Shown: in pieces, positions 1-64,000 of the stretch
Layout of the letters: the number at the start of each line of letters is the position of its first letter
Numbering within the stretch: position 1 is the stretch's first letter
Assembly: GCA_944386775.1 (NCBI GenBank)
Contig: CALXCJ010000002.1
Span: 221 to 64,220 of the forward strand
Direction: 5' to 3'
DNA length: 64,000 bases
From: an uncultured Clostridia bacterium
GTDB lineage: Bacteria; Bacillota; Clostridia; TANB77; CAG-508
Made by a program: the position numbers and the translations under genes
The notes under the pieces: generated by a model
The model's database searches: none
The model's input: the letters and a program-made list of their open reading frames with translations, nothing else
Told to the model about the DNA's origin: nothing

Positions 1-1433
1 GCTTTGGCTGCTTGAATTACTTCATCATCTGTTGCATCTTCTTTGCTGTATTTGATATTTTCTTTTACTGTTCCTCCAAATAGCCAAGTGTCTTGTAATA
101 CCATTCCGAACATTTTTCTAAGTTCTCCACGTTTAAAGTCTTTTATATTATGTCCATCTACTAAAATTTCTCCATCTGTTACATCATAAAATCTCATAAG
201 TAATTTTACCATTGTTGTTTTTCCAGCTCCTGTTGGTCCAACAATTGCAATTTTTTGTCCTTCTTTTACTTTGCTTGTGAAGTCATGGATTATAAGACTG
301 TCTGGATTGTATCCAAATTTTACGTGTTTAAATTCTACATTTCCTTTTAATTTAGCTGTATCAATACTTCCTTTTGATGTATCTACTTCTTCTTTTTCTT
401 CTAAGAATTCAAATATTCTTTCTGCTGCTGCTACCATTGATTGAAGCATGCTAGATATTTGTGCAATTTGGTTTATTGGCTGAGTGAATTGTTTGTTGTA
501 TTGGATAAAACTTTGTATATTTCCTACAGTTATTGTGCCATTTATTGCTAGATATCCACCTGCAACGGCAACTCCTACATACCCTATATTTGATATGAAG
601 TTCATTACTGGATGCATAAGTCCTGATAAAAATTGTGATTTCCATCCTGACCTATATAATTCTAAATTTGCTTTTTCAAAGTCTTTTGTTACTTTTTCTT
701 CTCCATTGAATACTTTTACTATATTTAGTCCACTATAAACTTCTTCTACTTGACCATTTACATGTCCTAAATAGTCTTGTTGTTTTGCGAAATATTTTTG
801 TGATCTGCCCACTATTATTTTTACAAAAATTCCTGCAACTGGCAAGATTACAAGTGATATAAGTGTCATTTGCCAGCTTATCGAAAACATCATAACTAGT
901 ATTCCTATTATTGTACATATTGATGTTATTATTTGTGTTATACTTTGATTTAAGTTCATGCTTAAAGTGTCTATATCATTTGTGATTATTGATAAAACTT
1001 CACCATGTGTTTTTTTATCAAAATAATTCATATGTAATTTATTAATTTTTGTTGCTATATCATTTCTTAATTTATATGTAATTTTTTGTGCGACACCTGT
1101 CATTGTGAATCCTTGCACAAATGAGAATATTGCACTTATTATATATAAAGCAATTAATGTTAAAGCAATTTGTAAGATTTTGCCAAAATCTATTCCTGTC
1201 CCTCCAGATATTTTGCTAACTATTCCATTGAAAATTTCAGTTGTAGCATTACCTAATATCTTTGGACCTACTATTGTAAATATTGTACTACCAACTGCAA
1301 ATAGTATTACTACAAGTATTGCTATTTTGTATTTTGATAAATATGAATTTATTAGTTTTTTAGTAGTTTTTTTGAAATCTTTTGGCTTTTCTATTTGTTG
1401 ACCTCTCCTAAGTCCTCCCATTGGTCCTGGCAT
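1..1433 (-). CDS. ABC exporter permease/ATP-binding half-transporter, 3' end cut by window edge
   Basis: Minus-strand frame is open from ATG at 1433 (GGAG 7 nt upstream) to position 1. N-terminus reads MPGPMGGLRRGQQIEKPKDF, followed by a TM domain. Walker A GPTGAGKTT is encoded around 215-250. It lies 47 nt downstream of the partner gene. Confidence 0.85.
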   Translation of the reverse strand, partial: MPGPMGGLRRGQQIEKPKDFKKTTKKLINSYLSKYKIAILVVILFAVGSTIFTIVGPKILGNATTEIFNGIVSKISGGTGIDFGKILQIALTLIALYIISAIFSFVQGFTMTGVAQKITYKLRNDIATKINKLHMNYFDKKTHGEVLSIITNDIDTLSMNLNQSITQIITSICTIIGILVMMFSISWQMTLISLVILPVAGIFVKIIVGRSQKYFAKQQDYLGHVNGQVEEVYSGLNIVKVFNGEEKVTKDFEKANLELYRSGWKSQFLSGLMHPVMNFISNIGYVGVAVAGGYLAINGTITVGNIQSFIQYNKQFTQPINQIAQISSMLQSMVAAAERIFEFLEEKEEVDTSKGSIDTAKLKGNVEFKHVKFGYNPDSLIIHDFTSKVKEGQKIAIVGPTGAGKTTMVKLLMRFYDVTDGEILVDGHNIKDFKRGELRKMFGMVLQDTWLFGGTVKENIKYSKEDATDDEVIQAAK

Positions 1434-1480
1434 TTTCATTCTCCTTTCACAAATTTTTATTTTGTATCTTCAACATTTAA

Positions 1481-3766
1481 CTATCCACCAAGTTCTTTTT
1501 CAGATAATTGTGATAATGCTATTTGCCTATATGTTTCGTTATTTTTCATTAACTCGTCATGTGTTCCTATTCCTACAATTTTTCCTTCTTCTAGAACTAT
1601 TATCTGGTCTGCATTTAATATTGTACTTATTCTTTGTGCAACTATTATTACTGTTTTGTTTTTAGTTTTCTTTGATAGTTCTTCTCTTAATTTGCTATCT
1701 GTTTTAAAGTCTAATGCTGAAAAACTATCATCAAATACAAATATTTCTGGGTCTTTTGCTATTGCTCTTGCTATTGATAAACGTTGTTTTTGACCTCCTG
1801 ATACATTTCCTCCACCTTGAGAGATTGGACTTTTATATTTTTCTTCTTTTTCCTCTATAAATTCTGTTGCTTGTGCAATACTTGCAGCATCAATCATACG
1901 TTCATCTGACATATTTTCGTCTGCATATTTTATGTTTGATTCTATTGTTCCTGAAAATAGTATTCCTTTTTGTGGTACAAATCCTATTATATCTCTTAAA
2001 TCTTTTTGAGATACATCTTTTACATTAACACCATCTATGCAAAGTTCTCCTTCTGTTACATCATAAAATCTAGGTATTAAGTTTACTATTGTAGATTTTC
2101 CACTTCCTGTACTTCCTATTATTGCAGTTGTTTTTCCTGGCTCTGCTGTGAAGTTTATATCTTCTAGTATTTCTGTGTCTGCATCTGGGTACCTAAATGA
2201 TACATTTTTGAATTCAACAAGTCCTTTTTTGGTTTCGTCAAATTTCTTTAATTCTTTTTTGTCTTTTATGCTAGGTTCTTTTTCTAATACTTCATTTATA
2301 CGTCTTGCAGATACTGCAGCTCTTGGTAGCATTATTGAAATCATTGATATCATTAAGAATGCCATTACTATTTGCATTGTATATTGGATAAATGCCATCA
2401 TGTCTCCAACTTGCATAACTCCTTGGTCTACATTGTGTCCTCCTACCCATACTATTAATATTGTAATTGAGTTCATAATAAGCATAAGAAGTGGCATCAT
2501 CATTGACATTGCTCTGTTTACAAATATATTTGATTTCATTAGGTCTTTGTTTGCTACATCAAATCTTTTTTCTTCTTTCTTTTCTGTGTTAAATGCTCTT
2601 ATTACTGGTATACCTGTTAGGATTTCTCTTGATACTTCATTTAATTTGTCTATTAAGTCTTGTAATTTTTTGAATTTTGGCATTGCTATTGCAAATAGAG
2701 TTCCTACTACAAATAAAATTGCAAGTATAGCTATACCTATTATCCAAGCCATTGAATTGTCTGCACTTGTTAATACTTTTACAAATCCACCTATTCCTAT
2801 TATTGGTGCATATACTACTACTCTAAATAGTAGTGTTATTAATTGTTGGATTTGTTGTATATCGTTTGTGCTTCTTGTAATTAAAGATGCTGTTGAAAAT
2901 TCAGTTAGTTCTGCATTTGAAAATCTTATTACTTTTTTGAATACTTTTTCTCTTAATGTTTTTCCAAGTTTTGCTGCAACTCTAGATGATAAAAGCATTA
3001 TTAGTACTGCAGATACCATACTTATAAGTGCTATTCCAAGCATTTGAAATCCTGATTTTAAAATGTAGTCATTTTGAATTTTATCTGTATCTGCTCCAAC
3101 ATTTGCATAAATTTGCTTTACTTCTGTAATTGCTGCTTGCTCTTTTATTGAGTCTGACATTTGTGATACTTGCTGTGTAAATTGGTTTAAAATTGCTTCT
3201 TTTTCTTGCCTGCTTAGTCCTTCTAATATTTCTAGCACTTCTAAGTTATTTATTTGCTCTTTTTGCTCTTCTGGAAGGTTTTGAGTTAAGTTTTCTTTTA
3301 TTTTATTTGCTGTTTCTTCATTTGTTATTGCCGCCATTTCCATTATTGGAGTTAACATTTTGTCTTCCAAATTTTCTAAAGTTTCATCATCTAAATCTTT
3401 TAGTATGTAAGTTTCTCCTTCTTCTAGGCTTGCTTCTTTTCCTAAATATTTTGTTTTTATTTGTTCTTGATGCTTAGTTAAATTACTTCCAACTAATTCA
3501 TAATTTTCTTGAATCTCTTCTGGATTTTCTGCGAAGAATAAAATTGCATCTAGGTCTTTTTTAGTTAGAATTTCTGGAACTGCATTTTCTATTCCTCCTG
3601 ATTGAATGCCTTCATTTACTATTTTTGATGTGTAGTCTGGAAGTGCTAAGTCAGTTGCAGCTTGAATACATAGTAGTATTATAATTATTATTACTGCAAA
3701 TATAGAATTTTTAAGATTTTTTAAGACTTTTAACATGTTTTTCTCCCTTCTATTAATTTGAAACAA
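1481..3766 (-). CDS. ABC exporter permease/ATP-binding half-transporter with a long acidic extracytoplasmic insert after TM1
   Basis: 761-aa ORF. Walker A GSTGSGKST, signature VSGGQKQRLSIARA, Walker B IFVFDDSFSALD, and an N-terminal six-TM-type domain. Paired with the downstream half-transporter. Confidence 0.9.
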   Translation of the reverse strand: MFQINRREKNMLKVLKNLKNSIFAVIIIIILLCIQAATDLALPDYTSKIVNEGIQSGGIENAVPEILTKKDLDAILFFAENPEEIQENYELVGSNLTKHQEQIKTKYLGKEASLEEGETYILKDLDDETLENLEDKMLTPIMEMAAITNEETANKIKENLTQNLPEEQKEQINNLEVLEILEGLSRQEKEAILNQFTQQVSQMSDSIKEQAAITEVKQIYANVGADTDKIQNDYILKSGFQMLGIALISMVSAVLIMLLSSRVAAKLGKTLREKVFKKVIRFSNAELTEFSTASLITRSTNDIQQIQQLITLLFRVVVYAPIIGIGGFVKVLTSADNSMAWIIGIAILAILFVVGTLFAIAMPKFKKLQDLIDKLNEVSREILTGIPVIRAFNTEKKEEKRFDVANKDLMKSNIFVNRAMSMMMPLLMLIMNSITILIVWVGGHNVDQGVMQVGDMMAFIQYTMQIVMAFLMISMISIMLPRAAVSARRINEVLEKEPSIKDKKELKKFDETKKGLVEFKNVSFRYPDADTEILEDINFTAEPGKTTAIIGSTGSGKSTIVNLIPRFYDVTEGELCIDGVNVKDVSQKDLRDIIGFVPQKGILFSGTIESNIKYADENMSDERMIDAASIAQATEFIEEKEEKYKSPISQGGGNVSGGQKQRLSIARAIAKDPEIFVFDDSFSALDFKTDSKLREELSKKTKNKTVIIVAQRISTILNADQIIVLEEGKIVGIGTHDELMKNNETYRQIALSQLSEKELGG

Positions 3767-3958
3767 TTAGATTTGGATTGCCATTTTTTCTTTAAAAATG
3801 ACACTATATTATATTAGTTTATACAATATAGTGCCATTTTGTCAATTGCATTTTAGTAAATTTTATGTGATTTTTTTGTGAATAGTTACAATTCACGGTT
3901 TAAAACAGGCCGCCCTCTACATTTGAAAATTACGGCTATGAATTGTAACTGTGAATGA

Positions 3959-4609
3959 TTACATTTTTCTAAATACCCCTGCTACTTTTCCTAAAATTTC
4001 GCAGTTTGGTACTATTATTGGGTCCATTGTGCTGTTTTCTGGTTGTAATCTTATGTGGTCTTTTTCTTTGTAGAATGTTTTTACTGTTGCTTCATCTTCT
4101 ATTAGTGCTACTACTATTTCTCCATTTTCTGCTGTATTTTGCCTTTTTACTAGTATGTAGTCTCCGTCTAATATTCCTGCTTCTATCATGCTTTCTCCTC
4201 TAACTGTAAGCATAAAGCATTCTGAGTTTCCTACAAAGTCTATTGGTATTGGGAATGTGTCTGTTACATTTTCTACTGCAAGTATTGGTGCTCCTGCTGT
4301 TATTTTTCCTATTACTGGTACTTCTACTAGTTCTTTTTGTGTGTAAAAGTCTTTGCTTGATGTATTTTTTTCTTCTCCTTGTACTCCTTTTAATAGCCTT
4401 AGGGTTCTTCCTTTTTTGTCTTTTTTCTTGATATATCCTTTTTCTTCTAGTTTTGCAAGGTATCCGTGTACTGTTGCAGTTGAACTTAAACCTACTGCTT
4501 GACCTATTTCTCTTACTGATGGTGGGTACCCATCTGTCATTATTTGTTTTTCTATGAATTTTAGTATTTCTTTTTCTCTTTTATTTAGGTCTGTTTTCTT
4601 TTTTGGCAT
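3959..4609 (-). CDS. lexA: LexA SOS repressor
   Basis: Winged-helix region [30 protein letters not shown], autocleavage region [11 protein letters not shown], and peptidase S24 motifs GESM and KTFYKE. Start moved to MPKKK (ATG 4609), which has GGAG upstream. The track ORF begins 13 codons earlier. Confidence 0.9.
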
Positions 4610-4638
4610 TTTTACCACTCCATTTCTCATTTTTTCAT

Positions 4639-4667
4639 ATAATATCATACAAACAAAAAAATGTCAA
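4639..4667 (-). promoter_or_regulatory. Candidate sigma-A promoter of lexA
   Basis: The minus strand reads TTGACA (4667-4662), a 17-nt spacer, then TATTAT (4644-4639), about 30 nt upstream of the lexA ATG. Confidence 0.45.
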
Positions 4668-4677
4668 ACAAAAGTTT
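4666..4677. promoter_or_regulatory. Weak candidate SOS-box-like dyad AAAC-N4-GTTT
   Basis: AAACAAAAGTTT is a palindrome abutting the lexA -35. It differs from the Firmicute GAAC-N4-GTTC core at the two outer symmetric positions. No better GAAC/GTTC dyad is present in this spacer. Confidence 0.2.
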
Positions 4678-4699
4678 TAATTTTTTTAAAAAAATTTAT

Positions 4700-4728
4700 T
4701 TGCAGATTATTATTTCTTATGGTATAAT
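4700..4728 (+). promoter_or_regulatory. Candidate sigma-A promoter of the YcxB-like gene
   Basis: TTGCAG (4700-4705), a 17-nt spacer, then TATAAT (4723-4728). Divergent from lexA. Confidence 0.45.
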
Positions 4729-4768
4729 TACCAAAACTAATTTGCTTTCTTTAAAGGAAGGAATATAT

Positions 4769-5296
4769 ATGAAACTATTATTTAAAAATAGAACTAAATA
4801 CACAAAACAAAATTATAGAAAATATCTAGAATTTCATCAAAAAAAATTTGGATTTAAGTATACGATATATACCCTTTTTATAATACTATTAATTCTTATA
4901 TGTATAATTTTGCAAATTCAGTACCGTAACTATCTTTTGGGTATTTCATTTATCTTAGCATGCATTATATTTTGGCTATGGAGATATTTTCGCCCAAGGT
5001 ATAATATCTCAAAAGAATTAAAAAAGGATATGTTAGTAAATGAAAAAGAATTTAGCTTTAAATTCTATGAAAAACATTTTGAAGTTTGGGACAAGCTAAA
5101 TTCAGAAAAATTAAAGTATGGTAAAATATATAGAGTTTATGAAACAGATTCATTTTTTTATTTATATTTAGATAAAGAACACGCTCTTTTACTTGAAAAA
5201 TCAGGATTTGTAATTGGGAAAAACGAAGATTTTGGTAAATTTATTAGAAAAGTTTCTTGGAGGTCAAAATTTAAACTTCCACAAAGTCGTAGCTAG
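4769..5296 (+). CDS. YcxB-like membrane protein (function unknown)
   Basis: Start set at ATG 4769 behind AAAGGAAGG. Two central TM helices, and a C-terminal pattern (YRVYETDSFFYLYLDKEHALLLEKSGF...FGKFI) typical of YcxB-like domains. Confidence 0.55.
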   Translation: MKLLFKNRTKYTKQNYRKYLEFHQKKFGFKYTIYTLFIILLILICIILQIQYRNYLLGISFILACIIFWLWRYFRPRYNISKELKKDMLVNEKEFSFKFYEKHFEVWDKLNSEKLKYGKIYRVYETDSFFYLYLDKEHALLLEKSGFVIGKNEDFGKFIRKVSWRSKFKLPQSRS

Positions 5297-5326
5297 TTTT
5301 AAATTTTTTACTAAAAAAGGAGGAAT

Positions 5327-5422
5327 ATGATATATTATTTATATTTATATTTATATTTAATTTATATTTATTTTTATTTATATATCTATTTATATTTAAT
5401 ATATCATAAAAGAAAAAAATGA
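5327..5422 (+). CDS. 31-codon Tyr/Leu/Ile-rich upstream ORF overlapping the murT start (speculative)
   Basis: AAAGGAGG at 5316-5323, then ATG at 5327 (only 3 nt spacing). Peptide is MIYYLYLYLYLIYIYFYLYIYLYLIYHKRKK. Its TGA stop overlaps the murT ATG as ATGA. It lies inside a TATATTTA-type low-complexity tract. Confidence 0.3.
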   Translation: MIYYLYLYLYLIYIYFYLYIYLYLIYHKRKK

Positions 5423-6738
5423 TTAATTATCTTACTATATTTTTTATAAAAATATTAAATATTATACTTAAGTTATTTGGCAAAAATGGCGGAAATATAC
5501 TTGGTAAAATGGCTCTTAAATTTAATAAAAATATATTTAGCCATTTTAAGGTAAACTGCCCCGTTATTGCAGTTACTGCAACAAATGGAAAAACCTCTAC
5601 AAATAACTGCATAAAATATACTTTAAGTAATGCAGGTTTTAAAGTTGTAAGTAATGTAGAAGGAAATAATATGGATACTGGTATATTATCTACTTTATTA
5701 AAGAATTGTACTATAAGTGGAAAAATTAAAGCAGATTTCCTTTGTTTTGAAGTTGATGAAAGCTATGTTCCGATTATTTTTAAATCATTTAGGTTAGATG
5801 CCCTAATTGTCTTGAACTTTTTTAGAGATCAATTAGATAGAAATGGTGAAGTTGAAACATTAATATTAAAAATTTATGATTTTTTAAAAACTTATAATGG
5901 AAATTTAATTTTAAATAATGATGATCCAAATGTTTCAAGATTAGGAAAAGCAAACCCTAATAACAAAAAAGTATATTATTTTAGTGTAGAAAAATATAAA
6001 TATGCAACAGAAACTATGAAAGAAGCTGGAGAAGGAAAATTTTGTCCATTTTGCAAAACAAAGCTTGTTTATGAATATTATCAATATTCACATATTGGAA
6101 AATTTAAATGTCCTAATTGCGGATATGGAGATAACAAAATTTATAAATACGCATATAATATTAATTTAGAAAAAAGATGTTTTGATGTAGATGGCATAAC
6201 TTATTCAATTCCTGGAAATAACATTTATACAATATATAATCATTTAGCAGTACTTGCTGTTTGCTCTTTGTATAATATTGACACTGAAATAGTTTTAAAA
6301 TCATTCAAAGATTTTTCTTTAAATAATGGAAGATCAGAAGAGATGTTAATTAAAAATTGTAAATCTATTATCAATTTAGCTAAAAACCCTACTGGTGCAA
6401 ATGTTAGTATCAGAATGCTAAATGAAAATGAAACTAAGAAAGATATGCTTTTTGTTTTAAATGATAATCTAGCAGATGGCAAAGATGTTTCTTGGATTTG
6501 GGATATTAATTTTGATAAATTAAATAATGTTGATAGAATTGTAACATCTGGCACTAGAGCATATGATATTGCAATTAGAATAAAAACTGCAGGTTTTGAT
6601 GAAAATAAAATTTTCCCTTTTTTAGATATGGAATCTGCTCTAGAAAAATTATATGAGACTTCTAATATAAAATATATAATTGCAAATTACACTGCTTTGC
6701 AACCAACTAGGGCGGCTTTAAAAAAGTTTAATAATTAA
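5419..6738 (+). CDS. murT: Lipid II isoglutaminyl synthase, Mur-ligase-like subunit MurT
   Basis: Mur ligase P-loop VTATNGKTSTNN and a Cys4 ribbon CPFCKTKL...CPNCG. The N-terminus aligns with the usual MurT N-terminal pattern. It is followed directly by gatD. Confidence 0.85.
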   Translation: MINYLTIFFIKILNIILKLFGKNGGNILGKMALKFNKNIFSHFKVNCPVIAVTATNGKTSTNNCIKYTLSNAGFKVVSNVEGNNMDTGILSTLLKNCTISGKIKADFLCFEVDESYVPIIFKSFRLDALIVLNFFRDQLDRNGEVETLILKIYDFLKTYNGNLILNNDDPNVSRLGKANPNNKKVYYFSVEKYKYATETMKEAGEGKFCPFCKTKLVYEYYQYSHIGKFKCPNCGYGDNKIYKYAYNINLEKRCFDVDGITYSIPGNNIYTIYNHLAVLAVCSLYNIDTEIVLKSFKDFSLNNGRSEEMLIKNCKSIINLAKNPTGANVSIRMLNENETKKDMLFVLNDNLADGKDVSWIWDINFDKLNNVDRIVTSGTRAYDIAIRIKTAGFDENKIFPFLDMESALEKLYETSNIKYIIANYTALQPTRAALKKFNN

Positions 6739-6771
6739 AAAAAATACTACCAATAAGAAAGGAATTCTATT

Positions 6772-7515
6772 ATGGAAAGTCTTAAAATTTTATATCTATA
6801 TCCAGACATACTAGAGCTATATGGTGACTATGGAAATATCCAAGTTTTGAAATATAGACTAGAAAAAAGAAACTTTATATGCACAATTGATAGATACTCT
6901 ATAGGTGATGATGCCCCAAACTTTCAAGATTACGATATTGTATTTGCTGGTGGTGGTGCAGATAATGAACAAAGTATTTTAGCAACTGATTTAATAAAGT
7001 ACAAAGAAAACATTAAGCTTGCTGTTAAATCTGGTACATTTTTTCTTTTAATTTGCGGTGCTTATCAACTTTTTGGAAAATATTACAAAGATTCAAATGG
7101 AAATACTACCCCAGGTCTTGAAATTTTTCCATATTATACAGCCTCAAACCCTGATAAAAAGAAAAGATGTATTGGAAATATTGTAATTGAAGCAACTTTA
7201 AATGAAAAAAAGACAAAAGTTATAGGTTTTGAAAATCATGGTGGACAAACCTTTGATGTTTTCTCTCCTTTTGGAAATGTGTTATGTGGAAATGGTAATA
7301 AATTTGGAGATAAATATGAAGGATTTTTCCTTGATAATGTAATTGCTACATATTTGCACGGTCCTTTACTTTCTAAAAACCCTGATGTTGCTGATTATAT
7401 TATTAAGTATTGCTTGGAAAGGAAGTATAATAGAGAATTTAAGTTGCAAGATTTAAATGATGAATTTGAAAATTTGTGTAGGAAACAATTATTGGATAAA
7501 TTTTTGAATAAATAG
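6772..7515 (+). CDS. gatD: Lipid II isoglutaminyl synthase, glutaminase subunit GatD (CobQ-type amidotransferase)
   Basis: 247 aa. Nucleophile context LLICGAYQLFG and a downstream YLHGPLL. Shows the conserved murT-gatD pairing. Confidence 0.85.
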   Translation: MESLKILYLYPDILELYGDYGNIQVLKYRLEKRNFICTIDRYSIGDDAPNFQDYDIVFAGGGADNEQSILATDLIKYKENIKLAVKSGTFFLLICGAYQLFGKYYKDSNGNTTPGLEIFPYYTASNPDKKKRCIGNIVIEATLNEKKTKVIGFENHGGQTFDVFSPFGNVLCGNGNKFGDKYEGFFLDNVIATYLHGPLLSKNPDVADYIIKYCLERKYNREFKLQDLNDEFENLCRKQLLDKFLNK

Positions 7516-7555
7516 CATTGTTACTAAAAATGTTTAGTTTATGTTTATTTAAAAG

Positions 7556-7742
7556 TTAAATAAATTATTATCAAAAAATTTATTAAAATTTAAATAAATA
7601 TAATTATTGTTCAAAAATTAATTTAAAATTAAATAAATAATTATTTTCCAGAAGATAATTTGAAATTTGAATAAATAATTATTGCCTAGAACTTAATTTA
7701 AAATTTAAATAAATAATTATTGCCCAAAAATTAATTTAAAAA
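7556..7742. repeat. Five degenerate 34-39 bp tandem units derived from the gatD 3' end
   Basis: TT(A/G)AATAAATAA recurs at 7556, 7590, 7629, 7667 and 7705, matching the gene end TTGAATAAATAG at 7504-7515. Three units contain the palindrome AATAATTATT. Confidence 0.8.
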
Positions 7743-7757
7743 TAAGTTAATTTTTGG
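7724..7757. terminator. Bidirectional hairpin between convergent gatD and the HNH gene
   Basis: CCAAAAATTAA (7724-7734) pairs with TTAATTTTTGG (7747-7757). The stem is 11 bp and AT-rich. Confidence 0.45.
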
Positions 7758-7801
7758 ACAATAATTTTAATGTCTTTTTCTGTAAACATAGTTTTAAAGT
7801 T

Positions 7802-8443
7802 TTAAATTACTTCCACATTATCTAAAACAATTACCGGTATTTCTTTTATACCTTTTGTTTTAGCAAACATTAATAACATGAACCCATCTAACAAAAAACC
7901 ATTTTTATCAACTACTATTGGCTTTTTTAAAATGCCATAAGTATTATAAAAATATTTTATAGTTCTAAGTTTGCCTTTACTATAATTTTCTTTTAAGTCA
8001 AATGTTGCTGTTATTTCTGTTATACTCCGTTTGGTTAACCAACTTTTTGGTATTTTATATTGGCCATATTTCATATTTTTATTAAATTCTCTTCTAAATT
8101 CCTTGCCTTTTCCATGTTTTTTAGCTGTTAAAAATGCTAAATATTCATTTTTAGTCATGTTATTTTTTTCATTATTGCAAGCTTTACAAGCTGGAATTAA
8201 ATTATTAGTAATTGTTGGCCCTCCAAAGTCTTGTGGAAACATATGATCTACAGTAATTTTTTCTTTTGGCAAATATCTACCACAATAGTGACACCTTAAG
8301 CCATATTTCCTATAAGTAATTTCATACATTACTGCTCTAAAAGATGTTCCTCTCCGTATTTTCAACTCCTTATTTTTTATAAATGCTACATTTTTGGTAG
8401 TATCACTATCCATAGTAAATTTTTTGGGTAATCTAATATACAT
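7802..8443 (-). CDS. HNH endonuclease fused to a ParB/sulfiredoxin-like C-terminal domain
   Basis: HNH core CHYCG...VDHMFP...NNLIPACKACNNEK. C-terminus PIVVDKNGFLLDGFMLLMFAKTKGIKEIPVIVLD resembles the ParB N-terminal fold, with DGFM in place of DGHH. GGAGG lies 7 nt before the ATG. Confidence 0.7.
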   Translation of the reverse strand: MYIRLPKKFTMDSDTTKNVAFIKNKELKIRRGTSFRAVMYEITYRKYGLRCHYCGRYLPKEKITVDHMFPQDFGGPTITNNLIPACKACNNEKNNMTKNEYLAFLTAKKHGKGKEFRREFNKNMKYGQYKIPKSWLTKRSITEITATFDLKENYSKGKLRTIKYFYNTYGILKKPIVVDKNGFLLDGFMLLMFAKTKGIKEIPVIVLDNVEVI

Positions 8444-8545
8444 TAATTTACCTCCTTAACTTTTTCATTGATTTTAATATATCACAATAATATTATTAAA
8501 TCAAGAAAAAATACATTATTTGTGATATTATTCGTCACTTTACAT

Positions 8546-9067
8546 TTATATCTTAAATTCTACAGGCTGATTCTCTTTTAAGCTTTCTTTAACATCTAGT
8601 ATCCTTTGGTTTGATGATCCTCTAAACCTTAATTTTAAATCTTTTTTATCTTCTTCAAATTTTCCGTCTACAACAACATCTATATATTTTAATAATTCCT
8701 TTGTTGTTTCATTTTCTTTTGCCATTTTTCCTACTACATCTTTTTCAAAATCAAAGCCAGTATAGCACCAAATATCTTTATCAGGAAATTTTTCTTTTAC
8801 CTTTTTTACAAGTGGAAGAAGCCCTTCTTGGTTTTGCTTTTCTAGGGGTTCACCTCCTAGAAGTGATAGCCCTGAAATGTAATCATGGTCTAAATAATTT
8901 ATCACCTCATCTACTTGCTTTTCTGTAAATTTATTTCCATAATTAAAATCCCATGCACATTGATTAAAACAACCTTTGCAGTGGTGATTACATCCACTTA
9001 CAAAAACAGATACTCTAACTCCTTCTCCATTTGCTACATCTACTCTTTTTATATCTGCATAGTTCAT
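8546..9067 (-). CDS. nrdG: Anaerobic ribonucleotide reductase activating protein (radical SAM)
   Basis: CNHHCKGC radical-SAM cluster motif in a 173-aa protein, immediately downstream of nrdD. Confidence 0.9.
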   Translation of the reverse strand: MNYADIKRVDVANGEGVRVSVFVSGCNHHCKGCFNQCAWDFNYGNKFTEKQVDEVINYLDHDYISGLSLLGGEPLEKQNQEGLLPLVKKVKEKFPDKDIWCYTGFDFEKDVVGKMAKENETTKELLKYIDVVVDGKFEEDKKDLKLRFRGSSNQRILDVKESLKENQPVEFKI

Positions 9068-9249
9068 TTTTCTATTCCCCCTTTTGCAAGAAATTTATAA
9101 TTTTGTTTAAACTAGGGAAAAGATTTTTCTTTTCCCCTTTTTTAATTTTTACTATTTATTTTTTATTTTCTTAAGCTTAGAGTAAGTCTTACGATATTTT
9201 TGGAGTTTATTTTTAATTTCAAATTATAAATATTCCAAAAGTTCATTTT

Positions 9250-11376
9250 TTATAAATGCATTACTCTTTGTTTTATTTCTTTTGTTTTTCCTGCATTCCA
9301 GAAGTTTTCTCCTAAGTATCCGCAAGTTCTTCTTACTACTGTCATTTTTGAGTGATCTTTGTTTCCGCAGTTTGGGCATTCCCATTCATTGTCTTTGTTT
9401 ATTATTATTTCTCCATCAAATCCACATACATGGCAGTAGTCTGATTTTGTGTTGAATTCTGCATATTGTATGTTGTCATATATAAATTTAACAGCTGTTT
9501 CTAGTGCTTCAATATTATTTTGCATATTTGGAATTTCTATGTATGATATTGCTCCTCCTGATGATATGTTTTGGAATTCACTTTCAAATGATAGTTTTTG
9601 GAATGCATCTATTTTTTCTCTTACATCTACATGGTATGAGTTTGTATAATATCCTTTGTCTGTTACGTCTTTAATTGTTCCAAATTTTTCTTTGTCTATT
9701 CTTGCAAATTTGTAGCATAAGCTTTCTGCTGGTGTTCCATATAGGGCAAATCCTATATTTGTTTCTTTCTTCCATCTATCTGTTGTTTCTCTTAAGTGTT
9801 TCATTACTTTTACTGCAAAGTCATGTCCTTTAGGGTCTGTATGTGATACTCCTGTCATTAGTTTTGTCATTTCATATATTCCTATATATCCTAGTGATAT
9901 TGTAGAATATCCACCATATAGTAGTTTGTCTATTTTTTCACCTTTTGCAAGACGTGCTATTGCTCCATATTGCCAGTGAATTGGGCTTATGTCTGAGTGT
10001 GTTCCAAGAAGAGCATAGTGTCTACACATTAGTGCTTCAAAACATAGTTCTAGTCTTTCATCTAGTAATTTCCAGAATTTATCTTCGTCTCCGTCTGCTA
10101 TTATTGCTATTTGTGGTAAGTTTATACTTACTACACCTTGATTAAATCTTCCTTCAAATTTGTAGTTTCCGTTTTCATCTTTCCAAGGTGATAAGAAACT
10201 TCTGCATCCCATTGGGCTAAATACATTTCCTTCGTAGTTTTCTCTCATTTTCTTTGCTGATATATAGTCTGGGTACATTCTTTTTGCTGAACATTTTACT
10301 GCAAGTTTTGTTAAATAATCATATTCTCCACCTTTTAGTGAGTTAAATTCATCTAGTACATATACAAGTTTTGGGAATGCTGGTGTTACATATACTCCTG
10401 CTTCGTTTTTTATTCCTTCATATCTTTGTCTTAGTACTTCTTCTATTATCATAGCATTTTCTTTTATGTATGGATCTCCTTCTTCTAGGTGTAAAAATAA
10501 TGTTACAAATGGGGATTGTCCGTTTGTTGTCATTAATGTATTTATTTGATATTGAATTGTTTGTACTCCGGCTTTTAATTCTGCTTTTAATCTGTCTTGT
10601 ACTAAGTCTTCTATTACATCATCTGAAAGTTTTCCTTTATATTTCTTTTCAATTTCTGCTTTGAATTTATTGTAGCTCTTTCTTAGGTATTTTCCTAAGT
10701 GTTTTAAGTCTACAGATTGTCCACCATATTGGTTACTTGCAACTGCTGCTATTATTTGTGTTGTAACAGTACATGCTACTTGGAAACTTTTTGGACTTTC
10801 TATCATTTTTCCGTTCATTACTGTTCCATTATCTAGCATATCTTGAATGTTTATTAAACAACAGTTAAATATTGGTTGTACAAAGTAGTCTGCATCATGG
10901 AAATGTAAAATTCCTTCTTGGTCTGCTTTTGCAATTTTTTCTGGTAATAGAAGCCTTCTTGTTAGGTCTCTTGATACTTCTCCTGCTATATAGTCCCTTT
11001 GTGTTGATGCAAGCATAGTGTTTTTGTTTGAATTTTCTTCTGCAAGCTCTTTGTTTTCATTTCTGATTAACCCAAGTATTGACTCATCAGTTGTGTTTTG
11101 TTTTCTTACTAAAGCTCTTGTATATCTATATACTATGTATTTTTTTGCAAGTTCATATTTTCCAAGTTCCATTAATTTTTCTTCTATGATGTCTTGTATA
11201 TCTTCTACAAGCATTCTTTTTTTGTTTAATTCCTCTATATATTCAATTATTTGCTTAATATCCTCTTTATTTGCTCTTTCTTTTGGTTTTACCTCTTTAT
11301 TGGCTTTTTCGATTGCTGTATTTATTTTGGCTCTATCATAATCTACAGCTCTTCCATCCCTTTTAATTACTTTCAT
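9250..11376 (-). CDS. nrdD: Anaerobic ribonucleoside-triphosphate reductase
   Basis: N-terminal ATP-cone (MKVIKRDGRAVDYDRAKI), C-terminal Zn site CHVCG...CPNCG, and glycyl-radical motif RRTCGYLG. 708 aa. Confidence 0.95.
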   Translation of the reverse strand: MKVIKRDGRAVDYDRAKINTAIEKANKEVKPKERANKEDIKQIIEYIEELNKKRMLVEDIQDIIEEKLMELGKYELAKKYIVYRYTRALVRKQNTTDESILGLIRNENKELAEENSNKNTMLASTQRDYIAGEVSRDLTRRLLLPEKIAKADQEGILHFHDADYFVQPIFNCCLINIQDMLDNGTVMNGKMIESPKSFQVACTVTTQIIAAVASNQYGGQSVDLKHLGKYLRKSYNKFKAEIEKKYKGKLSDDVIEDLVQDRLKAELKAGVQTIQYQINTLMTTNGQSPFVTLFLHLEEGDPYIKENAMIIEEVLRQRYEGIKNEAGVYVTPAFPKLVYVLDEFNSLKGGEYDYLTKLAVKCSAKRMYPDYISAKKMRENYEGNVFSPMGCRSFLSPWKDENGNYKFEGRFNQGVVSINLPQIAIIADGDEDKFWKLLDERLELCFEALMCRHYALLGTHSDISPIHWQYGAIARLAKGEKIDKLLYGGYSTISLGYIGIYEMTKLMTGVSHTDPKGHDFAVKVMKHLRETTDRWKKETNIGFALYGTPAESLCYKFARIDKEKFGTIKDVTDKGYYTNSYHVDVREKIDAFQKLSFESEFQNISSGGAISYIEIPNMQNNIEALETAVKFIYDNIQYAEFNTKSDYCHVCGFDGEIIINKDNEWECPNCGNKDHSKMTVVRRTCGYLGENFWNAGKTKEIKQRVMHL

Positions 11377-11437
11377 TTTACATTTCCTCCTTCATTTTTG
11401 GTATGTCTTTATTATATATCTAAAAAATATTTTTTCT

Positions 11438-11451
11438 GTTGCATAGGCAAC
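11438..11451. promoter_or_regulatory. Dyad GTTGC-ATAG-GCAAC upstream of nrdD (candidate Crp/Fnr-type operator)
   Basis: Perfect 5-4-5 palindrome flanked by T/A runs. Its centre (11444.5) lies about 40.5 nt upstream of the TSS predicted from the minus-strand TATAAT at 11416-11411. Confidence 0.45.
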
Positions 11452-11642
11452 TTTTTTCGAATTTGTTTTTTGGTGGAATTTTTTTCTACTTTTTTCAATG
11501 GTTTAAACATCTTTTTTATTTTATTACAAATTTATTACAAAAATTATCGTTTTTTATATTTTTTTGTAATTAGGATTTTGCTTGGTAATCTGGGATTTTT
11601 TTTATTATTCACATAAAAAATTACTAGAATTTATTGTAAAAA

Positions 11643-11656
11643 GTTGCAATTGCAAC
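11643..11656. promoter_or_regulatory. Dyad GTTGC-AATT-GCAAC overlapping the -35 of the Crp/Fnr gene promoter
   Basis: Second copy of the same half-sites, embedded in AAAAAGTTGCAATTGCAACTTTTT. It overlaps TTGCAA at 11644-11649. Confidence 0.45.
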
Positions 11657-11672
11657 TTTTTTTGTGTATAAT
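11644..11672 (+). promoter_or_regulatory. Sigma-A promoter of the Crp/Fnr-family gene
   Basis: TTGCAA, a 17-nt spacer, then TATAAT (11667-11672) with a TGTG extended -10. Confidence 0.6.
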
Positions 11673-11720
11673 GTTTTTGTTTCGAGTAGAAAATTTATAT
11701 AGATTAAAGAGGTGTACTTT

Positions 11721-12353
11721 ATGGACTTAAGCTTTAAAATAGAAGATTTTGTACAAGCTTGTACTAAAAACTGTAATAAAATGCAGAAAAAAAGTTTTAA
11801 AAAAGATGAGATAATTACAACATATATAGAAAAAAGAAATCAGCTATGCATACTAATTTCTGGCTCAGCTGATTTGGTTAGATATGATTCAAATGGTAAT
11901 AAAACTATTGTTGAACATTTTAATAAATATGATATTTTTGGTGAAATTTTTTACATTATTGCAACTAATAATGAACTTTTTGTAAAAGCAAGGAAAGAAT
12001 GTGAGGTTTTGTTTTTTGCATATGATAGTTTAAAACATAGGTGCAAACAAAACTGCAAATTTCATCAAATGCTTAATGATGGCTTTTCAGAACTTATTTT
12101 AAGTAAGGTTACATTCTTAAATACTAGAGTTGAACTTTTAACAAAACGTACTATTCGTGATAAGCTTCTTGGGTATTTTACTATTTTGTCTATTAGAAAT
12201 TTTAGTAATAGCTTTTTACTTCCTTTTTCTCTTACTGACCTTGCTGATTATTTGAGTATTGATAGAAGTGCTATGATGAGAGAGATGAAGAATTTGAAGG
12301 ATGAGGGGTTTATTAGGAAGAGTGGGAATAGGATTACTTTGCTTTATAGGTGA
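11721..12353 (+). CDS. Crp/Fnr-family transcriptional regulator with two CxxxC motifs
   Basis: cNMP-binding-like barrel and a C-terminal HTH LTDLADYLSIDRSAMMREMKNLKDEGFI. Cys pairs occur in ACTKNC (N-terminal) and RCKQNC (central). Start set at ATG 11721, 8 nt after AGAGG. Confidence 0.8.
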   Translation: MDLSFKIEDFVQACTKNCNKMQKKSFKKDEIITTYIEKRNQLCILISGSADLVRYDSNGNKTIVEHFNKYDIFGEIFYIIATNNELFVKARKECEVLFFAYDSLKHRCKQNCKFHQMLNDGFSELILSKVTFLNTRVELLTKRTIRDKLLGYFTILSIRNFSNSFLLPFSLTDLADYLSIDRSAMMREMKNLKDEGFIRKSGNRITLLYR

Positions 12354-12422
12354 TTTTGGTTAATCTGGGACAGGTCCCTCGTGACCATTTTTGGTCAGTT
12401 TGGGACAGGTCTCTTGTGACCA
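12354..12422. repeat. GC-rich REP-like element, two tandem 34-35 bp units (type 1)
   Basis: The two units are TTTTGGTTAATCTGGGACAGGTCCCTCGTGACCA and TTTTTGGTCAGTTTGGGACAGGTCTCTTGTGACCA. They fill almost the entire 77-bp convergent spacer. Related copies occur at 41717-41776 and 43833-43876, with a fragment at 11577-11595. Confidence 0.8.
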
Positions 12423-12430
12423 TTTATTAG

Positions 12431-13765
12431 TTAATGTTCTTTTAAATACCTTTTTAACAAAAAGGTCAAGAAATATGGAAATGTATAAAATTTTCCGTTA
12501 AATCCTATATTTTTATTACATAATTTTATACCATATTTAATATCTTTATATAATTTGCTATTTATCAAATTATTAAGAGAAATTGTTGCATTATCATTTG
12601 CTTTTACTTCAATAGGGATTAATGAATTTTTATCCCTTAGCATAAAATCCATTTTGATTTTTTTACTATCATCTTTATAAAAATATAAATCATATCCTTC
12701 TTTTACTAGCATATCACTTACAATATTTTCATACAATGCACCCTTATATGCATTTATATTTTCGTTATTTCTTAAATCTTCTTGAACTTCTTCATCTAAT
12801 GAACCAATTAGTAAGCCGGTATCTGCAAAGTATAGTCTATAATTATCAGGATTATAGTTTCCTTTTAATGGAAGAGAAGCTTGCTCCATTGCATAAGAAA
12901 TATTTACAATTCCAGCATTTGCGAGCCATTCTACAACACCTACATATTCCCTGTTTCTTGCTCCATTTGCTATTTTTGATATTTGAAACTTTTTATTTTC
13001 ATTCCCTAAAAATACTGGTACTTTTCTATAGCAATTCAATATTTTGGTTTTATCTAGTCCTCCTGCGTATTTTGTTATATCTTCTTCATAATCTAGCAAA
13101 ATCTGCTGTTGCATTTTTAAAATTCCACTAAAATTTTTGTTTTCTATAAATTGGCTTACTATTGCAGGCATTCCTCCTACTATCATATATTCTTTAAAAT
13201 TAGTCATCATGATATCATATTGCATTTTACTTAATGGTTTTAGCTCTTTCATATGTTTATATAAATCATTAATTTGTTCATCACTATAACCTTTAGCCCA
13301 TAAGAATTCTTCAAAGTCTAGAGATCTTAATATATAGTCTTCTTTATTTCCCACACTATTTGATTCAATTTCTTTGTAGTTTATTCCCATTAAAGAACCT
13401 GAACAAATTACATCGTATCTACCGTCTTCTTTAAAGGCTTTTAATGAAGTAGCTGTACTTACACAGTCTTGCATTTCATCAAAAAAGATTAATGTATTAT
13501 TTTCGGTTATTTCAAATTCTGGCATTTTTAGTGTTATATTTTTTATTATATTATCAACTTCAAATCCTTCTTCAAATATTGTTTTAAATTGTGGTTGAAG
13601 TACAAAATTTATTTCAATAAATGTTTTATAATTGTTCTTTCCAAAGTTTCTAATTGCATTTGTTTTTCCAATTTGCCTTGCTCCTTTTACTATTAAAGGT
13701 AATTTATTGTGATTATTTTTCCATTCTATAAGATAATTATCAATTTTTCTTTTTAATCTTTCCAT
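12431..13765 (-). CDS. AAA+ ATPase, COG1373/DUF4143 type
   Basis: Walker A GARQIGKT and Walker B IFFDEMQ in a 444-aa protein. AGGAGG lies upstream. A paralog is at 27065-28366. Confidence 0.75.
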   Translation of the reverse strand: MERLKRKIDNYLIEWKNNHNKLPLIVKGARQIGKTNAIRNFGKNNYKTFIEINFVLQPQFKTIFEEGFEVDNIIKNITLKMPEFEITENNTLIFFDEMQDCVSTATSLKAFKEDGRYDVICSGSLMGINYKEIESNSVGNKEDYILRSLDFEEFLWAKGYSDEQINDLYKHMKELKPLSKMQYDIMMTNFKEYMIVGGMPAIVSQFIENKNFSGILKMQQQILLDYEEDITKYAGGLDKTKILNCYRKVPVFLGNENKKFQISKIANGARNREYVGVVEWLANAGIVNISYAMEQASLPLKGNYNPDNYRLYFADTGLLIGSLDEEVQEDLRNNENINAYKGALYENIVSDMLVKEGYDLYFYKDDSKKIKMDFMLRDKNSLIPIEVKANDNATISLNNLINSKLYKDIKYGIKLCNKNIGFNGKFYTFPYFLTFLLKRYLKEH

Positions 13766-13787
13766 ATTTTTACCTCCTAAAAATATT

Positions 13788-13866
13788 TTATCACATTTTT
13801 AGAAGGATTTCAATGTTGATTTATCACATTTTTTGAATGTTTTTTGTTTGGTATTATCACATTTTT
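13788..13866. repeat. Three phased 33-bp direct repeats (TTATCACATTTTT core)
   Basis: Cores start at 13788, 13821 and 13854, exactly 33 bp apart. The units resemble the LRR gene 3' end (AATGTTACATTATC compared with AATGTTGATTTATCAC). Confidence 0.7.
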
Positions 13867-13920
13867 CGACAAATGTTAGATTTATTGCACTCTGTAATTT
13901 TTTTATGAACATTTATGTAT

Positions 13921-16107
13921 TTAAAATGTTACATTATCTCCAAAATGTTCTTCCAATTTAATTTTTGAATCTTGTGATAAGTTTATATTGCCTGTTAAAA
14001 TTATTTTAGTATCTGGGTTTAATTCTAGTAGTGCTGTTGCATCAATTATTGAATTGTTGCTTAAATCGATGGTTAAATTAGTATTATTTTTCAACACTTT
14101 TAGGTTTTCTAGATCTTCACTCCATAATGTATTATTACTTAAATTAAGATTTGTTAAATTAGTTAGTTTAGAAAAATCTATCATTCTTCCATGTAAGTTA
14201 TTATTAGATAAATATAAATTTTGTAAACTTGTTATTTGAGATACGTTTTCAAAATTAGATATATTCGGATTATTAGTTAAGTCCAATATTAATAACTTAT
14301 TAAATTTTGATAAATCAGGTAATTCTGTTAAACTACTACTACTTAATCCTAATTTTGTAATTTTATTAACATCACAATTTACTATTGTTTTTAAGCTTTC
14401 TGTTGAAACATGTAAAGCATTTAAATTTGAAATAATATCTTCTATTTCTGATAAATCAACATTATTATTTTCTCCAATTAGATATAACAGTTTTAATTTT
14501 TTCAAATTATTAATAGGTTTTATATTTTTTAATTGATTATAATTTAGTTCAAGTCTTGTTAAATTAGTCATACTTTCCAATATTTGTTGTGATTTCGTAT
14601 CTTCTAATGTTAATTGATTATCACTTAGCACCAATTCCGCTAATTGAGTTAAACCTTCTAATGGTTCTAATGTTGTTAAGTTTTGATTATTTAATTTTAT
14701 TTTTTTATAATTAGTAAATAATCCTAATTTATCTACATCTAAAAAAATATCTCCACCCCTATCTAAAATCTTTCCTATTTCATTTAATGCCTCTAATCTT
14801 TTTCCTGTATAATTTTCTCTATTGCCATCTATTTTTGGATTGTGAAGCAAGTCTAGTGAAGTTAAAGAACTATTTGAACTTAAAGGTGTAATATCAACTA
14901 TATCATTATTACTCAAATATAATACTTCTAAATTTTTTAGATTTTCTAATCCTTCTATATTTTCTATTTTGTTATTTGCTAAATTTAAATTTGTCATATC
15001 AACGAAATTATCTAGTCCATCAATTTTTGTTATTTCGCTATTTGTTAAAGTTAGATCTTTTATATTTTTTAATTCTGCTAGTCTTTTCATATTGACATTT
15101 AAATTTCTGCAATTTAGAATTTCTAAATTATCACAAAATTTTAAAGCATCTATTATATTATCCCAATCTGTTCCAAAATTTCTTCTAAACTCCCTTAATT
15201 GTGATAAATTCTTAATTACTGTGTAATCTTTATCCGGTCCATAGTTTATAATTAAAGTTTTTAATTTAGTACAATTTTCTACACCATCCATTTTAGTAAT
15301 GTTAGGAGCATTGCTGGCATTTTCTCCTAATGTCAAACTTTCTAAATTAGGAAAAAATACTAAATCTTCTAAACTGTCCACTGCTGGATCTGTTATTGTT
15401 AAGCTTGTTTGGTTTTTCATCCATTCAAACTTCATTTCTTCTTCTGTTGCACCTGATATTGTTGATACATATTCACTAAACGCCTTACTTGCAAATCTTA
15501 TTTTTGTTTCGTCTTCTAATATCTTGTCTTCTAACTCGTCTCCATATTCACTTCCATTACTTGCTATGTATTTTACATTTAAATTGTCATCTATTAAAAA
15601 TACATCTTTTAAGCTTGCTATATTGCCTTTTCCTAAGCCTTGCATTCCGTCTACTGCATCTTCTTTTAGCACATAGTACATATAGTAGTTTCCGTCTTCT
15701 GCTTGCTGTACTGTTCTATTTACTTTTCCTTCTGTTAGTAATGTTTCTGGTGTCATTTCTTCTTGCTCTATTACTTTTTCTGTTTGCTCTAATCTTAAAT
15801 TTTCTTTTACTGCTGCAACGGCTGTTTCCATTTTGGCTGAGTTTGCTTGGTTTAGTATGCCGTTTGGTGCCGATAGTGTGCTAATTGTTACTCCTGCAAG
15901 GATTAGAAGGACTATGATTGTTACTATTAATGCAATTAGTGTTATTGCATTTTCTTTTATTTTCTTTACTTCCATTATTTCTTTTGCTGCCTTTATTCCG
16001 TTTGCTTTTTTTATTTCATTTGCTTCATTTGTTTCTTTTGCTTTCTTTATTTTCTTTGCTTTGTTTGTTTCTTTTGTTTTTCTTGATTTTCTCTTTTCTT
16101 TTAACAT
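13921..16107 (-). CDS. Leucine-rich-repeat surface protein with pilin-like N-terminal hydrophobic module
   Basis: 728 aa. Lys-rich repetitive leader, then AITLIALIVTIIVLLILAGVTISTLSAPNGIL, then about 20 LRR units (LxxLxLxxNxIxxI). GGGAGG lies before the ATG. Confidence 0.8.
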   Translation of the reverse strand: MLKEKRKSRKTKETNKAKKIKKAKETNEANEIKKANGIKAAKEIMEVKKIKENAITLIALIVTIIVLLILAGVTISTLSAPNGILNQANSAKMETAVAAVKENLRLEQTEKVIEQEEMTPETLLTEGKVNRTVQQAEDGNYYMYYVLKEDAVDGMQGLGKGNIASLKDVFLIDDNLNVKYIASNGSEYGDELEDKILEDETKIRFASKAFSEYVSTISGATEEEMKFEWMKNQTSLTITDPAVDSLEDLVFFPNLESLTLGENASNAPNITKMDGVENCTKLKTLIINYGPDKDYTVIKNLSQLREFRRNFGTDWDNIIDALKFCDNLEILNCRNLNVNMKRLAELKNIKDLTLTNSEITKIDGLDNFVDMTNLNLANNKIENIEGLENLKNLEVLYLSNNDIVDITPLSSNSSLTSLDLLHNPKIDGNRENYTGKRLEALNEIGKILDRGGDIFLDVDKLGLFTNYKKIKLNNQNLTTLEPLEGLTQLAELVLSDNQLTLEDTKSQQILESMTNLTRLELNYNQLKNIKPINNLKKLKLLYLIGENNNVDLSEIEDIISNLNALHVSTESLKTIVNCDVNKITKLGLSSSSLTELPDLSKFNKLLILDLTNNPNISNFENVSQITSLQNLYLSNNNLHGRMIDFSKLTNLTNLNLSNNTLWSEDLENLKVLKNNTNLTIDLSNNSIIDATALLELNPDTKIILTGNINLSQDSKIKLEEHFGDNVTF

Positions 16108-16221
16108 TCGTTTTCCTCCCTTTTTTCTTGTTTTGTATTCTTTTTATAATTTTCTTATACTTTTTATATAAAATATTTTGTCATTTGAAGTAATTTTTTA
16201 CTATTATTTTTTGTATATTTT

Positions 16222-16415
16222 ATAATTAAGTATAAGACTTAATTATAAACATCAAATCCAGCATTTTCCCATTCTTCATAGGATTTAGCGCTCCAAAATT
16301 TCAAATTTTTTATTTCTTTTTTTAATTATTAACTTAATATTGACTTAAAACAAAATTAGTGGTATAAAATACTTAACAAATTTTTTCAAAATAATTAATT
16401 CTTATACTTAATTAC
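16222..16415. promoter_or_regulatory. Candidate invertible promoter (inverton 1), assembled in the OFF orientation relative to the LRR gene
   Basis: Site ATAATTAAG-TATAAGA-CTTAATTAT (16222-16246) matches the reverse complement of 16391-16415 at 23/25 positions, with the 7-bp core exactly inverted. The internal promoter TTGACT-17-TATAAA (16340-16368) fires rightwards, away from the gene. Confidence 0.65.
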
Positions 16416-16488
16416 AACCTCTAAAATAGCCAACCCCATTGTATTTTCACATATATTTAATAATCCTAATTAAAAATCTTTAGAAATT

Positions 16489-16520
16489 AAAAAAACCGTT
16501 TTATCTTTTAACTTAAAACG
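16489..16520 (-). terminator. Terminator of the spoIIIA operon
   Basis: CGTTTTA (16497-16503) pairs with TAAAACG (16514-16520). On the minus strand the hairpin is followed by GTTTTTTTAATTT. Confidence 0.6.
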
Positions 16521-16573
16521 ATTTTCTATTTATAAATCAAATTTTTAAATTACACCCTACTGCCAAACCGCAA

Positions 16574-17407
16574 TTATTTTATAGCAATATGTATATTCTC
16601 TATAGACGCATTCAATTCACGAGATATTATATTTTGAATCTGTGCCACATCCTCTTCTTTTAATTCTGTAGCTCCAATTATTACTGTAACACTATCACCA
16701 TTTACAAAAATCACATTTTTATCAAATCCTTTAGTTCCAATTAAATTCTCACAAATCATAATACTATTTTTAGTATTATTTATTTTTGTAATTTCCTCTG
16801 TTGCAGATTGTTTTTGAACTTCTAAAGCATTTGTGCTATTTAATACTTTTTCATATGTTTCTATCATTTGAGAATACATTGATTCTCTTTCTAACTTAGA
16901 GTTTGTAAAATAGCTATCATCCGCTGTTTTTGAGCTTGTTTCAACAGTAGTATTTTGATTTTGTCCATTTTGATTTTGCACGTTTTCTTGATCTTCTCCT
17001 GACTTTTCTTCTTCGTTTGCTAAGTCTTGTGTATTTTCTCCATTTTCTGAAACTTTGGTTTCTGAGGCTTGATTTCCTGAAACTTGATTTTGTGTAGAAT
17101 TTGAGTTTTCACTAGTTTGCACGCTTTCTCCATTTGCCAAATTGTTATTTGTGTTATTCTCTGTATTTTGTGCATCATTTACATTTTCGGTATTTGTTTG
17201 ATTTTCTGCACTTTCATTGTTTTCTGAAATATTGCTACTTACTAATTGCGCATCTCCAATATTTGATGATCTTGATTCATCTACTACATTCGAATTTGCT
17301 AAAATACTTTTTGCTGGATCTGTTGTTGTATAGTTTAAATATCCTGCTACTACTAGCATTAATGCAATTACATATATAACAACTTGGTTTTTCTTAAAAA
17401 ATTTCAT
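16574..17407 (-). CDS. spoIIIAH: Stage III sporulation protein AH
   Basis: N-terminus MKFFKKNQVVIYVIALMLVVAGYLNY is typical of SpoIIIAH. It has a low-complexity Asn/Glu-rich linker and a C-terminal YscJ-like domain, and is the last gene of the operon. Confidence 0.8.
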   Translation of the reverse strand: MKFFKKNQVVIYVIALMLVVAGYLNYTTTDPAKSILANSNVVDESRSSNIGDAQLVSSNISENNESAENQTNTENVNDAQNTENNTNNNLANGESVQTSENSNSTQNQVSGNQASETKVSENGENTQDLANEEEKSGEDQENVQNQNGQNQNTTVETSSKTADDSYFTNSKLERESMYSQMIETYEKVLNSTNALEVQKQSATEEITKINNTKNSIMICENLIGTKGFDKNVIFVNGDSVTVIIGATELKEEDVAQIQNIISRELNASIENIHIAIK

Positions 17408-17501
17408 AGTTTAACCCCTCCAATAATAAATTTTATATTATATTTTTTTAACAATTTATTTTAAAGCACAAATTATAGGAATTTTATTTTTCTTAATACT
17501 T

Positions 17502-27064: not shown

Positions 27065-28366
27065 TTAATCTATACAAAATGTAGCATATAAAGGAATGGA
27101 TTTTATATTATTAGAAAATCCGAAATTTTTTGTAGAAATTCTTATTGCATATTTAGGCTGATATCTTTTTATATAAACATTTAAACTCTGACTTCCAACA
27201 TTATCATTTGCCTTTACTTCAATTGGTATAATTCCATCATTATTATATAAGATGAAATCAACTTCAGCTTGATTTCCAGACTCCCAATACATTAATGGAA
27301 TATTTTTTGCTACCAATTGTGTAGCAACGTAATTTTCAGCAATTATTCCTTTATATTGTAAAAGATTATCTAATATAATATCATTATATTTTACTTGTAA
27401 CATGCTTACTAAAATTCCAACATCACTTAGATACAATTTAAAATGGTCATCAATAATAAAACCTAATGGTGGAATTTCTGGTTTCTTTAATATAGAACAT
27501 TTATGAATCATTGTGCTTGAAAGTAGCCAGTTCAATGCTGTTTCATAATCTCTTTTTCGTGCATTTGAGGATATTTTCCCATATTGAAATTTATTACTCA
27601 TATTTCCTAATTGCGAAGGAATAGATTTGTATATTGTTTCTATCTTGCTGGCTTCAAATTTATTTGAAACATATTTGTTCATATCATTTAGATAAGATTG
27701 ATAAATATCTTCAATAATAGTTTTATCAAATTTCAATATATCTTTTTCATTAGCAATTATATCTTTTACTGCTTCTGGCATTCCTCCAACACATAAATAT
27801 AGTCTGTATAAATTTAGTGCTTTTTCATGCAATACCGAATCCATAGGTGTACTTTTTATATAACATTTTTTAATTTCGTCAACGAGAGATTCACTACCAT
27901 TTGCAATCAAAAATTCTTCAAAATCCATAGGATACATATTTAACATTTTAACTTTTCCTACTGGAAATGATGAATGCATCCTTTTTAATTTTACGCCTAG
28001 CAAACTGCCGGCACATATTATTTTAAAAGGTTTTTGGCTTTCATTAAAGTATTTTAATGCACTTATTATTTCTTCACTTTCTTGAACCTCATCGAAAAAT
28101 ATTATAGTGTTTTCCAAATCAATGTCTTTATCCAAATAAATTTTCATTCTATTAAATTTTTCAGCTGTATTAATTTCTTCCTTAAATATTTTTATAATCT
28201 CAGTTTGCTCTAATAGATTTATATAAATATATTCTTTAAATTCTTTCTTGCAAAATTCGTCTATAATATATGTTTTGCCAATCTGTCTTGCTCCTATTAT
28301 CATTAATGGTTTTTCAATACTAGAATTTTTCCAATTTAATAACTCTTGATAAATTTTTCTATACAT
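27065..28366 (-). CDS. AAA+ ATPase, COG1373/DUF4143 type (paralog)
   Basis: Walker A GARQIGKT and Walker B IFFDEVQ. Start set at ATG 28366, 7 nt after GGAGGTGA. Confidence 0.75.
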   Translation of the reverse strand: MYRKIYQELLNWKNSSIEKPLMIIGARQIGKTYIIDEFCKKEFKEYIYINLLEQTEIIKIFKEEINTAEKFNRMKIYLDKDIDLENTIIFFDEVQESEEIISALKYFNESQKPFKIICAGSLLGVKLKRMHSSFPVGKVKMLNMYPMDFEEFLIANGSESLVDEIKKCYIKSTPMDSVLHEKALNLYRLYLCVGGMPEAVKDIIANEKDILKFDKTIIEDIYQSYLNDMNKYVSNKFEASKIETIYKSIPSQLGNMSNKFQYGKISSNARKRDYETALNWLLSSTMIHKCSILKKPEIPPLGFIIDDHFKLYLSDVGILVSMLQVKYNDIILDNLLQYKGIIAENYVATQLVAKNIPLMYWESGNQAEVDFILYNNDGIIPIEVKANDNVGSQSLNVYIKRYQPKYAIRISTKNFGFSNNIKSIPLYATFCID

Positions 28367-28504
28367 AAGCTCACCTCCATTGTTATTATACAATATATTA
28401 TTACACAAGTCAATTGAATTTCACGTTTCTTACACCACATATTATGCGTTGTTTCACGTTTTTTACACTATATAAATCACTCATTTGAATAGTCATTTGA
28501 AACA

Positions 28505-29521
28505 TTAAAAATTTGTATAACTATTCTTTGGAAAAATTACTCTCACTTCTGTTCCTTTTCCTTTTTCTGAATTTAATTCTATCCCTAATCCTAGTTTATC
28601 ACACAATTTTTTACACAAATACAATCCAATACCAGTTGACTTTTGACCTATAATCCTTCCATTTTCTCCAGTAAAGCCTCTTTCAAAAACTCTTGTTATT
28701 TCTCCTGCTTTTATTCCTATTCCATTATCTTTAATATATAAAATTACCTTATCATTTTTTTCATTTGAAGAAATTTCTATTTTTTTATCATCTTTTTTTG
28801 AGTATTTAATTGCATTTTGTATAATTTGATTTATTATAAATATTGCCCATTTACTATCTGTGTATACTTCTTCTGGTTTTAGATTTGTTAATTCTATTGA
28901 TATTTTTTCATTTAGTAATGTTGTTTTATTTTTCAATATGCTACTCGCTACTATTTCTTTTAGGTTTGTTTTATTTATTATATAATCTTTTTCTACTGCA
29001 TTACTTCTAGCATAAAATAAGGCTTGCTCTGTATAGTTTTCTACTTTATCTAATTCTTCATCTATACTTTTTGTTATTTCGTTTTTATTATTTTCTATAA
29101 TCAATTTACTAGCTGCAATGGGTATTTTTACCTCGTGAATCCATAATTCTATATATTCTTTATATTCTTCTTGAATATTTTTATAGTAATTAACATTCTC
29201 AAGCATTGATTTTCCTGTGTCTTGCAGTATTTCTTTTAATATTTTACCTTCTATAAAACTTGGAGTTTTTACTATTTCTGATATTAAATATTTTTCTTTT
29301 AAATCTTCCATATTTTTTATTAGTTGGTCATAATAATTTTTTTTCCTTTTATATTCAATTAATATTGAAATTATAACAATAAAAATAACTATAAATGCAC
29401 AATACAATCTTATTAATATACTAATATTATAAGCAAGTAATAAAATTTCTACACTTGAAATAGCTAGTATTGTTCCTATAATTAATATCATTTTTTCTTT
29501 TATAAACTCTTTAAATTTCAT
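28505..29521 (-). CDS. Sensor histidine kinase, intramembrane-sensing type
   Basis: Two N-terminal TM helices with almost no external loop. H-box ELWIHEVKIPIAA, N-box NAIKYS, G-boxes DNGIGI and GIGLYLCKKL. Confidence 0.85.
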   Translation of the reverse strand: MKFKEFIKEKMILIIGTILAISSVEILLLAYNISILIRLYCAFIVIFIVIISILIEYKRKKNYYDQLIKNMEDLKEKYLISEIVKTPSFIEGKILKEILQDTGKSMLENVNYYKNIQEEYKEYIELWIHEVKIPIAASKLIIENNKNEITKSIDEELDKVENYTEQALFYARSNAVEKDYIINKTNLKEIVASSILKNKTTLLNEKISIELTNLKPEEVYTDSKWAIFIINQIIQNAIKYSKKDDKKIEISSNEKNDKVILYIKDNGIGIKAGEITRVFERGFTGENGRIIGQKSTGIGLYLCKKLCDKLGLGIELNSEKGKGTEVRVIFPKNSYTNF

Positions 29522-30189
29522 TTTAACAAATACCCTTGTCCTCTCCTAGTTTCAATTCTATCTACAAGCCCTAGTTCTTCTAATTTATCTCTTAATCTTT
29601 TTATATTTACACTTAATGTATTATCATCAATAAATTCTTCGCTTTCCCATAAATAGTCCATTATTTCATCTCTTGATACTATTTTTTCTTTATTTTTTGC
29701 TAGATAATATAAAATAGAGTATTCGTTTTTAGTTAATTCTAGTTTTTTATCATCCTTTTCAATTACTCTTTCTGCTATATTTAAAGAAAAACCATTACAA
29801 TCTATTTTTTGTATTTCTTTTTCACTACTTTTGTTTCTTTTTAGTAAACCAATTATTTTGGCAAGTAATATTTGGATGTTATATGGCTTTGTTACATATT
29901 GGTCTGCTCCGTAATTTAAACTCATCAGTTCATCTATTTCATTATCTCTGCTTGTTACCATTATTATTGGTACATTAGATGTTTTTCTTATTTCTTTACA
30001 TACAAACTCACCATCTGTATATGGTAAGTTAATATCTAATAATACTAAATCTGCATTTTCAGATAATATGTCTTGAATTGTATTATCAAATTTTTCTAAA
30101 CCTTTTGCTAAGACTCCGTGTTTTCTTAAAAATTCTTCTAATTCTTTTCTTATTTTTTTATCATCTTCTACGATTAATATTTTTTGCAT
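29518..30189 (-). CDS. OmpR-family response regulator
   Basis: Receiver domain MQKILIVEDD...LLDINLP and winged-helix C-terminus RRGQGYLLK. Start moved to ATG 30189. There is a 4-nt overlap with the kinase gene. Confidence 0.85.
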   Translation of the reverse strand: MQKILIVEDDKKIRKELEEFLRKHGVLAKGLEKFDNTIQDILSENADLVLLDINLPYTDGEFVCKEIRKTSNVPIIMVTSRDNEIDELMSLNYGADQYVTKPYNIQILLAKIIGLLKRNKSSEKEIQKIDCNGFSLNIAERVIEKDDKKLELTKNEYSILYYLAKNKEKIVSRDEIMDYLWESEEFIDDNTLSVNIKRLRDKLEELGLVDRIETRRGQGYLLK

Positions 30190-30251
30190 ACTGCTAACCC
30201 CCAGAATTATTATAACATGATTTTTATATTTTAAAATGACATTTTTGTAAG

Positions 30252-30289
30252 AAAAAACACATCTCCTGGTCAAAACAGATGTGTTTTTT
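30252..30289 (-). terminator. Terminator after the glycosyltransferase gene
   Basis: CACATCT (30258-30264) pairs with AGATGTG (30277-30283), flanked by A and T runs. The minus strand has TTTTTTCTT after the stem. Confidence 0.6.
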
Positions 30290-30356
30290 ATTTGCTATTT
30301 TTGTTTATAAATTACTACTAATGAAATAATTAAGGCAAATGTAATGATAGTTACTC

Positions 30357-31439
30357 CTATTCAGAAATTTTACAAACAAAATCCACCAAATCTTTTGCTG
30401 AATTTTTATTTATAAATTTAGACTGATTTTCTACCATCATATTTTGCATATCTTTATTTTCTAATAATTTAGCAGTATTTGCTATTACTTCTTCTATACT
30501 ATTTGATACTAAACTAAGACCATTTTTTTCGAAAAACTTCGCATTATAGTTTTCAACACCAGGTATTGGCATTATATGAATCATTGGTTTTCTTATAACT
30601 CCAACTTCTGTACTTGTAAGCCCTCCAGGTTTTGTTAAAACAATTGTACTTGCAGAAATATATTCATTTATATTATTTACATATCCTTTAACTATAAGTT
30701 TAGAGTTATCTATTTTTTTTAGTTCAGAATATAATTCTTTATTATTCCCACAAAGTGCTATGACATAAACATTTGGAATCTTTTCTAATATAGATTTTGT
30801 AATATCTTTCATTTTTCCAAATCCCATACTACCAGATGTAATTAATATAGTTTCTTTATCTGCCAGCATATAAATATCATTTTTTATTTTACTAAATGAA
30901 CTTGAAACAGATATTCCAAAAGCTTGTAAAATTTCTTCTTTAAAACCTTTTTTTATGAACTCATCTTTTAATGTAATATGTGGTATAACAAAATAATCTG
31001 GTTTTGTTTCTTCCCAAAATGGTATTGCATGATAATCTGTTGCAACATTAATAAGTTTTATATCTTTTCCTTCTTCTTTTAATGTAGTTACTGCCATTGC
31101 TGGAAATAAATGAGTACTAATAACTAAATCATAATCATTTTCTTTGATGTATGAGTATAGCTTGTCTTTTCCTAATTTGTTTAGAGTATATACAGGACTT
31201 GTAATTCCTGTTTTGCTATATGCTTCTCCTAATTTATATGCAAGTTTAAATATATTTCCATTTCCTTTTGTTGTTCCTAAATATATTTTTTCAGATCTTT
31301 TTTTGGCATTAGAACCTAAAATATCAAAATAGTCTGCAAAATCACAAGTAATATTATTTTCTTTAAATTCTTTTTCTATATAATGTCCACAAGCATTGTG
31401 GCCTCCTCCTGTGCTACAGGATAATACTAAAATTTTCAT
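30357..31439 (-). CDS. Diacylglycerol glycosyltransferase (MGDG-synthase/UgtP-like, GT28)
   Basis: N-terminus MKILVLSCSTGGGHNACGHYI and the C-terminal LTKPGGLTSTE motif are typical of the family. Confidence 0.7.
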   Translation of the reverse strand: MKILVLSCSTGGGHNACGHYIEKEFKENNITCDFADYFDILGSNAKKRSEKIYLGTTKGNGNIFKLAYKLGEAYSKTGITSPVYTLNKLGKDKLYSYIKENDYDLVISTHLFPAMAVTTLKEEGKDIKLINVATDYHAIPFWEETKPDYFVIPHITLKDEFIKKGFKEEILQAFGISVSSSFSKIKNDIYMLADKETILITSGSMGFGKMKDITKSILEKIPNVYVIALCGNNKELYSELKKIDNSKLIVKGYVNNINEYISASTIVLTKPGGLTSTEVGVIRKPMIHIMPIPGVENYNAKFFEKNGLSLVSNSIEEVIANTAKLLENKDMQNMMVENQSKFINKNSAKDLVDFVCKISE

Positions 31440-31550
31440 ATTTCACTTCCATTTATTATTAAATATATTTTACTTCTAATTACTGTTAAACTTATTTTGC
31501 TTTTAATTATTGTTAAACATATCTTATTATTAATTATTATTAAATATTTT

Positions 31551-32171
31551 TCACTTCCAATTATTATTAAACATATTTTTCAAATATTTACTATTAAATG
31601 TATTATCTAAAAACCTTTCATACCTACTACTTGGTGGGATTCCCATGTCGGCTTTGCGGGCTCTACCTACAGCAATTGTGGTTAATGCTATATCAAAAAT
31701 CAAAAATATAGATAAACAAATTGCAATAGTTTTAGATTTCTTTTCATCTAATTTATTAAGTTTTTCTTCTATTTTTGGGTATAAAATTTTTATCCATAAA
31801 ATTCCTAAAGCTCCCCAAAATAGAGAAAATAGGAAACAAATTCGACCATTAATATTTAAAAATCTATTAGAATAGTCCCATGCAGTAAAACCTAAAACTA
31901 ATTCCATCCCCCAGCTCATAATATATTCTAAAATTGAACCACCAACAAAACTTAGGCAAAATATTTTTAAATATGAATCATCTTTAAATTTGTATAATAA
32001 TACTGTAAGAATGACTGCACAAATACCATATGCAAAATTGAATGGTCCAATTACTACTGCTGAATGATTAATAACTACTCCTTTTGTTACAAGTGTCCAA
32101 ATTAATTCAATAAAATATCCACATATACTTGCTATTACAAAAATATAAAATAAATTGTAAAATTTTTTCAT
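31551..32171 (-). CDS. Polytopic membrane protein, DUF1113 / putative ABC-transporter type IV family
   Basis: 206 aa. The pattern FVIASICGYFIELIWTLV...IGPFNFAYG matches the family N-terminus. Confidence 0.5.
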   Translation of the reverse strand: MKKFYNLFYIFVIASICGYFIELIWTLVTKGVVINHSAVVIGPFNFAYGICAVILTVLLYKFKDDSYLKIFCLSFVGGSILEYIMSWGMELVLGFTAWDYSNRFLNINGRICFLFSLFWGALGILWIKILYPKIEEKLNKLDEKKSKTIAICLSIFLIFDIALTTIAVGRARKADMGIPPSSRYERFLDNTFNSKYLKNMFNNNWK

Positions 32172-32231
32172 TTTTTTCTCCCTATATTACTACTAATAAA
32201 ATCTTTTTTTATTTTATAATTGTTACTAAAC

Positions 32232-35200
32232 TTACTCACTTCTTAAAGCCAATACTGGGTCTTCTTTTGCAGCTTTTCTAGAAGGAATAATTCCTCCAAT
32301 TAGTGTTAAAACTGTACTTAATACAATTAAAATTATTCCTGCAACAGTTGGAAGTACCGCTTTTACATTTACTCCATTTGAAAGTGAAGCAATAATGTGG
32401 TTTATAGGAATTAATAAAATCAGTGTAATACCTATTCCAATTAGTCCTGCAAGTGTTCCAATAATAATTGTTTCTGCATTAAATACTTGTGCTACATTAT
32501 GTTTAGAAGCTCCCATTGCTCTTAAAATTCCAATTTCTTTTTTACGTTCTAATACACTAATATATGTAATAACACCAATCATAATTGAAGAGACAACTAA
32601 AGATATAGCAACAAATGCAATTAATACATAACTAATTGTGTCAACAATTGTTGTTACAGAACTCATTAAAGTTCCGACCATATCTGTGTATGAAATTACT
32701 TTATCCTCATTTCCTTCTTCTTGCATACGTGTATTATATTCATTTAATAAATTAGTAATTGCTTGATTTCCTTCAAAATCTTTTGGATATATATTAATAC
32801 CACTTGGCTCTTCAATATTTGCATAATTCAATTTTTTTAGATTACTTTCATAAGTAACAGTTTCTCTGGACATAAGTGTTTGGAATAATTCTGCAAGTTC
32901 TTCTTGATTCATTTTCATATGGAATGCACCTATAAAAGCTTTTTCATCTATACTAATTGCACCTGTAATTGATTTACTTAAAGCTTGCACACTCTTTTGC
33001 ATTTCCTTTTGCAGACTTTTACTAATTGAATTTATAGCTGTTTGCATATATTTTTCCATAATATTTGATATTTGTTTATCTATGTTTTGAGATTTTATTA
33101 TCTCAGAGAGATTATTTGTGATTATGGTTTTAACTTCACTTGAGTTTAGATATTCTATAATATATTTATTTAAATCTTCTATACTTATAAGTTCATTATC
33201 TTCTACATATTTTTCATAGCCTTTTATAATTTCTTGCATGATATTTTGCATTTGTTCTTGTGTGATACTTATACTTCCATTTTCTTTGATAATTTCTTGG
33301 ATTTTTTCACTAAGTAATTTGCTTGCTTCTTCTGATTTTAGGTAATCTGATAGTTGTTTTGCTATTTTATTAATATCAGCTTCAGGATTTTTTTGTATAT
33401 ATGATTCAAAACCTGCTAAAATATCATCCATTAGTTTTTCTATATCATCACTTGATAAAGAAAAATTTATGCTATTTAAAACATCATTTATATCAAGAGC
33501 TGGTATTGAATTTTTAGTAAGTATATTATTTAAATTTCCAAAATCAACTTTTATTTTTGATTGGTCTATTTTAAATGCTGATTTTATTGCATTTGTATCT
33601 ACTTCAATTAAAGAGTTTAGGTCAAAAGCATTTTCTTCGTTTACTGCATCAAATCTTTTTCCTGTAAATACATTAACTTCTGGGTTTGCAAGTTGCTCTT
33701 TTAGTATTTTGCTGTTTTTTGCATTTTCTATTATATGGTTTGTTAGCGAGGCTTTGTAATATATTCCTGATGTTAGCATAGCACTTGCTCCTGCTTCTTT
33801 TGGCTGAACTATTCCAACAATTTTTAATTCTTCTCCATTTGCTACAACATTTTTCATATATTCTGTATTTTCAGTTTTATCTCGCCATATTTTATATTCT
33901 TCATCATATTCATAACAATCACTACTATTAATTAGTTTAAAAGTAGTTCCTAAAATATCTTCATATGAATATGAACCTAAATTATTTGGTGTATCTACTT
34001 CTTCTCCATTTGAAAATTGAGTAACTAATTGGTCTAGCTCGCTATAGTCTCTAAGCCCTAGGGTATATAACAAAAAGTCACTAATATTTCCTTTTGATGT
34101 TAAAACTAATACACATTCATTATAATTTGTAGGCCATTTTCCTGCTTTTACATCATATTGGTTTTCATATAGGCTTGCATCTTGTGGCATTTGGTAAAAT
34201 ACATTTGTACTCATCATAGTACTCATCATACTATTTGATGATTCTCCTTGACCTATTCCTAGTTTAGAAAAAGTTGTATCTGGGTTTAGCTGTCTTAGGT
34301 TTTCTGTGTCTTGATTATAAATTATAGGTGTAACATTATATGTATATTCTATATCTTTTGCATATTCATTTATAGGACAAGTGTCACTTTCTAAATACTG
34401 TTTTAAAGATGCTAAGTCATTTGAACCTATTGTTGAAAACATATTTGTTAAAGTTTTACTAACATTTACATCTCCTTTTTGCTCAAGACTTGTATCACTT
34501 CCAGACCCCATCAGCAATGAAGTTAAATCAATTCCCGAGCTTTGTATTTGCAAAGGATATTCTGATAGAGTATCTTCTTCAACTGATCTAATATAGTTAT
34601 TTACACCATTTGATAATGATAATATTAATGCTATTCCAATAATACCAATTGAACCTGCAAAAGAGGTTAAAATTGTTCTTCCTTTTTTGGTTTTTAAATT
34701 ATTAAAACTAAGAGATAAAGAAGTTAAAAAAGACATTGTTGTTTTCCCTAAGTTTTTATGTTCTAGCTTTTCTTGCTCCTCATTTTCTACTATATATGGG
34801 TCTGTATCAGAAAGTATTTTTCCATCTCTTAAATTCACAATACGTGTTGCATAATTTTCTGCAAGTTCTGGGTTATGTGTTACCATTACTACTAAACGGT
34901 CTTTTGCAACTTCCTTTAATAGTTCCATAACCTGAATGCTTGTGTCTGTATCTAAAGCACCTGTTGGTTCATCTGCAAGTACAATATCTGGATTGTTTAC
35001 TAAAGCTCTTGCAATTGCCACCCTTTGCATTTGCCCACCAGATAATTGATTTGGTTTTTTGTGAATTTGGTCTGCAAGACCTACTTGTTTAAGTGCTTCT
35101 ATTGCTTTTTGTTTGCGTTTAGCTCTTGATACTCCAGAAATTGTAAGAGCAAGCTCAACATTTGCAAGTATTGTTTGATGTGGTATTAGGTTATAACTCT

Positions 35201-35468
35201 GGAATACAAAGCCAATTGTATGGTTACGGTAAGAATCCCAGTCTCTATCTTTATATTTTTTGGTAGAAATTCCGTTAATTATTAGGTCTCCACTATCATA
35301 ACGGTCTAGACCTCCAATAATGTTTAGAAGTGTTGTTTTTCCAGATCCACTTGGTCCAAGAATTGCAACAAATTCGTTTTTTCTTAAGTTTAGGCTTACA
35401 TTGTCTAGGGCTTTTTGGATCAAATTGCCTGTTTTATATTCTTTATGGATATTTTTTATTTGTAACAT
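32232..35468 (-). CDS. Fused ABC ATPase / FtsX-MacB-type permease with a very large extracytoplasmic domain
   Basis: MacB-like ATPase (GPSGSGKTT, LSGGQMQRVAIARA, VLADEPTGALD) followed by TM1, about 600 aa, and a C-terminal FtsX three-TM bundle. Start set at ATG 35468, 7 nt after AGGAG. Confidence 0.85.
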   Translation of the reverse strand: MLQIKNIHKEYKTGNLIQKALDNVSLNLRKNEFVAILGPSGSGKTTLLNIIGGLDRYDSGDLIINGISTKKYKDRDWDSYRNHTIGFVFQSYNLIPHQTILANVELALTISGVSRAKRKQKAIEALKQVGLADQIHKKPNQLSGGQMQRVAIARALVNNPDIVLADEPTGALDTDTSIQVMELLKEVAKDRLVVMVTHNPELAENYATRIVNLRDGKILSDTDPYIVENEEQEKLEHKNLGKTTMSFLTSLSLSFNNLKTKKGRTILTSFAGSIGIIGIALILSLSNGVNNYIRSVEEDTLSEYPLQIQSSGIDLTSLLMGSGSDTSLEQKGDVNVSKTLTNMFSTIGSNDLASLKQYLESDTCPINEYAKDIEYTYNVTPIIYNQDTENLRQLNPDTTFSKLGIGQGESSNSMMSTMMSTNVFYQMPQDASLYENQYDVKAGKWPTNYNECVLVLTSKGNISDFLLYTLGLRDYSELDQLVTQFSNGEEVDTPNNLGSYSYEDILGTTFKLINSSDCYEYDEEYKIWRDKTENTEYMKNVVANGEELKIVGIVQPKEAGASAMLTSGIYYKASLTNHIIENAKNSKILKEQLANPEVNVFTGKRFDAVNEENAFDLNSLIEVDTNAIKSAFKIDQSKIKVDFGNLNNILTKNSIPALDINDVLNSINFSLSSDDIEKLMDDILAGFESYIQKNPEADINKIAKQLSDYLKSEEASKLLSEKIQEIIKENGSISITQEQMQNIMQEIIKGYEKYVEDNELISIEDLNKYIIEYLNSSEVKTIITNNLSEIIKSQNIDKQISNIMEKYMQTAINSISKSLQKEMQKSVQALSKSITGAISIDEKAFIGAFHMKMNQEELAELFQTLMSRETVTYESNLKKLNYANIEEPSGINIYPKDFEGNQAITNLLNEYNTRMQEEGNEDKVISYTDMVGTLMSSVTTIVDTISYVLIAFVAISLVVSSIMIGVITYISVLERKKEIGILRAMGASKHNVAQVFNAETIIIGTLAGLIGIGITLILLIPINHIIASLSNGVNVKAVLPTVAGIILIVLSTVLTLIGGIIPSRKAAKEDPVLALRSE

Positions 35469-35647
35469 TCGCACTCTCCTATATATAGTTTGAATTACTA
35501 ATTTTTTAGTTATGAAATTTTAACTTTTAAAGTATGTTTTAATATTAGCATAATTTGAAATGATAATCAATATAACAGTTAAAAGAAAATTATTCTATAA
35601 CATAATTATATAAAATAATTTTCTTTCTAAAATATCTAACCATAAAT

Positions 35648-36388
35648 TTATTCGTTTTGTGTTGTTATTTCTTGTGCTTTTTGCTGTAATCCTTCAACTA
35701 TGCTATTATATTCATCTAATTTTTCATAATCATAAAATAAAATTTGCCCATCATTACTTTCCCAGCTGTCTTGATTATCTAATAAATATTGGTATGCTCT
35801 TATAACTTCATCAAACCATTCAGTTAATCTATTTTTTTGTGATTGCATATCAATTTGAATATCTTTAAGCTCAGAAGATAGATCACTTATCATTATTTCT
35901 TTATACAAATCTGTATATTTTGTGCTTAGATTTTTTTCGTCTATTTTGCTTTCTATATAGCTTTCATCTGTCATTTCGACTAGTTTATTTATTTCATTTT
36001 CAAGATTTGTTTTTATTGTATTTATTTCTTGTATTTTTCCTTCTAATTCAGATTTTTCAGTTGTACCACTAAAATCTTCGACTTTTTTTGTTTCGTCTAG
36101 AATTGATTTAACTGTGTCTGAATATTCTTGCATATAATTTTTTATTGTTTCTTCTACTGTTGCATAATTTCCTGATGTTTTAATTTCAGTATTAAAATCA
36201 TCTTCACCAATGGTTTTATTTGTTAGATCTGCAACTTCTTGTATTAATGTAGTTTTTTGATTCATGTCAATTATTCTTGGAACTAGTATTAATGCTATAA
36301 TTGCAATAACAGCTATTATTAATATTATAATATATACTTTCTTTTTTCCTTTACTTTGGTTTATTTCATTAACTTTATTTTCTTTCAT
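35648..36388 (-). CDS. Membrane-anchored coiled-coil hypothetical protein
   Basis: 246 aa with an N-terminal TM (YIIILIIAVIAIIALILV) and a heptad-like acidic remainder. Confidence 0.5.
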   Translation of the reverse strand: MKENKVNEINQSKGKKKVYIIILIIAVIAIIALILVPRIIDMNQKTTLIQEVADLTNKTIGEDDFNTEIKTSGNYATVEETIKNYMQEYSDTVKSILDETKKVEDFSGTTEKSELEGKIQEINTIKTNLENEINKLVEMTDESYIESKIDEKNLSTKYTDLYKEIMISDLSSELKDIQIDMQSQKNRLTEWFDEVIRAYQYLLDNQDSWESNDGQILFYDYEKLDEYNSIVEGLQQKAQEITTQNE

Positions 36389-36414
36389 AACATATCCACC
36401 CTTTATTTTTATTT

Positions 36415-36837
36415 TTATACAACTGCAAATGTTAATTCTCCTTTTGCAGCTACCTTGCCATCTACAGTTGCTATTGCCTCTCCTATACCAATTGGACCTT
36501 TTCTTTTTATGATTTTTACTTCTAGTTTTAATGTATCTCCAGGAACTACTTGCTTTTTAAATCTTAATTTGTCAATTCCTCCAAATAGAGCATTTTTTCC
36601 TTTGTTTTCTTCCATTGAAAGTATTGCAACTGCTCCTGTTTGTGCTAATGATTCAACTATTAATACTCCTGGCATTATTGGGTTTCCTGGAAAGTGACCT
36701 TTGAAGTAATATTCTGTTTCTTTTACATCTTTATATGCTGTGCAACTTTGACCTGGTATATAGTCTTCTACTCTGTCAATCATTAAGAATGGGTCTCTTT
36801 GTGGAATTATTTTTTTTATTTCTTCTTTGTTTAACAT
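36415..36837 (-). CDS. fabZ: 3-hydroxyacyl-ACP dehydratase
   Basis: [21 protein letters not shown] hot-dog active-site motif. 140 aa. Confidence 0.9.
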
Positions 36838-36872
36838 TTCTTTTCTCCTTTCTATTTTTTGTATAAAGCCTT

Positions 36873-36906
36873 TAAGGAATTTTAAGTTGATTCTTAAAAT
36901 TCCTTA
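36873..36906. other. Perfect 14-bp stem hairpin in the accB-fabZ spacer
   Basis: TAAGGAATTTTAAG, loop TTGATT, then CTTAAAATTCCTTA. No U-run follows on either strand. Confidence 0.6.
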
Positions 36907-36916
36907 GAGCTGTCTA

Positions 36917-37417
36917 TTATTTAAGTTTTATTAATGGTTTACCATATTCTACAACGTCTTCATTATTTACACATATTTCTACAACTTCACCATCATATTC
37001 TGATTCAATTTCATTCATTAATTTCATTGCTTCTACAATACATACTACTTGCCCTTTGTGTATTTTATCTCCTACTTTTACAAAAGGTGGTTTATTTGGT
37101 GCTGAACTTGCATAAAATGTTCCAACCATTGGTGATTTTATAATTTTTAGGTTTTCTTCTTTGTTTGCTTCTACCTTATTTTCGTTTGGTTCATTTTTTT
37201 CTACTTTTACTAAACTACTTTCTTGTTTTTCTTTTACTACAGGTACTGTCATAGGTGCAGATCCTTCAATAACATCTGCTTTACTTGCGATTATCACTTC
37301 TTTGTTTGTATTTTTTTTCATACTTATTTTTACGCCTTCTGGAAATTCTATTTCTAAAGAATCAAGTTTTGAGTTTCCCATATCATCCATTAACTTTTTT
37401 ATATCTTTGTAATCCAT
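36917..37417 (-). CDS. accB: Biotin carboxyl carrier protein
   Basis: Biotinyl-lysine motif EAMKLMNEI. 166 aa. Confidence 0.9.
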
Positions 37418-37585
37418 TGCTTTGCTCCTTTCAATACTTTGCTTTAGATAATTTGTTGTAAATAAGAAAAATATATAATTTTTTGATTACTACCATTTTT
37501 AATTCCTTATTTTTGTGTTTTTCACTTTTGCTTTCTTGTTTTTTATTTTTTATATTTTTCTTTTATAATAGTATAATATAAATTT

Positions 37586-38824
37586 TTATTTGTCAAATTT
37601 TTTTAATAGAATTGTTGCATTATGTCCTCCGAAACCTAAAGAATTTGACATTGCATATTTTACATCTACTTTTCTTCCTTCATTTGGTACTACATCTAGG
37701 TCACACTCTTCATCTGGTACTTTGTAGTTTATTGTTGCTGGTACAAAGCCTTCATCTATTGCTTTAGCACATACTATTGCTTCTACTCCTCCTGCTGCTC
37801 CAAGTAAGTGTCCTGTATGTCCTTTTGTAGAGCTTACCATTACTGTTTTTGATGCTTCACCTAACGCTGTTTTTATTGCTTGTGTCTCACAAGAGTCATT
37901 TAAGTGTGTAGATGTTCCATGGGCATTTATGTAAGTAATTTCTTCTGGTTTTGCTCCAGCATCTTGCATTGCAAGACTCATTGCTCTTGCTCCACCTTCT
38001 CCTCCTGGTGCTGGTGATGTTATGTGATATGCATCTGAAGTTGCTGCATACCCAACCATTTCAGCATATATTTTTGCTCCTCTTGCTTTAGCATGTTCTA
38101 GTTCTTCTAGAATTACAACTCCTGCTCCTTCTCCCATAACAAATCCGCTTCTTTCTTTGTCAAATGGGATACTTGCTCTTAATCTATCTTCTGATTTTGT
38201 TAATGCTTTTATATTTGTAAAACCTGCAATTCCAAGTGGTGTAATTGGTGCTTCTGTTCCTCCTGCAACAATTACATCTTGGTAGCCATGCCTTATCATT
38301 CTAAATGCTTCACCTATACAGTGAGTTCCTGAAGCACATGCTGTAACCATTGCTACAGATTCTCCCTTTGCTCCTAATTCTATTGCAACATTTCCTGTTG
38401 CCATATTTGAAATTCCCATTGGTATATACATTGGAGATACTCTATCTGGTCCTTTTGTAAAACATTTTTGGTTTTCTATTTCTATTGTTTCTATTCCGCC
38501 AATTCCAGATCCTATAATTATTCCTACTCTTTCCATATTTTCTTTTTCTTTGTCTAGCTTGCTATCTTCCCAAGCTTCTTTTGATGCAATTATTGCATAT
38601 TGTGAAAATTTGTCTAATCTTTTTGCTTCTCTTTTGTCAAAGTAGTCTTCTGGGTTGTATCCTTTTATTTCTGCTGCTATTTTTACTTTAAAATTTGATG
38701 CATCAAAAGCTTTTATATAGTCAATTCCACATTCTCCTGATTTTATTCCTTCCCAAAAGTCTTTTGCATTATTTCCTATAGGAGTTATTGCTCCAAGTCC
38801 TGTTATTACTACTCTTCTTTCCAT
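37586..38824 (-). CDS. fabF: 3-oxoacyl-ACP synthase II
   Basis: 412 aa with active-site context ACASGTH, HGTST and GHLLGAAG. Confidence 0.9.
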   Translation of the reverse strand: MERRVVITGLGAITPIGNNAKDFWEGIKSGECGIDYIKAFDASNFKVKIAAEIKGYNPEDYFDKREAKRLDKFSQYAIIASKEAWEDSKLDKEKENMERVGIIIGSGIGGIETIEIENQKCFTKGPDRVSPMYIPMGISNMATGNVAIELGAKGESVAMVTACASGTHCIGEAFRMIRHGYQDVIVAGGTEAPITPLGIAGFTNIKALTKSEDRLRASIPFDKERSGFVMGEGAGVVILEELEHAKARGAKIYAEMVGYAATSDAYHITSPAPGGEGGARAMSLAMQDAGAKPEEITYINAHGTSTHLNDSCETQAIKTALGEASKTVMVSSTKGHTGHLLGAAGGVEAIVCAKAIDEGFVPATINYKVPDEECDLDVVPNEGRKVDVKYAMSNSLGFGGHNATILLKKFDK

Positions 38825-38882
38825 TTAAATTCTTCCTTTCAATTAAGTTGTTTTAAATAAAATTTTATACATTTTTTATTTA

Positions 38883-39623
38883 CTACATTACCATACCGCC
38901 ATCTACATTGATTACTTGGCCTGTTATGTATGAGCTTTCTTCTGTTCCTAAGAAGTATATTAAATTTGCAACTTCTTTAGGGCTACCCATTCTTTTTAAT
39001 GGTATTTGATTATGAATATTTTCTTTTACTGCATCTGATAATACTTTTGTCATATCTGTTTCAATAAACCCTGGTGCTACAGCATTTACTCTTATGTTTC
39101 TTGAAGCTAACTCTTTTGCTATACTTTTTGTAAATCCTATTATACCTGCTTTTGATGCTGAATAATTTGCTTGACCTGCATTTCCTGCAACTCCAACAAC
39201 ACTTGATAGGTTTATTATACTTCCACTTCTTTTTTTCATCATATATTTTACAACTTGTTTTGTAACTATATATGTTCCTTTTAGGTTTATTTCTATTACT
39301 TTGTCAAATTCTTCTTCTGTCATTCTGATTAATAAGTTATCTCTTGTTATTCCTGCATTGTTAACTAATACATCTATTTTGCCGAATTTTTCTATTGCTT
39401 TTTCTACTACATTTTGTATTCCTTCTATGTCTGTTACATCTGCTTTTAATATTAGAGCTTCTACATTTTTTTCTTCAAATTCTTTTTGCAAGCTTTCTAC
39501 ATCTGTTTTGTCTGATACATAATTTATTACTACATTGTATCCATGGTCTGCGAATTTTAATGCTACCTCTTTTCCTATTCCTCTTGATCCTCCTGTTACA
39601 AATACTGTTTTTTGTTCTTCCAT
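38883..39623 (-). CDS. fabG: 3-oxoacyl-ACP reductase
   Basis: SDR motifs TGGSRGIG and YSASKAG. 246 aa. Confidence 0.9.
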   Translation of the reverse strand: MEEQKTVFVTGGSRGIGKEVALKFADHGYNVVINYVSDKTDVESLQKEFEEKNVEALILKADVTDIEGIQNVVEKAIEKFGKIDVLVNNAGITRDNLLIRMTEEEFDKVIEINLKGTYIVTKQVVKYMMKKRSGSIINLSSVVGVAGNAGQANYSASKAGIIGFTKSIAKELASRNIRVNAVAPGFIETDMTKVLSDAVKENIHNQIPLKRMGSPKEVANLIYFLGTEESSYITGQVINVDGGMVM

Positions 39624-39645
39624 AATCTCACTTTCCTTTCTTTTT

Positions 39646-40581
39646 TTAGTTTTTGTGTTCTGCTAAGAAATTTTCTAAACTTTCCAAACTGTTTATATTA
39701 TATGTTTTCGCTTCTTTGTTTTCTTTTTTTACAAAACCTGTTAGAGTTTTTCCTGGTCCTATTTCTACATATTCTTCTACTTGCTCTTCTTGCATTAGTT
39801 TTATTGTTTTGTCAAATCTTACAGGGCTTATTATGTGGTTTGCTAGAATTTCTTTTATATTGTCATTTTTGTCGTATATTTTTCCGTCTATATTTTTTAT
39901 TACTTTTACTTCTCCTATTTTGAATGTAACATTTTCTAGCTCTTTTTCATATGCTTTTTTTGCATCTATTAATTTTATTGTATGGAATGGTCCACTTGTT
40001 TTTAGTTTTATTACTTTTTTTGCTCCTGCTTCTTTTAACTTTTCAGTTGCTTCTTCTATTGCTTTTGCTTCTCCTGATATTGCTGTTTGGATACTGCAGT
40101 TGTAGTTTGCTGGTACTATAAATTTTCCTGTGTTTGAGATTTCAGTACATATTTTTTCTATTTTTTCTGGTTCAAGTCCTATTACTGCTGCCATTTCGTA
40201 TTCTTCTTTTGGAAGTAAATTTCCCATATAATATCCACGTTTTTTTATTAGGTTTATTCCTTCTTCAAAGTCTAACATTTTTGCATATATTAATGCACTA
40301 TATTCTCCTAAGCTTAGTCCTGCTGCATATTCTGCTGTTATATTGTTTTTTTCTAGTACTTTTAGTATTGCAAGACTTGTTACAAGTATTGCAAGTTGTG
40401 TATTTTGTGTTTTGTTTAGTTCTTCTTCTGGTCCTTCAAAACATATTTTCTTTATATCCATTCCTGATATTTTACTTGCCATTTCATATACTTCTTTTGC
40501 TTCATCATATTTTTCATATATGTCTTTTCCCATTCCTACGTTTTGTGCTCCTTGACCTGGAAATAAAAATGCTCTTTTCAT
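39646..40581 (-). CDS. fabD: Malonyl-CoA:ACP transacylase
   Basis: FPGQGAQ and GLSLGEYSAL active-site motifs. Confidence 0.9.
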   Translation of the reverse strand: MKRAFLFPGQGAQNVGMGKDIYEKYDEAKEVYEMASKISGMDIKKICFEGPEEELNKTQNTQLAILVTSLAILKVLEKNNITAEYAAGLSLGEYSALIYAKMLDFEEGINLIKKRGYYMGNLLPKEEYEMAAVIGLEPEKIEKICTEISNTGKFIVPANYNCSIQTAISGEAKAIEEATEKLKEAGAKKVIKLKTSGPFHTIKLIDAKKAYEKELENVTFKIGEVKVIKNIDGKIYDKNDNIKEILANHIISPVRFDKTIKLMQEEQVEEYVEIGPGKTLTGFVKKENKEAKTYNINSLESLENFLAEHKN

Positions 40582-40643
40582 TTTTTTGTTTACTCCTTTA
40601 CTATTTGTTTTATTTTTGGCTTATATTCTGTTTATATATTTAA

Positions 40644-41621
40644 TTACATTTGTAACAATATACTTCCTGTATTTAAACCTCCTCCATATCCAAGTAAGAT
40701 TATTTTATCACCTTTATTTATTTTATTTTCTTCTATTAGTTCATCTAGTGCTATTGGTATACTTGCACAAAATGTGTTGCCTACATTTTCTATGTTTATA
40801 TACATCTTTTGCTCTTGCACTTTTAATCTATTTGCTATTGATTTAATAATCTTTTTATTTGATTGGTGTGGCAGAATGTATTTTATATTTTCTATTTTTT
40901 CATTTGCATTTTGAAGTAATTCTTCTATGTTTTTTACTGTTTCTGTTACTGCATATTTATATATTTCTTTTCCATTCATATATATTTTATTTTCTTTTTC
41001 ACATTTTAGAATTTCGCAATTAGTTGAGTCAGATTTTATGTTTGATTTTATGTTTGATTGTATGTTTGCATTTAAATTATTTTGGTTGTTTTCACTATTT
41101 AATTCTTCACCTTCTATTAATGTTGCCCCTGCTCCATCTGATAATATTATAGATGTATTTATATCTGTTTCATCTGTATATGATGATAGTTTATCTACTC
41201 CTATAATTAATGCTTTTTTTACTTTGCCAGCTAATATATATGTACTTGCTATATCAAATGCTGCTATATATCCATTACATCCTGCAAGTATATCTATACA
41301 GTTTGCGTCTTTTATGCTAAATTCTTTTTGTATATAATTAGATATTCCTGGCATATATGTCATTGGAGTTGTTGTTGCAACTATTATTAAGTCTATATTT
41401 TCCATTAATTCTTTTGAATTTTGCTTTTTTTCAAATAAGTTTTTTGTTGAATTTATGGCTAAACTTTCTATTGTTTCTTCTTTGGCATAATATCTTTCTT
41501 TTATTCCTGTTCTTTTTTCTATGAAGTTTTCTTCTAGATTTAGCTTTTCTTCTAGTTCTTTATTTGTTACCTTGTTTTGTGGTAAGTATTTTCCGGTTGC
41601 TATTATTTTTATATTTTTCAT
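40644..41621 (-). CDS. fabH: 3-oxoacyl-ACP synthase III, with an Asn-rich low-complexity insert
   Basis: Active-site contexts LAGCNGY, HQSN and GNTFCASIP. An insert NSENNQNNLNANIQSNIKSNIKSDSTN is present. Confidence 0.85.
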   Translation of the reverse strand: MKNIKIIATGKYLPQNKVTNKELEEKLNLEENFIEKRTGIKERYYAKEETIESLAINSTKNLFEKKQNSKELMENIDLIIVATTTPMTYMPGISNYIQKEFSIKDANCIDILAGCNGYIAAFDIASTYILAGKVKKALIIGVDKLSSYTDETDINTSIILSDGAGATLIEGEELNSENNQNNLNANIQSNIKSNIKSDSTNCEILKCEKENKIYMNGKEIYKYAVTETVKNIEELLQNANEKIENIKYILPHQSNKKIIKSIANRLKVQEQKMYINIENVGNTFCASIPIALDELIEENKINKGDKIILLGYGGGLNTGSILLQM

Positions 41622-41716
41622 ATATTACCTCACATATTTTATTCTATATATTTATATACTATTTTTGGATTTTTTTCTATTAGAATGGGTGGTCAAGTTT
41701 GAATTTCTTTTTGTTA

Positions 41717-41776
41717 TTTTGGTTATTCTGGGACAGGTCCCTCGTGACCATTTTTGGTTAATTTGGGACAGGTCTT
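41717..41776. repeat. GC-rich REP-like element (type 1), one full unit plus one truncated unit
   Basis: TTTTGGTTATTCTGGGACAGGTCCCTCGTGACCA followed by TTTTTGGTTAATTTGGGACAGGTCTT. It is near-identical to 12354-12422. Confidence 0.8.
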
Positions 41777-41819
41777 TGAATGATTAATTTATGTGCCTTT
41801 TTATTTTTTGCTATTTTGG

Positions 41820-43442
41820 TTATTGGGTTTTTAGCCATTCTATAAATTCTTCATAACTATTTAAATTGTCTTCTACTCCTTTTATACTTTTTTCTATATA
41901 GTCTTGATTGTTTATTGCTTTTACATTTAGTGTATTTAAATAGTATAGGTTACTTAATTTATCAGTATTTGCTTCTTGTCTTCCTATTACTGCTCCTATG
42001 TTTGTTGTTCCTTCTACTTGTCCTTTGTTATAGCAGTTGGTTATGTCAAATGTTTCTGCATTTCTTCCTATTATTCCTCCGACTTGGTTTTCTCCGCTTA
42101 TTTTTCCTTTATTGTAGTTATTTTCTATTCTTCCTGATGTTCCTGTTTGTGATGTCCAACCTACTATTCCTCCGGATATTCCTTGTACTGTTTGTACTTC
42201 TCCTTCGTTGTAGCAGTTTGTTATATTTGCTTCACAGTCTGTTCCTATTGAACCTGCTATTCCTCCGACATTATTTGCATCTGTATCTGTTTTTGTGGAT
42301 GTTATGTTTCCTGTATTTGAACAGTTTGATATATTAGTATTTGGATACAATTGACCTACTATTCCTCCTACATTGTCACTTCCTGATACATTTCCAGTAT
42401 TAACACAATTAGTTACATTATAACCATTTATACCAGTATATGTTGTACCTATTATTCCGCCAACCAACATACCATTTTTTGATATGACTTCTCCTGAATT
42501 TGTACAATTTTCTACTGAAGCATCTGAAACACCAACTATTCCTCCAACATTTCCATTTTCACTTTTTACTATTGTGTTAACATTATTACAATTTTTTACT
42601 TCTCCTACATTAATTCCTACTATAGCACCAACTGCAGAAAATATATTTCCAGCAATAGTACACCCTTCTATATAGCTATTTTGAATTGTTAAATTTTGAA
42701 TAGTGTTACCACTCATACCAAATAATCCATATATTCCCGCTTCAGTTGTATTATTTATATATATTCCAAAAATAGTATTATTATTTCCTTCAAAAGTCCC
42801 AGAACAAGTCATTATAGTCTTCCACTCTGTACCTAAAGTTAATACCCCCTCTTCCTGCCTTGCTCCCATATCTAAATTATTTTCTAGATATACTGTTGTT
42901 TCTTCTGTTATTTCTTTTTCTTCTGTTATCCCTACACTTTGTTTTTCTGCATCGTCTACTTCCCCATTACAATACCTTGCAAAAAAATTCATTTGTGCTG
43001 TATTATATATATGCCAGTTAAATTCTTCATCTATTTCTGGGACCTCTGATGATATTCCATCCCATACATCTACTCTTCCTTCTAACACTGTTCCATCTTC
43101 ATATACTGTTACTACTACGTCATCTCTTTCTACATAGTACATATCTCCTACGCTTTCATTTTTTGTTACTGTTGCTCCTGCTACTTCGTTTAGGGCTTCT
43201 TCTGTTGTTTTTCCGTTTGATGTGTAATCGTCTATTAGTTTGTCTGATAATGCTATTTTTACTTCTTCTAATAGTGTGTTTTGGTTTGATTCTTCTTTGG
43301 CCTTTGTTGCGTTTTCTAGTATTCCATTTGGTCCGGTTAGTGTTGCTATTGCAACCCCTGCTAAAATTAGTAATACTATTACTGTTATTACTAGTGCGAT
43401 TAGTGTGATTCCTATCTCGTTTTGTAGTCTTTTGTTTTTCAT
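41820..43442 (-). CDS. GLUG-repeat surface protein with pilin-like N-terminal module
   Basis: N-terminus MKNKRLQNEIGITLIALVITVIVLLILAGVAIATLTGPNGIL, followed by about 10 repeats of the type NVGGIVG....I.NC.N.G.V. Confidence 0.8.
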   Translation of the reverse strand: MKNKRLQNEIGITLIALVITVIVLLILAGVAIATLTGPNGILENATKAKEESNQNTLLEEVKIALSDKLIDDYTSNGKTTEEALNEVAGATVTKNESVGDMYYVERDDVVVTVYEDGTVLEGRVDVWDGISSEVPEIDEEFNWHIYNTAQMNFFARYCNGEVDDAEKQSVGITEEKEITEETTVYLENNLDMGARQEEGVLTLGTEWKTIMTCSGTFEGNNNTIFGIYINNTTEAGIYGLFGMSGNTIQNLTIQNSYIEGCTIAGNIFSAVGAIVGINVGEVKNCNNVNTIVKSENGNVGGIVGVSDASVENCTNSGEVISKNGMLVGGIIGTTYTGINGYNVTNCVNTGNVSGSDNVGGIVGQLYPNTNISNCSNTGNITSTKTDTDANNVGGIAGSIGTDCEANITNCYNEGEVQTVQGISGGIVGWTSQTGTSGRIENNYNKGKISGENQVGGIIGRNAETFDITNCYNKGQVEGTTNIGAVIGRQEANTDKLSNLYYLNTLNVKAINNQDYIEKSIKGVEDNLNSYEEFIEWLKTQ

Positions 43443-43509
43443 TTTTTCTTTTCCTCCTATTTTTTTATTTTTCTTTTTTTGCTGTCTTTTATTTTGGATT
43501 TTATATTTT

Positions 43510-43703
43510 ATAATTAAGCAAAAAACTTAATTATATTTTCAAAAATCGTTAATTGCTTTATATTACTAGATTTTAGAGGTTTTTTGTGTCTTGGATTTTA
43601 CTACATTTTTATAAAAAACATTTTTCATTTATTGACAATTTTTGCGTTTAATGCTATATGTTTAATGTATTCATTAATTTAATTAATTTTTTTGCTTAAT
43701 TAC
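43510..43703. promoter_or_regulatory. Candidate invertible promoter (inverton 2), OFF relative to the GLUG gene
   Basis: ATAATTAAG-CAAAAAA-CTTAATTAT (43510-43534) matches the reverse complement of TTAATTAAT-TTTTTTG-CTTAATTAC (43679-43703) at 22/25 positions, with the core exactly inverted. Internal promoter TTGACA-17-TATATG (43632-43660) fires rightwards. Confidence 0.65.
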
Positions 43704-43767
43704 ATATATTACTTAGTTTATATTTCGGTGATTACAAATACTCTAATTATAAATATTTAACTTAAAT

Positions 43768-43813
43768 AAAAGCCCTTGGCTAAACACTTATAAATGTTTG
43801 CTTTGGGCTTTTT
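43768..43813. terminator. Imperfect bidirectional hairpin downstream of fabI
   Basis: AGCCC...AAACA pairs with TGTTT...GGGCT around an internal loop. T-runs follow on both strands. Confidence 0.45.
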
Positions 43814-43832
43814 ATTTATTATAGTCAATAAT

Positions 43833-43876
43833 GACCTGGTCACAGTTAACCATTTTTGGTTAATCGTGACCAGGTC
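43833..43876. repeat. REP-like long hairpin (type 1 variant)
   Basis: GACCTGGTCAC-AG-TTAACCA-TTTTT-TGGTTAA-TC-GTGACCAGGTC. It shares the 16-mer ACCATTTTTGGTTAAT with 41747-41762. Confidence 0.75.
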
Positions 43877-43906
43877 TTAATTAGCCATATATTAAATTTT
43901 ATTATA

Positions 43907-44677
43907 CTAAACTCCAACTATATTATACCCACTATCAACATGTATTATTTCCCCTGTTATAGCACTTGACATATCACTAAACAAGAATGCTGTACTATCT
44001 CCTACTTGATTTATAGTAACATTTCTATGTAATGGTGCTTTTTCTTCTACTACTGTTAAAATACTTCCAAAATCTTTTATACCTTTTGCTGATAATGTTT
44101 TTATTGGACCTGCTGAAATTCCATTTATACGGCAACCAATTTTTCCTAAATCAACAGCTAGATATCTTATACTTGCCTCTAAAGCTGCTTTTGCAACTCC
44201 CATTACATTATATCCTTCTATTGCTTTTTCTGAACCATAATATGTATATGCAACAATACTTGCACCTTCATTTAACATATCTTTTTCTTTTGCCATTCTA
44301 ACAATTGCAATTAATGAATAACTGCTAACATCTTGTGCATGTGCATATCCATCTCTTGATGTTAAAATGAAGTCATTTCTTAAATCTTCTGTATTTGCAT
44401 GTGCTATTGCATGTAATATTCCATCTATTTTTCCATGGTCTTTTTTAATTTCATCTAGGCAATTGCTTATATCTTCATCAATACTAACATTATTGCAAAC
44501 ATATACTGATGCACCTGGCAATTCTTTTACTAGTTCTTTTACTTTTTCTACACTATCTTGTGAACAAGTACATATAACTTCTGCACCTTGATTATATGCT
44601 GATTGTGCAGCTCCCCAAGCAATACTCCATTTGTTTCTTACTCCCATAATTACTACTTTTTTTCCTTGTAATATCAT
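43907..44677 (-). CDS. fabI: Enoyl-ACP reductase (NADH), FabI type
   Basis: GVRNKWSIAWGAAQ nucleotide-binding region and the Tyr/Lys triad region YNVMGVAKAALE. Start set at ATG 44677 after AAGGAGG. Confidence 0.8.
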   Translation of the reverse strand: MILQGKKVVIMGVRNKWSIAWGAAQSAYNQGAEVICTCSQDSVEKVKELVKELPGASVYVCNNVSIDEDISNCLDEIKKDHGKIDGILHAIAHANTEDLRNDFILTSRDGYAHAQDVSSYSLIAIVRMAKEKDMLNEGASIVAYTYYGSEKAIEGYNVMGVAKAALEASIRYLAVDLGKIGCRINGISAGPIKTLSAKGIKDFGSILTVVEEKAPLHRNVTINQVGDSTAFLFSDMSSAITGEIIHVDSGYNIVGV

Positions 44678-44703
44678 TTTAAAATTCCTCCTTATTATTT
44701 TGT

Positions 44704-44829
44704 CCCTTTTGGTAAATCGCCCAATTGGGAACATTTTTTTATTTTTTGTCCCATACGGGGACTATCCCTTTTGGGGATATTTTTCTATCCTTAGTGTTTT
44801 TGTGCGATTGAAAAACTGCCCATTTGGGG
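44704..44829. repeat. Five spaced CCC-N4-GGG(G) mini-dyads in the accA-fabI spacer
   Basis: CCCTTTTGG at 44704, CCCAATTGGG at 44720, CCCATACGGGG at 44750, CCCTTTTGGGG at 44766 and CCCATTTGGGG at 44819, within otherwise AT-rich DNA. Confidence 0.75.
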
Positions 44830-44840
44830 ACCTTTTTCAT

Positions 44841-45650
44841 TTATTGCCCTATTTTTCTATATTTTTCATACCTTTTTTCTAGCAGTTTTTGTTTATCCAT
44901 TTTTAATAGTTTTTTCAAATTCTTAATTAAATAATTTTTTATTTCTTCTGTAACTTCATCAAAGTTTTCTTCTATTCCTTCTGATGGTTCTTTTATTATT
45001 TCATCTATTATGTCTAATTTTTTTAAGTCCTTTGCGGTTATTTTCATATTCTCTGCCGCTTCTTTTGCTTTACTTGAATCTTTATATAAAATACTTGCAA
45101 AACCTTCAGGTGATAAAATTGAATATACTGCATTTTCAAGCATTACTATTTTATCTCCTACACCTATTCCTAATGCTCCTCCGCTTGAGCCTTCCCCTAT
45201 TACTATACAAATTATTGGAACTTTTAATGCTGACATTTCCATTAAGTTTCTTGCTATTGCCTCTCCTTGTCCTCTTTCTTCTGCTCCTATACCAGGGTAA
45301 GCTCCTGGTGTATCAATAAAAGTTATGATTGGCCTATTAAATTTTTCTGCTTGTTTCATTTGTCTTAATGCTTTTCTGTATCCTTCTGGGTTTGTCATAC
45401 CAAAATTTCTTTCTATGTTTTCTTTGGCAGTTTTTCCTTTTTGCTGTGCAACTATTGTTACTGGTATATCTTCAAGCATTGCGATTCCCGTAATTATAGA
45501 TTTATCATCGCCAAAACATCTATCTCCACTAAAGTCTATGAAATTTGTAAATATTTCATCTATGTAATCAGATGATTTTGGTCTTGATGCACTTCTTGCA
45601 AGTAATACTTTATCCCATGCTGATAATGTTTTTTTAGACATTTTATTCAT
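44841..45650 (-). CDS. accA: Acetyl-CoA carboxylase carboxyltransferase alpha subunit
   Basis: [10 protein letters not shown] and GEGGSGGAL-type motif ([10 protein letters not shown]). The start may be the second ATG at 45641, which has better-spaced AAGGA. Confidence 0.9.
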
Positions 45651-45745
45651 TCCTTATCTATGTATTTAGGTTTTGTGGTTTTACCTATAAACCATTGAAA
45701 TAATCAAACTTTAAAGATTTTGTTAAAGTTTTTAAACTTTTTTCT

Positions 45746-45807
45746 AAAGTCCGTCCCTAAAATCCCGGCTAGACGGGATTTTAAGGTCCGTCCCTTTATC
45801 CCGGTCT
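45746..45807. repeat. GC-rich direct repeat pair (type 2) in the accD-accA spacer
   Basis: AAAGTCCGTCCCTAAAATCCCGGCT and AAGGTCCGTCCCTTTATCCCGGTCT are separated by AGACGGGATTTT. This forms the hairpin AAAATCCCG/CGGGATTTT. A related copy is at 50752-50802. Confidence 0.75.
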
Positions 45808-46651
45808 ATCCTGTTATTTCTAGAATTTTTGATATTGTGCTTTTTAGGTCTTTTCTTTCTACTATTTTGTCTATGAAACCGTGTTCTAATAGGAATTCTG
45901 ATGATTGAAATCCTTCTGGCAATTTTTGTTTTATTGTTTGTTCTATTACTCTTGGTCCTGCAAATCCTATTAGTGCATCTGGTTCTGCAAGGATTATTTC
46001 TCCTAGGCTTGCAAAGCTTGCTGTTACTCCTCCTGTTGTTGGGTCTGTTAGTACTGATATGTATAATAAGCCTGCTTGGTTTAGCCTTTCTATTGCAGCT
46101 GATGTTTTTGCCATTTGCATTAGTGAGATTATTCCTTCTTGCATTCTGGCTCCTCCTGATACACAAAATAGTATAAGTGGTAGTTTTTCTTTTATTGCTG
46201 TTTCTACTGCTAGAGTTATTCTTTCTCCTACGGCTGACCCCATACTTCCCATTAGAAAGTTTCCATCCATAACTCCTAGAACGACTTTTTTTCCTTCTAT
46301 TTCACAGATGCCACATTTTACTGCTTCTTCTATTTTGGTTTTTTCTTTTAATATTTCTACTTTTTTTAGGTATCCTTCAAAGTTTAATGGGTCTTTTGTT
46401 AATATGTCTGCTCCTATTTCAACAAATGTTCCTTCATCTGCTATTTGCTTTATTCTTCTTCTTGATGATAATCTAAAGTGCTTGCCACAGTTTGGGCATA
46501 CACTTAAGTTTTTGTGAAGATCTTCTTTGTATATTATTTCTTTGCATCTGTCACATTTTACCCATTTGCCTATCATCATGTCTTGTGCTTCTACATTTTT
46601 TGTTCTTTTTTCTTCTTTATCATTTATTTTTTTTACTTTGTCTATTATCAA
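45806..46651 (-). CDS. accD: Acetyl-CoA carboxylase carboxyltransferase beta subunit
   Basis: Zn ribbon CDRCKEIIY...CPNCG followed by the carboxyltransferase domain. Confidence 0.9.
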
Positions 46652-46737
46652 TTTTTTTCTCTCCTTACTTTTATTTAATAAATGATCATTTTTAATATTT
46701 TATAGATATTATTCTTTTATATATTATGTATTATAAT

Positions 46738-46952
46738 TATTTTTATAAGTGTTCTTTTTTGTTTATACGATTAATTATACTTATTCTTATAAGTTCTCTT
46801 TTTGTTTAAAAGATTAATTACATTTATTCTTATAAGTTCTCTTTTTGTTTAAAAGATTAATTACATTTATTCTTATAAGTTCTCTTTTTATTTAAAAGAT
46901 TAATTATACTTATTCTTATAAGTTTTCTTTTTGTATAAAAGATGTATCATAA
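46738..46952. repeat. Five 43-bp tandem units ending in the accC 3' end
   Basis: TTATTCTTATAAGTTCTCTTTTTGTTTAAAAGATTAATTACAT-like units start at 46781, 46824, 46867 and 46910, preceded by a degenerate unit near 46738. The last unit encodes DTSFIQKENL plus the stop. Confidence 0.85.
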
Positions 46953-48256
46953 TTATTCTTTTTAAAGTTTTCATTGTTTAGTATTTTTAGAATAAAGTCT
47001 GTGTTTGTTTGTATTCCTTCTATTACTAGTTCTGCTACAGCACTTTTTAGTTTTGCTATTGACTCTTCTCTTGTTTTTCCGTGTACTATTATTTTAGCTA
47101 GCATTGAGTCATATGTTGGTGGTACTGTGTATCCTGCATAGATTGCTGTGTCTACTCTTATACCATTTCCTCCTGGTAAGTGCAATCCTGTTATTGTTCC
47201 TGGGCAAGGCATAAAGTTTTTGTCTGGGTTTTCTGCATTTATTCTTGCTTCCATACTGTGACCATCTATTTTTATGTCTTTTTGCATTAAGCTTAATTTT
47301 TCGTCACTTGCTATTTTTATTTGTTCTTTTATTATATCTATACCTGTTACCATTTCTGTTACTGGATGTTCTACTTGGACTCTTGTGTTCATTTCCATAA
47401 AGTAAAAGTCTTTGTTTTTATCTACTAAAAATTCTATTGTTCCGGCATTTGTATAACCTATTTCTTTTGCTGCTTTTACTGCAACTTCTCCCATTTGTTT
47501 TCTTGTTTTGTCATCTAAAATTTCACTTGGAGTTTCTTCTATAATTTTTTGGTTTCTTCTTTGCACTGAACAATCTCTTTCTCCTAGATATACACAATTT
47601 CCTTTTTCATCTGCTAGTATTTGTATTTCTACATGTCTTGGGTTTTCTACAAATTTTTCTAGGTAGATACTGTCATCATTAAATGATATTTTAGCTTCTT
47701 GTTTTACTAAATCATATGCTCTTTCTAATTCTTCTTTTGTGTAGGCGATTCTTATTCCTCTTCCTCCGCCTCCACTTGATGCTTTAAGTAGTACTGGGTA
47801 TTTTATGTTTTCGGCAATTGCTACTGCTTCTTCTTTTGATTTTATTAGTCCATCTGAACCTGGAACTACTGGTACTCCTGCTTTTTTCATTGTTTCTTTT
47901 GCCATTGATTTGTTTCCAAGTAGTTCGATTAATTTGTGATTTGGACCTATAAATTTTAGCCCCATTTCTTCACACATTTTTGCAAAACTTGGATTTTCTG
48001 ATAAAAATCCATAGCCTGGGTGTATACTATCTGCTCCTGTTAAGCATGCTGCTTCTAGTATTGCTTTTACATTTAAATAACTTTTATTAGATGGTGCAGG
48101 TCCTATACATATTGCTTCATCTGCAAGAGTTGTGTGCAAAGCATTTTTGTCTGCTTCTGAATATATTGCAACTGTTCTGATTCCCATTTCTCTGCAAGCT
48201 CTGATGATTCTTACTGCTATTTCACCTCTGTTTGCTATTAATACTTTTTTTAACAT
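46916..48256 (-). CDS. accC: Biotin carboxylase
   Basis: 446-aa ATP-grasp protein beginning MLKKVLIANRGEIAVRIIRACREMGI. Confidence 0.95.
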   Translation of the reverse strand: MLKKVLIANRGEIAVRIIRACREMGIRTVAIYSEADKNALHTTLADEAICIGPAPSNKSYLNVKAILEAACLTGADSIHPGYGFLSENPSFAKMCEEMGLKFIGPNHKLIELLGNKSMAKETMKKAGVPVVPGSDGLIKSKEEAVAIAENIKYPVLLKASSGGGGRGIRIAYTKEELERAYDLVKQEAKISFNDDSIYLEKFVENPRHVEIQILADEKGNCVYLGERDCSVQRRNQKIIEETPSEILDDKTRKQMGEVAVKAAKEIGYTNAGTIEFLVDKNKDFYFMEMNTRVQVEHPVTEMVTGIDIIKEQIKIASDEKLSLMQKDIKIDGHSMEARINAENPDKNFMPCPGTITGLHLPGGNGIRVDTAIYAGYTVPPTYDSMLAKIIVHGKTREESIAKLKSAVAELVIEGIQTNTDFILKILNNENFKKNNYDTSFIQKENL

Positions 48257-48317
48257 TTATATCCTCCTTGTTTTTGTTTCAAGTTTTATTATTTTTTTGA
48301 GTTAAATTATTTGGTTA

Positions 48318-48346
48318 ATTATATATTTTTTGAAATAATTTTTCAA
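48318..48346 (-). promoter_or_regulatory. Sigma-A promoter of the accC-accD-accA-fabI operon
   Basis: The minus strand reads TTGAAA (48346-48341), a 17-nt spacer, then TATAAT (48323-48318), 62 nt upstream of the accC ATG. Confidence 0.6.
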
Positions 48347-48392
48347 TTGGTATAGGTGGTCAGTATGTTATAATTTGTTTTAAAATTAAAAT

Positions 48393-48432
48393 ATGTAGAA
48401 AAATGACATTTTCATTTGTCATTTTCCTACAT
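48393..48432 (-). terminator. 16-bp-stem hairpin (second terminator or operator) upstream of the acc promoter
   Basis: ATGTAGAAAAATGACA pairs with TGTCATTTTCCTACAT with one mismatch. On the minus strand it is followed by ATTTTAATTTT. Confidence 0.45.
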
Positions 48433-48570
48433 AAAATTATACTATTTACAATAGAGCTACTTTAAAATTAATGACAAAAACTCACATGTCCACATCTTCT
48501 TGAGAATTTCTAATTATTTTTTCTTATCAGCTCTAATATTATATACAGATTTTTAAAAACTTCCTCTTAT

Positions 48571-48595
48571 TACAAAAGACAGGAAAATCCTGTCT
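48571..48595 (-). terminator. Terminator of the second GLUG gene
   Basis: AGACAGG pairs with CCTGTCT around a 5-nt loop. On the minus strand it is followed by TTTGTAAT. Confidence 0.55.
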
Positions 48596-48602
48596 AAATC
48601 AA

Positions 48603-50300
48603 TCATTGCCAATATAGTATAGGGTATCTATTATTTATATTATTTGTGTCTTCTTTAAAACTATTTCCTAATGTTACATATAAACTTTGTAATTCTAAAC
48701 TTGTTTTAAAAGAACACTCATTTCCTATTATAGAATTGTTGACTCCGCATAAATCTGTTGTTACGTTTTCTAGAGAATATGAATTATAAATCTTTCCAAT
48801 ATATGTTGTATCTGTTTCTGCATAATAAAATTCATTATTATTTCCAACTAAACTTCCTTTTTTCTCTATTTCTCCATTAACATTTCCAACATTATAGCTA
48901 TTTTCTAATGTTCCTCTATTTAGTCCTATTAATCCTCCAACACATTCATATAAACCTGTTACTGCACCTGTATTATAGCAATTCATAATATTGGATTCAT
49001 TCATTCCAACTAATCCGCCAATATTAGAATTGCCATTTTCATTCTGACCTATCGCTTTTATGTCTCCTGCATTGTAACATTGACTTATTAAAGTATTTAC
49101 AGAATTATATCCACATATTCCACCTACATAGTATTGTGCCTCTACATCTCCAGTTGTATAACAATTATTTATAGCTGATTTTTCTCCTAAATATCCTGTT
49201 ATACCTCCTACCATATTTTCACCATTAACAATTCCTGTATTATAACAATTTACTGCATTTGAATTTAGGTTAACACTACCAACTACTCCTCCTACATGCA
49301 TAGTTCCTGTAACTTCTCCTATATTATAACATTCTTTTATATTAGAATCTTGAGCAACATATCCTGCCACTCCTCCTGTAAATTCACTTGTTCCATTTAT
49401 TCTACCTTCATTATGGCCATTTGTTATAATTGTATTAACATATGCACATCCTACAATTCCAGCACCATATGTTGAATTTATGTTTGCATTATTAGAGCAA
49501 TTGCTTATTACACTATTATTATAAGCATATCCAACAATTGCTGCTGTTGCACTTCCACCAGTTATGTTGCAATTTTCACCTATATTTAAATTAATAACTT
49601 TTCCACTATCTATGAGACCAAACAGCCCTTGTACTTTATTGGTTGTATTTATATAAATTCCATCTACATTATGATTTTTGCCATCAAATATCCCACTAAA
49701 AGGAATATTTGATTCATTATCAGGTGATGAATTTTCATTTAGATATAATCCTATAGGTACCCATAGTTCATTTATATCTAAAGTTATATCATTTACTAAA
49801 TATATATACCAGCCATTATAACTATTTCCTTCATTTACCTTATCTCTAAAATTCTTCAATTCATCTACTGTACTTATTTTTAACATATTTTCTTCTGATA
49901 TTACTTGTTTTTCATCTACATAATACATTCTTTTAGTATCATTCATATTTACTATAAAACTTCCATCACAATTATCTGTAACTGTGAAGTCTTTATTTTT
50001 TCCAAACTGATCTTTTATTGAATTTTCTAGACTTTCTTTTGTTATTTTAAATGTATCAAGATCCTCCATCTTGCTAGACGTTGCAGCCAGTTCAAGTCCT
50101 TCTTTTTCCTGTGTTTTTTCTGTTTTATTCTTACTTTCACTAGCTCTAGTTAAAATTCCATTTTCCCCAGTTAGTGTCGCTATTGCTACTCCTGCAAGGA
50201 TTAGTAAAACTACAATTGTAATTACCAACGCCACCAAAGTAATCCCTCTTTTACCTTTTGTTTTTTCTTTCGTTTCTCTCCCAATTCTTAATTTTTCCAT
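48603..50300 (-). CDS. GLUG-repeat surface protein with pilin-like N-terminal module (paralog)
   Basis: N-terminus MEKLRIGRETKEKTKGKRGITLVALVITIVVLLILAGVAIATLTGENGIL, then repeats of the type VGGI.G......I.NCYN.G.V. Start set at ATG 50300 directly after GGAGGAAAAA. The track ORF uses an upstream TTG. Confidence 0.8.
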   Translation of the reverse strand: MEKLRIGRETKEKTKGKRGITLVALVITIVVLLILAGVAIATLTGENGILTRASESKNKTEKTQEKEGLELAATSSKMEDLDTFKITKESLENSIKDQFGKNKDFTVTDNCDGSFIVNMNDTKRMYYVDEKQVISEENMLKISTVDELKNFRDKVNEGNSYNGWYIYLVNDITLDINELWVPIGLYLNENSSPDNESNIPFSGIFDGKNHNVDGIYINTTNKVQGLFGLIDSGKVINLNIGENCNITGGSATAAIVGYAYNNSVISNCSNNANINSTYGAGIVGCAYVNTIITNGHNEGRINGTSEFTGGVAGYVAQDSNIKECYNIGEVTGTMHVGGVVGSVNLNSNAVNCYNTGIVNGENMVGGITGYLGEKSAINNCYTTGDVEAQYYVGGICGYNSVNTLISQCYNAGDIKAIGQNENGNSNIGGLVGMNESNIMNCYNTGAVTGLYECVGGLIGLNRGTLENSYNVGNVNGEIEKKGSLVGNNNEFYYAETDTTYIGKIYNSYSLENVTTDLCGVNNSIIGNECSFKTSLELQSLYVTLGNSFKEDTNNINNRYPILYWQ

Positions 50301-50418
50301 TTTTTCCTCCAATATTATTTTTTATTAATTTCATTTAATAAAATATCATATTTTTTACTTCCTGTCCATTATTTTTTATCATATTGAATGATATTTTTGT
50401 TTGAATTATACTAATTTT

Positions 50419-50611
50419 ATAATTAAGCTAGAAAATTAATTAAAATTACAAATTTATACTTTGCTACTGAGTAAAGATTTTTCACTAGAATTATTAATAT
50501 TTTTTTAATTTTAAAATAATAATATCCATTCATAATATATTGACTTTTTTTATTTAAAATGCTATATATTTAATTAATATTAAAATATCATTAATTTTCT
50601 AGATTAATTAA
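50419..50611. promoter_or_regulatory. Candidate invertible promoter (inverton 3), OFF relative to the second GLUG gene
   Basis: ATAATTAAG-CTAGAAA-ATTAATTAA (50419-50443) matches the reverse complement of ATCATTAAT-TTTCTAG-ATTAATTAA (50587-50611) at 21/25 positions, with the core exactly inverted. Internal promoter TTGACT-17-TATATA (50540-50568) fires rightwards. Confidence 0.6.
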
Positions 50612-50751
50612 TTTTTTCTATATTATTTACAAATCATCGAAAATTTATTACTCAAATTAGCAATTTATTTATGAAAATTTAAAGCTTTTTCAAATTAAGA
50701 ATTTGGTATAATCATATTATTTTAACACCATCAAAAACGACAATAATTTTA

Positions 50752-50802
50752 AAAGTCCGCACAAAATCCCATTCATCTAGAATCTAAAGAACGTCCCTTG
50801 TA
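50752..50802. repeat. Second copy of the type 2 GC-rich element
   Basis: AAAGTCCGCACAAAATCCCATTCATCTAGAATCTAAAGAACGTCCCTTG aligns block by block with 45746-45800 (AAAGTCCG, AAAATCCC, CTAGA, CGTCCCTT). Confidence 0.6.
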
Positions 50803-50818
50803 GATAATTATAAATATC

Positions 50819-50863
50819 AAAATAATCTTAGACATATTATACACTTAAATCTAAGATTATTTT
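50819..50863. terminator. 14-bp-stem hairpin downstream of the Rpn remnant
   Basis: AAAATAATCTTAGA pairs with TCTAAGATTATTTT around a 17-nt loop. On the plus strand it is followed by ACTTTTTATT. Confidence 0.5.
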
Positions 50864-50890
50864 ACTTTTTATTAAATTCTAATAATATTC

Positions 50891-51289
50891 CTATAATTTT
50901 TCTATTTCACTTTTTGTTAACCCTGTTATTTCTTCTATTTCTTTTACTTGCATTCCTTTAGCTTTCATATTTTTTGCTATTTCTTTTTGTTTCTTTTCTT
51001 CTCCAATCTTTTGTCCTTCTTCTCTCGCTCTTTTCTCTTTTGTAAATTCTTGATATTCTCCCATTACTTTCCAATCGTTTATTCTTTGCATTACTTCATC
51101 TTGACTTATTTCTTCTAGCTTTTCTTTTGCTTTTTTTACTCCTTCATTTTCATCCATTATCTTTTTCACCTCTTCTGATTTTGGATTCTCTAAGAAATAT
51201 AACCACTCTAATAATTTGTCTTCTTTATTTCTTTTTTCCTTATATATCTTAGGTAATTCAATTCGTATATTCAGAATATTCCCCCTCAT
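50891..51289 (-). pseudogene. C-terminal remnant of an Rpn/YhgA-like PD-(D/E)XK recombination-promoting nuclease (putative transposase family)
   Basis: IRIELPKIY...LEWLYFLENP...IAKNMKAKGMQVKEIEEITGLTKSEIEKL matches the C-terminal half of the family. The roughly 170-aa N-terminal nuclease domain is absent. The ORF abuts the stop of the upstream gene. Confidence 0.55.
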
Positions 51290-53464
51290 TTATGTTATCA
51301 TCCTTATAATTTCCGCAACACTCCAAGCTTGTGCTACAGCTCCTTTAGGTTCGAATGGTTTTGCTGAGTCATACATTTCTGAAATGCTTCCTATACAACC
51401 TCTTTCGTTTATTTCTTTGCTAAATACTTTTATTGTATTTATTTTAAATTTTTTTAGTTTCTCTTCTAGTTCTTGTTTTTCTTTTTTCTTCTTAGTTGCT
51501 TTTTCAATATTTTTTAATGTATCATAATACACTCCAAGTAACCAAACCCAAGTTATTCCTTGGTGGTAACTCATATCTCTTTTTTTAGGGTCTCCTTCAT
51601 ATATTTCTACGTAATTGTCTTCTCCCTTTGCTAATGTTTTTAAGCCATAGTCATTTAATAACTTCTTTTCTACAGTGCTCAATATTTCTTTTGCGATGTC
51701 TGAACTTGGATCTATTATTGGGTATGTTAGGCTTAAGGCAAATAGTTGATTTGGTCTTATTTTGCTGTCTCCTAGAACGTCATATAAACATTTTCTTTTT
51801 TTATTGTAAAATTTTTCTTCAAATGACATTTTGCATTTTTTTGCTAATTGTTTATATTTTCTTGATTGTATTATTTTTCCAAATCTTAATGATAATTCAC
51901 TCATTATCATTAATGCATTATACCACATGCTATTTACTTCTACTGCTTTTCCGTTTCTTGGGGTTACTGCATAATTTCCGATTTTTGCATCCATCCAAGT
52001 ATTTTGTGTGTTTTCTGTTCCTGATACTAGTAAAAAGTCTGTGTCTAAATATATGTTATTATTGTCAACATCTATTCCTGTTATGTAGTTTTCAATTATG
52101 TTTTCTAGTTTTGGGTATATTTCTTCTACATAGTCGTAGTCGTCTGTGTAAGTTAAATATTTTTTTATTTGCTCTATTAAAAGTAGTGATGCATCTACAC
52201 TATTGTATAATGGTCTATTGTCAAATCCTGAATATCCATTTGGTACTAGTCCATATTTTATGTCTCTCATCATGGTTTCTAGTATTTCTTTTGCTATATC
52301 ATATCTTTTAGTTTTTAAGAGCAATCCTTCTAATGATATTAATGAGTCTCTTCCCCAGTCTAAAAACCAGTGGTAACCTGCAATTATGGTGTGAAGTCTA
52401 AATGATGGTCTATATGCAATAAAATCATCTGATGAATTAATAAGAGCTTTTAGAAGTTCTTTCCTTGTTTTTTCTATGTTGTCATCTGATAATATATCAT
52501 TTTTTGATAAATTTATATTGCTCTTTGCTGATTTTTTTTCTATGCTATCATCAAATAATATATTATTTGATGAGTTTATTTTGCTTTTTGCTAGGATTTT
52601 AGAACTTTTTTCTGGTATTATACCATTTTTTGATAAGTCTATTTTTTCATCTAATAATTCTGTTTTATTAATTATTTTACTTTTTCTTTGTTTTTCTTTT
52701 TCAATTATAGTTTTAGCATCAATTTCATCAATATTGTCTTCAAATGAACATACAAATGTAATTTCTTTGTTTTCATTTGGTGCAATTTTAACTTCAAATA
52801 CTCCTGGGACACAATGGTTTTCTTCTGGGTAAAAACCTCTTTTTTGTTCTTCTATATAGAACATATTTTTAAAAATATCGTTTTGATGTTCTATATATTT
52901 TCCTTCTGATAAATGCATATAAATTGGTGTTTGGCTATTTGAGTTTAAAATTACTTTTACTTTTGTTTTATTTATATTTTGTTTTAAGTTAAAATTCCAA
53001 TTTGTACTCATTGAATGGAAATCTCTAAAATTGATTATTGGTGCTAAGAGCAGTTTTGCGTAATCCATTCCATTTTCTACTTTATATCTAATACAAACTG
53101 TATTTTTTCCATATTCCATACATATTGTTTTTTGGATAGTTGTGTTTTTTACTTTGTATGTATATGTTGGCACACAGTCAAATTCAAAGCTTTCTTGGTA
53201 TTCAAAACCTTTTGATATAAAGTTGTCTCCTATATTTGAATACAAGTCATAGCTTTGGTTTCCTATTGTGATGCTTTCATCGACCTTTGATAATATTAAA
53301 TATCTTCTTGCAGGTGGGGTTAATGGTGCAATAAGTAAACCATGATATTTTCTTGTGTTTACTCCTATAATTGTAGAACTTGCAAATCCTCCTAAGCCAT
53401 TTGTAATTAACCATTCTCTTTGCAAACCTTTTTCTAAATTTAAATTTTCCTTGGTAACTTTCAT
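51290..53464 (-). CDS. Glycogen debranching enzyme (amylo-alpha-1,6-glucosidase family)
   Basis: N-terminus REWLITNGLGGFASSTIIGVNTRKYHGLLIAPL, and a C-terminal (alpha/alpha)6 region with YHQGITWVWLLG and AQAWSVAE. It contains a low-complexity insert with an internal 66-bp duplication. Confidence 0.8.
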   Translation of the reverse strand: MKVTKENLNLEKGLQREWLITNGLGGFASSTIIGVNTRKYHGLLIAPLTPPARRYLILSKVDESITIGNQSYDLYSNIGDNFISKGFEYQESFEFDCVPTYTYKVKNTTIQKTICMEYGKNTVCIRYKVENGMDYAKLLLAPIINFRDFHSMSTNWNFNLKQNINKTKVKVILNSNSQTPIYMHLSEGKYIEHQNDIFKNMFYIEEQKRGFYPEENHCVPGVFEVKIAPNENKEITFVCSFEDNIDEIDAKTIIEKEKQRKSKIINKTELLDEKIDLSKNGIIPEKSSKILAKSKINSSNNILFDDSIEKKSAKSNINLSKNDILSDDNIEKTRKELLKALINSSDDFIAYRPSFRLHTIIAGYHWFLDWGRDSLISLEGLLLKTKRYDIAKEILETMMRDIKYGLVPNGYSGFDNRPLYNSVDASLLLIEQIKKYLTYTDDYDYVEEIYPKLENIIENYITGIDVDNNNIYLDTDFLLVSGTENTQNTWMDAKIGNYAVTPRNGKAVEVNSMWYNALMIMSELSLRFGKIIQSRKYKQLAKKCKMSFEEKFYNKKRKCLYDVLGDSKIRPNQLFALSLTYPIIDPSSDIAKEILSTVEKKLLNDYGLKTLAKGEDNYVEIYEGDPKKRDMSYHQGITWVWLLGVYYDTLKNIEKATKKKKEKQELEEKLKKFKINTIKVFSKEINERGCIGSISEMYDSAKPFEPKGAVAQAWSVAEIIRMIT

Positions 53465-53535
53465 TCTTTTTTCTCCTATAATTTTTTATTTTTAATTTAT
53501 TCTTTGTGTACTTCCGTCATATATTACTTTGTTTT

Positions 53536-55158
53536 CTACTTTTTCCTATTTAATTTGCTTTTTTTAAGTTCTTTTAACATTTCATTTCTTATTTCTTCTT
53601 TACTTTTTTTATTTTTCTGTGTATTTGATGCTTTTTTTCTTTGCATGCTTTTTTGCTTCATTTTTTCATCTGCCATTTTTATTGATTCAATTCTGTCACT
53701 ATATTTTGCACTAAATTTGCTTTTTGTTCGTTTCTTATTTTCTGGTTTATTCTTATTTGATGATTTTGATTGCTTATTTTCTTCACTTTTCATTTTTTTC
53801 TTGATTTTTTGTATTCTTTTATCTTCTTTTAATTTATTATTTAACATCAAATATTGTGGATCATTTTGTTTATCTTGATATTTTAAGTCATCACAAATTA
53901 GTTCGATTATTGATGATGCAACCAAATTTGGGTCATGCCTTATATATCCGTCTGATACAGTTGCTAAATTCCTTCTTAAGAATCTTATTCCTTTTATTTT
54001 GTCTATATTTTGCTCTACTAAATCTTGACCTTCAATATTATATTTTTTTATGATTTCTGGAACTATTTCACCTGTATCATAAATACAATAGTCAATAACT
54101 CCTTTTCCACAATGATCAATTATTGCTTGCAAGTGTTCTGATACACCATAATTATCTGTTTGACCTGGTTCTGTCATTATATTACTTACATATACTTTTA
54201 TTGCAATTGATTCTTTTATTGCTTTTGCTACACCATTTACTAAAAGGTTTGGTATAACATTTGTATATAGACTTCCAGGACCTATTATTATACAATCTGC
54301 ATTTTTTATTGCTTCTATTACTCCTGGTGCTGGCTTGCAATTTGATGGGTTTAGATATATTCTATTGATTTTTGTGACTTTTTCATATGTTATTTCTGGT
54401 ATTTTTGATTTTTCTGTGACTACATATCCATTTTCAAGTTCTGCTGTTATATTCATTTCGTCTAGTGTCACTGGTATTACTTTTCCTACTATGTTTAATA
54501 TTTCATTGCTTTTAATTATTGAATCTGCAAAACTATTATTTACTTCTTTCATTCCTAAAAAATATATATCTGAAAAGTTTAGTCCTCTTAATTTTCCAGA
54601 TGCAAATTTGTAATTAAAAAGTTTTGAGATTTCTTCTTCATTGTTTGCAAGTGATATAATACTTCCTACTATATCATCTAGTGGCTTTGTGCCTAGCTCT
54701 TTTCTTGATATACTTGCTTCTTCTCCATAATCTGATATTGTTACTATTGCAGTTAAGTTATTTGTATATTTCTTAAGACCTGTAAGCACAGTATTTAATC
54801 CTGTACCTCCACCTATTACAACTATATTTGGACCTTGGTCATATACTTTTTTGTTAAATATTAATGAATTAATATTTACTTGTTTTCTTTTTTCCATTCT
54901 TTCATCTGTTGATTCTACTAGTACTTCTAAAGTTCTTTTATTTAAGAAAATTAAACCACATACAATTGCTAAAAAACCTACTACAAATATTGCTATAATC
55001 TTTCCTACTTCTTTAAATGTTATTTCCTTTAGTACTAGTATTTCTGCCATGCCAAAACATGCTAATATAATTCCTATTAATATTAAAAGTATCCACCTTT
55101 TCATTTTGTTACTAGATTTAAACCAGTGCATAAATCCTTTCATTTTTTTAAAATCCAC
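53536..55158 (-). CDS. YvcK/CofD-like (UPF0052) protein with two N-terminal TM helices and a roughly 100-aa Lys-rich tail
   Basis: VVIGGGTGLNTVLTGLKKYTNNLTAIVTISDYG and IIIGPGSLYTNVIPNL motifs. The neighbourhood with murB fits a cell-envelope role. Confidence 0.75.
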   Translation of the reverse strand: MDFKKMKGFMHWFKSSNKMKRWILLILIGIILACFGMAEILVLKEITFKEVGKIIAIFVVGFLAIVCGLIFLNKRTLEVLVESTDERMEKRKQVNINSLIFNKKVYDQGPNIVVIGGGTGLNTVLTGLKKYTNNLTAIVTISDYGEEASISRKELGTKPLDDIVGSIISLANNEEEISKLFNYKFASGKLRGLNFSDIYFLGMKEVNNSFADSIIKSNEILNIVGKVIPVTLDEMNITAELENGYVVTEKSKIPEITYEKVTKINRIYLNPSNCKPAPGVIEAIKNADCIIIGPGSLYTNVIPNLLVNGVAKAIKESIAIKVYVSNIMTEPGQTDNYGVSEHLQAIIDHCGKGVIDYCIYDTGEIVPEIIKKYNIEGQDLVEQNIDKIKGIRFLRRNLATVSDGYIRHDPNLVASSIIELICDDLKYQDKQNDPQYLMLNNKLKEDKRIQKIKKKMKSEENKQSKSSNKNKPENKKRTKSKFSAKYSDRIESIKMADEKMKQKSMQRKKASNTQKNKKSKEEIRNEMLKELKKSKLNRKK

Positions 55159-55179
55159 CTTTCATACTACAATTTTTGC

Positions 55180-56136
55180 CTATCTTTTTGATTCTTCCTT
55201 TAATTTTCTTCCTATTATTTCTACTTCTGGTTCTATTGTTTTTCCTGTGCTTTCATATATTTTTGCCTTGGTGTATTCTATTAGTTGTAGTACGTTTTCT
55301 GCTGTTGCATTTCCTTTGTTTATTATAAATCCTGCATGTTTTTCTGAAATTTGTGCATCTCCTATTTTATAACCTTTTAATCCTGCTTCATCTATTAGTT
55401 TCGCTGTTATAAAATCTTTTCCTCTTTTAAATGTACTTCCTGCACTTGGATATTCAAGTGGTTGTGTTTGCTTTCTTTTTTCTTTTAGTTCATCCATTTT
55501 CCTTTTTATTTCTTCTTTTTTTCCTTTTTGCAATTTTATTTTTGTTTCTAATACTATGTATTTTTTTTGCAAGATTATGCTTTTTCTGTATTCGAATTCC
55601 ATTTCTTCATTTTTTAATATTTTTATATTTCCACATCTATCAATTACAGTAACTGTTTCTACTATATCTTTCATTTCTTTTCCGTGAGCTCCTGCATTCA
55701 TTCTTATTGCTCCACCAATTGTTCCAGGTATTCCTGATAGTTCTTCAAAACCTGTAAGTTCCTCGTTTAAAAATTTTTGTGCTACTTCTGATACTTTATT
55801 TCCAGCACCTAATATTATTTCTATATTTTTTATATTTGATGTATTATTATACGTTTTTTCTATTTTTTCATATTTTTTTATATTAATTTCTGCAACTATT
55901 CCTTCTATGCCATAATCTGAGACAAGTATATTGCTTCCATTTCCTATTATTGTTAATTTTATATTGTTTTCATTAACAATTTTTAGTATTTCTTTTAATT
56001 CTTCTACGGTTTTTACTTTTATATAGCAATCTGCAAGACCACCAATTTTAAATGTTGTGTGATTTTTCATTGGCTCTTGATATTTTATATTTTCTTTTGG
56101 TATTTGTGAAGTGTTTAAAATTTCTTCTATATTCAA
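55180..56136 (-). CDS. murB: UDP-N-acetylenolpyruvoylglucosamine reductase
   Basis: FAD-binding domain (HTTFKIGG, GNGSNIL) and C-terminal GSTFKR and GDAQISEKHAGFIIN motifs. Confidence 0.9.
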   Translation of the reverse strand: MNIEEILNTSQIPKENIKYQEPMKNHTTFKIGGLADCYIKVKTVEELKEILKIVNENNIKLTIIGNGSNILVSDYGIEGIVAEINIKKYEKIEKTYNNTSNIKNIEIILGAGNKVSEVAQKFLNEELTGFEELSGIPGTIGGAIRMNAGAHGKEMKDIVETVTVIDRCGNIKILKNEEMEFEYRKSIILQKKYIVLETKIKLQKGKKEEIKRKMDELKEKRKQTQPLEYPSAGSTFKRGKDFITAKLIDEAGLKGYKIGDAQISEKHAGFIINKGNATAENVLQLIEYTKAKIYESTGKTIEPEVEIIGRKLKEESKR

Positions 56137-56256
56137 TTCACCATCTCCTATTTCTATATAATTTTTATTAATTATATTTTTTAGATAATTGATTTATATA
56201 AATATATAAATTTCTTCCTTAATCTTGTGATTTTATATTTTTTTAATTAATATGTT

Positions 56257-56400
56257 TTTTATAAATTAACTTATAGTTATCTTATAAAGTATCTATACTA
56301 TTTTATGAATTAGCTTATAACTATCTTATAAAGTAACTTATACTATTTTATAAATTTGCTTATACTTATTTTACAAATATTTTTTATTAGTCACGACTTT
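56257..56400. repeat. Three 44-45 bp tandem units ending in the 3' end of the small pilin-like gene
   Basis: TTTTATAAATTAACTTATAGTTATCTTATAAAGTATCTATACTA-like units start at 56257, 56301 and 56346. Confidence 0.7.

Positions 56401-64000: not shown

Follow-up and report, generated by a model that had tools for sequence, protein, structure and literature searches.

Invertible promoters placed before the surface genes of gut bacteria, including Clostridia, are an element type already known (PMC11892184, PMC11602134), and large surveys link many Clostridia invertons to tyrosine recombinases (PMC11892184). In Mycoplasma penetrans, each lipoprotein gene of the mpl (P35) family has an invertible promoter of its own (Horino et al. 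2003, summarised in PMC2268961). In C. difficile, RecV, a tyrosine recombinase that is encoded remotely, inverts several short elements, i.e., cwpV, flgB and cmrRST; the flgB switch measures 154 bp and has 21-bp imperfect repeats (PMC5914908).

The window, i.e., the whole stretch of DNA that was analysed, is 64,000 nucleotides long and comes from an uncultured Clostridia bacterium, a spore-former with DNA of low GC content (about 26-27%). A cassette of 194 bp, inverton 1 (16222-16415), is localized there upstream of the gene of a leucine-rich-repeat (LRR) surface protein. The initial annotation had placed two inverted sites at the ends of this cassette, and reading of the sequence bears out both positions. 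The putative proximal recombination site (16222-16246) is ATAATTAAG-TATAAGA-CTTAATTAT, with the arm ATAATTAAG at 16222-16230, the core TATAAGA at 16231-16237 and the arm CTTAATTAT at 16238-16246. The putative distal site (16391-16415) is ATAATTAAT-TCTTATA-CTTAATTAC, its arms being at 16391-16399 and 16407-16415 and its core at 16400-16406. Each site is a dyad, in which inverted 9-bp arms surround an asymmetric 7-bp centre. The match of 23/25 positions between the proximal site and the reverse complement of the distal one, previously claimed, is found again: a mismatch search with the proximal site finds the distal one with 2 mismatches when the other strand is read. The asymmetric centre is inverted exactly, and the orientation of the sites is inverted and not direct, as had been stated. 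The repeat finder also pairs them as inverted repeats and extends the pair to 36 nt at 83%.

The initial observation is confirmed, and the sites greatly exceed what chance would give. The site pattern of inverton 1 has 0 matches in 100 dinucleotide shuffles. Inverted pairs of 25 nt with at least 22/25 identities, 100-300 nt apart, occur at 4 places in the 64-kb window, and 3 of the 4 are inverton 1 and its two sibling cassettes; no such pair, at the same spacing, was obtained in 25 Markov-simulated windows. The only other strong inverted-repeat locus of the window is an intergenic array (7540-7780) of AT-rich repeats of about 38 nt (AATAATTATTGYYCAAAAATTAATTTAAAAT...), in direct and inverted orientation, which is unrelated to the switch sites.

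The interior of the inverton 1 segment (16247-16390, 144 bp) contains the promoter, which is the sole part kept between cassettes. This promoter (16340-16368, plus strand) consists of TTGACT (16340-16345), 17 nt and TATAAA (16363-16368), with an extended -10 TG at 16360-16361. By sequence-based promoter scoring, it is the top sigma-70-like match of the region 16100-16425, both strands considered. The near-consensus character and the rightward direction, away from the LRR gene, agree with what was first described; this is also the case for the 22 nt between the promoter end and the distal site, and for the absence of a comparable leftward promoter in the cassette or leader. A promoter divided between a site arm (-10) and the interior (-35) does not hold, since the position of the -35 is inside the inner arm in both orientations.

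The fixed leader (16108-16221, minus strand) has a length of 114 nt and carries the ribosome binding site GGGAGG at 16115-16120 (plus-strand coordinates); seven nt past it is the ATG, at 16107-16105 of the minus strand. The ATG is indeed to the left of the proximal site, at 114 nt and not at 115 nt as first given. The gene putatively controlled by inverton 1 (13921-16107, minus strand) encodes the LRR protein, of 728 aa, whose N-terminus is composed of a K/E-rich repeat and then of AITLIALIVTIIVLLILAGVTISTL, a pilin-like hydrophobic helix. About 7 in-frame tandem repeats of 18 bp (6 aa), at 15952-16076, form an unusually long K/E-rich stretch before this helix; a change of their copy number could be a second source of variation. 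The genes around the cassettes are a housekeeping set (spoIIIA operon, fab and acc genes, nrdD, murB). Genes of AAA_14/DUF4143 ATPases are present directly downstream of the LRR gene (12431-13765, minus strand) and at 27065-28408 (minus strand), and recur near GLUG genes in the contigs L037-L040 and L025.

An arms-only search of the window (TAATTAAK-N7-MTTAATTA; the site consensus of the family can also be written TAATTAAG-N7-MTTAATTA) gave two further pairs, at 43511/43680 and 50420/50588. The first, inverton 2 (43510-43703), has its sites at 43510-43534 and 43679-43703, the core CAAAAAA/TTTTTTG and a promoter TTGACA-17-TATATG (43632-43660, plus strand), downstream of which, in the OFF orientation, a strong two-way terminator is found. 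The gene downstream of inverton 2 (41820-43442, minus strand) encodes a GLUG protein of 540 aa. The second, inverton 3 (50419-50611), has its sites at 50419-50443 and 50587-50611, the core CTAGAAA/TTTCTAG and a promoter TTGACT-17-TATATA (50540-50568, plus strand); its downstream gene (48603-50300, minus strand) encodes a GLUG protein of about 566 aa. The three invertons have in common: (i) the 9-bp arms, the flank ATTTTATAATTAAG and a start-to-start spacing of 168-169 bp; (ii) a TTGACW-17-(TGC)TATAWW promoter located 18-23 nt from the distal site; (iii) an equal polarity with reference to a minus-strand gene on the left. The cores differ (TATAAGA, CAAAAAA and CTAGAAA), and each is mirrored exactly in its own partner. 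Two other features were seen near these siblings: to the right of inverton 2 and just beyond the 3' (stop codon) end of the fabI-like gene, a near-perfect palindrome of 45 nt (43833-43877, GACCTGGTCACAGTTAACC...GGTTAATCGTGACCAGGTC), which may be an operator or a terminator, and a PD-(D/E)XK (Rpn-like) transposase fragment (50891-51289, minus strand), 280 nt to the right of inverton 3.

Outside the window, a two-site pattern scan of representative genomes detected nine loci, distributed over two MAGs of uncultured Clostridia. Two loci more appeared when the fetched DNA was scanned less strictly, and an ENA contig with slightly diverged arms (L012) added one. The family thus totals 15 distinct loci, 3 in the window and 12 in other uncultured Clostridia assemblies. 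One arm consensus is shared by all 15 loci, while the cores correspond to 7 different matched sequences. In 14/15 loci the core is the exact reverse complement of the partner core; the exception, L001 (1361-1552), has a single core mismatch (TATATAA vs TATAAAA). L001 shows that sites can decay, and may be a switch locked OFF. The core TATAAAA is used in 8/12 of the MAG-side cassettes.

The covariation was counted on twelve distinct paired-site rows, loci with identical sites being merged. The core columns contain 15 cells changed on both sides (Watson-Crick) vs 1 unpaired cell, and no one-sided change of the G-U type occurs in these columns among the twelve rows. This level of covariation was reached by 0 of 500 shuffles, and the signal is lost when the register is slid by 1-3 columns. 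When the interiors are anchored on the distal site, the sole conserved element is tATTGACt-N14-TGc-TATAtT, the remainder being unalignable. This promoter, whose activity is predicted from its sequence, points outward in all 15 cassettes and is located 18-19 nt from the distal site in 13/15 loci; inverton 1 is off by 4 nt and L012 by 1. The invertible-promoter architecture in an OFF state, which the initial annotation had proposed on one cassette, is supported by these 15 like-built cassettes, by the covariation of their cores and by the promoter as the only conserved element of the interiors.

The overlap region of tyrosine recombinases, i.e., where crossover takes place, is 6-8 bp long. In the present family, constrained arms and a core that is free to vary, provided that it matches its partner, point to such a crossover region, a pattern that operators, a transposable element or an RNA stem do not predict; constant arms with a partner-matched variable core are, as far as sequence can tell, the signature of it. 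The layout is of the corresponding core type, with a 9-7-9 succession of arms and core and identical (inverted) partner cores in 14/15 loci. Sites of serine invertases (Hin/Gin/Mpi-type) have an even length and a central 2-bp crossover (12-2-12). Here, a Hin/Mpi-type site is argued against by the 7-bp core, which is odd and asymmetric and has the dyad axis on its middle base.

Inverton 1 is likely to be an invertible-promoter switch that gives phase variation. The inverted sites would be synapsed by a site-specific recombinase of the tyrosine type, whose gene would be located elsewhere in the genome, two monomers binding the inverted 9-bp arms of each site. Strand exchange within the identical 7-bp cores would then invert the 144-bp interior plus the cores. 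No integrase or resolvase domain was found by Pfam in 51 ORFs of the window (most of those of the minus strand that reach 120 aa; five are without family), so the enzyme would have to act in trans. In the OFF state, the single, putatively strong sigma-70 promoter would fire rightwards into the 3' end and the hairpin of the convergent spoIIIAH gene, leading to a short dead-end transcript. A weak two-way hairpin (16492-16525), located between the cassette and spoIIIAH, is the probable end of this transcript. In the ON state, the flipped promoter would be about 18-23 nt from the proximal site and would transcribe the site and the 114-nt leader into the LRR gene, with a predicted 5'UTR of about 155 nt. 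No terminator-like hairpin with a U run is present in this modelled 5'UTR. The expected flipped junction is ATAATTAAGTATAAGA-ATTAATTATTTTGAAAAAATTTG, and the ON junction would be ATAATTAAGTATAAGA+ATTAATTATTTTGAAAAAA. Since the arms are common, one recombinase specificity would also work invertons 2 and 3, i.e., those of the GLUG-repeat adhesins, and the three different cores would limit recombination to the cognate partners.

The leaders contain further copies of the sites. In that of inverton 1, a degenerate third copy (16146-16170) reads ATAATT--TTCTTATACTT--TTTAT, the core plus 3 nt being exact at 16153-16162; in the modelled ON 5'UTR, it forms a long stem with the recombination site. In the leader of inverton 2, TTTTTTTGCT (43473-43482) corresponds to its own core plus 2 nt, a sequence of low complexity. 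Such copies may represent relic sites or decoys, or may be elements of the mRNA.

A static module is an unlikely alternative to the switch. The palindromic 9-7-9 sites would then be operators of a dimeric regulator, possibly closing a 169-bp loop; there would be no inversion, and the promoter would be either fixed and divergent or a relic, a once-active switch now locked OFF being included in this reading. The dyad-symmetric, operator-like arms of each site are consistent with it, as are the absence of a recombinase gene among the scanned ORFs of the window and the decayed core of L001. The same holds for orientation: 18/18 assembled copies are OFF, i.e., the 15 loci and three re-observations in other samples, namely the cassette of L043, where the inverton 2 gene has an orthologue of 94% identity, and both members of the tandem pair L005, found again in L053. 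These all-OFF assemblies are the principal weakness of the switch reading, and for this family inversion is what we infer. Nevertheless, a real switch can give such a consensus, since the minority orientation is often low: in a survey of about 11,000 read-supported invertons, its main peak is at about 2% (PMC11602134). A DNA pattern specific for the ON state had 0 matches in metagenome and viral collections, which lack the family altogether; the orientation-neutral pattern gave two chance matches only, so that the former result says nothing on flipping. Two properties of the family argue against static operators. Operators give no reason for spacers that are not contacted to be mirrored between partners across 7 sequences. 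Moreover, a conserved strong promoter directed into unrelated convergent 3' ends (spoIIIAH, fabI-like, PDDEXK fragment) would be functionless unless reversible.

Indirect support for the switch reading is given by a sister family, found upstream of the GLUG homologue P0140, which was obtained from nine samples (L044-L052) and is 46% identical to the inverton 2 protein. Its sites, TTCCTAGAT-TTTAATA-CTCTAAGAA and TTCTTAGAG-TATTAAA-ATCTAAGAA, have the same 9-7-9 organization and mirrored cores with different arms, and its promoter, TTGACT-17-TAGAAT, points outward beside the distal site (e.g., L045 202-419 and L047 1-356). The contig L047 (ERZ12590415:k141_51274) is palindromic, with exact inverted ends of 94 nt: the first 94 nt reproduce the repeat, the leader and the gene start exactly, in reverse complement, and adjoin the promoter end of the interior. 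Read in this way, L047 carries the flipped (ON) junction of the sister family, found only in flipped molecules, and the sample probably held both orientations of the sister cassette. The palindrome could conceivably be an assembler artefact. This flipped junction is the sole one seen, and it belongs to a family with other arms.

The second alternative, a true inversion with a logic other than promoter ON/OFF, is still less probable than static operators. Inversion would act after initiation, as in C. difficile, by antisense transcription or interference, or by modulation of genes already served by a leader promoter. A conserved T(G/A)GACA-17-(TGA)TAnnnT element is indeed present in the fixed leaders of inverton 3, where it is TGGACA-17-TATTTT (50368-50340, minus strand), and of many MAG paralogues (L001, L003-L008). 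It scores equal to the cassette promoter, resembles the promoter of the non-switched gene 56387-56866 and is a candidate orientation-independent promoter; thus, for inverton 3 and these paralogues, OFF may not mean silent. Moreover, the cwpV and flgB switches of C. difficile act after initiation (PMC5914908), and in the tandem arrays L005 and L009 the downstream unit, when OFF, directs its promoter into the 3' end of the paralogue that precedes it. On the contrary, the leader element is absent from invertons 1 and 2, the leader of the sister family is only about 35 nt long and offers no room for a promoter, and the promoter is the single conserved payload of the cassettes, placed to read out through a site.

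It is very improbable that the cassettes are miniature inverted-repeat transposable elements (MITE), whose terminal inverted repeats and outward promoter would have been inserted upstream of genes. They are short, AT-rich and present in many copies, with terminal inverted repeats of 25-36 bp; nevertheless, only the arms and the promoter are common to the copies, whose interiors cannot be aligned, the central 7 bp vary between copies and agree within a copy, the sites have no flanking target-site duplication, and every copy precedes a gene of one paralogous family at the same distance and with the same polarity. Equally improbable is a long-range stem of RNA (or single-stranded DNA) between the sites, in which the covariation would be base pairing: the strict complementarity with compensatory changes fits it, but the outward promoter is inside the would-be loop, so that no transcript from it has both arms, only the central 7 bp show compensatory changes, each site being itself a protein-type dyad, G-U intermediates are missing, and Rfam has no match in the window.

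Exact-protein look-ups (LRR, SpoIIIAH, FabI-like and P0001) of the inverton 1 locus in other samples returned none. Orthologues of the LRR gene in related species (62-72% identity) have no inverton upstream, even at a locus syntenic with the spoIIIA neighbourhood (L025/L026); it follows that individual genes gain or lose the cassette. In L005 (1576-4031), L053 and L009 (2710-5346), switched genes are arranged in tandem, each with its own inverton. The tandem invertons of L005 and L053 have identical cores (TATAAAA), which would in principle permit deletion or inversion of a whole gene unit.

All three switched proteins have the N-terminal motif K/R-G/A-ITL(I/V)AL(V/I)ITI(I/V)VLLILAGV.IATL.G.NGIL, the core of which, K/R-G/A-ITL(I/V)AL(V/I)ITI(I/V)VLLILAGV, is also present in MAG homologues and in a protein of 159 aa (56387-56866). 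In type IV pilin-like proteins (class III signal), a basic N-terminal leader and a G/A residue precede a hydrophobic helix to which pilin profiles respond. Here, matches to pilin profiles are all below threshold (GspG/PilA, E 0.05-0.1; geopilin/PilE1 chains, E 0.03-0.1), and the canonical Glu5 is replaced by Ala. A pilin-like nature of the switched proteins is no more than suggested by this N-terminus. The protein of 159 aa (minus strand) is pilin-sized, begins with RG-VTLIALAITIIVLLILA as in the switched adhesins and is without inverton. The adjoining gene (57074-57502, minus strand) encodes an Asn/Ser/Thr-rich protein of 142 aa with an LPKTG sorting signal.

More distant GLUG homologues (P0160 and P0211; L027-L036 and L037-L042) have no inverton. 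Their leaders contain a fixed TTGACA-17-TATAAA promoter, a short ORF, an (AG)n tract and a terminator hairpin. In L037-L042 this element is about 200 nt upstream of the gene, and several contigs break there. The length of the (AG)n tract differs between samples (L037 vs L039). Such leaders may indicate that members of this gene family are under attenuation or slipped-strand control.

If active, the three switches would let an uncultured gut spore-former with a small genome vary the large adhesins that it displays, with a bearing on colonisation, on evasion of host antibodies and possibly on phage resistance. A wider proposal is that one trans-acting tyrosine recombinase runs independent promoter switches throughout the genome for alternative pilin-like adhesins, in which LRR or GLUG heads are borne by a common N-terminus of the pilin type, giving uncultured gut Clostridia a combinatorial surface display, and that naturally heterospecific 7-bp cores insulate the switches here. 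This proposal is tentative, and the chances are rather against it as a whole. If true, insulation by the cores would prevent lethal inversions or deletions of 7-27 kb between switches with identical arms, as essential genes are located between them, and would be a natural counterpart of the engineered spacer variants of lox. The use of one core, TATAAAA, by 8/12 MAG cassettes weakens this part of the proposal. In any case, the family offers a clean natural data set on the evolution of tyrosine-recombinase sites, with constant arms and a co-varying 7-bp core, and its compact 25-bp site consensus can be used to seek the cognate recombinase.

As for earlier descriptions, three short site-arm strings had no match in two supplementary files of the hCom2 inverton paper, and neither this site consensus nor a Clostridia inverton linked to pilins was met with in the accounts consulted. 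Several known systems share part of the present organization. In spacer variants of lox/FRT, the binding arms are constant and the crossover spacer decides which sites recombine, the lox variants being engineered. The Rci/sfx shufflon has a 7-bp core and diversifies a type IV pilus adhesin; it rearranges coding segments and not promoters. Constant arms with a variable core are common to lox/FRT, Rci and the present sites, whose cores would restrict the choice of partners, most of the MAG relatives being on TATAAAA. The fimS element of E. coli (FimB/FimE) is a single locus of 314 bp with 9-bp repeats, adjacent recombinase genes and IHF/Lrp dependence. It resembles the switches proposed here in having a promoter in a short invertible segment, with short inverted repeats and in front of a pilus/adhesin operon, and in its use of tyrosine recombinases.

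Mpi of Bacteroides fragilis is a serine recombinase. It is similar as an invertase acting in trans on many dispersed promoters of polysaccharides and surface proteins, most of them OFF at any time, with a common repeat consensus (PMC2268961); it differs by the repeat consensus itself, by the type of promoter (Bacteroides sigma) and by the phylum. The RecV switches are taxonomically the closest known system: the host is also a Firmicute, a recombinase acting in trans is proposed here as well, and the elements are short and upstream of genes for surface structures. However, the RecV sites are disparate repeats and cwpV and flgB are controlled after initiation (by a terminator or otherwise), whereas one arm consensus and a promoter payload are found here. 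The mpl cassettes are reportedly about 135 bp long with 12-bp repeats, and candidate recombinase genes are said to lie near the mpl clusters. Unlike them, the present family has 25-bp 9-7-9 sites, a 194-bp cassette, genes of possibly pilin-like LRR/GLUG proteins of a spore-former and no recombinase among the scanned ORFs nearby. By analogy, the mpl family is nevertheless the closest in logic: in the account given in PMC2268961, it is a dispersed multigene family of surface proteins in which each gene has its own short and independent promoter cassette and in which tyrosine recombinases are implicated.

Follow-up and report, generated by a model that had tools for sequence, protein, structure and literature searches.

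We analysed a 64,000-nucleotide stretch of DNA (hereafter the window) that has a G+C content of about 27% and contains a spoIIIA operon and a fab/acc cluster, which indicates that its host is a low-G+C spore-forming Firmicute. Within the fatty-acid cluster, between fabI and fabH, lies a minus-strand gene whose 540-residue product matches the Pfam family Glug (E=4e-22). Its start is the only one adjoining a short cassette bounded by two inverted sites, which we refer to as locus 2 and which is one of three such cassettes in the window. The original prediction held that this cassette carries an invertible promoter that at present fires away from the gene. The features of locus 2 and of its two sister switches are as follows.

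41820-43442, minus strand: putatively regulated gene of locus 2, 540 aa with four GLUG motifs, N-terminus MKNKRLQNEIGITLIALVITVIVLLILAGVAIATL (pilin-like hydrophobic segment)
43443-43509, minus strand: fixed leader from the proximal site to the ATG, 67 nt, with the Shine-Dalgarno sequence AGGAGG (complement of 43453-43458)
43510-43534: putative gene-proximal recombination site, made up of arm ATAATTAAG (43510-43518), core CAAAAAA (43519-43525) and arm CTTAATTAT (43526-43534)
43535-43678: cassette interior, 144 bp
43526-43687: segment predicted to be exchanged on inversion, that is, everything between the two cores
43632-43660, plus strand: putative cassette promoter, with -35 TTGACA (43632-43637), a 17-nt spacer, TGC as extended -10 (43652-43654) and -10 TATATG (43655-43660)
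43679-43703: putative gene-distal recombination site, made up of arm TTAATTAAT (43679-43687), core TTTTTTG (43688-43694) and arm CTTAATTAC (43695-43703)
43767-43816: segment separating the switch from fabI, composed of an A-tract, a G+C hairpin and a T-tract (AAAAGCCC...GGGCTTTTT), read directly
16222-16415: sister switch 1, cores TATAAGA / TCTTATA, 194 bp, OFF; putative plus-strand promoter TTGACT-17(TGG)-TATAAA, upstream of a minus-strand leucine-rich-repeat (LRR, internalin-like) gene (13921-16107)
50419-50611: sister switch 3, cores CTAGAAA / TTTCTAG, 193 bp, OFF; putative plus-strand promoter TTGACT-17(TGC)-TATATA, upstream of the second GLUG gene (48603-50312, minus strand)
OFF junction of locus 2: TTTTATAATTAAGCAAAAAACTTAATTATATTTTC
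Expected ON junctions of locus 2: GGATTTTATATTTTATAATTAAGCAAAAAAATTAATTAAATTAATGAA or CGATTTTTGAAAATATAATTAAGTTTTTTGCTTAATTACATATATTAC; the ON junction is also given as TTTTATAATTAAGCAAAAAAATTAATTAAATTAATGAA

Direct reading of positions 43300-43900 bore out the predicted coordinates and sequences of both sites. The proximal site has no mismatches to the site pattern and, as had been claimed, agrees with the reverse complement of the distal site at 22 of 25 positions, all but 1, 17 and 25; the 7-bp cores, CAAAAAA and TTTTTTG, are exact inverses. Each site is thus a pair of 9-bp palindromic arms around an asymmetric 7-bp core, and all six sites in the window have this 9-7-9 layout. The cassette is 194 bp long, equal to locus 1, and the A of the ATG (43442-43440, minus strand) lies 68 nt to the left of the first base of the proximal site, both as predicted. 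A repeat search found an inverted repeat at locus 2 with 27-nt arms that are 93% complementary and 138 nt apart. A 23-nt site pattern with up to three mismatches matched four times in the window, compared with 0.02 matches expected from shuffled sequences. A looser pattern matched six times against an expected 2.1, a count that is not significant by itself; these six matches form three properly spaced pairs with inverted cores.

The predicted promoter was also there on reading: TTGACA-17-TATATG with TGC as an extended -10, ending 18 nt before the distal site and pointing rightwards on the plus strand, away from the GLUG gene. A generic promoter scan did not list it because TATATG lacks the usual final T. 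Promoter-like matches were not enriched over shuffles in this AT-rich DNA, so the call of this promoter rests on conservation and not on the scan. None of the -10 hexamers of the three window switches has the canonical final T (TATATG, TATAAA and TATATA), relatives having TATATT, and the promoter may therefore be weak or the window copies may be decaying. The original prediction had also considered that a fixed promoter might drive the GLUG gene; a scan of the minus strand across 43300-43950 returned no gene-facing promoter-like site in the OFF state. Two hairpins lie between fabI and the switch. The hairpin at 43767-43816, which is identical in three other assemblies of the locus (L039, L066 and L067), is likely to be a bidirectional terminator that would shield the switch from fabI read-through and halt the outward transcript of the OFF state. 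We found no RNA family of Rfam in the leader or anywhere else in the window.

The other switch-adjacent genes encode a 728-residue leucine-rich-repeat (internalin-like) protein and a 569-residue GLUG protein. All three products have a common N-terminus of basic residues followed by G/A-ITLIALVITIIVLLILAGV. This segment deviates from the prepilin motif (G-F/M-T-L-I/L-E), reading G-ITLIAL with Ala instead of Glu at +5, and the three proteins had no match to Pfam N_methyl; the term 'pilin-like' accordingly denotes resemblance only. A fourth small gene (56387-56866) encodes the same kind of N-terminus and has no switch; its N_methyl score is below threshold (17.3 bits against a cutoff of 21.2). 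Matches to GspG were only weak. Thousands of homologues of the GLUG protein that begin with the same N-terminus occur in metagenomes, and a search of the PDB found no sequence relative of this protein. Exact look-ups found no record for the GLUG protein, the second GLUG protein, the long FabI ORF or SpoIIIAH, and for FabH they found a match on a short contig only.

A family of putative related switches in uncultured Clostridia

With one genome taken for each species, we scanned for pairs of TAATTAAK-N7-MTTAATTA sites separated by 130-160 bp. The scan returned 25 loci, one of which was a chance archaeal match and the rest of which were in four uncultured Clostridia MAGs: a rabbit MAG (Lapin, 17 loci), E13__bin139, a Hadza MAG and ERR3414591_bin.48. 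From these MAGs, pattern scanning gave 26 further switches beyond the three in the window. Arm positions 2-8 were set by the search pattern, so their invariance is no evidence for the family, whereas core covariation, spacing and gene context were not imposed. Of the 29 distinct loci found in bacteria, 28 have a pair of exactly inverted cores, and 11 different cores occur; diversity of the core is not a universal rule, because about 14 of the Lapin loci have the same core, TACAATA. Most switches have a site-to-site spacing of 167-169 bp, and at nearly every locus the switch lies 32-230 nt upstream of a gene whose product starts ...GITLIALVITIIVLLILAGV. The sites of the relatives are of the 9-7-9 and 9-6-9 layouts.

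The interior of the cassettes is conserved in one respect. In all 29 cassettes, from five genomes, the -35/TGn/-10 block lies at a fixed offset of about 97-98 nt into the interior. When the cassettes are oriented by this promoter, they have a -35 of TTGAC or TTGCA, a 17-nt spacer with TGn at its end and a -10 that is mostly TATATT and ends about 17-18 nt before the site. The promoter scan itself called the equivalents at two loci with TG before the -10, one in the ON orientation (L026) and one in the OFF orientation (L062). The three window copies have a mean column identity of 70%, in DNA that is AT-rich, and only their sites and promoter are conserved. The putative cassette promoter would face the GLUG gene in one orientation only.

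Searches for the site-pair pattern in JGI metagenomes and IMG/VR, which served as a negative control, found only TAATTAA low-complexity repeats, none with the gene family. The control matches (in JGI metagenomes, viral contigs and one archaeon) were of low complexity, and most of them had non-inverted cores. Not every gene of the family is under switch control: P0106, a more remote homologue, lacks a switch at its locus, and its upstream region is invariant in six assemblies.

Orientation of the cassettes

In the relatives, we compared the direction of the promoter with that of the adjoining gene. The promoter points away from the gene in 22 of the 24 callable loci and toward it in two (L005 and L026). 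Once flipped, the L005 cassette matches that of its paralogue L004:2203 at 96% identity, compared with 59% for the unflipped sequence; over the next 250 nt downstream, the two agree at 92% in direct orientation. Similarly, L026 is in the ON and its paralogue L022:2709 in the OFF orientation, and their downstream sequences are 92% identical. The promoter-side inner arm of the distal site at locus 2 ends in T rather than G, as it does at the other non-Lapin loci, and at L026 the promoter-side inner arm moves together with the promoter.

Evidence for both orientations also comes from single loci. One such locus (P0025), from a related species, has the gene order accA-fabI-switch-GLUG and is syntenic with locus 2 of the window; its protein is identical in four samples, and its sites are of a related 9-6-9 type, TTCCTTAAG-TATAAA-CTTAAAGAC. 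Three of its contigs (L062-L064) are OFF, with the promoter away from the gene, and the fourth (L065) is inverted, with the promoter toward the gene. L065 starts inside the cassette, where 49 of 49 nt match the distal interior of L062 once that is reverse-complemented, and the join lies exactly at the core. The junction between L062 and L065 falls between an inner arm that differs and the core, which places the exchange within the overlap region for the 9-6-9 type only. The second such locus (P0020) has sites of a third type, TTCTTAGAG-TATTAAA-ATCTAAGAA, and is represented by nine contigs from nine samples, all of which stop just upstream of the switch. In a hairpin contig of this locus (L056), the gene leader and the 5' end of the gene stand on both sides of the cassette, with 73-nt flanks that are exact reverse complements, as expected if reads of both orientations are present. 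The evidence for inversion at one and the same locus thus comes from related switches with other arms (the CCTTAAG and TTCTTAGAG types).

At locus 2 itself, all five assemblies (the window, L001, L039, L066 and L067), which are consensus assemblies and not reads, are OFF. Over 448-487 nt, the sequences of L066 and L067 do not differ from the window. L039 has the same promoter half of the cassette as the window together with a different gene-proximal half, leader and gene (of 780 aa), and this mosaic indicates that locus 2 also varies by allele replacement. Samples that contain the window strain include ERZ28616110, ERZ24773372, ERZ16268120 and ERZ28617330.

Proposed mechanism and alternatives

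Three independent lines of evidence (the site anatomy with the covariation of the cores, the conserved position of the promoter with the association with one gene family, and the occurrence of both orientations in homologous loci) support the reading of locus 2 as an invertible promoter cassette that now fires away from its gene, in line with the original prediction. We consider it likely that locus 2 is a site-specific-recombination switch (inverton) that turns the surface-protein gene on and off. In the mechanism that we propose, a recombinase encoded elsewhere would bind as dimers to the two 25-bp sites, each consisting of an asymmetric 7-bp overlap flanked by 9-bp arms (consensus TAATTAAG), and strand exchange within the identical inverted cores would flip the approximately 170 bp between them. 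In the OFF state, which is the orientation in the window, the promoter would point away from the GLUG gene and toward the hairpins behind fabI, and none would face the gene. In the ON state, the promoter would face the gene and read through the proximal site and the 67-nt AGGAGG leader, so that the 5' UTR would be about 100 nt long and the GLUG protein would be produced; when we modelled this state, the -10 ended 110 nt before the ATG. Private cores would keep the three window loci from recombining with one another, and a single enzyme could serve all of them.

Which enzyme would carry out this reaction is suggested by the sites. The core sites of tyrosine recombinases (lambda Int, Cre, Flp, Xer and FimB/E) consist of inverted arms and an asymmetric spacer that is identical between partners, whereas serine invertase sites (hix and gix) are even-length with a 2-bp crossover dinucleotide, and only this dinucleotide must match. 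The switch sites resemble the former: two inverted arms flank an asymmetric overlap within the 6-8-bp range, and in 28 of the 29 loci, with 11 cores among them, the two partners have identical overlaps. They depart from the latter, as the site is 25 bp long and covariation extends across the whole of its asymmetric 7-bp centre. Because the site is of odd length and the 6-7-bp asymmetric spacer must match that of the partner throughout, a trans-acting tyrosine recombinase is most likely the enzyme that flips the switch. We found no recombinase gene in the 64-kb window or in the sequence around the 29 switches apart from one mobile-element enzyme at L016; no ORF of at least 150 aa in the window resembles a recombinase, and phmmer and motif scans of 436 ORF segments from around the switches and from the window found no other. 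The L016 enzyme, an Xer-like tyrosine recombinase 340 bp from the switch, was considered as the invertase and rejected as an accessory enzyme of an IS91-type element, which is inserted into a switch-controlled family gene. Its homologues lie on many short contigs, followed by an IS91/Y2 transposase, and there are no switch sites at those loci.

One alternative is that a serine invertase of the Hin/Gin/Mpi type flips the switch. The sequence searched yielded no candidate invertase, and the best-known multi-locus trans-acting promoter invertase, Mpi of Bacteroides fragilis, is a serine recombinase (PMC5903667). Nevertheless, both the 25-bp length of the sites with their 6-7-bp asymmetric spacer and the covariation of the whole spacer between partners, which is a tyrosine recombinase requirement, argue against this class, which we consider unlikely. 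A different possibility is that locus 2 is a relic, a true member of the family whose copy is locked OFF or no longer drives expression. That five of five assemblies are OFF and that the -10 lacks the conserved final T, as in the other two window switches, would fit such a relic. However, both of its sites are intact with cores that are still perfect inverses, and the promoter retains a perfect -35 TTGACA and the TG of an extended -10. Moreover, a mostly OFF consensus, as at 22 of the 24 callable loci of relatives, is what would be expected if each locus were ON in a minority of cells, and the minority orientation of C. difficile switches ranges from 0.5 to 16%, with values of 0.5-5% for several of them (PMC5903667). 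We therefore regard a locked copy as quite improbable; we infer that the promoter is active and that locus 2 continues to flip.

The remaining explanations assign the cassette another role. If the switch worked like that of cwpV, a fixed upstream promoter would read through the cassette, one orientation would form a terminator and the internal promoter would be incidental. The length of 194 bp is close to the 195 bp of the cwpV switch (PMC2784873), and the cassettes of the Lapin and Hadza MAGs and of the P0025 type have a hairpin and T-run at the non-promoter end, along with an A-tract in the two MAGs, with the hairpin and T-run reading toward the gene when OFF. At locus 2, however, the cassette has no clear internal terminator, and between fabI and the distal site there is a strong hairpin with a T-tract instead of a gene-facing promoter-like site. 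Together with the -35/TGn/-10 block, which is the most conserved feature of the interior and keeps its offset across species and three arm types, this makes read-through control very unlikely. It could also be argued that the cassettes are MITE-like mobile inverted-repeat elements with an outward promoter that have spread through the genome, as they are about 190 bp long, have terminal inverted repeats and occur in many copies (at least 17 in one MAG). Yet nearly all copies lie in the 5' leaders of a single gene family, on a fixed side and at a fixed distance, those in the window are alike in little beyond their sites and promoter, and no target-site duplication is visible at locus 2. In addition, each end is palindromic about a core, the two cores of any one element co-vary, one locus occurs in both orientations with its junction at the core, and comparison of the cassette with plasmid and phage records revealed no similarity, all of which make a mobile element highly improbable. 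Equally hard to sustain is the idea that the sites are an operator pair for a dimeric transcription factor, perhaps looping the intervening 169 bp, with no rearrangement of the DNA. Each site is indeed a 9-N7-9 palindrome, and the centres are about 16 helical turns apart, but a factor that reads the arms needs neither inverse spacers nor covariation across 11 core types, and flipped cassettes are observed.

If the inverton reading is correct, the different cores may have a further function. It is possible, although we offer this only tentatively, that they form a natural heterospecific-spacer address code (CAAAAAA, TATAAGA and CTAGAAA), in which one trans-acting recombinase, belonging to no characterised invertase family, would flip each promoter independently while inter-locus deletions and megabase inversions are forbidden. 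Given that one relative has 17 or more switches in its genome, such a code would amount to a combinatorial generator of surface coats that spans the genome and relies on a single enzyme, in a lineage of uncultured gut Clostridia. The switches provide the Clostridia, in which few promoter invertons have been characterised, with an inverton family that is cleanly defined by sequence. They tie it to the GLUG/LRR surface proteins with a shared pilin-like N-terminus, a family that is very large, unannotated and common in gut metagenomes. The implication is that these uncultured gut bacteria would vary their surface coat cell by cell, which bears on immune and phage evasion. Because contigs break at the switches, the interpretation of strain-level metagenomics is also affected. 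Finally, the compact 25-bp sites with interchangeable cores, together with their recombinase, could provide orthogonal recombination tools.

Comparison with known systems

In its functional features, locus 2 matches a known kind of switch, the promoter inverton, but we did not find its site family described, and our literature search found no paper that ties GLUG proteins or the TAATTAAG site motif to inversion. Among surveyed invertons, hCom2 inverton group 139 comprises intergenic Clostridia invertons with repeats of about 25 bp that are linked to tyrosine recombinases; its invertase is nearly always within 5 kb (PMC11892184), whereas none is found near the switches described here. Invertons are reported to be few in Clostridia genomes, with a median of three (PMC11892184), and the supplementary text searched contains neither the TAATTAAG motif nor GLUG.

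Unlike Mycoplasma penetrans, which represents another phylum-level lineage, uses another protein family and has cassettes of about 135 bp with 12-bp repeats, the host of locus 2 has a cassette of 194 bp with 25-bp composite 9-7-9 sites. The likeness lies in the overall arrangement: the mpl (P35-family) lipoprotein genes of M. penetrans form a large family of surface-protein genes, whether scattered or clustered along the genome, in which each gene has its own short invertible promoter cassette and can be switched ON and OFF independently (PMC10502178, citing Horino et al. 2003), as is proposed here. Similarly, the Mpi invertons of Bacteroides fragilis are many genome-wide promoter invertons that control surface architecture, with the recombinase encoded elsewhere (PMC5903667). 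By contrast, Mpi is a serine recombinase and its targets are polysaccharide operons, whereas the site anatomy described here points to a tyrosine type and the targets are protein genes with a pilin-like N-terminus.

Closer in taxonomy are the RecV switches of C. difficile (cwpV/Cdi1, flgB/Cdi4 and cmrRST/Cdi6), which likewise occur in Clostridia, are about 150-200 bp long and have a surface-protein target (PMC2784873, PMC5903667). RecV is a tyrosine recombinase that acts in trans on several C. difficile loci, where the minority orientation is often a few percent (PMC5903667). Unlike locus 2, the cwpV switch has no internal promoter and works through terminator formation (PMC2784873), and the repeats of C. 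difficile are mostly unrelated between loci (PMC5903667). The switches described here, by contrast, have arms that are common to all loci.

The fimS element of E. coli, which FimB and FimE invert, is similar in that a promoter within an invertible element is flipped by tyrosine recombinases to turn a surface adhesin or organelle on and off; it is 314 bp long with 9-bp repeats, and its recombinases are encoded adjacent to it. Switches related to fimS are found in UPEC (PMC6083910). Locus 2 differs from fimS in having no adjacent recombinase and sites that are multi-copy. A parallel to the use of different cores is Cre/loxP, in which inverted arms flank an asymmetric spacer, partners must match and lox sites with different spacers do not recombine. 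The loxP site is phage-borne with a 13-8-13 layout, whereas the sites described here are chromosomal with a 9-7-9 layout (9-6-9 in one relative), and the likeness is thus one of working principle only.

Surroundings of switch 2

Switch 2 (43510-43703) and the GLUG gene it controls lie inside an acc/fab fatty-acid cluster (window 36917-48256), with fabI on one side of the insertion and fabH on the other. The accA-fabI-switch-GLUG order recurs in a related species (L062 1-3795). In one strain carrying the same locus (L039), FabI is identical, the GLUG allele is different (780 aa) and the gene-proximal half of the switch 2 cassette has diverged. Two hairpins separate the switch from the stop codon of fabI (43907), and both are identical to those of the window in L039 and in two further assemblies of the locus (L066 and L067).

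43820-43889: hairpin 1, a palindrome with 33-nt arms, TATAGTCAATAATGACCTGGTCAC...GTGACCAGGTC...
43767-43816: hairpin 2, terminator-like, with an A-tract, a G+C stem and a T-tract

Elsewhere in the window, two tandem copies of a relatively G+C-rich 35-nt unit, TTTTGGTCAATCTGGGACAGGTCCCTCGTGACCAT, adjoin a DUF4143 ATPase gene (12354-12425). Because its GGTC/GACC-rich palindromic content is reminiscent of the palindrome behind fabI, this unit may be a REP-like element.

Tandem repeats and genes without a switch

The intergenic regions of the window hold unusually many tandem repeats, with units of 23-59 nt. The accC-accD interval carries 5.3 copies of a 43-nt unit (89%), and the region upstream of the HNH gene carries 5.2 copies of a 38-nt unit that was also detected as nested inverted repeats. 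A search of window positions 1-64000 against Rfam returned zero families at the gathering score, with no tRNA, riboswitch or T-box in the 64 kb.

46730-46960, 20473-20636, 7547-7741, 57752-57863: tandem-repeat intergenic regions
31437-31604, 56257-56378, 19034-19275: further regions of this kind
50891-51289 (-): 132-aa ORF just upstream of switch 3, inspected by eye
56387-56866 (-): fourth gene with the GVTLIALAITIIVLLILA N-terminus, 159 aa

The 132-aa ORF, which is probably a gene fragment, looks by eye like the C-terminal region of 'transposase-like' proteins of the Rpn/PD-(D/E)XK type. No switch was found upstream of the fourth family gene, whose product has a weak, sub-threshold Pfam N_methyl match and a weak GspG match. 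A switch is likewise absent from the locus of P0106, a GLUG homologue (39% identical) encoded downstream of gmk/rpoZ; its hairpin-bearing upstream region does not vary among six assemblies (L047-L052), which come from different samples.

Promoters and cores of the switches

The final T that is usual in -10 hexamers is absent from all three window switches (TATATG, TATAAA and TATATA); nearly all relatives have TATATT at the equivalent position.

43655-43660: -10 hexamer, switch 2
16344-16349 region: -10 hexamer, switch 1
50565-50570 region: -10 hexamer, switch 3

In a relative represented by a rabbit MAG (CANRPI01), about 14 switches share identical arms and the core TACAATA (listed for L004, L005, L007, L010, L011, L014, L015, L017, L020, L023 and L024), and recombination between loci would therefore be permitted in principle. 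Several of these switches lie 100-400 bp or less from contig or locus ends. At another switch locus (L016 1482-2500), the controlled family gene is broken directly past its N-terminal segment by an IS91-type element. This element, which is multi-copy across many gut metagenomes, encodes an Xer-like tyrosine recombinase followed by a Y2/IS91 transposase, the latter seen in homologous contigs.

Follow-up and report, generated by a model that had tools for sequence, protein, structure and literature searches.

In gut Bacteroidota, phase variation of the cell surface is known to proceed mainly through invertible promoters; to our knowledge, these are poorly charted in Firmicutes, especially in uncultured lineages. 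The invertons that Mpi controls in Bacteroides fragilis are flipped in trans by an unlinked recombinase and diversify the cell surface, with most loci OFF at once, and the recombinases of the E. coli fim switch are tyrosine enzymes encoded next to the element they invert. The two classes of enzyme place different demands on their sites: tyrosine recombinases require homology between the partners over a 6–8-bp overlap region, whereas for serine invertases a central dinucleotide on the dyad is enough. In loxP, FRT, and dif this overlap is identical in the partners and sets directionality; inverted sites give inversion. The Mpi system of B. fragilis comprises 13 regions (PMC5903667). The cwpV switch of C. 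difficile (Cdi1) consists of an invertible segment of ~195 bp with imperfect inverted repeats of ~21 bp, its reference orientation is OFF with ~5% ON cells, and its recombinase RecV—encoded far from the switch—serves several loci (PMC2784873, PMC5903667). Among gut Clostridia, inverton group 139 of the hCom2 community (~230–260 bp) was experimentally seen flipping and is associated with tyrosine-recombinase group 35 (PMC11892184).

We analysed a 64-kb stretch of DNA from an uncultured member of the Clostridia (hereafter, the window) and focused on the segment at 50420–50610, which is probably a promoter inverton: a cassette of 191 bp bounded by two inverted 23-bp sites and belonging to a multi-copy, strongly OFF-biased family of surface-protein switches. 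The first-pass annotation had already taken this locus for one of three inverton-type cassettes in the window, with a promoter aimed off a GLUG gene and hence in the OFF orientation; our results support that reading. Its description of the parts also agrees with the window sequence. The 25-mers ATAATTAAGCTAGAAAATTAATTAA (50419–50443) and ATCATTAATTTTCTAGATTAATTAA (50587–50611) span 193 bp, are complementary at 21 of 25 positions, and contain cores, CTAGAAA and TTTCTAG, that are exact inversions of each other; a promoter TTGACT-17-TATATA with TGC in front of its −10 element occupies 50540–50568 on the + strand, 18 nt before the distal site; and the ATG of the minus-strand gene, at 50300, is 119 nt away from 50419.

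The functional unit is better stated as a site of 23 bp with an 8-7-8 arrangement, present at 50420–50442 and 50588–50610. The candidate gene-proximal recombination site reads TAATTAAG / CTAGAAA / ATTAATTA, its core (50428–50434) lying between two inverted 8-bp half-sites, and the gene-distal site reads TCATTAAT / TTTCTAG / ATTAATTA, its core (50596–50602) being the exact reverse complement of the proximal one. Between the sites lies an interior of 145 bp (50443–50587), the presumed invertible part, which carries the predicted sigma-A-type promoter in its distal third. This promoter—TTGACT at 50540–50545, a 17-nt spacer whose terminal TGC forms an extended −10, and TATATA at 50563–50568, with A rather than T as the last base of the hexamer—aligns with the conserved TATTGACT-17-TGCTATAT block of related cassettes. 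It points off the GLUG gene, and the switch is therefore OFF. The proximal part of the interior holds only a weak hairpin (50459–50476), and no convincing terminator was found inside the cassette.

The repeat at this locus is beyond chance and is no artefact of AT-richness. Inverted 25-mers with at least 21 of 25 matches and a spacing of 100–400 nt occur at four places in the window, namely the three cassettes and a pair at 7597/7747, as against a mean of 0.1 and a maximum of one in 30 local composition-preserving Markov shuffles. The site-pair pattern marks three loci where 0.00 are expected, and the promoter pattern TTGACW-N14-TGNTATA is found exactly three times in the 64 kb (0.03 expected), each time inside a cassette and on the + strand. 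What the repeat pair of locus 3 encloses is a predicted promoter that could drive the gene in one orientation only. In a whole-window search for inverted repeats, the cassette pairs 16211–16246/16391–16426, 43511–43537/43676–43702, and 50420–50457/50573–50610 came out at or near the top. A generic sigma-70 scan of the window lists none of the three cassette promoters because it demands T at position 6 of the −10 hexamer; the hexamers in question, TATAAA, TATATG, and TATATA, all have an extended −10 TGn. The pair at 7597/7747—the sole other inverted pair of this quality in the window—sits in an intergenic stretch (7560–7771) of about four imperfect direct repeats (AAATAAATAATTATTGYYCAAAAATTAATTTAAAAT) that closes with an inverted copy, and is unrelated to the cassette motif.

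All six sites of the window follow the pattern TAATTAAK-N7-MTTAATTA, with two inverted 8-bp half-sites around an asymmetric 7-bp core, and the site-to-site spacing in the three cassettes is 169, 169, and 168 bp. The cores differ by locus (TATAAGA, CAAAAAA, and CTAGAAA) and are exact reverse complements within each. Every cassette lies 68–119 nt 5′ of a minus-strand surface-protein gene—one LRR and two GLUG genes—and all three promoters aim off these genes. Cassette 1 (TAATTAAG / TATAAGA / CTTAATTA ... TAATTAAT / TCTTATA / CTTAATTA; 16223–16414), with its promoter TTGACT-17-TATAAA at 16340–16368 (+), is upstream of the LRR protein gene (13921–16107, −). Cassette 2 (TAATTAAG / CAAAAAA / CTTAATTA ... 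TAATTAAT / TTTTTTG / CTTAATTA; 43511–43702), with TTGACA-17-TATATG at 43632–43660 (+), is upstream of a first GLUG protein gene (41820–43442, −). Two paralogous genes for AAA_14 + DUF4143 ATPases are also present on the minus strand (12431–13765 and 27065–28408), one of them immediately downstream of the LRR gene of locus 1. Elsewhere in the window, at 19254–20600 (−), spoIIIAE is seemingly fragmented within an otherwise complete spoIIIA operon: a 196-aa ORF matches profile positions 83–243 of 321 and is overlapped by one of 71 aa in a different frame, and the N-terminal part has no ORF. A frameshift, pseudogenisation, or faulty assembly could account for this.

The sole gene facing cassette 3 (48603–50300, −) encodes a 565-aa GLUG surface protein (Pfam Glug, E = 1.4e-20). 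Its N-terminus is a pilin-like hydrophobic helix (GITLVALVITIVVLLILAGV) that scores just below the threshold of the Pfam N_methyl profile (18.8 vs 21.2 bits). In the AlphaFold2 model (pLDDT 91.4), the hydrophobic helix takes up residues 21–44 and a long helix extends to residue 79, the remainder forming a small alpha/beta domain and then a right-handed beta-helix, which is long. Among solved structures, the GLUG beta-helices of streptococcal IgA1 proteases match best; next come other beta-helical adhesins and proteins that bind glycans. In metagenome assemblies, the protein family has over 3,000 relatives, almost none of them named. The same pilin-like N-terminus (GVTLIALAITIIVLLILAS) begins a 159-aa protein encoded at 56387–56866 (−) with no cassette upstream; this product may be a constitutive core subunit of a structure that the large proteins join.

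Between the proximal site and the start codon runs a leader (50301–50419, −) with GGAGG at 50310–50306 and a weak promoter-like match, TGGACA-17-TATTTT (50368–50340); Rfam returned no known RNA family or riboswitch in this leader or in the rest of the window. On the other side of the cassette, a bidirectional terminator-like hairpin (50819–50863; z = −5.1 on the + and −3.8 on the − strand) stands between cassette 3 and an upstream Rpn/PDDEXK_2 fragment. This 132-aa ORF (50891–51289, −), directly upstream of the cassette, matches only the C-terminal half of the Rpn/PDDEXK_2 recombination-promoting nucleases (TIGR01784 positions 148–273) and looks truncated; it is conserved in two other metagenome contigs.

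These elements suggest how the switch would operate. Once a recombinase supplied from another part of the genome had engaged both sites, strand exchange within the core would turn the interior around. As the cassette now stands, the promoter—predicted from its motif—would fire off the gene and give rise to a transcript of ~300 nt ending at the hairpin 50819–50863, leaving the GLUG gene OFF; by terminating this outward transcript, the hairpin would also insulate cassette 3 from the GDE operon. In the flipped cassette, transcription from the promoter would cross the proximal site and the 119-nt leader to reach the gene at 48603–50300, which would then be ON, the leader becoming part of a 5′ UTR of ~155 nt.

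To place the three cassettes in a wider context, we scanned one genome per species from 185,579 species for the site pair, with the arms imposed by the pattern and the cores and interior left free. This way, we obtained 33 site pairs: 32 cassettes in four uncultured-Clostridia MAGs (17 in CANRPI01, from rabbit; 6 in CALXUX01; 7 in CAKNNA01; and 2 in the Hadza MAG CAKOXK01) and one unrelated match on an archaeal contig. Together with those of the window, this makes 35 cassettes of the same 8-7-8 layout with 14 different 7-bp cores. While the two inverted arms TAATTAAK ... MTTAATTA are present in all 70 sites by virtue of the search pattern, the cores were free in the search and are exactly inverted within their locus in 34 of the 35 cassettes, the remaining one having a single mismatch. 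Outside ~26 bp, complementarity between partner sites is at background level. JGI metagenomes and viral contigs, scanned in the same way, yielded only tandem repeats and hairpins with non-inverted cores, which serve as negative controls.

The interiors align with one another as well, the promoter block TATTGACT-17-TGCTATAT lying at a fixed distance from one site, with TTGCAY as a variant in the rabbit MAG. One gene family adjoins 27 of the 35 cassettes: the genes facing them share the N-terminus GITLIALVITIIVLLILAGV, and the encoded protein almost always starts ...K(G/A)ITLIALVITIIVLLILAGVSIATLTGENGIL. Where the target is recognisable, as in these 27 cassettes, the promoter is directed off the gene 25 times and towards it twice, namely in L007 of the rabbit MAG (99 nt from the start) and L034 of CAKNNA01 (36 nt). 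Rabbit and Hadza cassettes carry a strong bidirectional terminator hairpin (−15 to −26 kcal/mol) beside the promoter-distal site, as exemplified by rabbit L016 (7695–7886) and L024 (5264–5454) and by Hadza L008/L033, with an A-run, a stem of 15–20 bp, and a U-run. An insulating terminator inside the cassette is accordingly a trait of these subfamilies and is absent from the subgroup of the window, CALXUX01, and CAKNNA01. Also within CANRPI01, an identical core, TACAATA, is common to 12 of the 17 cassettes, so recombination between loci—with large inversions or deletions—is possible there in principle; the three cores of the window all differ.

The genome with the ON-oriented rabbit cassette L007 also contains OFF paralogs of it that share its leader of 99–100 nt. 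In comparison with one of them, L005_2204, the leader and the start of the gene are 92% identical and colinear, and the interior is 58% identical as it stands, rising to 97% after reverse-complementing between the cores. At the level of sequence, such a difference is what conservative inversion leaves behind when its breakpoints fall in the cores. Because what separates this ON/OFF pair of paralogs is an inversion precisely from site to site, the comparison argues that the cassette family inverts: both orientations occur in it, with breakpoints at the repeats, and L034 provides a further ON example. Inversion is thus well supported for the family, and locus 3 itself may be flipping at present.

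Locus 3 recurs in two independent metagenome contigs (ERZ24773372 and ERZ28616110) that are 100% identical to it over ~650 bp, both in the OFF orientation. Exact-protein look-ups of the three target proteins and two flanking proteins returned no record; it was that of the GDE neighbour protein that led to these two contigs. The locus is therefore OFF in three of three assemblies, and the ON orientation was seen in none; since an assembly shows the majority state alone, its activity is neither proved nor refuted by this weak negative evidence. Among the loci of close homologs (P0001, P0002, P0020, and P0074) there is no ON allele of locus 3. The P0002 locus (L047–L056), found in at least 10 samples, has a GLUG gene 90% identical to that of the locus-3 product and no cassette; the gene is 5′-truncated, starting inside the hydrophobic helix, and has a stop codon within it; it may be a paralog that is silent or a pseudogene. 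P0074 resides on a Mob_Pre element with a fixed promoter, and the 187 nt upstream of P0001 contain no cassette.

Could locus 3 be a locked or fossil switch, one that stopped flipping through site drift or loss of its recombinase, with the gene permanently silent or driven by the weak leader promoter? We consider this unlikely. It would fit the three OFF assemblies, and locus 3 does have two arm mismatches vs one in cassettes 1 and 2, as well as an outer right half-site, ATTAATTA, that is unusual within the window/E13/ERR subgroup. The first-pass annotation had gone in the same direction by calling the arms the most degenerate of the three cassettes and the switch possibly decaying. This idea finds no support, because the variant half-sites of locus 3 are typical of the family: seven cassettes of CALXUX01 and CAKNNA01 (L006, L010, L013, L015, L017, L019, and L030) likewise have TCATTAAT as their inner half-site on the promoter side, ATTAATTA instead of CTTAATTA is the commonest inner-arm form in these two MAGs, and both cassettes of the Hadza MAG use ATTAATTA on all arms. 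Moreover, the core of locus 3 is perfectly inverted, and its promoter, leader, ribosome-binding site, and 565-codon ORF are all intact. As for the assemblies, a majority in the OFF state is what an OFF-biased switch is expected to give, the cwpV reference being OFF with ~5% ON cells (PMC2784873).

That the family leaves fossils speaks for the possibility of a locked switch, and two loci illustrate it. At CAKNNA01 L017 (6876–7298 of CAKNNA010000030.1), which is syntenic with locus 3 (between accC and the GDE gene), the cassette persists while its target gene is down to a 24-codon remnant (MVKKENSRKTREEAITLVVLVITI and a stop), which makes it a switch that is orphaned or fossil; at the syntenic position of CALXUX01 (L030) there is no cassette at all. 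Genuine decay in the family takes another form than what is seen at locus 3. P0020 (L066–L075), a paralog at greater distance that comes from the same species group and sample series, has a shortened cassette at −311 to −134 from its start codon, TAATTAAG-TATAAAA-CTTAATAA ... TTATTAAG-TTTTATA-CTTAATAA, with a site spacing of 155 bp. Here the half-sites CTTAATAA and TTATTAAG are degenerate and the TATAAAA core is perfectly inverted; the orientation is fixed, with the promoter outward (OFF) in 10 of 10 samples, and the leader has an independent promoter, TTGAAG-17-TATAAT. P0020 may thus be a switch bypassed by a constitutive promoter.

Judging by the anatomy of the sites, the enzyme that acts on the cassettes is most probably a tyrosine recombinase. 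This class is favoured because of the 8-7-8 layout, the odd centre, and an identity that runs across all seven core positions and no further; the asymmetric 7-bp cores are identical between partners in 34 of the 35 cassettes, as expected of a tyrosine-type overlap. It is improbable that the same inverton is driven by a serine invertase of the Hin/Gin/Mpi type. In its favour, a master enzyme over many dispersed promoter invertons can be a serine enzyme, as Mpi is in Bacteroides fragilis (cited in PMC5903667). Yet the fully conserved 7-bp centre, being odd, leaves no central dinucleotide on the dyad; identity extends over all seven positions where a serine enzyme would require two; the layout matches that of tyrosine-recombinase core sites; and no Hin-like ORF lies near any cassette.

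No recombinase gene was detected in the 64-kb window (Pfam on ~50 ORFs), and none came up in the ~310 kb flanking all cassettes, where a Xer profile and a Hin query were run over every ORF of 100 aa or more from the window and 32 MAG blocks; the lone recombinase near a cassette, in L023, is IS91-associated. With no recombinase beside the cassettes, the putative tyrosine invertase would therefore be unlinked and act in trans. We had considered the L023 product—an Xer-like tyrosine recombinase encoded 340 nt from a cassette—as the invertase and rejected it as an IS91-associated integrase: the gene of an 84%-identical relative overlaps that of an IS91-family Y2 transposase with no cassette nearby, and most other relatives reside on contigs of ~2.4–2.5 kb, as expected of a multicopy IS. 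The Xer-like recombinases of 285–295 aa in L023 (1673–2500) and L060–L065 suggest that these Clostridia carry a multicopy IS91-type element with an accessory integrase.

Two further explanations dispense with inversion. The cassettes might be MITE-like non-autonomous elements with terminal inverted repeats and an outward promoter, their differences in orientation being due to independent insertions. They are indeed short (~191 bp), multi-copy (17 in one MAG), and delimited by inverted repeats, and copies within one genome resemble one another. This notwithstanding, we regard a transposon origin as very improbable: no target-site duplications flank the cassettes, which are tightly tied to one gene family at fixed distances and with a conserved leader; their orientation, 25:2, is non-random; their ends hold a locus-specific, covarying 7-bp core, unlike transposon ends; and the ON and OFF paralogs differ by an inversion in place with breakpoints in the cores. 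Hardly credible is a pair of palindromic operators (TAATTAA-N9-TTAATTA) bound by a dimeric transcription factor that loops the DNA and rearranges nothing, since—for all that each site is near-palindromic and that a constant 168–169 bp, or ~16 helical turns, separates the two around a promoter—it leaves unexplained the asymmetric, locus-varying yet mutually inverted spacers and the inverted interior in paralogs, and gives no account of a promoter aimed off the sole adjacent gene.

If the cassettes are promoter invertons, as we think probable, they may be parts of a larger whole. We put forward as a tentative, still doubtful model that, in a clade of uncultured, low-GC gut Clostridia, one unlinked tyrosine recombinase runs a genome-wide, strongly OFF-biased regulon of antigenic variation, in which dozens of near-identical lox-like cassettes gate adhesins and shared cores add a reshuffling of the chromosome. 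If so, a cell would show one or a few of many alternative adhesins with pilin-like anchors (GLUG beta-helix, LRR, and others), and shared cores such as TACAATA (12 of 17 cassettes in one MAG) would also allow inversions and deletions between loci. The signature of the cassettes—8-7-8 sites, a site-to-site unit of 168–169 bp, and a promoter at a fixed position—is clean and easily searched. Given many copies per genome and a single target family, ON/OFF ratios, mutual exclusivity, and a co-occurring recombinase are testable from metagenomic reads. Should the enzyme be found, the minimal 23-bp site with its freely variable cores could furnish a set of orthogonal recombination sites.

Set beside the known systems, the cassettes resemble the cwpV switch in their clostridial host, their surface-protein product, and their short distance upstream of the start codon. 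In cwpV, however, the promoter lies outside the invertible segment and the OFF state is due to a leader terminator, whereas here the promoter lies inside the cassette, and cassette 3 does not have the features of this terminator-based type. Likewise, RecV sites vary by locus and have no common 8-7-8 motif, and C. difficile has 7 switches as opposed to the up to 17 near-identical cassettes per MAG here. E. coli fimS (FimB/FimE) is similar in having its promoter on a short invertible element between inverted repeats, in being OFF-biased, and in controlling an adhesive surface structure; it differs as a single locus with 9-bp inverted repeats on a 314-bp element with IHF/Lrp sites, and in that its recombinases adjoin the switch, while no recombinase is adjacent to the cassettes.

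With the Mpi invertons of Bacteroides fragilis, the cassettes have in common that many dispersed promoter invertons bear one shared inverted-repeat motif. Mpi, in contrast, is a serine invertase with hix-like repeats and a Bacteroidota-specific promoter, and its targets are capsule operons and not single protein genes; the odd, fully conserved 7-bp centre and the lack of a Hin-like ORF nearby set the cassettes apart from the whole Hin/Gin/Mpi class. Nor do they have the traits of a MITE or other non-autonomous transposon, given the missing target-site duplications, the single gene family, and the 25:2 orientation. In their anatomy, the sites come closest to loxP, FRT, and dif, with two inverted arms around an asymmetric overlap of 6–8 bp, although the arms measure 8 bp here vs 13 bp in lox and FRT and 11 bp in dif, and those sites serve in nature to resolve plasmids or chromosomes rather than to regulate genes. 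Group 139 of the hCom2 study (PMC11892184) likewise consists of invertons from gut Clostridia, but its recombinase is nearly always within 5 kb, unlike that of the cassettes; in the text supplements of that study, neither TAATTAAG nor CTTAATTA was found. We found no description of the cassette motif or of the system in the searchable literature. By function, then, the cassettes are classical promoter invertons of the fimS/Bacteroides type, combined with a Mpi/RecV-like organisation—multi-locus and in trans—and a lox-like minimal site.
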